Shown: positions 1 through 64,000 of the stretch, one piece after another
Numbering within the stretch: the stretch's first letter is position 1
How the letters are laid out: every line of letters starts with the position of its first letter
NCBI GenBank assembly: GCA_977017575.1
Contig: CDRNVI010000078.1
Location: forward strand, 1-64,000
Length of the DNA: 64,000 bases
Source of the DNA: Paramoeba atlantica
Taxonomy: Eukaryota > Protista > Discosea
Direction of reading: 5' to 3'
Program-made: the position numbers and the translations under genes
The notes under the pieces: model-generated
Told to the model about the DNA's origin: nothing
The model's database searches: none
Seen by the model: only the letters and a program-made list of their open reading frames with translations

Positions 1-1400
1 GGAATTCCCGAGAGATCGAATGTGCCGAGAAGGTGGCAGTCGCGTGTCATCGCGCGCTCACCCTCGAACACCTGGATATGCACCCCCGGTTGGTTGTCGC
101 TGTACGTGGAGAAGGTCTGGCTCTTCTTGGTCGGGATCGTCGTGTTGCGCTTGATCAGGGACGTCATGACACCCCCGGCGGTTTCGATACCCAACGTCAG
201 CGGGGCGACATCCAGGAGAAGAAGTCCCTCCGTCTGCTTACTCTTCCCGCCGGTGAGGATGTAGGCTTGCACCGCGGCACCGTACGCCACAGCCTCGTCC
301 GGGTTAATACTCTTGTTGAGTTCCTTTCCGCCAAAGAAGTCGGAGACGAGCTGCTGCACCTTGGGAATACGAGTCGAACCACCGACCAGAACCACGTCGT
401 GCACCGTGCGCTTGTCGATCTTCGCATCCGTCAGGACTTGTTCCACCGGCTTGAGTGTGGAGCGGAAGAGGTCCGCGCAAAGCTCCTCGAATCGCGCACG
501 GGTGATGCTCGTGTAGAAGTCAATCCCCTCAAAAAGAGAGTCAATCTCCACGGAACTCTGAGCCGCGGAAGACAGAGTACGCTTGGCTCGCTCGCACGCG
601 GTGCGAAGACGGCGTAGTGCTCGCTGGTTCTGCGACAGATCCTTCTTGTGCTTTCGCTTAAATTCCTCGACAAAGTGGTTCACGAGACGGTTGTCAAAGT
701 CCTCACCACCGAGATGGGTGTCTCCCGCCGTGGCCTTGACCTCGAAGATTCCACCATCGATGGTGAGCAGAGTGACGTCAAAGGTGCCGCCTCCGAGATC
801 AAAGATGAGTACGTTCCGTTCTTGTTGGTCCGAGATCTTATCCAGGCCGTACGCAATCGCCGCCGCCGTGGGCTCGTTGATGATTCGAAGCACTTCCAGT
901 CCGGCAATCGAGCCCGCGTCCTTCGTGGCCTGTCGTTGGGAGTCGTTGAAGTACGCCGGGACGGTGACCACCGCCTTCTTGACCTCCTTACCGAGATATG
1001 CCTCCGCAATCTCCTTCATCTTAATCAACACCATGGAGCTAATCTCCTCCGGCGTGAAGGTCTTTGCCTCGCCCTTGTACTGGACCTCCATCACGGGCTT
1101 CTCGTCCCCCTGGGAACGTACCTTAAAGGGCCAGTGCTTCATGTCGCTCTGAACAACGGAGTCGGAGACCTTACGCCCGATTAACCGCTTCGCATCAAAC
1201 ACACTGTTGGTCGGATTCATCGCTACCTGGTTCTTCGCGGCATCCCCAATCAGACGTTCAGTGTCCGTGAAGGCCACGTAGGACGGAGTCGTGTAGTTCC
1301 CCTGGTCATTCGCAATGATTACCACACGCTCGTTCTGCCACACCCCAACACAGGAGTAGGTGGTCCCGAGATCGATACCAATAGCTCCTTCGTACGTCAT
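1..1400 (-). CDS. HSP70: Cytosolic heat shock protein 70, partial (3' end runs off the window)
   Basis: ATG at 1400 on the minus strand reads [26 protein letters not shown]...; hallmark motifs [28 protein letters not shown] and [12 protein letters not shown] are present. [18 protein letters not shown] and [14 protein letters not shown] are kinetoplastid-like. Absent from the ORF track because there is no stop in the window. Confidence 0.97.
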
Positions 1401-1559
1401 CAAGTTAATAATAAAGTGGAGAGATATGCAAAAGCAATGAAGCTATAGAATTAACTACATTTGAATTCATGTTCCAACTAACAGACGTAATCATGCGTGA
1501 TATCGGGCGCGTAGTGGTCTTTTTTAAAATATGGATAATAAACTGAATTTCGGAGCGAT

Positions 1560-2549
1560 TCAGTACGATGATTGTCTGGAAGGTCTCTCCGAATCTAGTT
1601 TGTAGTTTGTAAAGCTTTCTGAATCAGAGCACCCTTCAGAGTCACCTGCGCTGCTGGAAAGGCCTTCAGAGGCGTACGAACGGGAAGAACCGCTTTTTGA
1701 ATCATAACTACGAAGGGAAGAACTTTCGGACTCGTACTTACGACGTGAAGGACTTTGAGAATCATATCTGCGATGACATAGAGGACACCTCGATCGCTTG
1801 CGATGTTGTCTCGGAAGACTGACAGAATCGTATCGAGGAAGATGCCTTGAGGAACTTTCAGAATCATACCGACGACGACGTTTCTGAGGACTTTCAGAAT
1901 CATACCGACGACGACGTTTCTGAGGACTTTCAGAATCATAACGACGACGACGTTTCTGAGGACTTTCAGAACGTTTGCGAGGACGACGTGAGAAAGGCTC
2001 AGAATCACTACGGCTATGTAACGCACGTTCACGTAAACCGAGTGGAGCACCTCCTTTTTGTTCCACCCGAATTCGACTTCTACCAATCTCTCGATTCCTC
2101 ATATCGAAGGCGAGTGCCTGCTCACGAGCAGAAGCAAACCCCACAAAGGCATAGGCGCTTCCACCTTCCTTGCGACTGAAATAAGTAACGGGCCCAACAT
2201 TGCTCTCAAAAAAGCTAATAAGCTCCTTGTTTGTAGTTTGGGGCCGAATGCTACCCACGAATACTTGATGAGATTTCTGACCTGTGCCTCGTCGATTACT
2301 GCTCTCTGGATCACTCTTGATTTCTACTCGAATAGGTAAATCATTAAAATTACGTCCCGTATACTTGAGTGCTTGATCGCGAGAAGAGACTTTGTCGAAA
2401 CCGATAATACCAAAAGTGTCCACTCCATTGTCTTTCAAGTAGAGATGATCAACGTTTCCACACTCACCAAAAAAATTACGTACCTCATTCTTTGTTACAC
2501 CCGAGGGCATTCCCCACACGCAAATCTTCTGCTCATCGGGGGTTCCCAT
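1560..2549 (-). CDS. RNA-binding protein with two RRM domains and an Arg/Ser-rich tail (SR-like)
   Basis: RNP2/RNP1-like motifs ICVWGM/TFGIIGF and VFVGSI/AYAFVGF, followed by an R/S/D-rich low-complexity tail. Confidence 0.85.
   Translation of the reverse strand: MGTPDEQKICVWGMPSGVTKNEVRNFFGECGNVDHLYLKDNGVDTFGIIGFDKVSSRDQALKYTGRNFNDLPIRVEIKSDPESSNRRGTGQKSHQVFVGSIRPQTTNKELISFFESNVGPVTYFSRKEGGSAYAFVGFASAREQALAFDMRNREIGRSRIRVEQKGGAPLGLRERALHSRSDSEPFSRRPRKRSESPQKRRRRYDSESPQKRRRRYDSESPQKRRRRYDSESSSRHLPRYDSVSLPRQHRKRSRCPLCHRRYDSQSPSRRKYESESSSLRSYDSKSGSSRSYASEGLSSSAGDSEGCSDSESFTNYKLDSERPSRQSSY
1849..1975. repeat. Coding 36-bp tandem repeat, about 3.5 copies
   Basis: Unit GAGGACTTTCAGAATCATACCGACGACGACGTTTCT encodes SESPQKRRRRYD on the minus strand. 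Confidence 0.95.
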
Positions 2550-2693
2550 AGAAAGAGTAATAATTCAAAAGTTCATATTGATGTGAAAAATAGTGCAACC
2601 AGATTTTTGCTGTAGAGAATCGTACAGAAAAGATTTGCTTCCTTTTTTTTTGCCTCCATAGCCTATAAAGAAACCTATAACGTCTACTGACCA

Positions 2694-3305
2694 CTACCTA
2701 TTCACTATTTGAGTTCCGAACCACCTTTTGTCTTTTAAAGATTGGGGTAGTTTCTTGATAATCACTTCTCCATAAAGCTTCCGATTGCCGTTAAGAGAAA
2801 TTCCTATTAAACCTTCATGTAAATAAGAAAAATCGACCAGTCCTTCGAAATGATTCTCACGCAGAAAAAGCTCTTTCAAACTGACGGGCAATTGACATAA
2901 GTTTACCTCACCTACAAATAAATTGGATGACAAGGCCACTATTTCGATGCGGGAAGGCAACATTTCCAACTCTACTGTTCCGCTTAGGTAATTGTGAGAC
3001 ATCAGTAGTTCAGTTACCGAATCGGGCAGGAATGCCATGCGAATATTACCTTTAAGATCCTTTGTCACTTGTATAAGCTTCACTACATTGCCAGCTTCGT
3101 CAACCCTTACTCCACGCCACTCATTCAATGCAACATCAGTTTTCCAAGAATGATGCGGATTACTTATCCCAGCAAAAAACCGAAGCAGTTGGTTTTCTTG
3201 GGGTAAATTCGCGCCGCGTACTCTAGCAAGACGGGAGCAACGATTGCTTGCTTCAGAAAAAAGAAAAGAGTTCACAAAAATTGTCAATGTGCGCAACACC
3301 AGCAT
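2694..3305 (-). CDS. Leucine-rich repeat protein with a putative signal peptide
   Basis: Likely start at the Met at 3305 (MLVLRTLTIF). An LRRNT-like cap (W...EWRGVRVD) precedes repeats of the type LP.SL..L.L..N.F.G.VD. The longer 258-aa ORF start lies in AT-rich leader sequence. Confidence 0.8.
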   Translation of the reverse strand: MLVLRTLTIFVNSFLFSEASNRCSRLARVRGANLPQENQLLRFFAGISNPHHSWKTDVALNEWRGVRVDEAGNVVKLIQVTKDLKGNIRMAFLPDSVTELLMSHNYLSGTVELEMLPSRIEIVALSSNLFVGEVNLCQLPVSLKELFLRENHFEGLVDFSYLHEGLIGISLNGNRKLYGEVIIKKLPQSLKDKRWFGTQIVNR

Positions 3306-3693
3306 TCTAAAAATCTGTAAAAAAAGTAGATAAAAAGTTTTATTAAAGTACTTTTCTGACCTTTTTGTATGAAATTTCATTAAGATCACTCTACTAATAC
3401 TGTTTTCATAAACGACTAACAAAACATTAGCTTCACAAAGTATAGGAAAGCTGTAAAATAAAAAGAACAAACTTCCTTACAAAAACAAAACAAGTGCAGG
3501 CACTCAACCCACGTGACCCGTAGTATACAAACTGATCTCAAATTTACAATCAACGTCAATCATATTGTTACATCCATTCGTTAAAAACAAAAATAAAACC
3601 AACCAAAAAAAGCAGGGCACGAGCACACCCCTTTCCACCCTGTCGTCCCCCCCCCTCCTAGCTCGTTGCGTGGCCGTGTACCCCCCGGGGCTA

Positions 3694-5667
3694 CTAGCGG
3701 TACTCCGGCAGGTAGTGCGGGGGGGCTGCGGGGTGACTGCTGTCGTAGGCCTCCGTCCCCGGGCTGGGGCCGAGCCCCGGGTTCGTCCCCGGCCCGGACC
3801 CGTAGGCCATCACGCGGGGGGGGTGCGCCCCGGCCTCCCGCACGCCGTGGGGAGGGGGGTGGGGGTAGCCCCCCCCGGGGTAGCGCGAGCCCTCGAGGGC
3901 TCCGTAGGGTACGACGTGGAGGGGTTGGCCGGTGTGGGGGTCGTACAGCACCCGCGGGGGGGCAGGCCGTGGGTGGGGCGCCCCCTCGGGGGTCTTCGAG
4001 CCCATGAAGTCTTTGGGGCCAAGCCCCCAGAGGGAGGGACTCCCGGGGAGCGCACGGTGTCGGGTCTCCCAGGAGGGGTGTGGGGGGAAGGGGTCGATGG
4101 GGGAGGCGATGGGGGGGAGGTGCGAGGCCCCCGGGGGGTTGCGCTCACTGTGGGGGGCGGTGGGGTGGGGAGTCCCGTAGTGCGTAGTGGGGTGCGGTGG
4201 GGTGGGGTAGTGTTGTTGTCGCTCGGGATGGGACTCACGTAGGCTCCAGAGGGTGGGGGTCTCGGCGGGGGCGTCGCGGTACATGGGGGGAGGAGGGCGA
4301 TGGGGTGGCCGATGGGTGCTGGGATAAGAAGCCGAGCGTGTCGGAGAGGTTTCCAAGGAATCCTGTCGCTGGTCGAGCTCACTGGGGCGTCGCTGCGTGC
4401 GGGAGGCGTCACGTTGGATCGAGGTCTCATTAAGGGTGCCATGGCGAATGCGCTCCATTGAAGAGGAATTGTCGCTTAACGTGGAAGGCTGAAGGGGATC
4501 CAGCACATCACGGGAGGACGCGGATATACGATCGTTTAAATTCAATGCGTGAACGAGATCACTTACAATAGAGTGGGTGGGGTTGGGGCGATCCGTATTT
4601 TCCGGTTCCTCCAGTGGAACTTCGGTTTCGTCGCATCCAAACACCACTTGGGGATAGCCTTCCTTCCGCTGCATCCAGGTTGCAACATACGCTGGGTAGG
4701 ATAATGTAACTTTGTGTGGAGGATTGCGCTCAGGCAAACGAGTAGCTTGCTCATCTAATTGAACAGGTTTGACCTTTTCAACAGTAGTGTCCTCATGACC
4801 GAAAATCCAAGATGTCTCTCCTTGTTTGTCGGATTCAAATACGGATTTCGCGGTGACGTAAAGCTTATTACTGATATTCTCGAGCTCAACATTCTCTTTT
4901 ACTCCCACAGCCTCATCTATTTCCTCAACCCATTGCTCCTTTGATGATTCGTTTATTATTGGATCGTTCACTTGCACCTCCACTGTCTGTGATAATAGTT
5001 CATTCGAGAAGTTCAAGGTTCTGGTTTCATCAGTTTCAGCATCTGCGCTTGTCCCATCGATTTCTCTTTCTGTAAGTGTTTTTGCGACAGATCTTTGTAA
5101 GGCCTCTAAATACGATAGTTTTGCTAGTTCACGTTGCACAGGTGCTATTGGGTCATGTGTAGTCTCAGGTTCAGCGCTGGTGTGCACAGACACCGATCCG
5201 CCTTCATTAGCTTTCTTCTTGTCTCCAAGAGTATGCTCCGTGTGACCGAAACGTAATTTTTGATGTCTATCAGCAAAGCGATTTACTTTGCCATTCCAAT
5301 CTATTTGCCGCGCCTCTCCGTAAGCCCTATGTCTACTATTATTCGTATGATGTCGTCCAGTACGCAATGTTTTTGTTTTTTCTTGGTCCGACATTTGCGT
5401 CTCCTTAGGTGTTTTCTGAGACTTCGTGGCAGACTGTGCCTCACGTGAAAGCGCATTAGGGACAGAAGAGTCTACGCTTTCTCTACCACCTCTACGAGAA
5501 ACGAATGGCCTTGCGCGATCAGAAATCTGTGTAATTCGAGAAGCGGTCCGGGCTGAAGACACTTCACATACCTCACCGTGATCCCTTCCTTCATATTTTT
5601 GAGATTGTGCAGAGCCTCTAGTGCGCCCTCGCGAACTATACCGGTACCCGCGTTCTTGATATGACAT
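3694..5667 (-). CDS. Hypothetical low-complexity protein with a Pro/His/Gly-rich C-terminus
   Basis: Long ORF on the host-gene strand; likely start MSYQERG at 5667; no recognisable domain. Confidence 0.65.
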   Translation of the reverse strand: MSYQERGYRYSSRGRTRGSAQSQKYEGRDHGEVCEVSSARTASRITQISDRARPFVSRRGGRESVDSSVPNALSREAQSATKSQKTPKETQMSDQEKTKTLRTGRHHTNNSRHRAYGEARQIDWNGKVNRFADRHQKLRFGHTEHTLGDKKKANEGGSVSVHTSAEPETTHDPIAPVQRELAKLSYLEALQRSVAKTLTEREIDGTSADAETDETRTLNFSNELLSQTVEVQVNDPIINESSKEQWVEEIDEAVGVKENVELENISNKLYVTAKSVFESDKQGETSWIFGHEDTTVEKVKPVQLDEQATRLPERNPPHKVTLSYPAYVATWMQRKEGYPQVVFGCDETEVPLEEPENTDRPNPTHSIVSDLVHALNLNDRISASSRDVLDPLQPSTLSDNSSSMERIRHGTLNETSIQRDASRTQRRPSELDQRQDSLETSPTRSASYPSTHRPPHRPPPPMYRDAPAETPTLWSLRESHPERQQHYPTPPHPTTHYGTPHPTAPHSERNPPGASHLPPIASPIDPFPPHPSWETRHRALPGSPSLWGLGPKDFMGSKTPEGAPHPRPAPPRVLYDPHTGQPLHVVPYGALEGSRYPGGGYPHPPPHGVREAGAHPPRVMAYGSGPGTNPGLGPSPGTEAYDSSHPAAPPHYLPEYR

Positions 5668-6036
5668 GGAGGCTGGAGGGGGCAATAAAAAATAAATTAA
5701 AAGATATAAATAAAAAAGATAAATAAAATAAATTTTTATAAATAAAAAGGATGGTAACACTTGCATAAAGTTGTGCAGGGGGAAGCTAATACGGGATTCT
5801 TCATCTCAGATGAAAGGCAGAAACTCCTTCAAGGGCGAACTAGCTCGGTCCAGCTAGAAGAACAATTTGTCCGTCGCCATCACACACGAGGATTTTGGAG
5901 AATACATTACGTGTAGACACACCGAAACACTGCCTTCAGTGTCTCTTCAAGAGCTTTTTCTTTATGTATAAAGTTGCTAGTCTTGCCCCCCCCCCAATGG
6001 ACATACATGATTCGCGTACTGGGTAATATGCACCTA

Positions 6037-6354
6037 CCGTATACCCCCCCCCCAGTAAGATACCCCCCCAGTAAGAGAGATTTGGCCCTTTTTGGGCTGA
6101 CCCCCAGTAAGAGAGATTTGGCTCGGGAGCCCCAGAGGGGGCGTATAGGGGGTAGGGGGTGGGTGACTGCATGTTGGGGGCCTCGGGGGTAACCCAAAAA
6201 AGCGTTTTAACACGTTTTCAGAAGAAAAAATAGAAAAAATAGTCAAAAAAGTTGGGAGAAAAGAGGAAACTGGCCAAAAAAGCATACCCCCCCAGTAAGA
6301 GAGATTTGGCCATTTCGACCCAAAACCCATTCTCTTACTGGGGGGGGTATACGG
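6037..6354. mobile_element. MITE family C, copy 1 (318 bp)
   Basis: TIR CCGTATACCCCCCCC..CAGTAAGA / TCTTACTGGGGGGGGTATACGG, TA on both sides, internal CAGTAAGAGAGATTTGGC repeats. Inverted relative at 45030-45391 and a fragment near 27045-27100. Confidence 0.9.
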
Positions 6355-6915
6355 TAGTATAGAGGCGATGCCGCGTTTCATACACACTCCCCATTATTCA
6401 CGAAAAAAAGAGATGAGAAGCATGCCTTCATGAGAAGCACACCTCCCCAATCCCTGGTTCACCTTTGCTCCCGCCTGGATGATTTCCTTATGACCGCAAT
6501 AGAAGCAACTATCTGCCCCCTCGACGAGTCAGCGCGATCCCAAGTGCAACGTATGAAGAGGGGGGCCCGGCCTCAGATCCGCAGCCCAACGCGCCACAGC
6601 GGCTTACGTTACATCCGTCGCCTTTGCCGCTGAAAAAGATTCTTGTTTTTTTCTTTGTTGGGACCCCACCGACGCTGAAGGATTCGTCGAGTCCGTTCAA
6701 AACATCAACTTGAAGGCTGTAACTTCTCTACTCGATCCCCCAACTCTCCATGCGAGAAAGCTATCAACGCACCGTACTTCTATAGGAAGAGAAAACGCCC
6801 CTCGCCAGGAAATGATCCCCCCTCGGACGAGTCTCCCGGACAAGCTCTTCGAACGACGTTCCGCACTGCGAATACGCCCGCGGACGCTTATCGACGCACT
6901 CTCCACCCCACTCTA

Positions 6916-7550
6916 CAGGGGGGGCCACGAAAACTGACAAGGTCCGCATTTTAGCGTCCTGAGGCCGTTTGAGCTGATTTTTGTTGCAAACGAGAGATCT
7001 CGTTCTGAATATCGTGTCTACGCTATTTGGAGCCCGTTTCTGCTAATCAAAAAAAAAATACTTACAAAATATTGAAATTTTGGGCAAAATATTTTGCAAA
7101 AAGTATCGAAAAACGTAAAAAAGGCTATTTTTTCTTCTTTTTACCTTGCTATGGGCAAACGGAATAGACTAAACCGTCGCCAGCTATCACCAGAACAGTG
7201 TTCATATCCTGTGCGCATTGTCTGCGCACACGAAAGACACCGTGGGACATCTATTCCGGATACGGCACGTATGATGAACTGTTCAGAGAGCTCTGTCTCT
7301 CGGTACAAAGCGCGTTTTGATGAGTCAGGTGACGTGGCACGTGCACCCTACTCGCGCGATAACGGCGTTGATACGGAGGAGTTCCGAGCCATGCTCTGTG
7401 CTATTGTTGATGCTGAGCGAGGCACACAATTCGGGTGTCCGGGGTTTAAATGGGTACATAAGAGAGTGGATAAAGTACTTTATCCATGTAGTCTAAACAC
7501 CGTGAAACGGAGAGAAATGCGGACCTTGTCAGTTTTCGTGGCCCCCCCTG
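6916..7550 (+). mobile_element. Internally deleted Tc1-like element (635 bp)
   Basis: TIR CAGGGGGGGCCACGAAAACTGACAAGGTCCGCATTT at both ends with TA TSD. The truncated HTH ORF (ARMMNCSESSVSRYKARF...) is nearly identical to 22639-22920. Confidence 0.92.
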
Positions 7551-8308
7551 TATGGTTCGAAAGAATGTAGAGACATGTTATTCCCCAAAAGGAAAGATCC
7601 CGTGTCAACGAGAAATCAGCTGTGCAATAGCTGCCCACACCTTCTCCCAGGGGTATGAAGCAAAGGACGCACGCACCCAGGCAAAGTGGATTTCTAAGTG
7701 TGGATCACTAGAAATGGAAATCTTAAAAAAATTATCATTCTATGTGGCGAAAACTCTTAAAAAATTATCAACTTATTTTCATGTTTTAGACCGTACTTTC
7801 GTATTCATTTTTCAATGACTTCTCGATCACTAAAAAAGAAGCGCCCATTAGATGAATCGGGCTCTATAACTGTTGTTTACAAGCTTTGGAGGACGACCTT
7901 CTTCCAAGTGAACTGCGGTAGACAGAAGCTACACTAGGTCATTAATAATGATAATAACCTCAAAAAAGTATCATTCTTGAGGATAATAATTATCATTATT
8001 AACGGTATTAATGACAGGTGGAGTAGTCTTATCGGGAAAGCTATCGGAAAATTCCAGTATCTCTTGAAACTGCTTCATTGGGACACGTTTTAAGCACCTA
8101 AAATGCTTTTCCTAGAGAGACTCTACCGCTCCCGTTATTCGTAATTTTTATGAATAAAAAATAAAAAAAGTATCCGCCTCGTACGATTGAGTCAGTACTT
8201 TTACCTCATTGAATCATCACAACTTCCCCAACGAGGACGCGTCATCGCTTCCTACATTTCGCTTTAGAAAACAGCTTACTTTTTTATTTGTAATGGATTT
8301 TTCCTGTA

Positions 8309-10329
8309 TTATGACCCCCCCCCCTTTAATACGGACAGATTTTTGGACTTTGTGCGTATTAAAGGGGGGGGGGTACTAAAGATGAGAAAATGATTTCTTT
8401 TGATGAAATAGGTGAAAGTGATGAAATATTTCATCCAATTTCGTTCCACAAAAATATTAAAATTTTCTTTTTTCATACCCTAACTAGTAAACTAGTAATT
8501 ACTAATTTACTACTAATGGGCTAGTAATTACTATAGTAATTACTATGACTTACTACTTTTTTTGATATGTACAAAAGTTTAAATCGTTACAGAGTATGGG
8601 CTGACCGATGTGTATAAAGTGGTTACGATCGTTACTTTACCTTTTAACGAATGTTGCTAGGCCTTGGAAAACCACGAGGGGGTCCCAACCTCAGTTCTCC
8701 TCTTTAAGTTGTGTCCAACTTTCGGAGACGGTATCTTCTCTTATAGAAACAGTATCTTCGTCTATGGAGTAGATTTACTATTCATACCCCTTGTATATTC
8801 GGTAACGATAGGTACGATAGAACATGCACCTACCTACAAGTGGATTGAGGTTAAACATTGTTCACATGGGAAAAACAAGATAAACCGAATGAACGTACCT
8901 AAAAAAACCCAAGTAAACAAAGACACGGATTTATAACTACTGTCCCCCCCCGTTTAAGCGCACCTCGTTTTTCGTGAAAAGTGCGCTTAAACGGGGGGGT
9001 CTGAATCAGTACATAAAAAGTCTGCACCTCAACTCTATGTGCGCTTAAACGGGGGGTCTGATCGGGTGCGCTTAAGGGGAGGGGGGACAGTATATCATAA
9101 AGCATGTAACAAGAGTTCAACGATATATTTTCGCTCACTTACGGATTAGAGCTACTTAGATTAGAGCCAAACAAATACATTTTAAGTTCCTATTATTTTA
9201 AGTTTCCTATCTATATTGCTGCAAACGCGACCTTACATTTACAACAGGTGAAAACACGGAGACGACGGCACATGGAGAACGAACTCTAATCAAAGAATCC
9301 CCGAGCATACGAAAACCAGAGCTACCACCATCCCTCATGCTTGATCCTGTAATACCCGACGGGCAACCGACAGAATCAGGCAACATAACAGGTCGGGCGA
9401 GAACGGAGACGCGACTCGTACGAACAGGCAACCATGCCACGAGTCGAACGGGACTTACCCCCTATACAGAAGACCACTTCACACCTACATAAATCAGCCG
9501 CTGTAGCCTCAACTGCATGCTCACTTGCGAAATTTCTTCAACGGCGTCCCTCACCAAGCCACAGCCCCTCCACCAGCAGTACGCAGCCCACCACACCTCC
9601 ACGAACCTCAACGCCAGTGAAGAGCAAGAACAGCCCTCCACCACTCCACCAACTCCCGCCTCTACTCCGGGCTCACCCGACGATACAGAGTACCTTTTCC
9701 GCACAGCGCGATACATACAGGCCATGCAATGCGTTCACCCTGGCCTGCATGTCCTCGGCTTTATGCTCGAAGGAGATGGTCCCCAGGAAATCCGCCGTGA
9801 AAAAGTTGTTTGAAAACGACTTGTTCCCTAAGGAGCCCATCCCCCCGAAGGTGCCCATCCCACCATAGGTGCAGCACCCTACTTACAGACCCCAACGACC
9901 CGCTCTCCGCCGTCCACAATGCCGAATTACTGAGTGCCATATTAGCTGTCTGCATATGAGGTTGTCGGACCCCTCCCGCGCGTACCAGGGGGGGTACCCC
10001 CAGGTGGGGGGGTGGAAAGTCATCCTATTCTACCATTTCCCTGCGCTCGATTTCGAAAATCAAAATTTTAAAAATTTCAAAAAACGACGTATGCCCCCCC
10101 TGGAGCCCACCCCATGGACCCCCCATTTTTTTGATTTTTTTTTCGATTTTGGACCACCGGAGCCCTTTTATATTTTTTTCTTCTATTATATCACTGTGTT
10201 TATATTTTCACTGTTTTTGTTTACTTTTTTTTCAATAATCGAGGGTAGAGCTGTAGTTATACAACCACCACAATAATCTGTATTAAAGGGGGGAGGTCAG
10301 GGGGGTCCGTATTAAAGGGGGGGTCACAG
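8309..10329. mobile_element. TA-flanked non-autonomous element family B, copy 1, with nested inserts
   Basis: Degenerate left TIR (TT)ATGACCCCCCCCCCTTTAATACGG and right TIR CCGTATTAAAGGGGGGGTCACAG+TA. The first ~90 bp are nearly identical to 26557 onward. Confidence 0.75.
8940..9090. mobile_element. 151-bp MITE
   Basis: TIR CTGTCCCCCCCCGTTTAAGCGCACC / GGTGCGCTTAAGGGGAGGGGGGACAG, TA TSD, internal GTGCGCTTAAACGGGGGG repeats. Confidence 0.9.
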
Positions 10330-10388
10330 TATACTTTCGTTATAAACATTTTTAGTAGCTTGCTTGATAGGGCATGTGTACATGTATG

Positions 10389-11252
10389 CTAGACTTCCAG
10401 ACAGTCGCGATGAAACTTCGTCTTTTTATACAAATATGTAATTTCTGTGAAATTGTTGTAGCTTAAAAGAATACCAGTCACACCAGCTCTACAATAAGGG
10501 ACTAACAAACGACCAGTGAATTGATTTCGCGTAAGTCTTAAGCATTTTAGCGTTCGAGGGAGTGCCGTAATGTTCAACGAGCCAGTGAGAGCATTGTTAG
10601 CCGCAAGGAGCACTCGCATGCCGTGCGGAAGCTGAGTAAGATCAACATGCCCACTGAATTTGTTCCATGTCACATCGATTTTTGATATCTTCAACGGGAG
10701 ATGAGTGAGAACCAGCGGTCCGTGAAAACGATTGCGGTCCAAAAACAGGAAGCGGAGTGTTGGTGGAAGATGACAAAGATCTGCGTCAGAATCGAACTGA
10801 TTTTGGCTGAGTACCAGACGTTCCATAGAGGAGGGAAGCATGTCGAGCGCAAGTTCCCCTGAAAGTTGGTTTTCATCTGCCACAAGTCGACTCACGCGTG
10901 ACGGCAAGAGATTCAACGACAATTCACCTGTAATGCAATTTACCACCTCTAACCTTCGTCCGAGATGAAGCCACAACAAGGTGTGGGGAAGATGACTCCA
11001 AAGTAGGTTACCGTCGATGAATTTTCCGGCCCATTGCAGCTTTGTTACTTGCTTGTGACGATCACATTGTACCCCTTCCCAATGGCAGGCAGATAAATTT
11101 GTGTTCCACGATTGGGGACGACGTTTCATGCTCGTGTTCTGTAAAAAAGCCTCCAGGATATGCTCTGCCGGAAGCAAAGATCTGGAAACCTTGTGAGCCC
11201 TTCGTGGTGGCTGGCTGTCCGCTGAATTTAGTCCTGAAAGCAGTTGAAACAT
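10389..11252 (-). CDS. Leucine-rich repeat protein
   Basis: LRRNT cap (SWNTNLSACHWEGVQCD) and repeats LP..L..L.L..N.F.G.VDL. Likely start MFQLLSG at 11252. Confidence 0.85.
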   Translation of the reverse strand: MFQLLSGLNSADSQPPRRAHKVSRSLLPAEHILEAFLQNTSMKRRPQSWNTNLSACHWEGVQCDRHKQVTKLQWAGKFIDGNLLWSHLPHTLLWLHLGRRLEVVNCITGELSLNLLPSRVSRLVADENQLSGELALDMLPSSMERLVLSQNQFDSDADLCHLPPTLRFLFLDRNRFHGPLVLTHLPLKISKIDVTWNKFSGHVDLTQLPHGMRVLLAANNALTGSLNITALPRTLKCLRLTRNQFTGRLLVPYCRAGVTGILLSYNNFTEITYLYKKTKFHRDCLEV

Positions 11253-11399
11253 AATGTAGAAGGAGACCAAGTTACCGGTGACACACTTTTTAACGTAATT
11301 AAAATGTATTGAGTCCAACCTTTTAGACTTTCAAAATGTACTTTTTTTAAATTAACGTAGCATAAATTAATATACCGTCCCCCCCCTATTTACTATTTA

Positions 11400-14300
11400 C
11401 ATACCCCTGCCGGGTAAATTGGTAATTACCCGGGTCTGCGACCCAGTTACCCGCACCGACCCGCACCGACCCGCATTGACAGGTCGTCTTAGAAAGCTAC
11501 ATATACATGTATACATCTGTTTGTTGTATCTTGTCATCGAGAAATAAACGTGCATCTTTGTTTCGGACCTTATGGTAAAGTGTTTTAAGGCTAAGTAAGA
11601 AGTCAATAATCATATTACTCTTGTGTTTGATCGCACTAACTAATCTCTGCTTACTTAAACTTATCTGTACTCATGGCTCGTCAACGACGATTAGAGCAGA
11701 CACCTAGCACGCCTGAATTATTTTCTTCATCTGATACTGAAGATGGTAATACCCGAGTCAAAAAAGATGAAGCATCGCGATACTATACGGCACAAAATGA
11801 CAGTAGAATCCTTATCTGGGCAATTCGTGCTCGTGCGCTGTCCTCCCGGATGCACCCACACACACACAGATATTCTCACCGATCCTTTGGGCCAAAAGCT
11901 TCATTTCATATGTACCAAGGAAGGATGCGCTTTTGAATCTCACTCTCGTTATAAAAATGTGTACCACAAGCATCGCCGCGAGTGCTCAAGATCTCTTGAA
12001 AATTCCCGATTGGCACAGGTGGAGAGTGCAAATAATCGGGGAGTAATTGTACAGCGCTTCGTAGGAAAAGTACTGCCATGCTTACAGACCCTAACGAATC
12101 TTTCTTCTAGTCGGTTTGTCTGGCTCGTGCATAAGTACGAGGATTTACGCCCTGATGTACCTGGAACAATGATAAAAAGAGCCCTTCCGGAATCAAATTT
12201 AAAGAAGTGGCACCACTATTGTGAAGTGCTGTCGCATGACATATGGGGAAAACTTTCTGCCGACGTAGACTCGCGTAAGCTCTATGGAATTGCCGTAGAC
12301 GCGGGCATTGACAAGGTAAAGGCTGAACATATCTTGTTGTCTGTGCTGTACGTTGGGTCAGAAGAGTATGTCTTACCACCGATATATTCTCCAAGGCATC
12401 GTGCCTTTGACGGAAAGACGGCAGCTGAGCAGTTGATTTCTACTCTTCTGGCGAACCTTGGTGAAGTTCGTTTGCTCAAAATGAGATACATTATTGCGGA
12501 CGACAGTGCTATAAATCACGTGGCCAGAAACCACTGTGAAGGCGAGCTCAAGCGAATATACGATCGGATTACACCCATTGGTGAGTCTGATACGGCTGCG
12601 CTGTTGCAAGGTATTTCTTCTCTAGTGCCGCGCATTACTCTCCTATCTTGCATCGGACATATGCTAAACAATGTTTGCCAAACAGCCTTGAAACCATACG
12701 AAGAGCTCCCGTGCTTCGCCTTTAAAAAAGCTTTCAGTCAAGCTTTTTACTCCGGAGGACGTGCAAGCGCCATGAAAGGTAAATATCGGGGCGTTGCCCC
12801 GGATTTGGCGCTCGCCCATTTCGATCGAAGTGTCCTAAAAGCAGAAGAAACGTTTCGACAATCATATCATGGACTTGGCGAAGATGTTCCTACCTTCTGT
12901 CGAAAAAAGCTACAGAACACCCTGCTTGAATGTGTGTCGAAATTAAAGGACGTTTCACCGTGCGAGTCGGAACCAATAATTGAGGCACTGTCAACAGATC
13001 AAAAAACGTGGAAAGAGAAGCATTGTCTCCTACTCTCTGAGGGAGTAAAGTTGCTGAAGTCCTTACAAGCGGCACGGGAAACTCGGGGAATTCAAACACC
13101 GAAGCTAGGAGGTGTAACACGATGGTGTACCGACAAATTCACCTGCATGCAGTTCTTGGCCGAGAACATGGCCACTGTCTCGGCATTAGTTCACAATGAA
13201 AGTGAGAAGCCCAAGGCTTCACCCTCCATACTGAAATGTAAACGTTTGCTGGATCAGTTTGGTTTCAGGGCGATCGGTGCCAGTTGCGAAGATTTTCTAC
13301 AGCAATGCAAGATCCTACACAGCGCCTTGCGTAAATTTTCGGACAATGCTGGTAAGCCAATGGCCACGCACGTTGGAACAACGCTGCAACTTTTATTCGA
13401 GCACAGCGAGAGTGAATCTGCACCGGAACTTCTGAAAGAATCTTTGATTTATCACAAAAAGCGCTTGCAGAAAAACCATAACATGCGATTTTGGAGCGAT
13501 ATTCTATGGTTTCGCCCAGCGTGGATCGTGAAATTCGCTCGTCCATGCGCATTACAACCCATTTCAGTGGGTCGAGCGAACAACATATTTGATAAGAATG
13601 CGGATGGAACATCTGCTGAAACTCCGATCTTTGAAATCTCGGCTGACGAGTGGTCGAAGTATGTCTCCTGCTCCGATTATGGTTGGGATCCGACGGTATT
13701 TCTGAACGAGTACGAGTGGTGGTGTGGTCCCGGAAGTGAGATGTTTCCCTCTGTTTGCGAAGCGGCTACGCACTACGTATGGACGCCTCCCTTAGTTAAC
13801 AGATGTGATTCGTGGCTGTCTATAATCGGGTACATGCACAGTTCCAGACAGGCTTCCCTGGCTCCTGATGTCGTTTCTCACCAGATCTTCGTACGTGGAA
13901 ATTGCGACAAATTGGGTTATATTCTTCCGAACGAAGGTGTTTCTCAGGATGGTAGCGATGTTGAAGTATCTGATGTCGAAGAAGATGAATTTGTTATGCA
14001 GTAATGATTAATGTATAATATTTTATTGTTAATATTAATGCTATGCATAGTATCACAGTATCATACACTGCCGTATAAATGTTTTCTATGTGGTGATTCT
14101 TTATAGTTTCACCTTAGTTTGCTAGGACTCGAGGGTAAACTCGACTGGCCAAAAAAAATAAAAAAAAATTGGTACCATTGCGGTGTTAGGGGGTAGGCTT
14201 CCGGTGGGCCTAGGGGGTTCACACCAAAAAAAATAATAAAATAGATGGGCGACACAAGCAAATCAGTAGAGGGAATTCTTCTTATGGAAGGAATTCCTCA

Positions 14301-14507
14301 TCGCTAAAGATACCGTTTCTGTACATAGAGCATTCTGTGCCAATCCTACGAATCAGCACACTTGAGAGGAAATCATTTTGTATTTAATGGCTAGTGCGCC
14401 GATGCGGGTCTGTGTGGGTCGGTGCGGGTAACTGGGTCACAGACCCGGGTAATTTACCCGCACAGACCCGCTAATGGGTAATTACCCATCGACCCGGCAG
14501 GGGTATG
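11400..14507 (+). mobile_element. hAT-like DNA transposon #1 (3108 bp), structurally complete, 6-bp TSD
   Basis: TIR CATACCCCTGCCGGGT / ACCCGGCAGGGGTATG; TATTTA at 11394-11399 and 14508-14513; subterminal GACCCGCACC and GGGTAATTACCC repeats. Confidence 0.93.
11743..14004 (+). CDS. hAT-like transposase (753 aa)
   Basis: N-terminal C/H zinc-finger-like segment, then GIAVD, IIADDSAIN, CxxH (SCIGHMLNN), GGVTRW, PPLVNRCDSWLS and a hAT-like C-terminal dimerisation segment (RQASL..IFVRGN). The true N-terminus may begin in another frame at 11673. Confidence 0.88.
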   Translation: MVIPESKKMKHRDTIRHKMTVESLSGQFVLVRCPPGCTHTHTDILTDPLGQKLHFICTKEGCAFESHSRYKNVYHKHRRECSRSLENSRLAQVESANNRGVIVQRFVGKVLPCLQTLTNLSSSRFVWLVHKYEDLRPDVPGTMIKRALPESNLKKWHHYCEVLSHDIWGKLSADVDSRKLYGIAVDAGIDKVKAEHILLSVLYVGSEEYVLPPIYSPRHRAFDGKTAAEQLISTLLANLGEVRLLKMRYIIADDSAINHVARNHCEGELKRIYDRITPIGESDTAALLQGISSLVPRITLLSCIGHMLNNVCQTALKPYEELPCFAFKKAFSQAFYSGGRASAMKGKYRGVAPDLALAHFDRSVLKAEETFRQSYHGLGEDVPTFCRKKLQNTLLECVSKLKDVSPCESEPIIEALSTDQKTWKEKHCLLLSEGVKLLKSLQAARETRGIQTPKLGGVTRWCTDKFTCMQFLAENMATVSALVHNESEKPKASPSILKCKRLLDQFGFRAIGASCEDFLQQCKILHSALRKFSDNAGKPMATHVGTTLQLLFEHSESESAPELLKESLIYHKKRLQKNHNMRFWSDILWFRPAWIVKFARPCALQPISVGRANNIFDKNADGTSAETPIFEISADEWSKYVSCSDYGWDPTVFLNEYEWWCGPGSEMFPSVCEAATHYVWTPPLVNRCDSWLSIIGYMHSSRQASLAPDVVSHQIFVRGNCDKLGYILPNEGVSQDGSDVEVSDVEEDEFVMQ

Positions 14508-14543
14508 TATTTAGTACTTCGCCCCCTACTTAGTGCTTAATTT

Positions 14544-14947
14544 GGTTAAAGTAAAGCAAAATTCGCCTTTTTTGAAAAAAATTGCTTTACACCCTATCTA
14601 GAAATCTACCTTTGCACTTCTTAGTACAGTGCCACACACTATCCTCTAATTCCATTTCTTTTGTTGATGAGTGTGTCCTTTTTCCACAGAAAACCCTTCT
14701 CGTGACAAGCCCGTGGCTTTGAAGCCACTGCTCGCACTATGCTTCCGTCCGGCGTGATATACGGCTGAGGGTGAACTTTCTTCGACAAGCGAACCCCCGA
14801 CACCCCTGGCATACCATAGAAAATAACGGAAAAAGGGTATACAATAGTCATATACAATATTATGTACGTAGATAATGTCCTTTTGTCGAAAGGAAAAATG
14901 TCAAGCTAAAAAGTTATAAGAAAAGCGAATTTTCTTTTACTTTCACC
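14544..14947. mobile_element. Merlin-type MITE (404 bp)
   Basis: TIR GGTTAAAGTAAAGCAAAATTCGC / GCGAATTTTCTTTTACTTTCACC; 8-bp TSD CTTAATTT at 14536-14543 and 14948-14955. Confidence 0.85.
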
Positions 14948-15214
14948 CTTAATTTCAACGCTTAGTAGAGATTGGCGCGGCAAAGCGGCGCCGATTTTTG
15001 GGTGAAACTGAAGCAAACTTAGCTTTTTTCTTGATTAATTTTTTTTCCTATTTTTTGCCCCCCCAAAAAAAAAATCTTTTTATTCTACTAGGCTTATTTT
15101 TTGATTTTTCGTGATTTTGTTATGCTTTGTCAAGGGTGTGCTGGGTTTTCTTGTCGGGGTGACCTCACATTAAGCAAAGTTGCACTTTGGACCGAGCAGT
15201 AATGTGCCGAATGG

Positions 15215-17218
15215 ATGAAAAGCCACAAGCTGGTAGCCCAGAAAGTTGTGTGCTACAGGAATGTACACAAGTCACCCCAACACATGAAACTCACTGGCGC
15301 AAAGTGGTGGTGTACCAAAAATTGCAACGGAAGGTATGGTGCTTTGGGGCCGCTTGTTCCCGGCAGAGCTCATAGAACCACCAAACAAATGCTGAAATAT
15401 GTCATTCTCTATGTACGGGGCGGGCGTCATGCCGATGCAGAAGCGGAAGCGGAGGTGAGCAACCGAACCGTAGTATCTTTAAGACAGTGGATGGACTCTT
15501 TAATGCCCACTGCTCACTTACGTCGACGCATTCGGAATCGATCATCCATTACTAGAATGCAATGCGATAAAACTTTCTATTCCATCAGAAAGCGCCATCG
15601 TGGACGTCATGGGGCCAGACGTGTACAGTCAGCAAAAAAACCGTTCGAATGTTTCGGTTCTTTTTTTCTTTTGTATAGAGCTATTGATTAAATATCACCG
15701 TTGCGCTGGTAATGTGTGCTAGTAGTGTAGGCATGAGTGTCACCTAATAGTACCCGTGGATAGTTCACCTCAGCTCGTTCTACCAAAGAAATAAGAATGA
15801 ATATAAAAAAGTTTAGAATTCGAAAGGTTTTTTTGCTACCTATTATAGAGAAAATCTTGTCCCAAAAAATAGATGAAACGTAATCGCCCAAGAGAGATTA
15901 TGCCCGTAAAATTAGTATTTAGTATTCCCCCCACGAGCCTTCAGCACTGCCTTCGTACGGGCAGGCATACTGTCCACCTGGGCACGACATACTGAGGGTG
16001 GTATGTTCGCCCATTCCATTTTTACCCTCTCCCACAACTCTCGGACCCCGCTTGGTGGATCATCGTGCGCTGCAAGGCGCCGCTTGAGTTCCCCCCAAAC
16101 GTTTTCGATTGGATTTAAGTCAGGGACTGCGGGGGCCACCGCATGACTTCAAACCCGGTACCGCGGAGGTGCCGTTGCGCACAATGGTTTGTGTGCTTGG
16201 GGTCATTATCTTGTTGGAAGATGACCATTGGGGGGTCTAGACGCATAGTTTCAATGGAGGGGGCAAGATGTTGTGGGAGAGGGTAAAAATGGAGAGAGTT
16301 GTTGGGAGAGAGTTGTTGGGTTCGAGAGTTGTGGGAGAGGGTAAAAATGGAATGGGCGAACATACCACCCTCAGTATGTCGTGCCCAGGTGGACAGTATG
16401 CCTGCCCGTACGAAGGCAGTGCTGAAGGCTCGTGGGGGGAATACTAAATACTAATTTTACGTGCATAATCTCGCTTGGGCGATTACGTTTCATCTATTTT
16501 TTGGGACAAGATTTTCTCTATAATAGGTAGCAAAAAAACCTTTCGAATGCTAAACTTTTTTATATTCATTCTTATTTCTTTGGTAGAACGAACTGAGGTG
16601 AACTATCTACGGGTACTATTAGGTGACACTCATGCCTACACTACTAGCACACATTACCAGCGCAACGGTGATATTTAATCAATAGCTCTATACAAAAGAA
16701 AAAAAAACCGAAACATTCGAACGGTTATTTTGCTGACTGTACGTAGCGATGGAACGCAAGTAGCACAGACTATCGCTGTTACTACCAGATCTAACAAATT
16801 ATCCGAAATTTTCATGGAAATAGTCTCTGATCGCACTGCCGCAACGCTCGTTCCAAAAATTGATGAACTTGCTTCTGGGGGTCGCACTCGAATTTGGACT
16901 GATGGCGCCCGTCATAATCTAAAACTTCGGTCCAAGTACGAGTGACGAAGTGTAAATCATCGTCAGCAATGGGTCACCCCAGACGGGGTACATACAAACA
17001 CTGTCGAATGTGCTAACTCTATGGCTAAGAAGCGTTTGAAGCGTGAAGGAAATGTTTTGGGGAGCAAGCCAGGGAAAAGATCAGACCGAGTTCAAGCAAT
17101 TGCATCAGTTCAAGCAATTGCTGAAAAGTGTAACGGAAGTTTGAAGAGGAACGGCGGGGATGTCATGCTGAGAATCCTCGAGAACTTGCAGACTCATTGC
17201 ACTTGTATTCATCTTTAA
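15215..17218 (+). pseudogene. Merlin transposase pseudogene
   Basis: QCDKTF..RKRHRGR, then after the insert V.DRTAATL, IWTDG, VNH..WV.PDGVHTNTVE, all typical of DDE_Tnp_IS1595. In-frame TGA at 16943-16945. Confidence 0.88.
15626..16739 (-). mobile_element. Fold-back Tc1 derivative with ~430-bp inverted arms
   Basis: Ends CAGTCAGCAAAA / TTTTGCTGACTG with TA TSD. Arms ~15626-16052 and ~16322-16739 are inverted copies. Transposase C-terminus remnant QQDNDPKH..WPPQS / DLNPIENVW..GGNTKY. Confidence 0.9.
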
Positions 17219-17927
17219 GTTCACAGAGTTATGTAAGAAAGTCTTAAGATATTGAAGTAAGAAAGAAATCAATTTAAATTCATTGTACTGGAAGAGAGTA
17301 GCTTCGAAGTAGAGCCAGGATTCATCGGAAATATCAAAAAATATGAAAAATGCTAAATTTGCTTCAGTTTAACCGATTTTTGATAATATTACATTTCGTC
17401 TGATCTACCCATTTGAAATAAAAGTGGAAACAGTTTCGTTTTCTTGACACGCCCCTCTCTGTTGTATGTCGATTGGACCCCTTTCTGGCTGGTGCAGATC
17501 AAGCCAACCACTCCCTCGAGTTGGTTCACTGACTAAACAGATTGACAGAGCCATCAAAATCTTTTTGATCCCTCTTTCTCATTTGGTGTTCAGTGCCAAC
17601 TATGTTCGCCAACGATTTTTACCACCGGAACCTGTCATCGTGATTCCGTCACCTGAAGAGGTCAGCACTTCATTGGTTCAGGTTGATACCCTGCAGCGAG
17701 AGAAAGAAGCTGTACCCGCGAAAAAACGACGCATTGATTACCCCCCTCTAATAAGTAATTACTATCCCCCCCTATTTACATACCCTGGAGTAATCGATGT
17801 AGTAAATTACTACCGGTTACTACCGATTACTACATTGTTCAGTGTAATTATCTGCTAGTCCCAAAATTTAGTGTGAGTATCACCAATTCTATATCCCGCC
17901 TTGTGGTTGTACATACAGTTGTATATA

Positions 17928-18647
17928 CTGTCCCCCCTACTTAAGAGTCCGCGGGATACCCCCCCCTACTTAAGAGTCCTTTTTGACGGAGCCTCGGGCT
18001 GCCTGCGGCGCGAAGCGCCGCCAGATTTTTTTTTGATTGTTTTCTATTTTCTATGATTTTTTTATGTTGTCTGCCCATTGCGTTTAGTTGCGTTTTTAAT
18101 ATTTCAAAGCTATTTATACTTGATAGTACTCCGAGGAAGGAGTAGACATGGGACACAACCATCCTCCTCAACCCCCTTCAACTCTCTCGCGAACTGATCG
18201 AAGTTCTCCTCCCCTCCGATCACCCTTCTCACACGAGAACGGCAAATCTGCCGACCAACCCCCTTCATCTATCTCCCCATCTAACCAAGGTAACCTTCCG
18301 TTACCCCATTCCGGTAGCCAACCTCGTTCTCTTCTATCCCAAGTGTGCGCGGTATTGCATTACGAATATCATTATATTCTCCTGCATATCAAGGGTCACA
18401 TTTTGAATATTTATGACAGTTTTTTTGAACGTACCTCTGTAGCACGTGGGGTACAGACGCCGATCTTCATTAGACCAAAATAGAGAAAAAAAAATAGAGT
18501 AAAAAAATATAGACAAAAAAGGAACCGGCCATATTGAAATTTTATGAAAAAATGCTGACCCCCTACTTAAGAGTCCGAAAAATTGTGACCCCCCACTTAA
18601 GAGTCCAAATGCCCAAAATCGGCGGACTCTTAAGTAGGGGGGGGCAG
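17928..18647. mobile_element. MITE family A, copy 1 (720 bp)
   Basis: TIR CTGTCCCCCCTACTTAAGAGTCCGC, TA TSD, subterminal CCCCTACTTAAGAGTCC repeats; near-identical inverted copy at 58823-59544. Confidence 0.95.
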
Positions 18648-19941
18648 TATGTATTTCATGGTCGAAATGACAATAGTCTTGTAATTTCTACTCTCTCCAT
18701 TGTTCAGTCATGATGCGGCGGGGCACGGGGAAGCGCGTGCGGAAAAGTAGAGAATCTGAATCGGTGGCTGGAGGAGGCGAATCTGTTGATGTGGGTGGAG
18801 AACCTGAATCCCCAAGAGTCACCCGAGAGCAGCGTTCTAATCCTTCAGCGCGTGTGCGCAGGGAATTGTCGAGGGCACTGGGGCAGCGTTTGAATGAATC
18901 TCCAACACAGGCAACAGTAACTACTTCAGGATTGTTAACTCCGAATTCACGACAATTAACACGAGCACGTACGGGAAATGTGGATGATCCTTTGAGATAC
19001 GGAGAGCTATCCTTGTTTTTTAAGTACGAGCTTTGCAATTTCTCTAATTCTGAAAACGAAAATGATTCTACCAGCGCATGCCAGAAAGAACTTGAAACAC
19101 GCACCGACATTGGGACATACCTGCAAGACGCAGCAAACCAACGACGTCATGCAATCTGCCTGTACTGTGGCGCTGTTTTTCACAGCCGTTGCACACAGAC
19201 TTAGAGGGCTGAAACCTGGAGGACCCTGTCACTTATCAGGTGGGATCGGGTGGAATCGGTCGGGATCGGCGCTTGAGTAGCTTCTTAAGATACTGTATTT
19301 TTTACTACTTTGACCTTTTTTCTATCACTTTTTATTCTTTATTAGGCTCTTCGTTAAACGTAGTGGTTGTTTTCAACTTAGATGACACCACTGCTGCACG
19401 CTTCGCCTTGAAAACTACTGCCGCGTTTAACGAAGAGACTAAAAAAATGGAGAACGATACTAAAACAACAACGATCGTATCTACAACTTTGCTTGTTAAG
19501 TAGTACTTTACTTGTTAAGCAGAACAGTACTTGCTTTTAGAGGGGGGAAAGTCCTTCAACAAAGTACTTTCAGCAATTCAACCCTGAATGTATTGCATCA
19601 CGCAATTCCCCCCTATTTTTGGGACATTTAGACTAAATACTAAATTAGTATTTTTGTGTGATTCAATTTGTTCCCAAATAATTTCGATGGGGTTGAGATC
19701 AGGAGACTTAGGCATAGTCTAACTAGTATTTTAGTATATACTATAGTATATACTATGAGATACTACTTTTCGAAGGTGTCTATAATCTTATTAAGTGTCT
19801 ATAGAAATGTAGTTTTTCCCTGTATATGAATGGAAAGATTTGTCTTTATTGCGACATTTAGGACTGGTACACAAGTATTGCTCAGCCTTTTTGTTTACAC
19901 CTTATCACTTCCTTTAATCACCTTGTCACTCACTGTTTTAA

Positions 19942-21906
19942 ATGACGCAACGTTCAAAGAACTCGGAAAGCGCACCTTCAACCCCCACCCCTGAAAACAC
20001 AAGAAAGCGACCGTCAGCACGGGAGCTTCGCGAGAGAGTAGCCGCAATTACGTCACAGTTAGAGGAGACACCTTCCCAAGTAGCGTTAAGTGCGTCCCTC
20101 TCTCCCCTTGAAGAGGAGAATGCTCTCCAGAGAAAGAGAAAAAGCAACTGCGGGAACGATCCACTCGCTTGTGGAAGCCTCCGTCGACAGCAGCAATTAA
20201 CGTACGAGCGATGCGATCTCGGCGTTGAGTCCTCTGCAAAATTGTGCCTCGAGTGGGCTCGGAAAAACGTCTCAGGCATCCGGAATGATGCTATGGGCCA
20301 CTCACAGCATGTTCGATGTAAAGTATATGGGTGGGTGACCCATAGCAAGGGGGAGAATTTTTGTTATAAACATTTGAAAGAGTGCTGCTCGAAGGCGCAG
20401 CAGGGGATGGAAGACTCCAGTGAAGTTGCAAATCCCAAGTCGCTAGAGGAGTACATCTCCGAAGCTCTCCCATGTTTCGCAGCTCAGAGCAATCTTTCTA
20501 CCGAAGGATTCCTCGAGTGCGTAAAGAACTTATTTCAAGAATTTCCCCCCGACATACATCCTTCAGAAGCTGCATCGATCCTTCCTTCTCCTCGCGAATT
20601 TCATTCACTTGTTTCCATTCACTTGTTTCATAATATGGCCAAAGATGCAATGCAGCACTACGCAAATCTGCCAATTATGAAAGTAAGAACATACTTCTCC
20701 AGGATTTTCTATGCAGGGGACCGTGTGGGGGCAAAGAAGGGGAAGTATTTCGGAAAAGCTCTTGAAGATAAATTAAGCGCCTTTGACGAAGAGACTCAAA
20801 AAGCTGAATCGTACTTTAAATCTTTTTATCGTTCTGTGAACAGCGAAAAACTTGACAAGAGGGGTCGCAGGGACACCATAGCTCATCTCAAGGAAGCATT
20901 GCAAACTCTCTCGAAAGTATCTTTAAAGGCACGCGATGTGTTTGCCGAACTGAATCAAACTCTGGAAATAGAAGACCAATGTGAGATTCTAATTGCGAAA
21001 GGTGCTAGTGTGGTGAAATCCATTGCACATTCTCATGAAATTCGAGCCGTCACTTCTCCCAAATTTGGCGGGGTCACGCGATGGCTCGCGGATAAATTCG
21101 AAAGCATGAGGTTTTTGGCTGATCAGTTGCCTACTGTCGCATCCTTCATAAAAAGTGAACTGGAAACTCTGCGAGCCCCTCAATCTGTCCACCATTTGGC
21201 TGATTTGTTCGAAAACAACTCTTTGAACGACTTGATGCAGTCTACGAAGGATTTCCTGAAAGACTGTATGCCTTTACGCATCGCACAAGAAAAATTCTCT
21301 GACATGCAGGATCGTCCTATGGCAACTCTTGTTCATCCAACTTTGCGACAGCTTGTCGAGTCCGCTGAGAATGCATCCAGGCATTTCTTAGAGTCGATAC
21401 ATCGGCACGTCAATAGAGTATGCTCAAACCACGAGATGAAGGTATGGGCAGCTGTGATGTGGTTTTCGCCTGAGTGGATCGTCTTATCAGCTCGACCTCG
21501 CAAGAAGGAATCCCTTTCAGTGGAACGGGTAAATGATTTGTTGGGAACTGGCGACCCGATTTTCGACATTACTATTGAGGAATGGAGTACGTACATAAAC
21601 TGCGACGATTACCAGTGGACACCCGGCATGAGCGATCTTGAGTGGTGGCAAACACTTGGGTTGAAACATTTTCCGACAATTTTTGAAGCTGCATTGCATT
21701 ACCTATGGCTTCCTCCTCTAGTGACGGCATGTGACTCTATCCTTTCGGTACTTTCCTGGAAATATTGTGCCCGTCAAGCTCGCATTGGAACAGATGTTGT
21801 AGCGACACAAATGTTTCTTCGCGGAAACGAGAACTCGCTACCATATCGTGCAAGTCGTGCAAAAAAGGCGGCAAAGCGTGGATCTGACACGGAACACTCC
21901 ATATAA
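19942..21906 (+). CDS. hAT-like transposase with an in-frame internal deletion (654 aa)
   Basis: Collinear with the transposases of #1 and #3 (GGVTRW, PPLVTACDSILS, RQARI..MFLRGN) but lacks the segment carrying the first two aspartates and the CxxH cysteine. Confidence 0.85.
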   Translation: MTQRSKNSESAPSTPTPENTRKRPSARELRERVAAITSQLEETPSQVALSASLSPLEEENALQRKRKSNCGNDPLACGSLRRQQQLTYERCDLGVESSAKLCLEWARKNVSGIRNDAMGHSQHVRCKVYGWVTHSKGENFCYKHLKECCSKAQQGMEDSSEVANPKSLEEYISEALPCFAAQSNLSTEGFLECVKNLFQEFPPDIHPSEAASILPSPREFHSLVSIHLFHNMAKDAMQHYANLPIMKVRTYFSRIFYAGDRVGAKKGKYFGKALEDKLSAFDEETQKAESYFKSFYRSVNSEKLDKRGRRDTIAHLKEALQTLSKVSLKARDVFAELNQTLEIEDQCEILIAKGASVVKSIAHSHEIRAVTSPKFGGVTRWLADKFESMRFLADQLPTVASFIKSELETLRAPQSVHHLADLFENNSLNDLMQSTKDFLKDCMPLRIAQEKFSDMQDRPMATLVHPTLRQLVESAENASRHFLESIHRHVNRVCSNHEMKVWAAVMWFSPEWIVLSARPRKKESLSVERVNDLLGTGDPIFDITIEEWSTYINCDDYQWTPGMSDLEWWQTLGLKHFPTIFEAALHYLWLPPLVTACDSILSVLSWKYCARQARIGTDVVATQMFLRGNENSLPYRASRAKKAAKRGSDTEHSI

Positions 21907-22638
21907 AATAATATCGAACTACATGGCGCACAGAGTATCATACATATAGAGTATCGTAGCATACAGGGTATACATTGCGGTAAATATCAATTGAATTGCG
22001 GTAAATAGAATATATGGTAATATTGCGATAATATTCGTACGTCCAGAGCTCCGTTTTGTGGTATTTCTTCTCCGTATCTGAGATATTTTTCTCTGGTTTT
22101 TTTCTCAGTGTTCAACAAGCGAAATACTTTTTTCGTCCACAGCAACGGTTTATTGTACTATTATGCACTATGTATTGACGTCGGAACTGGGTTCTGTGGT
22201 TTAACTCAGTGTCGTGTAAGTCCTTGAAGTATTCCTTCAGGTATCTTTATCAATTCAGAATAACATATAAAGATATATTTATGCATTGATGAAAATAGCC
22301 ACGTTTAGTATTTTTTATTACACTACAATATATTAATTTTATTCGTATATTCGTGCTACACGCTCTTGATCTGTTTCTTTTCTTACATCATATACCAATG
22401 AAAAATATGTGAGGAAGCGTTTATGCGCGGAATGCGAGATCTGAACTCCTTTCACCCCTCAACTCACTTTTTCACGCACTCGACTCAACTTTCGCTCAGG
22501 ATAAGCATCCTTTCACCTCTCTGTGCGCATCTGCGCTGTGGTAAACCAAATCAATTCCTGATTTTTAAGGAAGTTTATTGGTTGATTTGTTAAGTAACTG
22601 TTGGAGAATGAAGCATTCAGAATATTCTCCTGCTTCCT

Positions 22639-25600
22639 TTGTCTACAAGTATTGAAGACACGGCACGAATGATGAACTGTTCTGAGAGCTCTGTCTATCG
22701 GTACAAGGCACGTTTTGATGAGTCAGGTGACGTGGCACGTGCGAGCTACTCGCGCGATAATGCCGTTGATACGGAGGAATTCCGTGCTATGCTTTGTACC
22801 CTTGTTGATGATGAGAAAGACACCCCATTCGGGTGTCCGGGGTTTAAATGGGTACACAAGAGAGTGGACAAGACACTTTATCCTTGTAGTCTGAACACCG
22901 TAAAACGGAGTTTGAAAAGGATGGGATACGTCATTAAGACTATGTCACACAAACCTTTCTTAACTGCTGAGCACAAGGCTGCCCGATTACAACTTGCTGA
23001 TTACTTCGATGGATGGAGTCCAGATCAGCTGTCCCGTGTGGTATGGTGTGACGAGAAGATTTTCCGATGTGGTTCACATGGGAAAAAAATCACATATCTT
23101 GCAAAAATCAATGACCCCCCCAAGGAAACACCAGTAGAAATGGATAGGTGGTACGGGGGGAAGGGAGTGCATGTATTCATGGCAACCAGTCTGCGTTGGG
23201 AAGTACCCGATGCGTGTTTCCACGAGTTTTCCCAGAATGAAACCGTAACAAACGAAGTTTTTCTGAGAACAATGAAGAAGCGAAATGGGTTTTTTAACTG
23301 GATGCATCGGCGGCCGGGGGCTGCTGTTGTCCTTGACAATGCGCCAGGGCACGGGGCAGCCCGGAGAATAGGTAAGCTGGAAGGAATTAAAATTATTGAC
23401 TGGCCTTCGAAATCTCCTGATCTCAATTTGATTGAGAATTTGTGGAGTACCGTCACCCCCCCCCCCCACTTGTCCCGACGAAAAGGCCAAAAAAGCGGAA
23501 AAGGAGGATAAGTCGCGTGGTAGGACAAGTCACGTAGCATCAAGAGGAATTGTATGGCACATTTTTGTATGCATCCGTGTACATGGAAAAACTCTTTTTC
23601 GAACTTATTAGGTCGGCTTCAGTACCATCAGCGAGATGGCAGTGCCAGGGAAGACCACGAGGAGGTCCCGACCTTACTTCCCCATTTCCGTTTTGTGCCC
23701 AACTTTCAGAGGAAGTTGTTTTTTTTTACAGAAACGGTAACTTTATCGTTTGAACAGCTTTCCGAATATAACGTGAACGATATATATAACGTGAGACCAC
23801 GTACCAATAGAGTAAATACATTGTATATGAATACAAATGGTGTTTACAAGGGAAAAACAATATCAACTGAATTAAAGCATGTAAAAAAACCCAAGTAAAT
23901 AAAAAGTGCGCGAATATAAATTTTATGAAATATAGGAAAACGTATAACGCTAAAACAGAAAATGCACTTTAAATTTATTCTGCTTTATTATAATACAGCT
24001 ATCATTTTTAATAAAACAGTTTCTGATCTTTAATGAAGTATACAACGGTCATCATTTTCCTCCCCCTTGACTTCAATCGCGCACATATGATGGAAGGTTC
24101 GTTTACAACCATACTCGCTACATTCACGTCTGACGAGATTCACAAGTGTACAATAGCAACACTCTTGTACAACTGCCACGTCGCTTGATTTTGGAAATGG
24201 TGCATCAAAAAAACTATTATTCTCTACCCTTAACTGTGACAACTCACTCGAACAGAACATCGATATGCCTTTCCTTCAAGTACAGAAGCAGTTCCTTAGT
24301 GCGATGTGCCGCGTAAAGATCTAGGACAAACAAAGTCTTGTAAGGTGGGAACTTTGATCGGTCGCAAAACTCAAATTTGGCCCACTGTAAAAATGTTACA
24401 CCAGTCGTCCAACCAGATTTCGACGTAGTGCTGGTACATTTATATTTCACGCTGGCTCGCTTGGTTTCTTGTGCAATGGGTCCAACCTCTGATTGCGCGC
24501 TCCAAATCAGGTGAGGTGGGTTCATTAGGTGCGACCAGGTGTCATCATAATTTTTCGAAGAACGACATCACATCCAACAAGTTGTAATGTTACGCTCTTT
24601 TCCAGTTGTACATATCTTGACGCGCTTGGTTCCACGAAATTCATACGTTAGATTTGCCACAGGCTCCCAGGCAACAGGTGTTTCGTCTCCATGAACAATT
24701 ACTTTGTAACCGCCGCAGTCGGCATTCATGAGAGAAAGTATATCTTTCCAGTTTCGGACTTTTTCTTCTGCATCCACAGGAAGTAACTGGGTGCAACCGT
24801 TCACCCGGCGAACAGAAATGTTTGCCCACTTACAAAAGCGCAACCAGAATGCCTGTTGGCCTCGGTCAGTAAGGTTCCGGAAGTGATCAGAAACTTCGTT
24901 GAAGTATTTGACCATCATGCTCTTGGTCACTGAAACTAGCGACTCTCTCAACACCTGCACAGTTTCCAATCCACCCTGATACACCTCACGATTTCGGAGT
25001 GGAGGGTGATATTGGAATTTGTTTCCGTACCCGAGATGCACAAGTTGCTGCCATTCTTTTTTCTTTGAATAAATTTTGCGTACAGTGCTACAGTCAACCT
25101 TGTATTTTTGTGCCACTTTCGCTTGACTTTTTCCGTTGTCAAGCGCAGCACAAATATTGCGCTTTTGCTGGATTGTGATGTCAACGCGTATTTTTCGCTC
25201 AGATGCACTCTGTGATACGGAAACCTGTTGAGCATTTATTACACTTCCAGACGTGTCTCCCACATAGGGTATCACCGCTGTGTTTTCAGTTTTCGAAGTG
25301 ATGGGTACTAGTACTTGACTAGCGTTGAATGGTTCACAGTTTCGCTTCTTTCTAGACATCATGATTCAAATAGTTTTTAAAGAGATAATATCTGTAGACT
25401 GAGTGTCGTACTTTGTAGAGATAGTCGTAACTGGTTTCTATTAAATACAACTGTATCGGCAACTAAAAAATACGAAAAATATAATTTTTCAAAAATGACC
25501 AAGGGCAGGGGACTACCACGTGACATATCCGCCCTCAAATTCTCAAGAGCGGATATGTCACGTGGTAGGACAAGTGAGGGGGGGGGGACGGTATGATGGA

Positions 25601-26016
25601 TAAGTACATCGACACCCATCTTCGTCCGAAAAATCGAACGGAATTGCAAGCTGCTATTCCTAAGGCGAAGGACTACTTGTTGGCAGAGTGTCACGAGGCG
25701 TATGTGAACACGTTACAGAGTCTTCCCACACGCCTCGCTACTCTACGTGAGCGTGGAGGTGGGAATACTGGATATTAAGACTTAGTTTCTACCGCGAAAG
25801 GCCAAAAATTACTATTTTGCGCTCTTTTTTCAATTTGCAAAATCTCAAAAATTTCAGTTTTTCGACCCATGGGAAAGGCTTGCTTTCATCAGTTTTTGTA
25901 TTCTAAATAGCGTAGACACGATATTCAGAACGAGATCTCTCGTTTGCACAAAAATTAGCTCAAACGGCCTCACGAGGCTAAAATGCGAAGCTAGTCAGTT
26001 TTCGTGGCCCCCTCTG
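22639..26016 (+). mobile_element. Tc1-like element with its transposase split by a pogo insertion; left end missing
   Basis: Coding 22639-23449 plus 25592-25778 (WCDEK, LDNAPGH, WPSKSPDLNLIENLWS|MMDKY..GGNTGY). Right TIR GTCAGTTTTCGTGGCCCCCTCTG+TA matches the element at 6916. Confidence 0.9.
23450..25591 (-). mobile_element. pogo/Tigger-like DNA transposon (2142 bp) with a degraded transposase
   Basis: TIR CCGTC(A)CCCCCCCCC(T)CACTTGTCC, TA TSD. ORFs 24568-25362 (HTH, GDETP), 24244-24525 (LFVLDLYAAH) and 24030-24260 (Cys/His-rich). Confidence 0.92.
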
Positions 26017-26556
26017 TATACTAGCCGAATACTAGTGTTTTAGTATATACTAGTATACTGGTTAGACTATGCTTAGGGGGCCAAGCTAGCATGGTGACAC
26101 TATTTTCATCAAAATGGTGAGGGGTCAAAATCATGAGGGGTCCACTCCGACAGCTCGCGGCACAGCTCTATTCATTTCTGCTTGTGGGCAGCCGTAAGAG
26201 CTGGATGACGGGGGACAGCGCGCAAAATGATGCCTTCACGCTTTAAAGTGCGCGTGATAGAGCGCCGGGAACAATAAAACCCTTCGGACTGAAGGGTTGA
26301 CACGAGGTTCGACCATGAACGGAATTCCATAAGGCAAATCTCGCGTACCTTCACCAATGAGGGTTATAGCTCGGCTGATTATCCACGTCTCCTGTCTCCT
26401 CGTATCGCTGAATCCAACGCTTCGCAGTGTTCTCGTGACAACCTGCTTCGCGTGCGTCAGAGGTTTTACCAATTGGACGAACTTCTTCAACCCCTCAAAA
26501 GGCGTTAGTCGGATAGGAAAATGTTCTGAGCAGGGGTCAAAGTCACAGAGGACGTA

Positions 26557-27635
26557 CTGTGACCCGCCCCTTTAATACGGACAGATTTTTGGACATTGTC
26601 CGTATTAAAGGGGGGGGGTACTAAAGATAAGAAAATGACCCTGTTTTTAAGCTAAAAAATGCGACAAAAAAAGTTTCGCGCCGCTTTGCGGCGCCTGTTT
26701 TTTTTGATGAAATTGGTGAAGGGGGGTGATCTGTAGGGGAAATAAATTTTACGAGCACAACCCAGACTAAAGTGGACGAGGGAGATACTAAACCACAACC
26801 CGGTTTAACATTCCGGGGAGAATGTTAAGTAGCTACAGGAACGTTAACTTTTTTTTTGAGTTTGGTAATCGTATTCTTCAAAACAATGATGGCATAAAAG
26901 TTAACATACCTGTAGCAAGATATCTGTAACAAGATAACATACCGGGGGGTATGTTATCCTGTAACACCATTTACAGGATAATGAGACGTTTCCTTCAGGA
27001 AGTAAAAAGTTCGATTATTTTGAGTCGCCTTTTTCCGATATACCGTAGACCCACCAGTAATAGACCCCCCAGTAACAAGGATTTGGCTCGGGAGGGTGGC
27101 TCAAGGGGGGAGGGGGATTTGGGCGGGGTGAGGGGGGTTGCGCGGGAGCGAGTGTTCTTCTTTTACCCTAAATGGGTTGCCCGGGCTGCTCCGATTTTTC
27201 ATGCGCTGATGAGTGGTCCAATACTTTGCTTTATATGCAACGGAAGAGAGCATCATATTCCGGATAAAAATCATGCTCTTATGTATGAGGCCGTTACTTG
27301 TTCGAAAGGTCATGAGCCACTGGTACGTACTCTTAAGGAAGATCATTGGTTATGCTTCGATATAAAGTGCCGCGGTAAAACTTATTTTTGGGAACCTCTT
27401 CTGACGGCCGCACATGGGCGCACCGCAAACCAGGTTTTTAAAGTCTTATACGGTATCACTTCTGTAGCCGGCTACTGATCTCAACGAAGAGTGGACTTGG
27501 GGCAAAAGCGATCACTCGGCTGACAAACATCCCTTTGAGTCGTGCTCTCGAACAATGAAAATCGAAAAAATAGAAATCGAAAATTTTCCTTCCAAAAAAC
27601 TTCAAAAAATTCCGTATTAAAGGGGGGGGTCACAG
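26557..27635. mobile_element. Family B element, copy 2 (1079 bp)
   Basis: TIR CTGTGACCCGCCCCTTTAATACGG / CCGTATTAAAGGGGGGGGTCACAG, TA TSD; contains a family C fragment. Confidence 0.9.
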
Positions 27636-30600
27636 TACTTTAATTCAAAGAACGCTCAGCTAAAGCAAAAGAATCAGACGACAAAGGATACACGCAGCAG
27701 AGATTTGCACTCAAGTCCAAAAGAGCGAAAGAGGAGAAACAAAAATGTATAGGGGCTTTCTATTTAATAGTAAATGTTTGTTTAGCTTCTCCTACCTTCA
27801 TATGAACATTGTTTTTGATTTTTAACAATTGAATGAGTTTCTGTAAAAAAATGGTCGCTATTTCTTTCGCCGAATTTCTTGAACTCGCGTTTTCACCAAG
27901 TCTTTTCTTCCACGTAAATTCAACCAGGACCGGTGGGATCGGCCGGGATCGTAAATCCCTAGTTTCAGCCCTCTTATTATGTGCACAAGAACGAACGCTG
28001 TAAAGTGCTTCATAACCGAGAACAGCAGGATACCCAGTCGAATGTTGTCAAGTGCGTTGATTTCATAAATGAAGGCCTCTCATGCTTGGCCGCTAAGAGC
28101 AGCATGTCAACGGAAGCCTTCCTTTCGTTCGTACGATCATATGAAGAAATACGTCCAAACAGTCCACCAGCAGAAATACTGTCTCATTTGCCTTGCCCGA
28201 AGACTTTTCATGTGAAGGAAAAAATTGTTGCTAGTAAACTTTGGGAAACGATTCGTGCAACCGTGAAGCAGCACTCATTTTTTGGACTAGCTGTAGACGG
28301 GGGAATAGATAATGTCAAACATCAACACATAGTTGTAAGCGTAATATATCGGAGAAAGTTCGTTTGTGTTGCCACTTGTATATCATAAGCGAAAAAAGGC
28401 CTTTAGTGGAGCCGAAATGTCCGCACACCTTATGACTATGTTAAGAAGAGGTTTGGGAGACGATGTCTTAAAGCTGCGGTACTTGATGGTGGACGGATGC
28501 GCAGTTGATCATGTTGCACGTGCCGCCACAGAAGAAGCACTTAAACAATTTTATGAGCGGTACGAAGAAGTAGGTACTCTTGACAAAGAGCATTTGTGTA
28601 ACGGGGTGCGTTCTGTTGTTCCATGCGTTCGTGAGCTTTCTTGCTTCGGTCACCTAGTAAATTTAGTTGCTCGTGAAGCGCTTGCTCACTATCGTCAACG
28701 TCCTTTTATGCAACTCCGCGACTCTTTCGCGCGCCTGTTTTATTCGGGAGGAAAACCTAGCGCCAAGAAAGGAAAGTACTTGGGGAAAGCTCTCGAGGAC
28801 CTTGTATGCCCGTACGACACGACTACGAGCGAGTGCGTAGAATTTTTTTCGCAGTGGTGTTCCTTGCCTGAAGAAACTCCTCTCACTGAAGCTATTTTAC
28901 AGAACCATTTCAGTAAACTATTGAAAGCACTAGAAGGACTCCAAAGAGTATGTGGGCTAGATCTAAGTGATATCAAATGAGTACTTTCGTCAGACACCAG
29001 CTCAGAAAGTAAGCAGGAAGCATTGAAGCAACAAGGACCAAAAATTGTTGATGCGTTGCAGAAGGCTCGGCAAGTTTCCACTACCCGCTCCAAAGCTTGG
29101 AGGCGCTACGCGATGGTGCACAGATTATTTTGACAGTGTTCAGTACCTAGCTACTCAGATGCCAGCGATTATATCGTACGTGCAATCTGAAATTGAATCT
29201 GGACGGCCATCCAAATCTGTTGAACGGTGCGCAAGCATCGCGGTTGCGAACAGCATGGAAGATATGATGAAGGAGGCGAATATGTTCTTACAGGAATTGA
29301 AGCCTGTTCACGACATACTGAAGGAACTTTCTGACGTACGGGACAGTCCTATGGCGCTGATTCCCTACCGCGCTACTAAACTTTTACTCAGAGAGGCTGA
29401 TCGTGAAGGTTGCCCCGCAGAGTTAGGTGCGGCTCTTCGAAAACACCTAGACGGACTGCAGCAAAAGTCGTTCATGTTCTTCTGGGAGGGAGTGATGAGT
29501 TTTTCACCAATGTACGTACTCATGGTTCGAGAGCATAGGGAAGAGGCCGGCACGATCATTGGAGTTGACGGGGCTAACGATCTCTTCAAAAGTGGGACAC
29601 CAGTGTTTGGAATTATTGCCGAGGTTTGGTCTGAATACTCGTCCGGCAAAGGTTTTGACCGCGATCCAGCCGAGCATAAGACGGCCTGGAGTTGGTGGCA
29701 GTCAAGAGGGCGGGAATTGTTTCCCACTATTTATGAAGCTGCTCGTCACTACCTCTTTGTTGTCCCTGTTGTCACCGAATGCGACTCTCTGCTTTCCATC
29801 ATGGGATGGAAGTATGATGCACGGCAGGCTTTTCTAGAATCTGACGTTATTGCGACACAGATGTTCCTCCGCGGTAATTTGGAGAATATTGGATTTTCGT
29901 GAAGCTGGTTTGACAAGAAAGCGACGTTTATAGACTTTTGCTATACCTGTAGTACATTTTTTTAAGTTTACTTAGGGTTTTTTTTCCGTGAGTTCTTGGT
30001 TATGATCATACGCTCGTGGCGCAGAGATACGTCTCTCTGTGTGACGGCCGATACCATCGGCGCATGACCCGCATACGACGGGTGTCACACAGAGAGTGGA
30101 GTGCGAGGTAGGAGACGAGACGCCCATCGGTCATGCTACAGCACGTATAGCCATGGTTCATGCTGCAACACGGTCAAGCCGTGGGTTCATGCTGTCAGAT
30201 GGTCTATCGTGGATCATGATGCATCATGGGGAGGTCCGTTACCGCCGCACTCGCTACAGCATGTAGGGAGAGAGGGGTGCAAGTTCGCATCCCCTATACA
30301 CGCATACAACGTGTCCTCCCGCTGTAGCACGCCCAGTGGTCCTCAAGGGAGGCCACCATGGCGCATAGCTCCCGGGAGAAGAAAGCACGAGAAGGAGAGA
30401 GCCGGGGAGGGAAGAAAGCTCACTCGAAGAGAGCGAGCCGGGGAGGGGTGAAGAGTGCGAAGTGCGTCCCCTACTTCCGCGACAAAGAGGGACAGTTTCA
30501 GCTAGCCGTCAGCCGGAAACGGGCATTTAAAAGTAAGAATACGCCCGTTTCCGGGAAAAGAAAGGAAGGGCTAGCAAAATGTACCAACAAGGTACAGAAA

Positions 30601-32195
30601 CTGGTCTTGTTTTTCCCTTTGTAAACATACAAGTTTGAAGTTTCTTCCGTTCTATATTCTATAATATTATATTCGTTCATGGAAAATTTTTATAATTGTT
30701 GTTTGAATAGTAGTATTTCGTGTGATGTCATGAAAGAAGATAAAGCATTTTTGGTCTAATTTTTAATGTTAAGATATACATCTCAAATGGAGGGTTTAAA
30801 TGAGGTGTGTCATTCAATCGAAATGCAACGTAATAACTCCATGCAAAAGACAGTTGTAGACAATGTAGAGTTGCAATCTATTTGCTTCATACACAGTGAT
30901 AATCATAATAACGTCCTCTGGTGTGATCATCATACACACATGTATCTTTAGAAGTTTTTGCCAAATCTCAACAACCTACATAGTTTATGACACCGCGAGG
31001 AGTGTCTTTATGTCGCATCGGTTCTTTTGTCTGCCTCAACCATGTCCGAAACTGCTGCTCCACACTCTCAAAAGTCGCATGAAGTAATCGACGTAGTAAT
31101 CAGTATTCGGTGTAGTAATCAGTAACCAAAATGTAGTAATTTACTACCGATTAAACATCATGTAGTAATTTACTACATGATTAATCCAGGGTATGTATTT
31201 AATATGACTCCGATTTTGGGCAAAATGCCCTTTTAAAGGGGGGTACATGGAAAATAATGTGAAAGAAAAAAAATCGGCGGATTCGATTTTTTTTATCTTC
31301 CCTGAAATCTATTTTGGCCTTCCAGACAAAATGGCCGTATTAAAGGGGGGGTCGTACGTAGCCCTATTAAATAGGGAGGGGATAGTATAAATACAAATTA
31401 TAAACGTTTTGGATTTATCTTTATAATTATAAATATATTTATAATTATAAATGGCTTTTAGGTGCTGTAAACCCAATTCCGAGAAAAATGGACCCCTTTT
31501 AGACCAAAAAAGCTGTTCTGCGTATCCGGATTTTCGTATTTTTCACTGCCTTGCCGCTCCGAGCCGCTCAGATGACGCTTCACCCCTCTTGCTTTGCTTT
31601 AAATTTCGAGCAGACTCATTTTTGTTTATAAATAAGAAGTATTTATAAATCTTGAGAACAGGGTAATTTATAATTAGTTGTTAGAGGGGGGTATACTATC
31701 CTGGAGAATATCCTGGAGAATATTTACTCCTGGACGATATCGACGAGATATAATTTATGATATCTCGATATTCTGGATTGGATTCCCCGATATTCTAGTT
31801 CGATATCGACGAGTGTCCTGAAGTTCGATATCAGACGTTGCAAAAACAAAAAATATCAACGGGAGCACAGCCAAAAACGCGAATACGTCTAGGTTGCGGT
31901 CGCGCTAATCAACACCACCCTCCTCTGAAAAATCGCGAGCTCTATGAAGAAGGTACTTCGATGCTCCACATACTAAGGGAGGCAATGGTCGGAGTCACAA
32001 AGCCTATGATGTTCAAGTATTTTGCAGAAGTTTCCCAGCATTTTAGTACCCTCACTGAGAAAGGACAGAATAAGTTTGGGCTGCGATTATGTAAGTATGC
32101 AAACATTATTCGTCGCCGAGTCAATGGCTGTACACAAATGGTTCCTGTGGCTCCGTGTTACAAAGCTACATGCATCAGTACTGAAAACCAATGGG

Positions 32196-32265
32196 AACAT
32201 GTGAGGGGCTGCGGGTGTGATCTCGCGTGATCTCGTCTTGGTCCTCACCCGCAGCCCCTCATGTT
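32196..32265. repeat. 70-bp dispersed hairpin element
   Basis: AACATGTGAGGGGCTGCGGGTG ... CACCCGCAGCCCCTCATGTT; half copies at 44872-44920 and 47047-47088. Confidence 0.75.
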
Positions 32266-32714
32266 ATGCTACCTCCTCATTTGATCTGAGGAGCGTCATC
32301 ATTTTCCGGCCCCATTTCGCGTGATGGCGCCCGTGCCGCAAAAAAATATGGGTGCACGTCGACTACAAAGAAAACACTGGGGATGACTTTTATGAAAGGA
32401 TTAAATACGAAATCTATTTATAAAGAAAAATACGTCGCATCAGCCGCCCTATGTGCACTAGTACGTTACTTATCTTAGTGTGCTACTACTTTATCCTAGT
32501 ACGCTACTTATCCTCAAACTGCCTGTTTTGAAGACGAAATGCGGAACATCTAATGGGGATAACGATAGATGTGTATACGCTTTACTACACTGACATGATA
32601 CTGTACAGATGATGCACATCAGCTAGTCACTGACGGTTCAAGGTCCATTTTTATAGGGAGCTGTTTTCTTGGGCAGTCACCCGTAGACCTTCCTGTTTGG
32701 AAGTTCTGTCAACC

Positions 32715-33920
32715 TTATTTGAGTGTATACACGAATCCGTGTCGTCTAGAATCTATGGAAATAAAATCGACTTTTTGAAGAGAAAAGGTTTGGCTTTCAA
32801 AAGGAAATGCGCTATCAGGGACATCAAAATCATGAATTTGACCACGAACGCCCTCGCCATGAGCATCATAAAAACATTGTATAGACTTAGCTAATCGAGC
32901 AATTCGCGATGTGTTGCCTTTAAATGTGAAACTGTTCGGAAAATCAGTGATCTTCTTGTTCTCTTGCATGCGAAAATAACATGCATCCATATCGATTGAC
33001 TGTCCCTGCTTCACTGGTAGCATACTTGATTGATTCAAAGATTTTGTAGAAATTCGTGTATCGTCGTCATCAATGATCCATGTGTGACCCCGAGTCCAGG
33101 ATACCACACTATCCGCATCTTCTTCCTCTATGTCGCATTCGGACAAACCCAATTCAGTATTAGATAGAGTTGAAAAGGCTGAGCTCATTGAGCTAGCTGT
33201 ATCCCCCAACGAGCTCTCAGATTTCTTTCTTTCGAGCGGTACTATTTCTTCAAAGAGGGTTTCAAGAGGAGCTTCACAACATTCATTATCCGAAAACGTC
33301 ATTTCACCTAATTTAGGATGAGACCAAAAACAATTCACCTGACTATTCTCCCCTACCTGACAGCTACCTGACTCTTCTCCAAGAACGATGGTAGTTCCTT
33401 TGGAGGTGTTTCGAAGGAATGTGGGTTTCGCGGTTTCGCTTTTTGCCATCTGGAAATTAGCAAAAACTCCATTCTCCTGCGAATCGCTGCGGACGTTAAC
33501 ACGTTCAGTATCCGATTTACTAGTTTCATCTCCCATACCGCCGCTGTGTTTATTGATCGAGACCTTGTACACGTACCTCCGGCGTGCACGGAGACGCACC
33601 CACCATGGCATCCAGTGTTGATGCTGTGGGAAATTTCTTAGCATAGGACGATCAAAATATCCAAGAGGATCTTCCGTGAACATCTTATTTCGTTGCAAGG
33701 TATATCGGTTTTCTTTAATTTTCCTTCGTTTGCGTGGTTTTCTGTGTTCAAAACTCTCCGCCGTCTCCGCCTTTGAGCTCTCATCTAAAGTTGCTGAGAA
33801 TTCTTTATCGTTTTTCCCAGAATCCCCCCCACCAGAAAGTGCAACTAGTAAAGCGGTCGTTTTGGCATCTCCCCGCATTTCAACCGCTTCCCTCTGGTTC
33901 GCATTGGTGAGCCAAGGCAT
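32715..33920 (-). CDS. Hypothetical protein (401 aa)
   Basis: Long ORF on the host-gene strand with a basic N-terminal cluster and an acidic/Ser-rich middle; no recognisable domain. Confidence 0.65.
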   Translation of the reverse strand: MPWLTNANQREAVEMRGDAKTTALLVALSGGGDSGKNDKEFSATLDESSKAETAESFEHRKPRKRRKIKENRYTLQRNKMFTEDPLGYFDRPMLRNFPQHQHWMPWWVRLRARRRYVYKVSINKHSGGMGDETSKSDTERVNVRSDSQENGVFANFQMAKSETAKPTFLRNTSKGTTIVLGEESGSCQVGENSQVNCFWSHPKLGEMTFSDNECCEAPLETLFEEIVPLERKKSESSLGDTASSMSSAFSTLSNTELGLSECDIEEEDADSVVSWTRGHTWIIDDDDTRISTKSLNQSSMLPVKQGQSIDMDACYFRMQENKKITDFPNSFTFKGNTSRIARLAKSIQCFYDAHGEGVRGQIHDFDVPDSAFPFESQTFSLQKVDFISIDSRRHGFVYTLK

Positions 33921-34124
33921 GTAAGCAACAAAATCTCACTGCATAGGGATAATAACTAGTTAGACATACTGGATGAGAGCACTACAAAATTAAGTTTTTT
34001 TTAATTAAGAGGTTTCAGTGTACAGAGATAACATACATACGTGTTGTAGATACTACAACAGTTGTATCTTCGGAGCAATCGTGGATAGTACTATTGACCT
34101 ATTCAAGGTAATTTAAAGCAGACA

Positions 34125-34814
34125 TCATACATTGGTTGAAATATTTCGGGAATATATCCGACTGACCCAAAGAGCGTCAGCAGGTTCCACTGAGGTGTAA
34201 TAGTTGGAGACGATTTCTCCTATTTGAAAACCATGATTGCGATAAAAAGACAACGCTTCATCATTCCCTACTTGAACATGCAAAGCAATTTCGGCTACGT
34301 GATGTTCCTCTGATGAAATTTTATCTATCGCGCCCATGAGTCTGTAAAATAACTTGGTTGCTACACCCAGGCGACGATAGGCCCGTAGTACGGCAAGTGT
34401 CATGATATAGCAGCGAAGAGGTCCATTCTTCTGACTAGTGCCTGAAGAAATCTCCTTTGATTCCGACTTCAGTGCGTACTCTTTTTCTCCAAAAGTCGTC
34501 AATGATTCCTGTTTTTTTATGTATTCCAATCTACAGCATATAACGCCTACTGGTATGTCGTTACAATATGCCATGTAGTTGAGCTCCAAGGAACTGTCAA
34601 AAATTCTTTCGTAAAATGTGTCTGAGTATTTCACAGGTAACACGCTTTCTTGTATCAGCCGGACGCGAAACGCCATTCGATTATCCTTCAAGGGTTGTAT
34701 ACGTATTTTTAGCTTTTCGGAAGACTTAGAATCGTGCCCTGGAATGTATTCAGTTTTCACATTGTCTTTTGTTTCGCAAGGACCAGACACTCCAGAGACT
34801 ATTTGTTCATGCAT
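34125..34814 (-). CDS. NAA50: N-alpha-acetyltransferase 50 (GNAT family)
   Basis: LPVKYSDTFY, YIMTLAVLRAYRRLGVATKL, LHVQVGNDEALSFY, YY..VEPADA. Confidence 0.88.
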   Translation of the reverse strand: MHEQIVSGVSGPCETKDNVKTEYIPGHDSKSSEKLKIRIQPLKDNRMAFRVRLIQESVLPVKYSDTFYERIFDSSLELNYMAYCNDIPVGVICCRLEYIKKQESLTTFGEKEYALKSESKEISSGTSQKNGPLRCYIMTLAVLRAYRRLGVATKLFYRLMGAIDKISSEEHHVAEIALHVQVGNDEALSFYRNHGFQIGEIVSNYYTSVEPADALWVSRIYSRNISTNV

Positions 34815-35429
34815 TTTTCAACGAGAAAAGAAGAGGTACAATTCATTTTATTTAATAAACGCTCAAAATAGGCATAGAAGAGAAGATTTTGACCGAAAGA
34901 AATGTCTGTACCAAAGCTGAAATGATATTGTACCTCCCGACTTAATTGTCACCCCTTTTTAGAGAAAAGCGACAAATAACTAGGAGGTAGCTGTAGCTAG
35001 GCACATTCCATCTGAAGACCTTCGACCAAAACTGAAATATAAGTAAGGGGGTGGGCAGTGACCATTATGTAGAGGGGGTATAGTAATATGGAGACTTATA
35101 CATATACTTATACATATACTTTGACGAATGAGATCGAAAGATCCCCTAGACGCTCCACTCCGTAGCTACGACTCGCTAGGTCGGAAAACGGTTCCCTTTT
35201 CTTGACCGACATATCTAAGCGACGAGGATAAAAATGCTGCAAATTGTAAATAAACATTCTGTTCTCCTCATGATGCCATTGTGATTGAGGCGAGTATCCT
35301 GCTGAAGTTGATGCGAGTGATCCCACTTTCTTCAAAATATGAAGCCCAAAAAAGTTAACGTTCAGCATTCAGGATAGATCACTTGCCAAGACTTCTCCCG
35401 ATTCTCCTTTCTCCTGGCTCGACCATTTT

Positions 35430-38400
35430 TCATTCTTCTTCTTTTTCCTCTTCTTTCGTCCACTGTTGCCTTTGAGATGACAAAACGTTATACTCTGTTG
35501 TACTGGGAACTAGTTCGCCTTCGCTTTCGCTTTCCTGATTTAGTAACCTCCGTAGCGTGCCTTCACGATACGTAGAAAGTCGGGCAAAAAGAGCCTTACC
35601 AAACATCATGTGCTTCGAACGCTCTTCTCGACAAGTTCGTATTACTTGATGAAAGGCTGCATTCACTGCTTCAGAAAGCGTTCGGGTGTGAGCCTGACTG
35701 CCAGATAATAAAAGTATCGAACGCGTGCTTGAAGGAGTCAACAACCTTTTGACCATAGGATCAGGAGCAAGGAGAAGTGCCTGGGATAAACCCTGTGCTA
35801 CATATCTTGCCATAACGGGGTACGTTTCGGAGTCGTTGTCCCAGTCTAACGGAACTGATCGTTGTAAATTGTTCCGTATCACGTGCTTCAGAAGTCCGTG
35901 AGTCAGCAATTCAAGAGGAATACGAAGAACATGGCACGAGCTGAGCTCAAACGCGCTCAACAAGTCAAAAAAGAGGTGCGCCAGAGTTTCTGTTAATTGG
36001 GCCTCAGTAGCGTACACATAATTGCGGTATTTTGGGACGAGCACGCGAATAGACTGACCTTTTTCTGATAGTACGTGTTGCACCTTATATTGCGAATCCT
36101 TAGAGCTTCGCAGAGACGCAACGCTTATGTGACATACGTCGGGAACATACGAATCGCGTTCACCTTCAATTTCTTTTGAAAGACGTTTGAGATGAAAAAC
36201 GTTATCTCGAGCGTCATTATCGGTTGCCAAAAAAAGAGTCTGCATTTCCGCGAGGTGCTGTTCCGTTGGCGCAAAAAGTTCAAGCTCTCGAACAAGTTGA
36301 CTTCGAATCCGACAAAGGGAAAGGCTGAAACGAAGATTTTGAAAAAGCGTCCCGGAGGTGACGTGAAGCCGTAGTTGGCGACCACGGAGAGACCCCACTG
36401 GTGTGTTTTCTGCGGTGTTCCCAGAAGAATCTGTGGAGGGGACTTTGACAGATGATTCATCATCGCTTGTGTCCTCCGACTGAAAATGGTTCCACTCTTC
36501 ACCCTCTTTGCGAAAGGCATCCTCTAGTGCCCCAATCAGGACTTCGGGGGTAAGTGAAATAATAATCTCTCTTGCTGGAGATGGGAGACTGGACATCTCA
36601 GCAGATAAAAAAGGGGTCACACGAAGTTCCCTGTACTCGTGTGGTGCCCAGCGAAGTCGATTAAACAAATGTGCGTACGCGCGTTGAAGTTTAACTCGCA
36701 GCCTCTGTATCACCTCTTGCATGGCATCAGAAAATTGCGCTCCCATAGAACGCAAGTGGTGCAATTCGTCTTCAGCCTCTGTCCGTAAAATGCGTTCCAA
36801 TGCATCGATGTCCAGCATGTGACCGGTGGAGCGTGGATGTGTTGAGGAATCAGGACCGACATTTACGTCGCGAAAAATATAGGACGTGTACCGCGCAATT
36901 CGAGCAGCCGTATTAAACAGAATGCCACTTGTAGTTTCGTCATCTGCGGGTGTTGACACATTTTCTCGGTCGCTATCCGCATTTCGCGTTCCCCCTACGA
37001 TCTCTTTTACTGGAGAACCACTAGTTCTGTCAGTGGAGGATCCAGTCCCTTCATGAGACACGAAAGAAACATCAAGAAGAAACCTTGTGTTTTCAAAAAC
37101 AACCTCGTTAACAAGCTCGTCCATTTGGTCGGTAGACACATACAGGTCCGCGATTTCGCTAGACACCGGAGGGGTTAAGCCTTGTTCAACTTGCGATGTG
37201 ATGAGAGAGATATTGAGACAGGGATTCCTACCGCTGCTGTACAACATTAGTCTCTGCGGTGGGCACGACCGATATAAATCGTGAGCCGTATGAAGAGCGG
37301 CTTCAAGCAATTCGCTATTTTGACCCGCAGCGTATAGCTCATTGACTTCATCTGTGCCATAGAGGTGAGGAACTGCAAGTATTGTTTGGTACATGTGAAA
37401 CATCTCCGGATCTTCCAGCCCAAGTTGGTTTGACTGCCGCAAAATAGTGTCGTAGGTGCGATCGAGTTCCAAGCGCGCATGTAGCATCATGGAAGCAGAC
37501 AGATAGACGGGCATGAAAAGAGGGTCAGTCGCAAAGAAAAAGTCAAAGAACCGACCGACGACGTGTACGGGGCCCTTATCGTAGGCTGTAGCAAACAGAG
37601 TCGCGATCCAAGCCATGGCGTAGTTCCCCTCCATGTGCCCGGAGGCCTCGATGTGCCTGGCTACTATGGGATTACGATATTCCACCAGAGGATGAACAAG
37701 GCGATATAAAGCCTGGGTAAATTTCATTCCATGAGTAAGATGCGGCCGAATCCAGTATTTTTTTAGCAGATGCATCAGAGGAATCGCGTCATCTTTGCTG
37801 CAAAGAAGATAGGGCACTAAAGCCACTTCATTCAGCCCTTGATAGTAGGACGCTTCGTGATCGTTAGAGAACACTTGTTTCATTATGAACCAAAGATCAT
37901 CCTGCTGCTTGAGATCTGTTGTGTTTCCATAGCGGCATCGGGACAAATCCTTTTTTATTTGTACAGACGTAGTGGCTTCCATCAATGATTCCGTATAACC
38001 TATGGGCCACGTAACCGTATTCTCGTACTTCAGTAGTCTACGCCATGCACAACAGCGATCCATGATGTCCGTTCTCAAACCGGACTGAATCGCCCGATGG
38101 CGCAGACGAGCCAAAGCGGAATGAAACTGATTCTCCGAATCCAGGTTTTGCTTTAACCAGCTTCGTGCGTCCGAATTTCTCAAAATTAAAAATGGCGTCG
38201 AGTATACGAAATAGCTGCGAGGAGCATATCGAAAAGAGAATCTACCTCCAGAACGTTCTGTACAGTTCATATAAAAATGAAAAACGTTTTCCGTTTTTTT
38301 GGCGGCTAAAGCTAATGTCTGAATAGCACTTGAGGAGATGGATGTAGAAGTTTCTTTCGAAACAGTTACGGCGGAAGCCAGCCATGAGATCGCGGCCCTG

Positions 38401-39860
38401 CTTTCGTCATTTGTAGGCAGCCCCGCTTCAATTGCAAGTCCACACTTAGTCAAGCGTTCTCCTTTTGTCCAAGTTACATTTATCATCTCTTCCTCAAAAT
38501 ATATAGGCAATTGTTTCTCTGCAGAAAGAAAAGCTGTGCTTGATAAGAGCAGGGGAACGGGTTGAGGTTCTGGACTTAGAAATACAACTTCTTCTAATTT
38601 CTCAGCCTGATTCCGGATAAAGAAGTCTTCGCTATACGTCTTTGGCACCGCTGGTGGCAAGAAACCGTTGTCTTCGATGGGAGCTTCAAGAAGGTCTACA
38701 CCATGGAAGACAACTCGGTACCACCCTGATCGAAGCTCTTTGGAGGGAAGTAAAAGCTCCCATTGATGTTCAGGAAAATCTTCATATTGTGTTGATTTCG
38801 CGAGACCTTTTTCGGCATACGTTGAAAATCGGGACATAATCTGTTTGAGTGGAATTTTATGGTTCGAAGGAAAGGAACGAATTACTCTATGTCTTCGCGA
38901 AAGTGAGGCGTGCGAGAATCTAAGAGCAATGTTCGGAATAGGAGAATATGTTGTGGAAGCAGAGCGGTACTCTACGCTTATCATTGCTCGGCTTCCTACC
39001 CAATTGCGATACGCTCTGTACAGAAAATTTAGTTGAACCGATAAAGTAAGCTCAGCTTCGGACACTACGATGGTATTATAAAGAGGCTCCTTCTTGGGAT
39101 ACTGTATCAGCAGTTTCCCTCGTGGCAATAAATGAAAAGGTTCAGTGTAGCGCAAGCCCACACGGAACACGTAGCACGCTTTTAACGGTTGGGATGAAGT
39201 GTGTAATGTTCCTCCTTCTCTTTCCGGTACGCGTAAGAGAATTCTTTTTCGTGTGTCACTCCACACGACTTTTTCGCACGGAATACACCCCCCTTCCTTT
39301 GGATTTTGCAGAATCGGATGAAACTCTAACAGATCGATTTCACAGAGATCTACAGTATCGGCACTTGAGCGCAAGACCTGAGAAGCAAAGACGTCATACC
39401 AAGAATGATCTTCCGTATCTGTGCGACGTAGACAAATTCTGTCCCCGGCAAATAAAACAGGACCAAGGTGCTTGTCACGGCACACTGGTGTTCTGTCCTC
39501 CACAAGAGAAGTCTGAGACGTGTCCGAACGTGACTTAGGGAATGGATAAAATTCCCAGCCTGCATACCTGGCCCATTCGGGTGTCGCATATGCAGGAGGT
39601 CCCAAAACATTTGATAGCTGAATCGCCGGATCGGCAATAATCGCCGCTCGAAGGCTTTTCCTCTCCTTTTCAAGTTCGGGGTCGCCATCTACACAAGAAG
39701 TTGTGATAAATGCTCTTACGCATCGAATCCACGGAAGCGTGGCAGATGACGATTTTTCTTTTTGTGACACACATACGTCCGTACTGCACAATCGATTTGA
39801 GGTCTTGTCAATCCCGTTAAAAAGAGATAAAAACAAGAAGCAGAAGAATAGAAGTTTCAT
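35430..39860 (-). CDS. Large TBC (Rab-GAP) domain protein with a signal peptide, paralogue 1
   Basis: R-finger IKKDLSRC and Q-finger YYQGLNEV; likely start MKLLFFCFLFLSLFNG at 39860; collinear with 49330-54483. Confidence 0.85.
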   Translation of the reverse strand: MKLLFFCFLFLSLFNGIDKTSNRLCSTDVCVSQKEKSSSATLPWIRCVRAFITTSCVDGDPELEKERKSLRAAIIADPAIQLSNVLGPPAYATPEWARYAGWEFYPFPKSRSDTSQTSLVEDRTPVCRDKHLGPVLFAGDRICLRRTDTEDHSWYDVFASQVLRSSADTVDLCEIDLLEFHPILQNPKEGGCIPCEKVVWSDTRKRILLRVPEREGGTLHTSSQPLKACYVFRVGLRYTEPFHLLPRGKLLIQYPKKEPLYNTIVVSEAELTLSVQLNFLYRAYRNWVGSRAMISVEYRSASTTYSPIPNIALRFSHASLSRRHRVIRSFPSNHKIPLKQIMSRFSTYAEKGLAKSTQYEDFPEHQWELLLPSKELRSGWYRVVFHGVDLLEAPIEDNGFLPPAVPKTYSEDFFIRNQAEKLEEVVFLSPEPQPVPLLLSSTAFLSAEKQLPIYFEEEMINVTWTKGERLTKCGLAIEAGLPTNDESRAAISWLASAVTVSKETSTSISSSAIQTLALAAKKTENVFHFYMNCTERSGGRFSFRYAPRSYFVYSTPFLILRNSDARSWLKQNLDSENQFHSALARLRHRAIQSGLRTDIMDRCCAWRRLLKYENTVTWPIGYTESLMEATTSVQIKKDLSRCRYGNTTDLKQQDDLWFIMKQVFSNDHEASYYQGLNEVALVPYLLCSKDDAIPLMHLLKKYWIRPHLTHGMKFTQALYRLVHPLVEYRNPIVARHIEASGHMEGNYAMAWIATLFATAYDKGPVHVVGRFFDFFFATDPLFMPVYLSASMMLHARLELDRTYDTILRQSNQLGLEDPEMFHMYQTILAVPHLYGTDEVNELYAAGQNSELLEAALHTAHDLYRSCPPQRLMLYSSGRNPCLNISLITSQVEQGLTPPVSSEIADLYVSTDQMDELVNEVVFENTRFLLDVSFVSHEGTGSSTDRTSGSPVKEIVGGTRNADSDRENVSTPADDETTSGILFNTAARIARYTSYIFRDVNVGPDSSTHPRSTGHMLDIDALERILRTEAEDELHHLRSMGAQFSDAMQEVIQRLRVKLQRAYAHLFNRLRWAPHEYRELRVTPFLSAEMSSLPSPAREIIISLTPEVLIGALEDAFRKEGEEWNHFQSEDTSDDESSVKVPSTDSSGNTAENTPVGSLRGRQLRLHVTSGTLFQNLRFSLSLCRIRSQLVRELELFAPTEQHLAEMQTLFLATDNDARDNVFHLKRLSKEIEGERDSYVPDVCHISVASLRSSKDSQYKVQHVLSEKGQSIRVLVPKYRNYVYATEAQLTETLAHLFFDLLSAFELSSCHVLRIPLELLTHGLLKHVIRNNLQRSVPLDWDNDSETYPVMARYVAQGLSQALLLAPDPMVKRLLTPSSTRSILLLSGSQAHTRTLSEAVNAAFHQVIRTCREERSKHMMFGKALFARLSTYREGTLRRLLNQESESEGELVPSTTEYNVLSSQRQQWTKEEEKEEE

Positions 39861-40184
39861 CTCATGTTGGTATGACAAGGTTCTCGCATTAGATTGCTGC
39901 GCATTGCTGTTCCATTATTATAAAAATAAATTGTTCGCTTTAAGAAACATTTGCACTTCTAGTTTGTATTTCTATTCTGAACTCAAAGCTATGGTTCTCC
40001 TGACTCAACACGCGAATCATACCATATTCGACATGCTGTGAATGACACATGCGGATCTTGAATTGAACTGCGAATCAACTGTGAAATTTCTCTTGCTCTT
40101 GTATATAGAAGTATAAAAAGTAAAATACGTTTAAAAAGCCCCAAAAAACAAGCTAGCGAAATATTTTTGAACGGTGTAACTATG

Positions 40185-40805
40185 TTAATTTGGCGCCCCA
40201 AAAGCTTCGGGAAGTCTTTCAATTGTATATCGATGACGACTAATGTACATGATGGGAACACCCGGGATCTTTCTAATTCTTCTTTTCAGATCTTTATCAC
40301 AGGTTGCTACAATATAAATTCGATGTTGCGTGATGCGGTCAACAATGCAATCATCCGCGTAAGTGCTACCGCAGTGCAAACGCTGAAAACGAGGATCTCG
40401 TGCTAATCGAAGTGCGATACGAAATTTTTTCCCCAGTTTTTCCATTTCAGCCAGCACGCAATCACAAACACATGGTACACATTTCGCCATCAGGCAGTCC
40501 ATCATTGAAGGAATGATTTCCAACTTATTTTGCATGGAAAAATTTATAAAATTTGTGTCTAGAAGAATATGAAAGGGAGGCCCAAGGGCATGATTATACG
40601 TGAGAAACATTGAGCTTGGCATTTGTTCGGTGCGACGAACTTCTTTAGCGTCAAAATGTTGAGCATCTGCGTCGGTAAGACCTTTCCTGTTGTATGTAAC
40701 TTGATACTGGTGATGCTCTTCTTCCTTTTCTCGTTCTCTTTGTAGTCGGTCTTTATGGAGAATGCGCTTTATAGCTACCCTGCGTGTTTGTCGTGATTTC
40801 GTCAT
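40185..40805 (-). CDS. FCF1: rRNA-processing PIN-domain protein Fcf1/Utp24
   Basis: [55 protein letters not shown]. Confidence 0.95.
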
Positions 40806-41030
40806 GTTAGAATATTTTTTATCGGAAAGTAAACTTGTACGATGTCAAAAGAGACAAACGAACCACAGACGTAGAAAAAATAGGAAAACTGTAGAGTTGA
40901 GAAAAGCAGAACGCCAAAAGTCTAACTTACAACGGTGCGCTAAACGTAGCGCATCTTTTCATAATAGAATTTTGAAGGTGCGTGAGACGTACACTTAAAA
41001 GTAGAACGGTGTGACAAAATTTTTACAAAA

Positions 41031-41165
41031 CATACCCTGGATGGGGTAATGAGGTAATTCCCTCCCATCAGTGACTTCGTTAAACGCGGTGGTTGTTTTC
41101 AACTTAGAAGTCACTCATGCTGCGCGCTTCGCGTTGAAAACTAGCTCCGCGTTTAACGAAGCCAC
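41031..41165 (+). mobile_element. Solo left end of the CATACCCTGG (hAT-like #3-type) family, followed by a ~90-bp hairpin
   Basis: CATACCCTGGA at 41031; no matching right end or TSD found; the hairpin is shared with 19347-19437. Confidence 0.5.
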
Positions 41166-41468
41166 TGAAAAAGAAAAATTGCCAAAACAGCATGAAAGAA
41201 CAATTTTTTGGGGGGTGAAAAAGCCCGATTTTTAGGCGAAAATTGCGAAATTTTACCCCAAATTTGGGCCGTTTTTGATGCCTTACCAATAGGGGTAAGG
41301 AGGCGAATCTAACGAAAAAAACGTCGTAGAATGGTAGCTGAGGTCCCAAAATCTTAAAATACGTTTTAGGAGCCGATTTTGGATAAATAAGATTTTTACT
41401 TTTTTTTTGGTCAATTTTTTTTGGTCAATTTTTTTTCGGCATTACCAAAAATTTCGGAAATTTTGACC

Positions 41469-41665
41469 TTGTCGGACCCCTCCCGCGCGTACCAGGGGGG
41501 GTTACCCCCATGTGGGAGGGGGTGGAAAATCATCGCCGCGGCCTACTCTACCACTTCCCTGCGTTCGATTTCGAAAATCATGATTTTGAAAGTTTCAAAA
41601 AAAGACGTATCCCCCCCCCTGGACCCCCCATTTTTCAAATTTTCAATTTTGGACCACCGGAGCCC
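41469..41665. repeat. Dispersed ~200-bp module also present at 9962-10165
   Basis: TTGTCGGACCCCTCCCGCGCGTACCAGGGGGGGT ... TTTTGGACCACCGGAGCCC in both places. Confidence 0.85.
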
Positions 41666-41982
41666 CCTTTAATATTTTTGTCTTCTATTATAAACCCCTC
41701 CGCACCAATAAGGCACTCACCCTTAACTTTTCAGCCAAATGTCCGTTTGGGCTGATTTTTGTTGCATTTTGCAGATCTCAACATATAGACTGCGCGTGAA
41801 GAAATGAGATAAAAAGAAGCGAATACGTGTACTTTAGAGAGAGATTACCGTTTTGTCACCTTTCCTCCGTTACTCGCCACACAAGCTTTGAGAGGAGCAT
41901 CGAAGCTCAAAACCGAATCATAAATATAATCTTGAGTTTTTTTTGTCATCCCCCGAGCCCATTAGCGCACGCCCCTGCGGTA

Positions 41983-42351
41983 TCAGTTTTGTACCGCGGC
42001 ATGCGCTATCTGGGCGTTCCCCTTTTGGATGGCTACCCCGATTGCCATGATAAAATGGCTGAGGCAATCTTGAGACAATTTACGCCAAGCTTTACGTACG
42101 CTTTTTATGAGATCTTCTTTATTTGCAGGATTGCATTCATCTACAAGATTTTGTACCATGCTCCACACGTTTTCTATTGTTGAGAGATCGGGGGAGTTGG
42201 GCGGCCACTTTTTCAATAATTTCATTTTGCTGCCCTCAGGGTACGCTTTTATTTCCTTCGCAGTGTGAGGTGTTACCCCATCTTGCTGAAAAATACAGTT
42301 TGGGGTGAATGGTACTTTTTTTAATGTTTTAATGTACGAAACACATCTCAT
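41983..42351 (-). pseudogene. Tc1 transposase C-terminal remnant
   Basis: IFQQDGVTPHT..KWPPNSPDLSTIENVW. Confidence 0.85.
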
Positions 42352-42769
42352 TGAGTTGGATGGGCGAATAACAAGGTGTCTTTGGATTCTTTTTTTACTT
42401 CAGGCCTCAGAGTATAAATATTTTCAGGCGAATTGGTTTTCAAATATTTTCAAATATGTTTCATATTGACATTAAACTCGCGGGCTAGTTGCCTTATCGC
42501 AACCCCTTGGCCAAGCCTCATGAGCAATAACACTTTTCCACTTTCTGTAAGACCACCCCTGGGGAATCGATACGTATTTCTTGGCATGAAAAATGATTTT
42601 TTTTAAAAATACATTCAATTTTTATTTATTTTTCGAAATGACCTAAAGACAACGGGAACGTACAGATCTCAAAATTTTGCACGATAAAGTGGTGCGATAA
42701 CCCCCCTAGCCCCCCTCGTGCGAAAAATAAGGGTGGGTGCCTTTTTGAAGCGGAGGGGTTTATAACCTC

Positions 42770-43573
42770 GTGTGCCCAATGTACGCTCGCCTTCGGAAAT
42801 GGATTGTGCACTCTAATAAACGGGCACTAAAACGTCCAGTGACGCTAAGTTTTCCATGCTTAGCCACAGACCCAACTTTTTCATCCTTTTCCCCACACGA
42901 TGTACTAGAAAAGTTGGAGTTGGCTACCATGTCCCTCTGCGTAAATTGGTTAAATAGACGATTCTCCCAGTTAACTAGTTCCACGGTGACAGGTGTATGC
43001 CGATCGCTATGCGAGGTCACTATCGATCTCAACATCCTCATTGAGGCTCTCGTTCTGATCTCAAAGCACCGAGAAAATGGTCTGCTGTTCTTTGCGGACG
43101 CCGAGCGGACAAACATTCATGGTGTTTCGGAAGAAGAAGTGCCGGAATACTGGAAATGGAAAAAGCCTAACGCCCGATGGACCCTGAAACCAAGTGAACT
43201 TCCCGCCGAGCTCCTTTCGTCCGAATTATGCCAGTATCTTGAGAAAGAGCACATCAATCACTATGAGCCTTCTCTTAAAGGTCGCGAGATCGTTGCCGAG
43301 TGGTTTCGGTCTCTGTGGAAAAGCATCAGTGGAGCCACTGTTGAAGTGGCCGAAAGGACTTGTGACCGCCACAAGGCATTGCGCCAAACCATAGAGAGTA
43401 GCCGCTCTGAAACGGAACTGCTTTCAAATAAAGTTTCAAAGCAGGAAGCGGAAATTTGCATCCTTCGCCAGGAGTTGAGTACCTTGAAAAATGCAGTTGA
43501 AGATCTTTGCGAACGTTTCGCGAAAAGTAAGCCGACTCACGACGAACCTGTGCGATCTCCCGCCTTTTTCTGA
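42770..43573 (+). CDS. Orphan ORF (267 aa) with a C-terminal coiled coil, antisense to host genes
   Basis: Open 804-bp ORF with a heptad-like segment (ETELLSNKVSKQEAEICILRQELSTLKNAVEDL); no recognisable family. Confidence 0.5.
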   Translation: MCPMYARLRKWIVHSNKRALKRPVTLSFPCLATDPTFSSFSPHDVLEKLELATMSLCVNWLNRRFSQLTSSTVTGVCRSLCEVTIDLNILIEALVLISKHRENGLLFFADAERTNIHGVSEEEVPEYWKWKKPNARWTLKPSELPAELLSSELCQYLEKEHINHYEPSLKGREIVAEWFRSLWKSISGATVEVAERTCDRHKALRQTIESSRSETELLSNKVSKQEAEICILRQELSTLKNAVEDLCERFAKSKPTHDEPVRSPAFF

Positions 43574-45029
43574 GCCCGGTCCATTTCTGAGCCGCATTCC
43601 GAGTCGCATTTTTGGTAAAAGGGTTCTAAAAACTGCTAACCATACTCGATGTTTTTTTCATTTTTGGAGCATTACAGAGATTGATTGATGAATAATAGCT
43701 CTTCTTTTAAAATTTTGAAAAACCCGTTTTAATGCTCGTTTTATGCCCATTTTGGGCTTGCGGAATTAACCTTAGTAAGCGAGTTAGACACTCACCGTAT
43801 CTCCCTCAATAAGTTATTTTAAGTAATGGGATCCCAACTTTGTTTCCCAAGAAAAAAGACGAGCTTTCTTTGATTGAAATTCATAGTCAAGGTCCCACTT
43901 TGTCACAAAACATTTTTCAAAATGTATGAAGTACGGACTTTCGTACTTAGTACGGATAGTACGGTACTTAGTACGTACTATCCGTACTAAGTAGATGTAT
44001 GATAAGTAGTCTGTAGCCAAAAATTGTCCAATTTGCTGAGCTCCCGCTATTCGGGGCGAAGTGGGTGTTACACCAGTTCATCCCGAACGCCCCACGTCTC
44101 CAATAGGAGATGCCAAAGACCTAGGTATTGCATTATCGCGGTGCGAGCGTAGTTGGCAGACGGTGGGCCTTCCAACCTGCAGGTTGGGGGTTGGATTCCC
44201 GCTATCGACAAAACTCGCAACCTGGCGGCCTCACTACAAAGGGAAAGCGATCAGGAGTGCCTTCAAGTCCCACACCCAACCCCGCTCCCCTGGAGGACCG
44301 ACCCGGAACCGCCGAGCTGAACCAGGCTCCAGCGCAGCCGCTAAATTGCAAGCTGCTTACGCAAAGGAGGCTTGAGACACAGCCTACACGATGCAACGGG
44401 GTGGACGCCCGTCCTGGTAGCTACGGTTGGGTAGCCATTCTCGGGCCGCAAGGCGTCGAGTGCCGTCTGGGAAGGGGGTAGCAAGACGATGAAGGTCGGT
44501 GACCTGAGACTCTACCTTAACGGTTGGCGCTGCAGAGCCCTCCGTGTCTTCTTCTTCTTCTTCTATTGCATTATCGCCTGCTTGCTGGCATAGTTCGGAA
44601 ATGTCGAGTCTCAGCTTCAATGGTTTGGACTCCTCAGCTTCGACGGACCAACTCTTCTAGGGTGTTATACACCCTAGTGTTGTACCCTCGAGCGGACTTG
44701 GTTCCTCAGCTTCAAAGGACCAAATCTCAGCTTCAACTAGCTCTGAAGCTCCGAATTATGACCCTAGTCCGGTTATCATGGGCTAGCTGCAAGCCGCAGA
44801 TGAGCGGTACCCGAAGGGGGCGGCGAAGGGGGCGGCGAGGAGGGGAGGGTGAAGAGGGGTGGGGACGGTGGAGATCTCACATGATCTCGTCTTGGGCCTC
44901 ACCCGCAGCCCCTCACTTGTTGAAGGGAAATGGAGGTGCAGCAAGAAATGCAACGGAAGGTACGACGCATTAGGGCCCATGGTGCCCGGCCGGGCGTGTA
45001 GGAACGCGAAGCAAATAATTAAGTACCTA

Positions 45030-45391
45030 CCGTATTAAGTACCTGCCCCCAGTAATAGAATGGATGGTGTAATGCACCTTAATCTGCGTCCCTGTAATAC
45101 TGTAACTAAAAAAACCCTAACAAGGATATAAATGGATCAAAATGGCCGAATCTCTCTTTCAGGGGGATATGCTTTTTTGGCTAGTTTTCTCTTTTCTCCC
45201 ATCCTTTTTGACAATTCTTTTATATTTTTGTTCTGAAAACGTGTTAAAACGCTAATTACCCCAGAGGCCCCCGACATGCGGTCACTCACCTCCCACGCCC
45301 TATACGCCTCCTGTGGGGCACCCGAGCCAAACCTCTCTTACTGGGGGTCAGCCCAAAAAGGACCAAATCTTTCTTATTGGGGGGTATACGG
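45030..45391. mobile_element. MITE family C, copy 2 (inverted, diverged)
   Basis: Ends CCGTATT..CCCCCAGTAATAGA and TTCTTATTGGGGGGTATACGG+TA; interior is the reverse complement of 6090-6290. Confidence 0.8.
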
Positions 45392-45481
45392 TAATTGCTT
45401 ATATTCGAGGTGGGCGTCGTGAAGACTCGGCGGCAGAGGTGTAACTAAGTAAGCGAACGCTGATATCTCCACGCCAGTGGG

Positions 45482-45779
45482 TTGATTCCATTATGGCAAC
45501 AGCTCATGTACGTCGGCGTGTTTTGCACCATTCGTCTCTATTATTTTATGCAATGCGATGAAATCTTTTCGTTTCGGTTCGAAAGCGCCATCGTGGACAA
45601 CATGGTGCGAGGCGTGTTCGGAGTGAAGGGACAGAAATCGCAGACAATTGCATCCACTACAAGAACTAACAAGCTCTACTAAGTTAATAGACATAAATTC
45701 TGCATATTGTATGTTTGCGCCATAAAAATAGAAAAAAAGTCAAAAGTATGAAAAAGACCAAATTTGCTTCACTTTAACC
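45482..45779 (+). pseudogene. Merlin remnant with a right TIR
   Basis: FMQCDEIF..QTIASTTRTNKL resembles the Merlin at 15215; TIR AAATTTGCTTCACTTTAACC ends at 45779. Confidence 0.7.
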
Positions 45780-46134
45780 AATGATCCGTAGGGTATTTCA
45801 AAGAGTGCTCATCGAAATTGCCCTCCAGCCGAGAGCTTCTTTTAGGAGAAATACTCTTAATTGTACTCTTAATTGGACTTTGTCGTTCAAAATGACAATG
45901 TTTGTGGCTTAACGTGTCTGAAATGCCATTAGAGTGGGTAAAATATGCTGTATAAGTTTATCTTGGCAAAGCCCTTGGCTTGACCCATTTCTTGAGAGCG
46001 AAAATTTCAGGGTATCTTCAACTTTTATGATAAGACACTAAAACCAAGGATGAAAATCATCGATGAATTGACGCATTGCTGGCTACTCATACTGATTCTA
46101 GGAAGTTGAGCACTCATATCCTGAAGAATCTTCC

Positions 46135-46785
46135 CTAAGTATCTTCCTTAAAGTGTCTTAGTTCACAATTTGGTATTTCTTTGAGTGCTCCGGAGTACAA
46201 ATTTAGCATTCGAATTCGATGCTCGAAGTAGTCTATGGCCTGTTTGCTGGGAAGAGTAAGAAAGGCGTGGGCAGATAAAATAATAAATAATATCCAGGAA
46301 AAAAGAATAATTTTTTTGAAACCACATAGCCACATGGCCCAAAGCGCAAGCAAAGTTTGTGATATGTATAATCCTACAGAAAGAAATTCAGATTTTATCC
46401 GTAGATTTCCGTACATAATTCGCATGCGATGCCTCGCGAAAAGCACAAGGAGGGGGAAGAAAAAACGGGGATAAATGCAACTGTACCCCAGCCACATCGC
46501 AAGTGCTATATTAAAGTAATTGCGCATAAAATGTCCCCAGTTGATAACATAATATGCAGCATGGCATCCCGATGGGGGGATGCATGGAGGGTGCAGTAAT
46601 GATTTCCACGATCTTATCTCGCTGCTTTTAAAGTGAAAAACAAAATTTATCGCAATAAAAACAAAATCAAGTGTCGACTGCCCCAGCATACATGAAACTA
46701 AATTAACTAAGTATTCTAATTTGTCTATCATTCTTATCACAATATTCCTTAAAGCAGTACTATATTTGCGGCTCGCGAGATGCAA
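46135..46785 (-). CDS. Hypothetical multi-pass membrane protein
   Basis: Several hydrophobic segments; lies on the host-gene strand. Confidence 0.5.
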   Translation of the reverse strand: MHLASRKYSTALRNIVIRMIDKLEYLVNLVSCMLGQSTLDFVFIAINFVFHFKSSEIRSWKSLLHPPCIPPSGCHAAYYVINWGHFMRNYFNIALAMWLGYSCIYPRFFFPLLVLFARHRMRIMYGNLRIKSEFLSVGLYISQTLLALWAMWLCGFKKIILFSWILFIILSAHAFLTLPSKQAIDYFEHRIRMLNLYSGALKEIPNCELRHFKEDT

Positions 46786-48177
46786 AGGAAGTTTGAAAAA
46801 GAACTTAAAAATCCTACTAAAAAGTCAAACTAAAGAGCATACGATCAGTTAATTTGACTCAAAACAGAAATCATTTTTTTAATCATGCGAAAATTGAAAA
46901 CATCATGTAAGAACAGAATGCCCATTCGAAGACGTTCGCACACGCGATGCTACATAGCATGCTAACCTGTTGTCTTGGCTAAGGAAGAATGAAAGTGAAC
47001 TAAAGATTGAAAGTTAACAGACTTTTCTTAATACACGTTCTTAGTACACGTGAGGGGCTGCGTGTATCATCTCGCGTGATCTTGTTTTGCCATAGCAGTT
47101 TTGACACAGTAAGCGAAAAAAACAATAAAACATAGTGTCAGTTTTCTCTTTCACAACGTTTGTATAAAAGCATACACGTTTTATATAAATTTTATATAAT
47201 ATTTTATAACGTGTGTATACACGTTATATAACGTGCATATACACGTTTTTTGATTATTATTATTATTGGTTTTCATTCGATTATCTATCTTTCATTCGAT
47301 TATCTATTGCATTTCTTCAATGGAGTCGAACGCTGAGGTGAAAGACCGAATCCAAAGTTCCATTGAGTCCTCTTTGTCCTCGGATCATACTCTTCACGAC
47401 CTCGTCGTTCTCACCACGAAGAAAAGCTTTACTACAAGTGTAGAAGGCCCAACGTGTTTACCAAACCACGTTTGGAAATCTTAACTGAGGATCTGGAAGG
47501 AAAGGTTGTAGAGACAATGGAGTGAATTACCCGTACGATGGATACGTTTGTCCACTGCGGGCGTTCCATTTGCGGTGTGACGCTTTCGTGCTCGCTCATG
47601 GAACGAGTAATTTGTTTCCTAATTGAGCATCAAGAGCATCTGCTCTTAGACGTGGGGCCCCGTGGTGTTTACTTCTTGGAGCAAGCCACTCAAGACTTGG
47701 AATCCTTTCTTGAGAAGAACCCTCTGTATGCCCCGCAGCGAAAAGAAGTAAGTGACGTTTTGCTCCGAGTATGGAGATCACTTACTGGAAGTCCCTCACG
47801 GGCCTGCCGTGCGTGGCGTAAACGTGCAAAAGTTACAGTAATCCTACTACAGAGACAGATGCTGATACTTCCCAGGATATCAGTGAAGCTAGTGTCCACC
47901 TAGTGGAAGCCTAGTGAAAAAATAATCAGATTTCCTGATTTATGAAGTAGCAGAAGGATAGAAGTTGAAAATTAAGATAGAGTTGAAAATTATGAGTAAA
48001 AGTCATTGTGGAGTGTTATCTTTCGTTAATTCTTCCTTTTTATTTTTGTCATCTTCCGTCGTTAATTGACCACTATCATTGTTTGTAGCTCCTTCTTTTC
48101 TTGATCTTGTTTATTGCGCAATGTATGGTGTCACACACGACCAGGTGAATCAGTTTTTCAATGAGCTAAAAAGGGTA

Positions 48178-48473
48178 CACCCCCTCTAATTAATAATGAT
48201 AATGATAATAAGAATATTTTTTCTGAGATTATCATTATCACTATCATTATTTATGAAAGCAATAAGGGGTGATCAGAAACAAACATACATCTGTGTAGTA
48301 TGATTCTTTGTCTACGAAGGGAAAAAACAAGACAAGATTAAAGAGATGACGGAAGAAACCTCGAGGTGACATGGAGTAACGATGGAATGAAATGTTTTTG
48401 ATAATTTTTGAGTAATTTTCACAGTCCGAGGTGAAAATCTTTTTTCAATTATCATTATTAATGAAAGGGGGTG
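48178..48473. mobile_element. 296-bp MITE
   Basis: 26-bp TIR CACCCCCT(CTA/TTC)ATTAATAATGATAAT with 3 mismatches; TA TSD. Confidence 0.8.
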
Positions 48474-49329
48474 TACATGGGAATGAAGTTTCGGACACTG
48501 ACCTCAGGAGGCTTGTAAGTCTTCTTTGTATTTGTGTTCTTTAAATTGTACTTGGGAGCAGTTGTTCGAACTACAAGGTCTGTGGACCCTATCGGATACA
48601 CGTGTTTCAATTCGCACTCTGCGAGAGGACTTCACCCGAGTGGCAATGAAGATGTGAAAGTCTGCTGAAACCTTGCAAAGCTCCGTTAAAACTCGCTGAA
48701 CCACTGCATCAGTCTAACGTGACCGAAATCGGTTCTTCACGAAGTCAATATACAGTGTATTCGCGCGCGGTTAGCTCACGTACAGAAACGTGTCCAACAA
48801 AAACCATTTTCGAGATGAGCTCTGTGTGGGGCATGATCAACTAGAGGTACAACAGGGAAAGAATAGCACAGAAGGCGTTGAGATTGTAACACTTAATTTT
48901 GTCAATCTCAAAAGAATTAAACAGGAGATAGGTAATGAATAATGCTGATTTCGAAGCGGCCATTATTTTGTGCACATAAACGTCGGAAATAGGTCGTCGT
49001 TTCCGGGTAATGAGCAATAAATAAATATTAAAGAAATATTTCCTTTCAAGCAAATTACTTTTCTATAAGCAGAACGTACTCGAAATAGTAATACTTATTG
49101 AATTCTAGAAAAACGGTTGTATTTCAAGATTCCAGCATAAACGTGTATACAATATACGTCATATTAACGATCCACATTTGCTTTAATTGGACGCATAAAA
49201 ACGCGCGCATCGCCAAAGAGTCCAAGAACACTTTGGCAAAAGAAGTGTCATAAGATTTACAGGATATATAGAAGTCTACTTCTTATAGACATTGATTCGG
49301 AATTCGCACAAAAACTTCCTCATTATTAT

Positions 49330-52300
49330 TTACTCTTCTTTAGAATGTAACGGAACTCCACTCAATTTCCTACGTGTCACACCTTGAGGTACCGAGAAGT
49401 CTGCCTCAGCGGAATTCGCCGCCGGGTGAACGACTAACCGCTTCGGGGAGGATCCACTTTCCATCTCCTCACTGTTCTTCCCCTCCTCTCCCCACTGCTG
49501 TGTCTCGGCATTCGACTCCACTGGACCAAGAAACGGGTCCTCCTCCTCCTCCTCCTTCCCCCTCAACTGCATCGACGACCCTTCCCCAGGACCTGACGTT
49601 GTCTCCCACCCCTCTTCCCACAGCGAGGTCCCGCCGGACTCCTCCGGCTCCCTGGATGATCCGAGGGCACTGCATGTGCTGGTCTCATCCCACTCACTCC
49701 CGTCTGCTGTTGCTGTGTGATTCTGCTGCTCTCGAAGTATGGGCTCCTCCTCGTACGACCCGACACGGAATCGGGAGGGGGTGAGATGAATCGGCTGGGG
49801 TGGGGGCGCGGGAGGTGCGGAGAGGTGAGAGGACGAGGGCGTCGGGGAGGCATGGGAGAGCGTACGGCCGCGGAGACGAGAGCGCGACCGGGACCGACAC
49901 CCGCCGGTACCGCTGCCAAACATCGACCGTTTCGCCTCCTCCTCACGCCGGGAGAGCACGGCACGGCCAAAGGCTTTGTTAAGTGCCTTAGTGTAGATTT
50001 TTGACCCTTTGCGGGATCCGGCGCAGAAGTAGACCGCGTGGGCCCCGAATGGCTGGTTGAGACGGTGAATCATAAGATCGGGGGCTCGTAAGAGGGTGTC
50101 TATGAGGGCTTTGGTGTTGTACTGTGCTATGGCTTTGGTGCAGTAAGTTTGGTTGTTCCATTGACCCTCTGGGAGTCGTTTCAGATGGTAGTACAGGACG
50201 TGGCGAACAAAGTCGTGCGTGAGTTCATCGACGGGGATGCGTAAGGAGTAACACGGACTGCGCTGAAACTCATCAAAGAGTCGGTAGTACAAATTTGATA
50301 AGGTCTCTGTCAACTGCTCTTCCGTGGAATAGATGTACTGCTTGAAGCGAGGAAGAAGTACCCGAATACGACAACTGCCGTCAGATTCTACGGTAAAAGG
50401 ATCCACTTCGAACTGTGAGGTACCGGAACTCAAAATAAACGCCGCTGGACGAGCTCGAGCACCTTTTATGTACGATCCCTTATTCACGATTTCTTCAACC
50501 TCAGTAGAAATCACGCTTTCAACGCGATTCGCAGTTCGTACTTCCTTGTCTTGAGCGCTATACTTGGCTGAAATAAATAATGATTGCAGCTGCTGCAGAT
50601 CATTCCCGGAAGTAATGTACAAGGATGGACGCTGTAACGCCACTGACATGCGAGTTCGGGACAAAAATTGCCGCAATTGAACGTACAAATCGTGCTGTGG
50701 AATGTAGAGTCGCAGTGCCATTTGTAATAAACTACGTCCTCCATCATACAAAAATTGAGAATGGGTAGATGAACGCTTTATTTGAAACCTGGAATCTGAG
50801 CCCACGGTTTCATTGCTTGGAATTTCCGGGCAGGATGCTGCGCTCTTGGGATCAGAAAATTCTTCCATGGCTTGCTCTTGTTGCAAAACTTCATCAATGG
50901 CTTGTAGAATGGCCGGAGCCGTGAGATGCATAATGGAGGAGGCTAAGGGGTTTTTGGCCCATTCAAGCATCTCTTCGTATAAAAAGGGCTTCATAAGAAA
51001 CTCAGCTGATCGCGAATTCCACCTTTTCCAACGTTTAAAAGCCTGTGCGTAAGCTTCTTGTAATTCTTGGCGTAATGTCGTTTCCGGAGTTTCGCCACTT
51101 AAAGATGCAGTTTCAGAATTGAATAGTTGGTTCACAGTATCTTGAAGCGTGCTTTCAAGTTCATCTAGTTGTAACGCAACATAGGCGTCTTCTAGCGGAC
51201 CGGCGGCATCCAGTACGCTCATACAGTCAACAGGAGAAGAACTTTTTGACGCAGTGCTAGACCCATGAGGTGATGGGCTTCGACTGTGTCCACCTTTTCG
51301 TTCTGGTGCAGCAAAGAAACGAAACGGGTTCGGGATACCCATGTCACTTCGACTTCGATCTCTGCGTGAGGATGACGACCTGCGTGAGGATGAAGATTTG
51401 CGAGGCCTACGATTTAGCCTCACGTCACTTAGAGTAGAATTCGTGTATTCAACCTCAGTGCTATCTTTATTCGACTTTCCAAACAGCCCTGCACTAGACG
51501 GTCTCGAGTTTCGGTCTGTTAAGGAAATTTCTGCGCAACGACTTGATGGCAGTGGTTCACTGTCGGCCGATTCAATATAAACAAATTCTGGATCATTCAT
51601 CAGCTTTTCTACTGTGTCTTCAAAGGACATGAGAACATCCACACGAACAGAAGAAACAGCCCCCTCCGATAGCAACTGATCGCTGTCAAGAATGCTTTGG
51701 CTTGGCGTATCTATAGGAGACAACGTTACATTCGGGGATAACACGGGAGACACAACATCACTCGATTGGTCGCCTTCCTCATTCGGTCGCTGACCCAAAC
51801 ACGGGTTTGTCCCTGGCTCGTAGAGCATTAGTCTCTCCGGTGGGCACACCTTGTAGAGCTCCAGAGCATAGGCGAGTACATTTTCAAGAGGTTCGTCTGT
51901 CTTACCAGAACCATATAGTTCATCAATCTCGGTAGTACCATATCGATGGGGGACAGAAAAGATGGCTTGGTACATGTGAAACGTCTCCGGCTCCTCGAGT
52001 CCCAGTTCCTCGGCCTGGCGGACTATATCGTGATATGCGCGATCCAAGTCTGCCCGGGCATGTATCAGCATGGAAGCAGAGAGGTAAACGGGCATAAAGA
52101 AAGGATCGGTAGCAAAGAAAAAGTCGTACATGCGTGCAACCACATGCAGTGGCCCTTTGGTGTACGCTGTGGTAAATAGAGTTGCTATCCACGCAAAAGC
52201 ATAGTCTCCTCCAGCCTGGCTGGCGGCTTCTATGTGCCGAGCACCGACAGGGTCTTTGTACTCAACCAGAGGATGGACAAGCCGAAACAGGGACCTTGTT

Positions 52301-54483
52301 ACTTTCGTCCCTGGTGTTAAATGTGGTCGAATCCAATACCTCGTTAATTGCTGCATGAGAGACACAGTTGTTTGAGTATCGCATAGAAGGTAAGGAACCA
52401 TAGCCACATCGTCCAATCCCTGATAATAAGGCGCCTCCAAATCGACAGAAAGGATATGATTCATAATGTAGCTAAGTTCATTTTGCTGGTGAGGATCTGA
52501 AGAATTTCCGTAGCGACATCGATGTAAGTCTTTTTGAACCTGGTGGTAATTGGGAAGAGCATCAGGTTTATTTGCCCTACCTAGCCGCATTGCAGTATCG
52601 AGATTACCCACTAACATTTGCTCCCATGCCTTGCACCGACGTTGCGCAGCGTCCTGTAATCCAAATTCAATGGCTCGCTGTCGTGTGCTCTCTAGAGAAC
52701 GGGCGGCATGAGGAGATTCCATGTGCTGTCGCTGTACGCGTTTTACCCACTGCTGCGCGTGATCTGGATTTAGAATAAGAAAAGGAGTAGAATCCACGAC
52801 AAATTTTTTTTCGTCCTTTATCAACCACATAATCCCCGAGTGCGTTTCCTGGCAAGTCATTCGAAAGAAAAATAAGGAAGTAGGTAGCCTCATTGGGTCT
52901 ATCACAGCGTTGTACAGCACATCCGCTTCGACCGGAGGATCCAAATGCGACATTTCAGAAACCTCTATGTTAGAAGCCAGCAAGAGAACTTGATTAGGTT
53001 CTGCGTCTTCCGGTGTACCGGCAAACAGTGCGATATCACAATGCGCTTTTAGTTTGTTGCTCGCGTGCCATGCCACATTGATGTGCCTATCGGTACTAAA
53101 CACAGGAATACGTCTTTCCCGGATAGATGCCGACTCCTCCCCATCAGGGAAGCCTCCAGCAATAAGACGAGCCTCCGGAGAAACGAATCGCACGTCATAT
53201 TGACTTTGTTGTCGTTGCACACGTATGTAGAACTTTTCGCTGTACGTAAACTCTGTGGTGGGTGGGGAAAAGTTGTTTTGCTGTGTGGGAGGATCGATGA
53301 TGTCGACGTGGTGAAATGCTACGCGGTACCAACCCGTTCGCATGCGAGACATTGGCACAAGCAATCTCCAGTAGTGCTGAGCGTGATCCTTAAAATACTT
53401 CGTTCTTACTGCATTCTTTCGGCTAATAGAGTAATAGCGAGCAAGAATCTCCTTAAGTGGGATCGTGTGCGATCTGTCCGCGTCCATTGAGCGTCTCCAA
53501 GGTGTCATTTTCTGAGAATCCCCTCTTGCAGCGGAACCGAAAGACATATCTAGGCTGACCTCTGGCACAGGAGAAAATTCATCGGACCCCGGGGCTTGAT
53601 GTTGCAAGCTCAGCGCGGCCAATGGGCCGACGGATTTATCCCATGCACGGTAAAGAAATCGAACGATGACTTGTGAGTACCCACCTGGTACAATTTCAAC
53701 GAGATTAGGGTGATACGTCGGTGCATACGAAGGTTCTTGAATATGCAACACTCCGCGTCGCATTAGAGTAAACGGGGTGCTGTACCGAAGCCCCACGCTA
53801 AAGACGTAGCACCCGAATGTCAGTTTGTTAAACAAATCTTGTGAAGCAAGGTCTTTCCCCACAGGATTTGGTACAATAACGACAATACTTTTCCCAGAGC
53901 CACTCCACGTGACGTTTGGCAACGTGACACAACTTCCTTCTTCCGTGTTCCTTAGGGCCGGATGAAACTTATTGAGATCAACTCGACACATCTCAACCGA
54001 CTCAGTATTGCGATGTAGAGCTTGGGTGGCAAAGGTTTTGTACCAAGCTTCATGATGAGGTGACCAGGGTTTCTCTTTCAACTCTACTGCGTCTCCCATG
54101 AAGAGAATTGGGCCACGGTACGCGTCATAAGTAGGTTCCGAGATTTGTACGCCTGGAGGTAGATGTAAGGTGGTATTTGCTTTTCCATGACCCCCCACGT
54201 CCCAATGCGTGTATCTAATCCACTGTGGTGAGAGGTACTTCGGTGGGCGATACATTTCTGAGACCAACAAGCTAGGGTCGCGGTTTAGAACCTCAGCAAA
54301 TGGACCTTCAAATTTCATGATAGATTCAGCTTTTGTGAGGTTGTAGGGCCCTTTCGGTGAAAAACGATTCGTCTCTTGTACCTCGCCGTCATGAGATTCT
54401 ACACTTCTGTTCGCCATTGATGAATCGCGCAGAGGTGCCGATAACAGTAAGAATAATGCCACGCAACGTACAAGCTGAAACAT
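49330..54483 (-). CDS. Large TBC (Rab-GAP) domain protein with a signal peptide, paralogue 2
   Basis: VQKDLHRC and YYQGLDDV fingers; likely start MFQLVRCVALFLLLSA at 54483; collinear with 35430-39860 plus a longer low-complexity tail. Confidence 0.85.
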   Translation of the reverse strand: MFQLVRCVALFLLLSAPLRDSSMANRSVESHDGEVQETNRFSPKGPYNLTKAESIMKFEGPFAEVLNRDPSLLVSEMYRPPKYLSPQWIRYTHWDVGGHGKANTTLHLPPGVQISEPTYDAYRGPILFMGDAVELKEKPWSPHHEAWYKTFATQALHRNTESVEMCRVDLNKFHPALRNTEEGSCVTLPNVTWSGSGKSIVVIVPNPVGKDLASQDLFNKLTFGCYVFSVGLRYSTPFTLMRRGVLHIQEPSYAPTYHPNLVEIVPGGYSQVIVRFLYRAWDKSVGPLAALSLQHQAPGSDEFSPVPEVSLDMSFGSAARGDSQKMTPWRRSMDADRSHTIPLKEILARYYSISRKNAVRTKYFKDHAQHYWRLLVPMSRMRTGWYRVAFHHVDIIDPPTQQNNFSPPTTEFTYSEKFYIRVQRQQSQYDVRFVSPEARLIAGGFPDGEESASIRERRIPVFSTDRHINVAWHASNKLKAHCDIALFAGTPEDAEPNQVLLLASNIEVSEMSHLDPPVEADVLYNAVIDPMRLPTSLFFFRMTCQETHSGIMWLIKDEKKFVVDSTPFLILNPDHAQQWVKRVQRQHMESPHAARSLESTRQRAIEFGLQDAAQRRCKAWEQMLVGNLDTAMRLGRANKPDALPNYHQVQKDLHRCRYGNSSDPHQQNELSYIMNHILSVDLEAPYYQGLDDVAMVPYLLCDTQTTVSLMQQLTRYWIRPHLTPGTKVTRSLFRLVHPLVEYKDPVGARHIEAASQAGGDYAFAWIATLFTTAYTKGPLHVVARMYDFFFATDPFFMPVYLSASMLIHARADLDRAYHDIVRQAEELGLEEPETFHMYQAIFSVPHRYGTTEIDELYGSGKTDEPLENVLAYALELYKVCPPERLMLYEPGTNPCLGQRPNEEGDQSSDVVSPVLSPNVTLSPIDTPSQSILDSDQLLSEGAVSSVRVDVLMSFEDTVEKLMNDPEFVYIESADSEPLPSSRCAEISLTDRNSRPSSAGLFGKSNKDSTEVEYTNSTLSDVRLNRRPRKSSSSRRSSSSRRDRSRSDMGIPNPFRFFAAPERKGGHSRSPSPHGSSTASKSSSPVDCMSVLDAAGPLEDAYVALQLDELESTLQDTVNQLFNSETASLSGETPETTLRQELQEAYAQAFKRWKRWNSRSAEFLMKPFLYEEMLEWAKNPLASSIMHLTAPAILQAIDEVLQQEQAMEEFSDPKSAASCPEIPSNETVGSDSRFQIKRSSTHSQFLYDGGRSLLQMALRLYIPQHDLYVQLRQFLSRTRMSVALQRPSLYITSGNDLQQLQSLFISAKYSAQDKEVRTANRVESVISTEVEEIVNKGSYIKGARARPAAFILSSGTSQFEVDPFTVESDGSCRIRVLLPRFKQYIYSTEEQLTETLSNLYYRLFDEFQRSPCYSLRIPVDELTHDFVRHVLYYHLKRLPEGQWNNQTYCTKAIAQYNTKALIDTLLRAPDLMIHRLNQPFGAHAVYFCAGSRKGSKIYTKALNKAFGRAVLSRREEEAKRSMFGSGTGGCRSRSRSRLRGRTLSHASPTPSSSHLSAPPAPPPQPIHLTPSRFRVGSYEEEPILREQQNHTATADGSEWDETSTCSALGSSREPEESGGTSLWEEGWETTSGPGEGSSMQLRGKEEEEEDPFLGPVESNAETQQWGEEGKNSEEMESGSSPKRLVVHPAANSAEADFSVPQGVTRRKLSGVPLHSKEE

Positions 54484-55031
54484 TCCTATTTTTTCCTTTC
54501 TCATGACAACATGACAAGTAAAATAAATTACGCGTAAAATTAGGCAGTCAAATTATTCGATGTGATTAATAGGGAAAAACGATTCTCCGCTTTATGAAAT
54601 ACAATACTATAAAAGAATAGTAGTTACTTCTCCATTCATAGCTCAAAGGAACTACAGGCAGTTCTCGAATGGCCCATTACTCATCATTCAAATCTTCCCA
54701 ACGAACTCTTAATTATTCCACAAAAAACGAGCGATTTTTTACTTATTTCCACCCCACTGATCGCGAAAGACAATATGGACACCGAAATTCGGGGCGAATC
54801 ACCTTGCACACGCTCTCTGAACATTCATGAGGCTGCTGCGTTTCGGATGCAGCCTTGGCGACCATTACTGATCTAGCCCAGTCCCCTGTACCAGGCGTTC
54901 ACTCCTGTCAGCGTGAGACAAGAGGCGTGTAGCTACTTGATGTTAAATTTTGATTCCAGAGTGCGACGCACTTTAGGGATTATTCGTCTCCGCCCCTGAC
55001 TGCTCCAGAGGTTCTCTCAGGAGATCGACAT

Positions 55032-55532
55032 TTACGGTTCGTCATGGGATCGAATTCTTTTTGCCTTTAAGTATACCCCAATCTCTTTGTGGTCATTCGC
55101 AAAAGCCAAATCCTCCGCAGTCTTTCCCGCCTTACTCATGTGAGACAAACACAATGGACTGTGATTGACCAGTACTCGCGTTATTTCTTCCCATCCCCCA
55201 GCCGCAGCGTAGTGCAGCGGTGTCTTCCCGGCATCATCGATGCCATCGCAGTGCGCTCCATAGCGCAGCAAAATATCTACGATTTCTTTGTGACCACGAG
55301 AGGCCGCGAAATGCAACGCGGACCATTTTTGGTTATCAAACGTTCGAGCGGAAGCCCCGTGTGAGAGAAGAAGTTCCGCCACAGCGCCCTGACCGGAGTG
55401 TGAGGCGTGGTGTAGCATTGTCATGCCATTGCGGTCACGCTCTTCGGTGGCGTTGGAGTGCTGTAGGAAAATCCGAATGCGTTCGAGGTCACCTGTGCGA
55501 CACGCGTCGTACAGAGATTGTTCAGAGGACAT
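55032..55532 (-). CDS. Ankyrin-repeat protein (gankyrin-like size)
   Basis: Repeats GMTMLHHAS, KWSALHFAA, GKTPLHYAA; likely start MSSEQ at 55532. Confidence 0.9.
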   Translation of the reverse strand: MSSEQSLYDACRTGDLERIRIFLQHSNATEERDRNGMTMLHHASHSGQGAVAELLLSHGASARTFDNQKWSALHFAASRGHKEIVDILLRYGAHCDGIDDAGKTPLHYAAAGGWEEITRVLVNHSPLCLSHMSKAGKTAEDLAFANDHKEIGVYLKAKRIRSHDEP

Positions 55533-55714
55533 AAGAAAAAAGAGCAATGATTGGGCTATAGAAAAAAAGCTTTGCGCTACAGACGTGCAGTGTACACTCT
55601 TGGACAATGACAAACTGTCACATAAGAAAATATCTTTAACAATTATTTCAAGGTTACAAGAGTTCTTTTTGATCGAAGACTTACATCTGCCTTTGCAAAG
55701 TGTGAACTGTTGCT

Positions 55715-57622
55715 TTACCGGAATCGTTGTCTTTTGCGCTTCATGACTGGTCGATTTTTCAAGCGGGGCGACGCATTGTTGATCGCGTCAGTAAAATTTT
55801 GTGTCGTTTCTTGTATGTCCTCCGAAGGATTCGATAACTTGTGTTCATCATGCGTCAAGCATGATACAACCGACTCTCTCGCGTGGTCTACTTCAATCGA
55901 TTCGACATCTTTGCGTGATACGTCCTTGGGTATGGGAATCTTTGATTCAGTGCGATATTTTTTGGACGCTTTAAAACCGCCCGCCTTCCCCAACGCGTGG
56001 GATACAAGCCGTCCAGAATGCTTGCTGCGTAGCTCACGGGTTCTTTGTCGAGAGAGATATTTGAATTTTCGTGATTCAGTTGAAGTGGCGTAGGGTGCAT
56101 ACCACCGCAATGGAGCTATTTCATTCAAAGTGCGATCATCAGTTGTCAAAATGTCGATGGCATCTAAAGCGATATCCTGAGAAGGTACAGTTGCGTACCG
56201 AAATTTCGTAGCGGTTTCAGTACTCAGCGGGGTCTGAAGATCACGAAGAGCTTCGCATACAGACGGATCAGACAGAAGTTGTGATTCCACAGCGCTTTTC
56301 TTTAAGGTATGAGAATAATCTGTACTATCCGTTCCCTGTAGGGAACGTAGGTTTGAATCACGGTGCATTTGATAGTCGTTTTCAATATTTTCGTTTTCGT
56401 CTGAGTGAAGTTCGCCGCTATCTTTTTCAGCGTAAAAGTTTTCACCAAAAAGACCACTCATCTGTTCGTCCCATTTTGAGGGATCAAAATCCCTTTTAAG
56501 AATGTCCGTAAGATTGAGCTGTTTTATGGACTCGGAACCTGCGACACGACTAATAGCTTCGATACGTTGTTTTCTCTCCTCTTGTTTCAATCTGCGTAAT
56601 CTTTGAAGTGATTCACGTTTATCTTGCTCGGCCTGCTGCTGCCTTTCTTCTTTGAGTTGTCTAGAATGTTTTCGAGACGAAGACTTATTCCGCAGGCTTT
56701 GTTCCGCTGTCCGTGGGTAGACGTAAATACGGGATTGTCCTTCGATCTCGTTGACGCCGATGCCGTTTTCTTTCTTTGTGTCATCCAGTTCTTGCTGTGG
56801 ATCATTCTTTTCGACTTCAGGATGTAATGAGAAGTCTTCTGACCTATTTGGTTTCTCAACGTGAGACTCTTCTTCTAAGTCTTCATTTGTGGAAATTATT
56901 TTTCTCCATCCATCTCCACGAAAATAATCCTTCAGAAACTTGTCCTCCTCGGTATCGGCTTTATTTTTCGTTAACACTTCGTAAAATCGCACAGACTTTG
57001 TAGGAGCTTGTATAGACTTTTCTTGTTGAGCTGGGCCTGTATTTGGTACCACCTTAATGATATCATCTTGTATTTCTTGACTATTACTCCGCTCCTCCCT
57101 CGCAGCTAGCTCTAGAAAGCGTGCTCGAGTTTTTTCTGCATCAGGATCATACACAAGTCGTGAATTTCCTTTAAGCGTGAACTCGGTAATATGTGACTCG
57201 GAATCCGGAGCCTGATCAAAATTGTCAGAAACACGTTGCGAAAGTTGTTCCGAGATCTGTCTCTTCAGTGTAAGCGGCGTATGCTCCTGGCTGGATTTTT
57301 GAACCTCGTCGTCGCTCAGCACTGCTGTAATTTCATCGTCCCACAAGGGCTTCTTCATATTCTTCAAGGACTCTGGATTATTTCGAATTTTCCACAGAAC
57401 ATCTGCGAAGACATTTTCACTTTTAGTTGTACATAGGACAGCCTCGTCGTCTTCTATAACTCCCGCTTCACTGTCGGAATCTGAATCTCCGTAAGTACGT
57501 CGTAGTCTTCGAAGTTCGTACGCCTTTCTGCGATCTTCAAATGTCTTTGCATATCCCTCATTAATTGTCAGATGTGAGCGTTCATCCTCATCGGATTCGC
57601 TTAGTAAATCTATCTGTTGCAT
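55715..57622 (-). CDS. KRI1: KRI1-like 40S ribosome biogenesis protein
   Basis: LTINEGYAKTFE..KAYEL, EDKFLKDYF..GW, DFDPSKWDEQM..F...Y, KFRYATV..DILTTDDRTLN..PL..YAPY. Confidence 0.88.
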   Translation of the reverse strand: MQQIDLLSESDEDERSHLTINEGYAKTFEDRRKAYELRRLRRTYGDSDSDSEAGVIEDDEAVLCTTKSENVFADVLWKIRNNPESLKNMKKPLWDDEITAVLSDDEVQKSSQEHTPLTLKRQISEQLSQRVSDNFDQAPDSESHITEFTLKGNSRLVYDPDAEKTRARFLELAAREERSNSQEIQDDIIKVVPNTGPAQQEKSIQAPTKSVRFYEVLTKNKADTEEDKFLKDYFRGDGWRKIISTNEDLEEESHVEKPNRSEDFSLHPEVEKNDPQQELDDTKKENGIGVNEIEGQSRIYVYPRTAEQSLRNKSSSRKHSRQLKEERQQQAEQDKRESLQRLRRLKQEERKQRIEAISRVAGSESIKQLNLTDILKRDFDPSKWDEQMSGLFGENFYAEKDSGELHSDENENIENDYQMHRDSNLRSLQGTDSTDYSHTLKKSAVESQLLSDPSVCEALRDLQTPLSTETATKFRYATVPSQDIALDAIDILTTDDRTLNEIAPLRWYAPYATSTESRKFKYLSRQRTRELRSKHSGRLVSHALGKAGGFKASKKYRTESKIPIPKDVSRKDVESIEVDHARESVVSCLTHDEHKLSNPSEDIQETTQNFTDAINNASPRLKNRPVMKRKRQRFR

Positions 57623-57830
57623 ACAGCAGAAAAGCTGTATAATAAAGTGTGTTAAAGTTTTTCTATTTCGAAAATTTCTTTGTTGAATAATTAAACAAAA
57701 AGGCTAGAAAAATATGATATCAAATATCATATTTTACTAGGGGAAATACAATATCCGATATCCCTTTCCTGATGTACAGTAAATCACGGCACACAATACC
57801 CCGGTGCGAGTGCACAAGAAACATAACGCC

Positions 57831-58709
57831 TCATTCGGCTTGTCGGGCGCATCTCAAGAAGTATAAATCCAACATGAGCGCCTTTTTTTTGAGAGCTTCC
57901 CTTTCCCTAACACTTGTAAGCGTATTGATCATTTGTTGAATCTCTGAGTTCAGGATGTGCAAATTTGCCTTTATAATTTCTAGACAAGGTGTTTCTTGTT
58001 CGTTCTTGTTTCTTACTTCATTTCCCTTCAACAAATAACGTTGTATTTGAGCTCGATGCATAAAGGGAAGGTCCGATTTAGCTTCTTTCGGAACCTGTGC
58101 ATACTCTGGAATAAGGGGATAACCCAAAGGGTATTCCGGCAAGATGCGCTTCTTTCTTTTCCATATCCAGTACGCGAATACGTGGGCTTTAACATCCAAG
58201 GATATATTCTCTACCTCGTCTAGCACAGTCTCATCGGGAAATGTGTCCTGCATATTTTCCCACATAAAGTCTTCTAAAAAATTCAGAAGAAGTCGAAGTT
58301 CGTTTTCTGTTATGCGTAGAGTGCATTTCCACATCTCTTCCGGAATTCCCGTTACCACTGGAACGGATGGTAAATTGATAAAGTGACAGTGCGACGAACA
58401 AGAGGCCTCACTCTTTACACCATTTCTATTTTCCTCTGAATGAGCGAAAAGGAATTCAGCATCTTCGTGGTCAATCGTATAAGGCGCGATTTGTGCCGCT
58501 GGTGGGGCGCGAAGTGTAGTCACTGGAAGCTGAAATTTCGTTGCACATTTCTTTGGAACAGACTCTCGCTTCGAGTACCGAGGCAATAAGATGGGGGGCA
58601 ATACCTCGGGTTTGGGTGGGTGGGGTAATGGAACCCTTGTAACACAGAGAGGATCGTCGAACGAGAATTTTAGGTCCAAACTTTGCATGAGTGCCTCGCG
58701 TGTGTACAA
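57831..58709 (-). CDS. Enhancer-of-polycomb-like (EPL1 N-terminal domain) protein
   Basis: YTIDHEDAEFL, LLLNFLE, VFAYWIWKRKKR..PLIP, LPFMHR, REALKK. Confidence 0.7.
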   Translation of the reverse strand: MYTREALMQSLDLKFSFDDPLCVTRVPLPHPPKPEVLPPILLPRYSKRESVPKKCATKFQLPVTTLRAPPAAQIAPYTIDHEDAEFLFAHSEENRNGVKSEASCSSHCHFINLPSVPVVTGIPEEMWKCTLRITENELRLLLNFLEDFMWENMQDTFPDETVLDEVENISLDVKAHVFAYWIWKRKKRILPEYPLGYPLIPEYAQVPKEAKSDLPFMHRAQIQRYLLKGNEVRNKNEQETPCLEIIKANLHILNSEIQQMINTLTSVREREALKKKALMLDLYFLRCARQAE

Positions 58710-58822
58710 CAGACGCGGATTTAGTAGCGTAACATTGAGTAGAAGTCACAACATCACTAAGAATAAAAGAGGGGTTTTACACGTCGCGCCGTGTATGAAT
58801 AAAAATTTGTGTACCCAAAATA

Positions 58823-59544
58823 CTGTCCCCCCCTACTTAAGAGTCCGCCGATTTTGGGCATTTGGACTCTTAAGTGGGGGGGATCACAATTTTTCGGACT
58901 CTTAAGTAGGGGGTCAGCATTTTTTCATAAAATTTCTATATAGCCGGTTCCTTTTTTGTTTATATTTTCTTACTCTATTTTTTTTCTCTATTTTGGTCTA
59001 ATGAAGATCGGCGTCTGTACCCCACGTGCTGTTCAAAAAAACTGTCATAAATATTCAAAATATGACCTTTGATATGCAGGAGAATATAATGATATTCGTA
59101 ATGCAATACCGCGCACACTTGGGATAGAAGAGAACGAGGTTGGCTACGGAATGGGGTAACGGAAGGTTACCTTGGTTAGGTGGGGAGATAGATGAAGGGG
59201 GTTGGTCGGCAGATTTGCCGTTCTCGTGTGAGGAGGGTGATCGGAGGGGAGGAGAACTTCGATCAGTTCGAGAGAGTTGAAGGGGGTTGAGGAGGCTGGT
59301 TGTGTCCCATGCCTTCCCGTAGTCTACTCCTTCCTCGGAGTACTATCAAGTATAAATAGCTTGGAAATATTAAAAACGCAACTAAACGCAATGGGCAGAC
59401 AACATAAAAAAATCATAGAAAATAGAAAAAAATCAAAAAAAAAAATCTGGCGGCGCTTCGCGCCGCAGGCAGCCCGAGGCTCCGTCAAAAAGGACTCTTA
59501 AGTAGGGGGGTACCCCGCGGACTCTTAAGTAGGGGGGGGGACAA
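58823..59544. mobile_element. MITE family A, copy 2 (722 bp, inverted)
   Basis: Near-identical reverse complement of 17928-18647; TA TSD. Confidence 0.95.
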
Positions 59545-59653
59545 TACCTGTCAACACATTTTTTCCCTCCACCACATGACGACCATCAACCCTATGTACA
59601 CTGTACCACCCCTCCTTACTTGTACTGCCCACCCCCACCCCTCTATCCCCACC

Positions 59654-60286
59654 CTAATCCCACCTGTACCTCGGTCGTATCACCGGACCCGTCACCTTCT
59701 CCGGGCACCGTTGCAGCACATTCGGATCCTGATACCTCTCCGTCAACCCCAACGGTCGTTGTATCTCATACAACCACGCATGCCGCCTCCTTGCCACCTC
59801 CCTCACCACCCCCTCCGTTCCCTCCCCCCTTCCCACGCTCTCCCGTGCCGTGCGCATCCCGTGGAGCTCCCCCGCGACGGCCGGCTCCCCGGGGCGGTAC
59901 GGGTCGTAGGCGCCGGAGTGCCTGTGGTGCCGCCGCATCCACTTGGTGCAGTACGCGCGGTGCATGTCGGTCTGCACCTCGACCCACTGGTACGACGGGT
60001 TCACGACGCTGTGGCGCAGTGCCATTACCCCGGGGGCCGTGGAGTGGAGGGTGTAGGTGCGGGGGTGGAGCGTGGCGCCGGGGCCGTCGTGGTAGAGGGG
60101 GGCGCGGGTGTAGTAGCGGTGGTCGTAGCGGTGGCGCTGGCGGAGGAGCTGGGCGTGGGGGCCGGGGACGGGGGAGCCGAGGTCGAAGTTGAACTGGAGC
60201 AGGGTGCGGCGGCGGTGGTGGTAGCGGTTTTTGAGGTAGCCGGAGGTGGCTTTGCTGGCATAGGTGGTGGGGGTGGCGTGGAGCAT
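59654..60286 (-). CDS. Probable mitochondrial ribosomal protein bL27m
   Basis: Short presequence, then ASKATSGYLKNR (compare bL27 A.KK.GGS.KNGR), LLRQR and TLHSTAPGV (compare TLFA..DG.V). Confidence 0.6.
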   Translation of the reverse strand: MLHATPTTYASKATSGYLKNRYHHRRRTLLQFNFDLGSPVPGPHAQLLRQRHRYDHRYYTRAPLYHDGPGATLHPRTYTLHSTAPGVMALRHSVVNPSYQWVEVQTDMHRAYCTKWMRRHHRHSGAYDPYRPGEPAVAGELHGMRTARESVGRGEGTEGVVREVARRRHAWLYEIQRPLGLTERYQDPNVLQRCPEKVTGPVIRPRYRWD

Positions 60287-60650
60287 GGGGGGGGGAAGAG
60301 GAAAAGGAAGGAAAAAAGAAGGCGGGAAAAGAAGGTAGGCGATGGGGGTTGGGGGGTAAAAAGGGTGGAATCGTGAAGAAAAAGTGCGGATTGTGGAAAT
60401 GGGTGAGGGGGAAAAATCTACTAAACACTACTAGGGGGTTATTACTACTAAGGGGGGTGGCAAGATTGGCTTCTGTGTGTGGATTTGGCATTCAATTCCA
60501 AAAAAACAACGAAAATAAGGTGATCCTTGGAGATGACTACTCCCCCGTGGGCATGTTCCTTGTCTTTGCCTTTAAACACAGGTTCAACCTACCGCCCACT
60601 ACAAATCCTACCTACTCACTCCTGTTCACGTACAACACCCTCACCTCTAC

Positions 60651-61922
60651 CTACACCCATCCGGCACCATCAAACGAGACAGCATGTGTGGAGGGGATAC
60701 TCGGAGGGGACATGGGACACAGAACCGAGTCCGGCCCCTCACCCTGGGCCTCGCCCCCATAGGCACTCGCCCCGATCAACGGGGGACGCACCTCATCAAA
60801 CCACGGGCTGAGGAGTGCCGCCTTCGCGGAGACCCGTGCCATAGGGTCATACCGCAGCATCGAGGACAGCAGTGCCTCCCCCTCCGGGTCCAGCTCCGGA
60901 AACAGCGACCGCAGGGGCTGCGCCCTCCACTGCGGGAACTGCGGGCAGAAGTCCTCCAGCCCCTCCACGGCATGCCACACCCCCGCATTCGGGGTCCCGA
61001 GCAGCTGGAATATCTTATAGAGCTGGTCAATCTCGCAGTCCCCCGGGAACAGCGGGGTGCCACGCCCCAGCAGCTCCCCGAGTATACACCCCACACTCCA
61101 CACATCCACCGCAGCCGTGTAACTCGGGGACCCGAGCAAGATCTCCGGCGGTCGGTACCACTGCGTCACCACCTCCCGGGTGTACTCCGGGGTCGGGACA
61201 TGAAACGCCCGCGCGAGTCCAAAGTCCGCCAACTTCACCTCCTCCGCATCCGCACTCACCAGAATGTTATGCGGCTTCAAGTCCCGGTGCAGCACCCGTC
61301 GCCCGTGGCAGTGACACAGCCCCGCGAGGATTTGGAACACAATCCGCTTGATGGCGTGCCAGGTCGTTTTTGTGTTCGTAGGGGTCATGGTCTCTGCCCC
61401 CCCCTCGGCCCCCCCCTCCCCGAAGGCCCTCTCCATCCACGCCTTCAGGTCCATGTCGACGAACTCGAACACGAGCGCGAGGCGGGCGGGGGTGCAGACG
61501 ACGTCGTGGAGCCGCACCACGTTGGGGTGGTCCAGCGCGAGCAGCAGGGAGGTCTCGCGCAGCGCGGTGGCGGGGATCCCCTCCTCGGCGTCCTCCGTGG
61601 TGCGCATCTTCTTCAGCGCGACGGTGCGGCCGGTGAGGGTGTCGCGGCACTGGTACACCGCCCCGTACGTGCCCTCCCCGAGCTTCATCTGCTTCACGTA
61701 GCGCTGGGTGGGGTCCGGGGCGCCGGGGGGGAGGGGGGGCGGCGCCGGGGAGGGGGGGCCGGTGGCGTTGGTGCGGTCCACGCCGAAGGCCGGGGGGTCC
61801 GCGCCTCGGGCACGTTTCAGGGGTAGGGCCTCCTGTGTGGGGTGCGGGGGGGCGGTGACGCAGGTGGGGTGGACGTGGGTGTGGGGGAGACGGGGCTCGT
61901 GGTGACTTCCGGGGTGGGTCAT
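60651..61922 (-). CDS. Cyclin-dependent kinase (CDK1/CRK-like); start uncertain
   Basis: GEGTYG, VALKK, PSTAIRE-box variant EGIPATALRE, HRDLKPHNIL, DFGLAR, YTREVVTQWYRPPE. Confidence 0.93.
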   Translation of the reverse strand: MTHPGSHHEPRLPHTHVHPTCVTAPPHPTQEALPLKRARGADPPAFGVDRTNATGPPSPAPPPLPPGAPDPTQRYVKQMKLGEGTYGAVYQCRDTLTGRTVALKKMRTTEDAEEGIPATALRETSLLLALDHPNVVRLHDVVCTPARLALVFEFVDMDLKAWMERAFGEGGAEGGAETMTPTNTKTTWHAIKRIVFQILAGLCHCHGRRVLHRDLKPHNILVSADAEEVKLADFGLARAFHVPTPEYTREVVTQWYRPPEILLGSPSYTAAVDVWSVGCILGELLGRGTPLFPGDCEIDQLYKIFQLLGTPNAGVWHAVEGLEDFCPQFPQWRAQPLRSLFPELDPEGEALLSSMLRYDPMARVSAKAALLSPWFDEVRPPLIGASAYGGEAQGEGPDSVLCPMSPPSIPSTHAVSFDGAGWV

Positions 61923-62226
61923 GGGGGTAGGGAGGTGAGGGGTAGAGGGAATAATCGGTAAGGTTGGGGTATGGGTTCATTGTGATGCATGTGCAAAACG
62001 ATAGATTACCTTTTTTAAACACCATCTTCCTTTATTGAAGTGTGTGTACGTTCCTCTTTTACAAAATCTTAGATGGTAAGACAGTACTCACGTAAAATCA
62101 TGTGTGACTCTTTTGGTCCCCTAAAAATTAACTTCTTTCTCCACTTTCTTCCTCTTCCTGAGACTCTCTCACTTACACGCTTAGCACATGCCCCGTCCCG
62201 GGCGCTCCTCTCCCGCTTTGTACGCT

Positions 62227-62973
62227 CTACTCGGTGCCCCAGTTGTACGGGTTCTGGTTGTCCTCGACGCCCCACTCCACGTTGGACTGCGGGGGCTGTC
62301 CTGCGGCGCTGTCGGCGGCGGGGGCCGCGGCGGCCTGCTCCTCCTTCTTCTTCATCACCTCATCTGGGTCGCGGTAGAAGAACAGGTCCGGGACCACCTC
62401 CCACGGGACGTACCGCGGCACCCGGCCTCGCATCCGCAGCACCTCCCGGGCCAGGAGCCACCACAGCAGCCCGATGCTGTGGGCACCGCGGTTGTTGCAG
62501 GGGATCGCGACGTCGAGCTTCCCCATCGGGCTGTCGGTGTCGCAGAGGGCGAGGACGGGGATGTTGCAGTACGTGGCCTCGGTGATGGCCTGGTGGTCCG
62601 TGCGGGGGTCCGTCACAATGAGCAGGCGCGGCTGGCGGAAGGTCTTCTGCGCGTGATTGGTGAGCATCCCGGGGGTGAAGCGACCGGCAACATAGGTGGC
62701 ACCGGTGTAGTGCGCAAACTTCAGCACGGCGCGTTGTCCAAGGAGGCGGGAGGAGACGACCATGACGTCTTTGGGATTCTCAATGGCTACCACGATGCGA
62801 GCTGCGAGAATCAACTTTTCCCAAGTTCCGTAAAGATTGATAATATTGATGCCGTCATCCTTTTTAGTGCCCGCAATGTACCGCTCAATACCGGAAGTTC
62901 GATTTTTGGTGCCGATGTGAACCTTGCAAGCTAGCATGCGCTGCACGTCCTCTGTGGTCAGGTCGAGAGCCAT
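62227..62973 (-). CDS. RPSA: 40S ribosomal protein SA (uS2)
   Basis: [49 protein letters not shown]. Confidence 0.98.
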
Positions 62974-63571
62974 GATATGCTAGAGAAACAGATGAATGGA
63001 TTATAAGGTGAAAATCTAAAAAAAAAATATTATTATAAGCAGAAAAAATAAAAAATGTGTAAACTCATGCAAGAGCATTTTAAACTTACACAAGTCAGGT
63101 ACAAATAGAGATACACTACCGGGAATTGTGCATCATAAATATTATAAGTGAGTATACAAGCACTAAGCAAAACAATATCTTCATTCCCCTCTTCTATCTG
63201 ATATTTGATACGTTCAATTCTATGCACATTCAAAATTCATATGAATACTGTATGACCGGTCATAACAAAATTAAATAATCCCACAAAACTCCTGTCCTCT
63301 CCAAGCTTGCGAACGGGTGACGCGGGGACCACCCCGCACAACTTTCACTGTCGCGAATTAACAAAGGAAACAAAGTCTTGAATTTATAATCACCATAGCA
63401 AACGTCATATTCGTCTGTATACACATGGGGTTACATCTGGGGGGTGTATATCAAATCAGTTGAATTCTTACAACAGGTACAATGCCCCTCGGCCATCACA
63501 CAATAGATAAACTGGCATAACGTAAATAATTTATTCGCCCAATTCTCTCCGTAAACTATGAAAGGGCGTAC

Positions 63572-64000
63572 TCCAGGAGGGGTGTCTAGGGGGGTGCCTA
63601 GGGGGTTGTCCAGGAGGGGGTTTCTAGGAGGGGGTGCCTAGGGGGGGATGTCTAGGAAGGGTGTCCAGGGGTGGTTGTCCAGGGGAGGGGTGTCTAGGGG
63701 GATTGCCCAGGAGAGGAGTGTCTAGGGGGTTTGTCCAGGGGAGTGTCTGGGGGGGTGTCGAGTGGGGGTGTCTAGGCGGTTTGTCTAGGGGGTGTGTCCA
63801 GGGGGGGGTGCATGGGAGGGATGTCTAGGGGGGGTGTCCAGGAGGGTTGTCCAGGGGGGTGTCCAAGGGGGTGTCCAAAGGGGTGTCCAAGGGGCTGTCC
63901 AGGGGTGGTTGTCCAGGGGAGGGGTGTCTAGGGGGATTGTCCAGGAGAGGTGTATCTAGGGGGTTTGTCCAGGGGAGTGTCTCGGGGGGTGTCTAGGCGG
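63572..64000. repeat. G-rich degenerate satellite (~11-13-bp GGGGTGTC(C/T)AG units) running off the window
   Basis: Dozens of GGGG-TGTCYAG units; higher-order duplication with a 234-bp period (63662 vs 63896). Confidence 0.92.

Follow-up and report, generated by a model that had tools for sequence, protein, structure and literature searches.

The third catalytic Glu is treated as one of five residues essential to hAT transposases and is used to call hAT elements active (PMC6027215). What, then, is to be made of hAT-like transposases that carry Asp at this position? The 64,000-nucleotide stretch of DNA analyzed here (hereafter the window) poses this question with three transposons: are they decayed copies, a branch of a catalogued hAT group, or a lineage of their own?

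Termini and Target-Site Duplications

Each of the three elements starts with CATA and ends with TATG, with terminal inverted repeats (TIRs) matching at 15-16 of 16 bases. They, the insertions nested in them and the relevant flanking features are arranged in the window as follows.

11394..11399 (no strand): left target-site duplication (TSD) of element 1, TATTTA; right copy at 14508-14513
11400..14507, plus strand: element 1, full-length DDD-hAT copy, 3108 bp, with a 16-bp perfect TIR beginning CATACCCC
11673..11755, plus strand: native start ATG (11673) of element 1 and a 2-nt deletion between 11754 and 11755, which leaves the start out of frame with the main ORF
11743..14004, plus strand: element 1 transposase ORF, 753 aa
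14508..14513 (no strand): right TSD of element 1, TATTTA
17779..31195, plus strand: element 2, a dead copy of another family; TSD TATTTA at 17773-17778 and 31196-31201
17928..18647 (no strand): TA-flanked non-coding element (pogo/Tc1-like MITE) nested in element 2
19204..27973 (no strand): PIF/Harbinger-like element with GAGGGCTGAAAC TIRs and a 3-bp TSD, TTA; it splits the ORF of element 2 and has element 3 inside it
19713..26071, plus strand: element 3, a Ds-like internal-deletion copy; TSD CTTAGG at 19707-19712 and 26072-26077
31357..31387, minus strand: opposite TIR of the element that hosts element 2; its single TATTTA is the empty-site control for the 6-bp TSD

The initial annotation had proposed these element coordinates, the CATA..TATG termini and exact 6-bp TSDs, and all were borne out when ends and duplications were re-read. 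Among the TSD lengths tried for the three elements (4 to 12), none fits except 6; the chance of a match between a random pair of 6-mers in the window is 3e-4. A CATA/TATG scan of the window found a TIR match of at least 13/14 together with a TSD only in elements 1, 2, and 3. An internal control is provided by element 2, whose insertion point is the left TIR of a small TA-flanked element. When element 2 is excised in silico and one TATTTA is left, the resulting site needs no gaps in alignment with related element ends at 58818-58860 and 18610-18649. Its match to the opposite TIR of the host element is close, with one 1-nt gap outside the site.

Further Copies in the Assembly

Homologs of the transposases led to contigs of the ENA assembly ERZ24900291. 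A protein from a 75-kb contig of this assembly (P0131) matches element 1 from the ninth residue on, including the substitution G254D described below, so the window itself probably comes from ERZ24900291, which would then not be an independent genome. Four further two-ended copies, and a solo end in the window, were read.

L001 9591-12540: two-ended copy, TSD ATTCTA
L002 9885-11942: two-ended copy, TSD TATTTA/GATTTA (5/6)
L008 9029-11457: two-ended copy, TSD TCATTT
L012 7752-10893: two-ended copy, TSD TATTAT
Window 43808..44001, minus strand: solo left end of a fourth family (195 bp, 92%), whose intact-looking copy is L012:7752-10893

All four fit 6 bp, and a 6-bp TSD thereby fits seven of seven readable insertions (one at 5/6), all from what is probably one assembly. 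An 8-bp duplication matches at most 5/8 in any copy, and the matching flanks of a 2-bp TA duplication are absent at element 3 and at the L001, L008, and L012 copies, which have 6 bp instead. The seven target sites are AT-rich, TATTTA occurring three times. Uninterrupted copies measure 2.7-3.1 kb, within the 2.5-5 kb expected of hAT elements, and have the short TIRs and subterminal repeats also expected of them. Copies that are 94-97% identical occupy different sites with different TSDs, which indicates fairly recent movement.

More distant loci from other samples (L004, L006, L011, and L013) have CATAC or CATGG ends spaced 2.7-3.1 kb apart, and no matching TSD was found in their flanks in these short-read assemblies. 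A single element, at 99.4%, is present in both L006 and L013, and its four flanks all differ, as expected if short-read assemblers collapsed a multi-copy element. The TSD length given here is that of copies in one assembly, outside hosts giving no readable TSD.

Several other features adjoin these copies. A C-run (CCCCCCTA-type) lies within ~20 bp of four of the seven insertions (window 11374-11399, 17760-17778, and 26072-26085; L001 9570-9590) and resembles the ends of abundant TA-flanked elements; a target bias is possible. A 267-aa ORF at window 42770-43573 adjoins the solo family end and could be cargo or part of another element. A CATACCCTGG end like that of element 2 occurs at window 41031-41060, and after it comes a palindromic repeat that recurs at 19349-19446; the window yielded no partner for this end. 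Long foldback inverted repeats occupy window 15623-16742 (388 nt, 98%) and L002 3718-5892 and 13555-15572; the apparent 6-bp TSDs at the two L002 loci are the palindromic centers of these repeats, which are not of the present family, and were rejected.

State of the Individual Copies

Element 1 carries subterminal GGGTAA/ACCCG repeats in inverted arms at 11424-11476 and 14402-14454. Its 753-aa ORF encodes a zinc-finger-like motif (C57/C62/H77/C81), D186 (12298), D253 (12499), C303/H306 (12649/12658), R460-W461 (13123), D689 (13807-13809), and the hAT dimerization region. This copy had been taken to be intact, and the ORF does exist, but it has suffered the 2-nt 5′ deletion and G254D (12502). 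The latter places Asp next to the second catalytic Asp where 42 of 44 homologs have Gly, and I257V alters a further conserved column. The ATG at 11673 corresponds to the start codon of sister copies (L008, P0128), whose proteins open with MARQRR; in element 1 it leads into a peptide of only 87 aa in the wrong frame, and the start of the 753-aa ORF lies downstream. The N-terminus lost in this way was probably disordered, so element 1 could still be active, and the deletion might itself be an assembly error. One sister copy of element 1 carries a further element of ~700 bp, with CCCCTGGG ends, in its 5′ arm (L008 9127-9832).

The transposase of element 2 survives in pieces at 18710-19203, 27977-28349 (D1 at 28296), 28345-29076 (D2 at 28492, CxxH at 28642-28653, stop at 28978), and 29045-29902 (third Asp at 29783); its motifs are kept in an ORF split by an 8.8-kb insert, two frameshifts, and one stop. 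In element 3 an in-frame internal deletion, marked at its junction by a 14-bp tandem duplication (20602-20629), has removed D1, D2, and the Cys of CxxH from the ORF (19942-21906); the third Asp lies at 21733, and downstream of the deletion the sequence is 98% identical to P0159. The motif order D, D, CxxH, ascribed earlier to all three transposases, therefore holds for element 1 and for the broken ORF of element 2, but not for element 3, where it fell to the deletion. Nested in element 3 are remnants of Tc1-like (DDE_3) and pogo-like (CENP-B_N) transposases (window 22639-23511 and 24568-25362), and Tc1-like ends related to this Tc1-like insertion occur at 6914-7552.

The L012 copy has a 776-aa ORF (P0158) with all motifs, TIRs, and an exact TSD. 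To judge from its sequence it is intact-looking and the best candidate for an active element, and the three damaged window copies would need transposase in trans, for example from this copy.

A hAT Fold with Hermes as the Closest Structure

On its own, the element 1 protein matched nothing in Pfam or the PDB. A phmmer search of 1.84 billion representative proteins gave 117 hits, mostly fragments, from which a family profile was made. In the PDB this profile matched only Hermes (E 7e-8), aligning CD-S-x-x-S without gaps on Hermes SERTFS so that D689 falls on E572, with the CxxH motifs also aligned. The AlphaFold model of element 1 (pLDDT 87.8) matches Hermes at Z 23.7 (395 residues, 3.5 Å; next match 11.5) and that of P0158 (pLDDT 79.0) at Z 22.2 (next match 10.9), both over ~390 residues, in a comparison that gives ranges rather than a residue-level superposition. 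The hAT fold first suggested from sequence motifs is thus supported by both profile and predicted structures, with Hermes at Z 22-24 and the next match at ~11. Named structure-atlas matches are all hAT families.

In the element 1 model D186 is on the first strand and D253 just past the fourth, and the last RNase H helix carries D689 in its first turn; these are the usual positions of an RNase H catalytic triad. Homologs conserve the first Asp in 54/54, the second in 59/60, the Cys and His of CxxH in 56/57 and 57/57, and the Trp in 54/55. The C-terminal dimerization region (PF05699) was detected in 11 of 15 members, with a best E of 5e-6 and several above the gathering score.

Asp at the Third Catalytic Position

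Reading all three ORFs confirmed the motif C-D-S-x-L-S that had been reported for them. Over all fetched proteins (n = 64) the third-residue column holds Asp in 63, Gly in one, and Glu in none; after clustering, Asp accounts for 25/25 at 60% identity and 18/18 at 50%. Both GAT and GAC codons are in use, and the preceding residue is Cys in 62/65. Across the homolog alignment the last RNase H helix has no other conserved acid; just one further column is partly acidic, and it varies and belongs to the next helix.

Comparison of element 1 with the L001 family gives pN 0.17 and pS 0.85 (saturated). The family tree, a midpoint-drawn quick search with no outgroup or Glu-type hAT references and with element 2 entered with X at its breaks, is deep: many of its branches come close to or exceed one change per column, and its members are drawn from several samples. 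Named members are transcripts of Papus ankaliazontas, one of them full-length at 795 aa, and the others come from unrelated metagenomes. One member, P0168 (MCG3773110.1), lies on a 2.7-kb contig labelled as a Nitrosomonadaceae MAG and is a probable case of mis-binned eukaryotic DNA, not a bacterial member. Pattern scans of IMG/VR or JGI contigs found no relatives.

An Asp that is invariant across so deep a family excludes decay as its source, and purifying selection and the spread over several samples likewise agree with the earlier view that the change from Glu to Asp is not decay. The DDD variant of hAT is real and shared by the whole lineage; its ends are CAT, and its TSDs in this host measure 6 bp. 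A precedent for a lineage-wide Glu/Asp difference at the third position within one superfamily exists in mariner (DD34D) and Tc1 (DD34E), although these have an unrelated architecture, a TA target, and no hairpin.

Relation to Known Groups

The family shares with Hermes of Musca domestica (PDB 2BW3, 4D1Q, 6DWW, and 8EDG) a fold of ~395 residues, the order D-D-CxxH-RW, a helical insertion domain, the C-terminal dimerization region, and short TIRs with subterminal repeats. It differs in having Asp in place of the canonical Glu (Hermes E572, Ac E719), TSDs of 6 rather than 8 bp, an extra helical stretch of ~100 residues before RW, and termini (CATAC, CATAG, and CATGG) that depart from the hAT consensus [T/C]A[A/G]NG (PMC6027215). 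The last helix differs too: the position of Hermes R573 is Ser, Gln, or Gly, and that of R586 is mostly Gln, also His, Arg being kept in the most divergent members. Hermes K585, R586, and R588 contact the TIR (PMC4763223), which makes a link between the remodeled helix and the CAT ends plausible. Taken as a whole, these are likely to be cut-and-paste DNA transposons whose lineage lies deep within the hAT superfamily and is probably undescribed.

Might they instead be the protist arm of some hAT group already catalogued, hAT6 being the most plausible, or be listed in Repbase under a plain hAT name? The group hAT6 reportedly goes back to Kapitonov and Jurka in 2007. Its defining trait, in a hAT transposon, is the 6-bp TSD, and its published members are three animal families (hAT6-1_NV, hAT6-1_SP, and hAT6-2_SP) sister to Blackjack (PMC12730594); the present family occurs in a probably kinetoplastid-type host and in Papus. 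The same text accepts groups with TSDs other than 8 bp and has TSD length changing several times within hAT (hAT5, hAT6, and hAT7), which weakens the 6-bp likeness; hAT5 and hAT7 differ from the present family in their TSDs of 5 and 7 bp and their animal and rust-fungal clades, and DDD is not mentioned for them there (PMC12730594). Atlas feature neighbors do include DUF4371/FAM200-type clusters at 0.90-0.91, but the DUF4371, DUF659, and hAT RNase-H Pfam models gave no match at E<=1 in 15 members, and no Glu-type hAT was among the 117 phmmer hits. A catalogued group is thus unlikely, and the sequences lean toward a separate lineage.

A good deal harder to sustain is the view that the family forms a superfamily of its own, with hAT as its sister in the CxxH group (hAT, P, MULE, and Kolobok) and with the same fold. 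Triad, TSD length, and terminal consensus all differ together, and identity to Hermes is 10-13%; against this, the dimerization region, RW, and CxxH are kept, and the match to Hermes over ~395 residues stands far above those to P transposase (Z 8.6, rmsd 7.5, with the P0158 model) and ISCth4 (Z 10-11). P-element Pfam models gave no match in the 15 members. The dimerization region and the Hermes match may also weigh against Dada, Kolobok, and IS3EU; IS3EU has a 6-bp TSD but TAYGG ends. Finally, the Asp might be non-catalytic, with proteins that are dead or use another third acid and elements that are moved by a canonical enzyme. The damage in each of the window copies speaks for this, as does the inactivation of mariner-type enzymes by D/E swaps at their third position, but the reading is scarcely credible given an invariant Asp in a very deep family under purifying selection, own TIRs around an own gene in each family, near-identical copies at different sites, and a sole other partly acidic column that is variable and on the next helix.

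For the preferred reading, a DDD lineage within hAT, a mechanism can be outlined. The N-terminal zinc finger would bind the subterminal repeats, and D186, D253, and D689 would hold two metals. CxxH and RW suggest that cleavage at the ends leaves the flanking DNA with hairpins, as it does for Hermes and Kat1 (PMC4763223), and the two 3′ ends may then attack AT-rich target DNA 6 bp apart. The change from Glu to Asp would be ancestral to the lineage and accompanied by the remodeled last helix.

Genomic Setting and Significance

The closest solved structure to the uS2 protein of the window is that of Euglena, the long window ORFs seem to lack introns and, in its second half, mostly share one strand, and the nearest named transposase homologs are those of Papus; a kinetoplastid-type euglenozoan origin of the window sequence is likely. 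Two large paralogous ORFs with TBC domains occupy window 35430-39878 and 49330-54504. Harbinger-type (DDE_Tnp_4) and Merlin-type (IS1595) transposase genes occur at L001 21235-22000, L002 8074-9252, and L009 7851-8411, and this assembly, in contrast to published kinetoplastids, is rich in DNA transposon superfamilies.

In the literature searched, the only DNA transposons of kinetoplastids are inactive Merlin elements, and trypanosomatids have none (PMC8101967; PMC12278014). Merlin, of another superfamily, is reported as inactive and without conserved TIRs or TSDs in Bodo saltans and Perkinsela (PMC8101967). No description of a DDD hAT or a kinetoplastid hAT was found in that literature, a provisional result, Repbase and the main hAT reviews lying outside the search. 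A fuller proposal is put forward tentatively, at somewhat less than even chances: an ancient, undescribed DDD lineage that belongs to none of the named hAT groups, is widespread among euglenozoan-type protists and is still mobile here, and whose shortened third acid and remodeled last helix are tied mechanistically to CAT ends and the 6-bp stagger. No natural hairpin-type hAT transposase with DDD, and no kinetoplastid hAT, would then have been reported before it.

A diversified, recently mobile hAT family bears on when kinetoplastids lost their DNA transposons. Since Glu is used to call hAT activity, members of a DDD lineage would be taken for dead elements or overlooked; element 1 has no Pfam match of any kind. 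A natural DDD hAT also offers a direct test of the tolerance for Asp versus Glu in a hairpin-forming RNase H active site, and of what sets the target stagger at 6 or 8 bp.

Follow-up and report, generated by a model that had tools for sequence, protein, structure and literature searches.

In the window, the whole stretch of 64,000 nucleotides of DNA analysed here, p1 is a real, expressed kinetoplastid gene and one of three collinear paralogues (p1–p3) whose TBC core is, judged by its closest relatives, of the TBC1D20/Gyp8 class, and which all lack the hallmark anchor of that class and begin with a hydrophobic N-terminus; the class of the core and this shared architecture are what is new here. 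We read p1 as a putative lineage-specific housekeeping Rab-GAP whose N-terminus would serve membrane targeting, a reading that we would accept about as readily as doubt. The first-pass annotation had instead envisaged export to switch off host Rabs, but nothing found shows export, and p1–p3 most simply supply a housekeeping function. The gene and its neighbouring paralogue are placed as follows.

35430..39860, minus strand: coding sequence of p1 (ORF list; RNA contigs of run X3; haplotype dN/dS)
39861..39939, minus strand: 5' UTR of about 77 nt; AG at 39939-39938 is the inferred acceptor for trans-splicing (X3 contig end)
49330..54504, minus strand: paralogue p2, 1724 aa, with collinear N-domain, TBC domain and C-domain (BLAST, Pfam)

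The ORF list gives p1 as a single 1476-codon frame (35430-39860, minus strand; 1476 aa plus stop), the stop-to-stop ORF being listed as 35430-39878(-) with its first in-frame ATG at 39860: MKLLFFCFLFLSLFNG; an in-frame TAA lies upstream at 39915-39917, and the frame offers no second ATG before codon 293, deep in the N-domain. Contigs of run X3, which behaves as RNA, span 35300-39938 with a sole gap at position 36093, at a contig junction, and the 5' end of the p1 mRNA most probably lies about 77 nt before the first ATG, where an X3 contig ends. That contig terminates exactly at the G of an AG, 13 nt past a 9-bp allelic indel, and 39939-40106 is without X3 contig coverage. The RNA contigs back the ATG at 39860 as the start codon, which spliced-leader mapping had been proposed to fix, and a break in assembled contigs places the putative acceptor. 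The organism's spliced-leader tail reads ...CAGTTTCTGTACCTTGTTG. Four out-of-frame upstream ATGs (uATGs) occur in the 5' UTR. With the 5' end of the mRNA ahead of the first ATG and no other in-frame ATG before codon 293, translation very probably includes the leader. The two haplotype copies of p1 differ with a dN/dS of 0.26, and the gene is intact, expressed as RNA and subject to purifying selection.

The anticipated TBC domain with both catalytic fingers intact is borne out, and the domain is flanked on either side by conserved sequence of its own.

37488..37985, minus strand: TBC Rab-GAP domain, aa 626-791 of p1 (Pfam match)
37938..37958, minus strand: arginine finger IKKDLSR (IxxDxxR), from aa 635 (motif position, alignment)
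37836..37847, minus strand: glutamine finger YYQG (YxQ), from aa 672 (motif position, alignment)
38136..39632, minus strand: orphan N-domain, aa 77-575, apparently beta-rich (conserved in p2 and p3)
35433..36860, minus strand: orphan domain at the C-terminus, aa 1001-1476, ending in acidic sequence and not in a hydrophobic tail (conserved in p2 and p3)

The Pfam RabGAP-TBC model (PF00566, cut-off 25.2 bits) matches p1 over aa 626-791 with 57.1 bits and p2 with 54.3 bits, and the fingers read VQKDLHR and YYQG in p2 and IGADVPR and YYQG in p3. In alignment A4 the finger residues D, R, Y, Q and G do not vary among p1–p3 and five TBC1D20-like proteins. Where a second copy had been foreseen there are two: p2, at a distance of 9.5 kb on p1's own strand, and p3, located on contig C6; a 1235-aa TBC ORF on contig C98 was rejected as a further member, being unrelated and without a leader. 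The three proteins are collinear, measure 1210-1724 aa and share only 26-41% identity: p2 matches p1 at 41% identity across p1 aa 77-883 and at 30% in the C-domain, and p1 residues 17-76 give no BLAST alignment to p2.

The closest solved structure to the p1 TBC core is TBC1D20 (PDB 4HL4/4HLQ, E=3e-12), with the IxxDxxR and YxQ motifs conserved. A word-index protein search with whole p1 or its TBC region returned a same-species ENA protein (P0001) as its sole match, and a HMMER search over 1.84 billion representatives with a profile of the N-domain plus TBC gave 1003 matches, of which the best 150 were examined. The top representatives are proteins of 350-420 aa, two prokinetoplastid ones being labelled K20372 TBC1D20/GYP8. 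Among these best 150 of 1003, the free-living prokinetoplastids Papus ankaliazontas and Apiculatamorpha spiralis (EukProt) score highest (E=4.9e-34 and 3.4e-28), with TBC1D20-like proteins of 360-422 aa that, unlike p1–p3, have polar N-termini and neither N- nor C-domain. Over the TBC core, p3 and the Papus protein share 34% identity, and a TBC1D20 query against the organism's own genome matches only p1–p3 and their alleles. The core of p1–p3 is of the TBC1D20/Gyp8 (TBC-M) class, an assignment made by closest sequence relatives.

GAPs of the TBC1D20/Gyp8 type are ancient, normally tail-anchored regulators of ER exit. Proteins of this class (human TBC1D20, yeast Gyp8) measure some 350-420 aa and carry a C-terminal transmembrane tail, whereas the far larger p1–p3 have none and possess in addition a signal-peptide-like N-terminus and two domains without detectable relatives, the N-domain measuring about 500 aa and the C-domain about 480-700 aa. 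A hydrophobic C-terminal tail is present in 37 of the 60 nearest TBC relatives, and a hydropathy scan of p1, p2 and p3 found no hydrophobic segment after the TBC domain. Gabernet-Castello et al. 2013 (PMC3655817) describe a C-terminal transmembrane domain as the hallmark of TBC-M, one that is needed to localise to the ER and to inactivate Rab1. All three paralogues are without this tail anchor, and all three have a hydrophobic N-terminus.

The roughly 550 aa of unrecognised sequence noted before the TBC domain prove to be an orphan N-domain (about 500-560 aa in p1), retained at 35% identity in p2 and 24% in p3 (alignment A3) with four cysteines invariant across the paralogues, and the C-domain keeps 32% identity in p2 and 23% in p3 (alignment A5). 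Within the organism's own genome, tblastn of the window and a genome search found the N-domain nowhere outside the three TBC-bearing genes and their alleles. Neither domain gave anything meaningful in Pfam (E up to 10) or PDB profile searches, a usable match in an ESM Atlas feature search, or a confirmed relative in JGI metagenomes searched with the domain alignments as narrow back-translated patterns. Among the best 150 of the 1003 HMMER matches all but P0001 are TBC-only, a sample behind which weak N-domain-only relatives could be hidden. Two AlphaFold2 runs on three-sequence alignments reached mean pLDDT values of 35 and 39, too low for use, and there is only a hint that the N-domain may be beta-rich.

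At their N-termini the paralogues bear short hydrophobic leaders.

39813..39860, minus strand: hydrophobic N-terminal leader of p1, aa 1-16 (hydropathy; kept in the allele)
54430..54504, minus strand: leader of p2, a basic n-region followed by a hydrophobic core (hydropathy, flank charges)

The hydrophobic leader reported for p1 is confirmed: with an N-terminal hydrophobicity of 2.9 it ranks first among 36 compared ORFs of at least 250 aa, ahead of calreticulin (2.88) and p2 (2.73), the remaining N-termini staying below 1.5 except for the low-complexity-looking 3694-5766 ORF (2.35) and p3 (2.0), and with this top rank it is not a base-rate effect. It is also the only 19-residue Kyte-Doolittle window of at least 1.3 in p1, as the leader is in p2, which upholds the view that no transmembrane helix separates leader and TBC domain. 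In p1 the leader consists of MK and a hydrophobic core of 12-13 residues, and it is retained in the C46 allele and an ENA contig with a single-codon loss and an F to L change, in frame; the p2 core has about 10-12 residues in a leader identical in the C46 allele, and the weaker p3 N-terminus aligns with the p2 leader. The classical signal-peptide pattern of a short n-region, a core of 7-15 residues and a more positive N-flank is present, more weakly in p3, and the p1 leader is close in style to the signal peptides of the same organism's calreticulin and BiP; by simple rules it has the appearance of a signal peptide. Net flank charges (N-side/C-side) are +2/0 in p1, +4/-1 in p2 and +1/-2 in p3, so that the positive-inside rule predicts an N-in/C-out orientation, which would make the leader a signal peptide or a type II anchor and place the TBC domain in the lumen. 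An uncleaved N-out anchor, named beforehand as a possible refutation, gains no support from these charges, and cores of only about 10-13 residues in p1–p3 are too short for a membrane-spanning helix. The NxS/T sequons noted earlier are indeed present in p1, N461 and N532 among them, but at chance level and hence uninformative (observed against expected, 6 and 7.4 in p1, 11 and 8.1 in p2, 0 and 4.6 in p3).

Under the housekeeping reading, p1–p3 would form a three-member family of enlarged Rab GTPase-activating proteins restricted to this lineage, dual-finger GAPs that may act, like TBC1D20 and Gyp8, on the organism's own early-secretory Rabs of Rab1/Rab2 type. The conserved hydrophobic N-terminus would now do the membrane targeting once done by the lost tail anchor, and the orphan N- and C-domains might contribute lineage-specific partner or cargo binding. 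An ER/Golgi Rab-GAP role is the simplest because p1–p3 are the genome's only TBC1D20-like genes, the only members of the class expected to supply Rab1/Rab2 GAP function there, and the retention of a hydrophobic N-terminus in three paralogues and their alleles supports membrane targeting. The weak point is topology, since the rules predict a body in the ER lumen rather than the cytosol; the calreticulin- and BiP-like style of the leaders and their short cores also speak against this reading, and the four invariant cysteines would fit a lumenal domain.

These last features carry the proposal, which we hold to be unlikely, that the leader is a real signal peptide and the protein is kept in the endomembrane lumen or, with a dual localisation, only partly translocated, its TBC fold being non-GAP or acting from a minor cytosolic pool; the missing transmembrane segment and C-terminal anchor would suit it, and the several out-of-frame uATGs could modulate initiation. 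However, Arg and Gln fingers that stay invariant at 26-41% identity suggest that the protein still acts catalytically on Rab in its GTP-bound form, a substrate found in the cytosol, and no ER-retention motif such as the MEDL of BiP is present. In another reading the start would be misplaced and downstream or non-AUG initiation would yield an ordinary soluble cytosolic GAP, as the four uATGs and the lack of BLAST alignment to p2 at residues 17-76 might suggest. This we consider quite improbable, given an RNA contig that passes through the leader to 39938, the upstream in-frame stop, a next ATG inside a domain conserved from aa 77, an only allelic indel in the gene that is an in-frame codon within the leader, and the independent hydrophobic starts of p2 and p3.

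The export reading supposes a cleaved signal peptide and classical secretion of a soluble GAP that would switch off cytosolic Rabs in a host or prey cell. The likeness of the leader to genuine ER leaders encoded in this genome, the absence of any downstream transmembrane segment or C-terminal anchor, fingers that still imply a Rab substrate, and the growth of the family to three members whose orphan flanking domains diverge fast would all agree with it. We nevertheless judge it very doubtful. The suggested Perkinsela-like endosymbiont does not fit a transposon-rich assembly of 45.7 Mb (both haplotypes included) with allelic contig pairs, which is not reduced, nor a calreticulin only 48% identical to that of Perkinsela, the same as to those of Diplonema and animals, and for which the search found no named relative above 55% identity. 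That search did return an identical mRNA in JGI record 3300017035 and an ENA contig, and since it gave no near-identical named protein, the organism is not the sequenced Bodo saltans either. Unless the producing cell lies free in host cytoplasm, a secreted protein would also have another membrane to cross, the export of all three paralogues would leave the cell without a TBC1D20-type GAP of its own, the literature searched contains no eukaryotic TBC protein exported by a signal peptide, and sequons stand at chance level, with none in p3. Shigella VirA, EPEC EspG and Legionella LepB are Rab-GAP effectors that leave the bacterium through type III or type IV secretion. What they share with the export reading alone is a GAP delivered into another cell that shuts Rab1-dependent traffic. 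The earlier likeness to VirA and EspG holds as functional analogy only, p1 being by sequence an ordinary eukaryotic TBC fold; the three effectors are not known to be related in sequence to eukaryotic TBC domains, whereas p1 is a standard PF00566 member. In a sharper version, to which we attach still less belief, p1 and p2 would be the first eukaryotic TBC Rab-GAPs exported by the classical signal-peptide route, silencing Rab1/Rab2-type GTPases in host or prey cytoplasm, while p3, whose leader is the weakest and whose sequence is nearest to canonical TBC1D20, would be left with the housekeeping task.

Altogether, this kinetoplastid appears to have swapped a single small TBC1D20/Gyp8 gene for three giant paralogues, losing the tail anchor and gaining two orphan domains and a signal-peptide-like N-terminus. 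The orphan domains offer new material for structure determination. If the body of the protein is cytosolic, as the housekeeping reading would have it, the membrane anchor would have moved from the C-terminus to the N-terminus and the family would test the reach of simple topology rules in kinetoplastids; if the body is translocated, p1–p3 would represent an unprecedented lumenal or exported Rab-GAP.

The TBC Rab-GAP gene p1 lies in a single open frame (35430-39878, minus strand), with its first in-frame ATG at 39860 and an in-frame TAA upstream at 39915-39917, and its product of 1476 aa begins MKLLFFCFLFLSLFNG. The hydrophobic leader, TBC domain and two catalytic fingers described in the first-pass annotation were all recovered from the open frame, the Pfam match (57.1 bits) and the motifs IKKDLSR and YYQG. 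Its statement that no transmembrane helix separates leader and TBC domain also holds, as a 19-residue Kyte-Doolittle scan of the whole protein found no segment of at least 1.3 outside the leader. The NxS/T sequons that it had noted are uninformative, since they are no commoner than in shuffled sequence (6 observed versus 7.4 expected). The features of p1 and its two paralogues, p2 and p3, are as follows.

RabGAP-TBC domain of p1: aa 626-791, minus strand, Pfam 57.1 bits against a cut-off of 25.2
Arginine-finger motif IKKDLSR of p1: from aa 635, minus strand
Glutamine-finger motif YYQG of p1: from aa 672, minus strand
p2: 49330-54504, minus strand, 1724-aa ORF collinear with p1
p3: contig C6, 1210 aa, 26% identical to p1 over the N-domain and TBC region

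Each of the three genes has an allelic twin, 98-100% identical, on another contig. The p2 protein, which carries the TBC domain with both fingers, shares 41% identity with p1 across aa 77-883 and 30% across the last 430 aa, and p3 keeps the p1 order of N-domain, TBC domain and C-domain. Following a basic stretch, p2 has a hydrophobic core near its N-terminus (MRKEKIGMFQLVRCVALFLLLSAPL), while that of p3 (MFLPIFLHLVSTG) is weaker; because these two align, with the p1 leader carried on an additional extension of about 40 residues, the hydrophobic N-terminus is a maintained trait of the family rather than an accident of one gene. The fingers are invariant despite identities of only 26-41%; this speaks for an active GAP, whose substrate would then be a GTP-bound Rab in some cytosol. 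Between p1 and p2, a 122-aa ORF (41983-42351, minus strand) matching the C-terminal portion of a Tc1/mariner-type transposase (DDE_3; E=3.2e-7) looks like a transposon remnant. In a metagenome-type ENA contig (ERZ24900291, ctg3917l, L001:13500-13700, around window position 36340), an AAAA run has one A fewer than in both haplotypes of the assembly, so that the frame shifts and the called protein, P0001, ends at 1214 aa; the missing A reflects an error of assembly or else a true null allele. The same contig differs from the allele on contig C46 by 25 substitutions and thus represents a third haplotype or strain.

The closest solved relative of the p1 TBC domain is human TBC1D20 (4HL4/4HLQ, E=3e-12). 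When 1.84 billion representatives were searched exhaustively with a profile and the best 150 of the resulting 1003 matches examined, the same-species protein was followed by proteins of 350-420 aa, two of them labelled TBC1D20/GYP8 and belonging to the free-living prokinetoplastids Papus and Apiculatamorpha. A hydrophobic C-terminal tail is present in 37 of the 60 best matches and a hydrophobic start in two. This class, TBC-M, has a C-terminal transmembrane domain as its hallmark (Gabernet-Castello et al., PMC3655817), required for localisation to the ER, where TBC1D20 inactivates Rab1 (PMC3655817). In contrast, p1, p2 and p3 lack any C-terminal hydrophobic segment in the 19-residue scan and have a hydrophobic N-terminus instead. 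Because the Papus protein, searched against the whole assembly, returned only p1-p3 and their alleles, the genome lacks a canonical tail-anchored TBC-M, whose place is occupied by these giant paralogues.

The regions flanking the TBC domain, an N-domain (p1 aa 77-575) and a C-domain (p1 aa 1001-1476), are conserved among all three proteins. Neither matched a Pfam family with E allowed up to 10, neither had a meaningful PDB match by profile search (the sole match had E=0.86) or an Atlas neighbour, and two JGI metagenome scans confirmed no relative. Among the best 150 of the 1003 matches, N-domain positions were covered only by the same-species ENA protein P0001. AlphaFold2 models (two runs, pLDDT 35 and 39) hint at a beta-rich N-domain.

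The leaders were compared with ER and mitochondrial proteins of the same genome, namely calreticulin (MLLLFLLGFLAPLCPTLRA), BiP read from its second Met (MWTALFYTLLLGIGF, ending MEDL) and mitochondrial HSP70, whose N-terminus is arginine-rich (MLVRRSLGSLSL). By an 11-residue hydropathy score computed for the first 30 residues, p1 (2.9) and p2 (2.73) stand alongside calreticulin (2.88); p3 scores 2.0, the ORF at 3694-5766 scores 2.35, and all other compared ORFs of at least 250 aa fall below 1.5. Hydrophobic cores of about 10-13 residues in p1-p3 are shorter than a membrane-spanning helix, and their N-side/C-side flank charges are +2/0, +4/-1 and +1/-2, respectively. Orientation is predicted from such charges by the positive-inside rule and, as the N-side is the more positive in all three, an N-in orientation with a translocated body is favoured. 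The uncleaved N-out anchor, which the first-pass annotation had set against its own proposal, accordingly finds no support in the sequence. BiP ends in MEDL (L024) and calreticulin in FYEL (L008:1432-2664), an ER-retrieval-type C-terminus that is unusual beside the KDEL-like ones known in other eukaryotes.

A leader of this kind could also arise from a misplaced start codon, for which mapping of spliced-leader addition had been proposed as a check. Sequencing run X3 behaves as RNA, and one of its contigs spans the neighbouring Fcf1 gene (40107-40834) and continues into 21 letters absent from the window, ATACAGTTTCTGTACCTTGTT on the gene strand, joined at an AG after a long pyrimidine tract. 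These letters contain CAGTTTCTGTAC, the conserved core of kinetoplastid spliced leaders. The exon tail occurs in 922 dispersed copies across the assembly (none in a reversed-pattern control), one of them at 30586-30603 (minus strand) and another, at L004:1440-1560, bearing the same 35-nt sequence on both flanks; in a JGI record, the last four spliced-leader letters also stand at the head of a calreticulin mRNA of identical sequence. Over p1, X3 contigs run from 35300 (plus 169 nt beyond) to 39938, with no contig coverage at 39939-40106, and the p1 contig terminates precisely at the G of an AG, 13 nt past a 9-bp allelic indel that would have broken it elsewhere. From this break we infer a trans-splice acceptor at 39939-39938, upstream of the ATG, giving a 77-nt 5' UTR. 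Within it (39861-39937, minus strand) are four upstream ATGs, none in frame; the TGA of one short uORF overlaps the main ATG (ATGAGATGA), and these elements could dampen or regulate translation. Given this 5' end beyond the ATG, a next in-frame ATG only at codon 293, deep within the domain conserved from aa 77, a dN/dS of 0.26 between haplotypes (27 synonymous versus 23 non-synonymous differences) and a sole haplotype indel that removes one codon of the leader and leaves it hydrophobic, a misplaced start is unlikely.

On sequence grounds the source is a kinetoplastid, as judged from its spliced leader and from ORFs that lack introns and are densely packed, and it stands near no named genome. 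The premise of a Perkinsela-like endosymbiont is not supported: calreticulin matches one JGI transcript and one ENA contig at 100% identity but shares only 48% with its Perkinsela, Diplonema and animal counterparts, and the assembly, which contains Tc1/mariner, hAT and retrotransposon sequences, comprises 45.7 Mb with allelic contig pairs, compared with 9.5 Mb for Perkinsela (PMC7859406). The window also holds a GC-rich island (60000-62000; GC 0.64 versus about 0.45 elsewhere) with long ORFs that overlap each other on opposite strands (minus, 60651-61922; plus, 60684-61826), and begins within an HSP70 gene (3-1385, minus strand); in the allelic contigs (C46:59382-65940, C71:298874-314893), cytosolic HSP70 genes form tandem arrays of three to seven nearly identical copies. 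At C140:172632-181054, papain-family (Peptidase_C1) matches are fragmented into short open frames, of which one contains an internal TAG, and are either pseudogenes or genes otherwise interrupted.

Of the first-pass interpretation, the signal-like leader, as judged from sequence, and the intact GAP fingers stand, while export of p1 is not supported. A secreted effector would agree with the sequence rules for the leader, but it requires a host or prey, would have to cross a second membrane and would leave the producing cell without a TBC-M of its own, and we regard it as improbable; a lumenal or dual-localised protein is slightly less so. The most economical reading, to which we give an even chance, is that p1-p3 are housekeeping Rab-GAPs of the ER/Golgi, in which the conserved hydrophobic N-terminus would have taken over from the lost C-terminal tail anchor. 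It is supported by their being the only TBC-M genes of the genome, and the predicted topology is its weak point. The three proteins constitute a new architecture within a known family, to which two orphan domains have been added.
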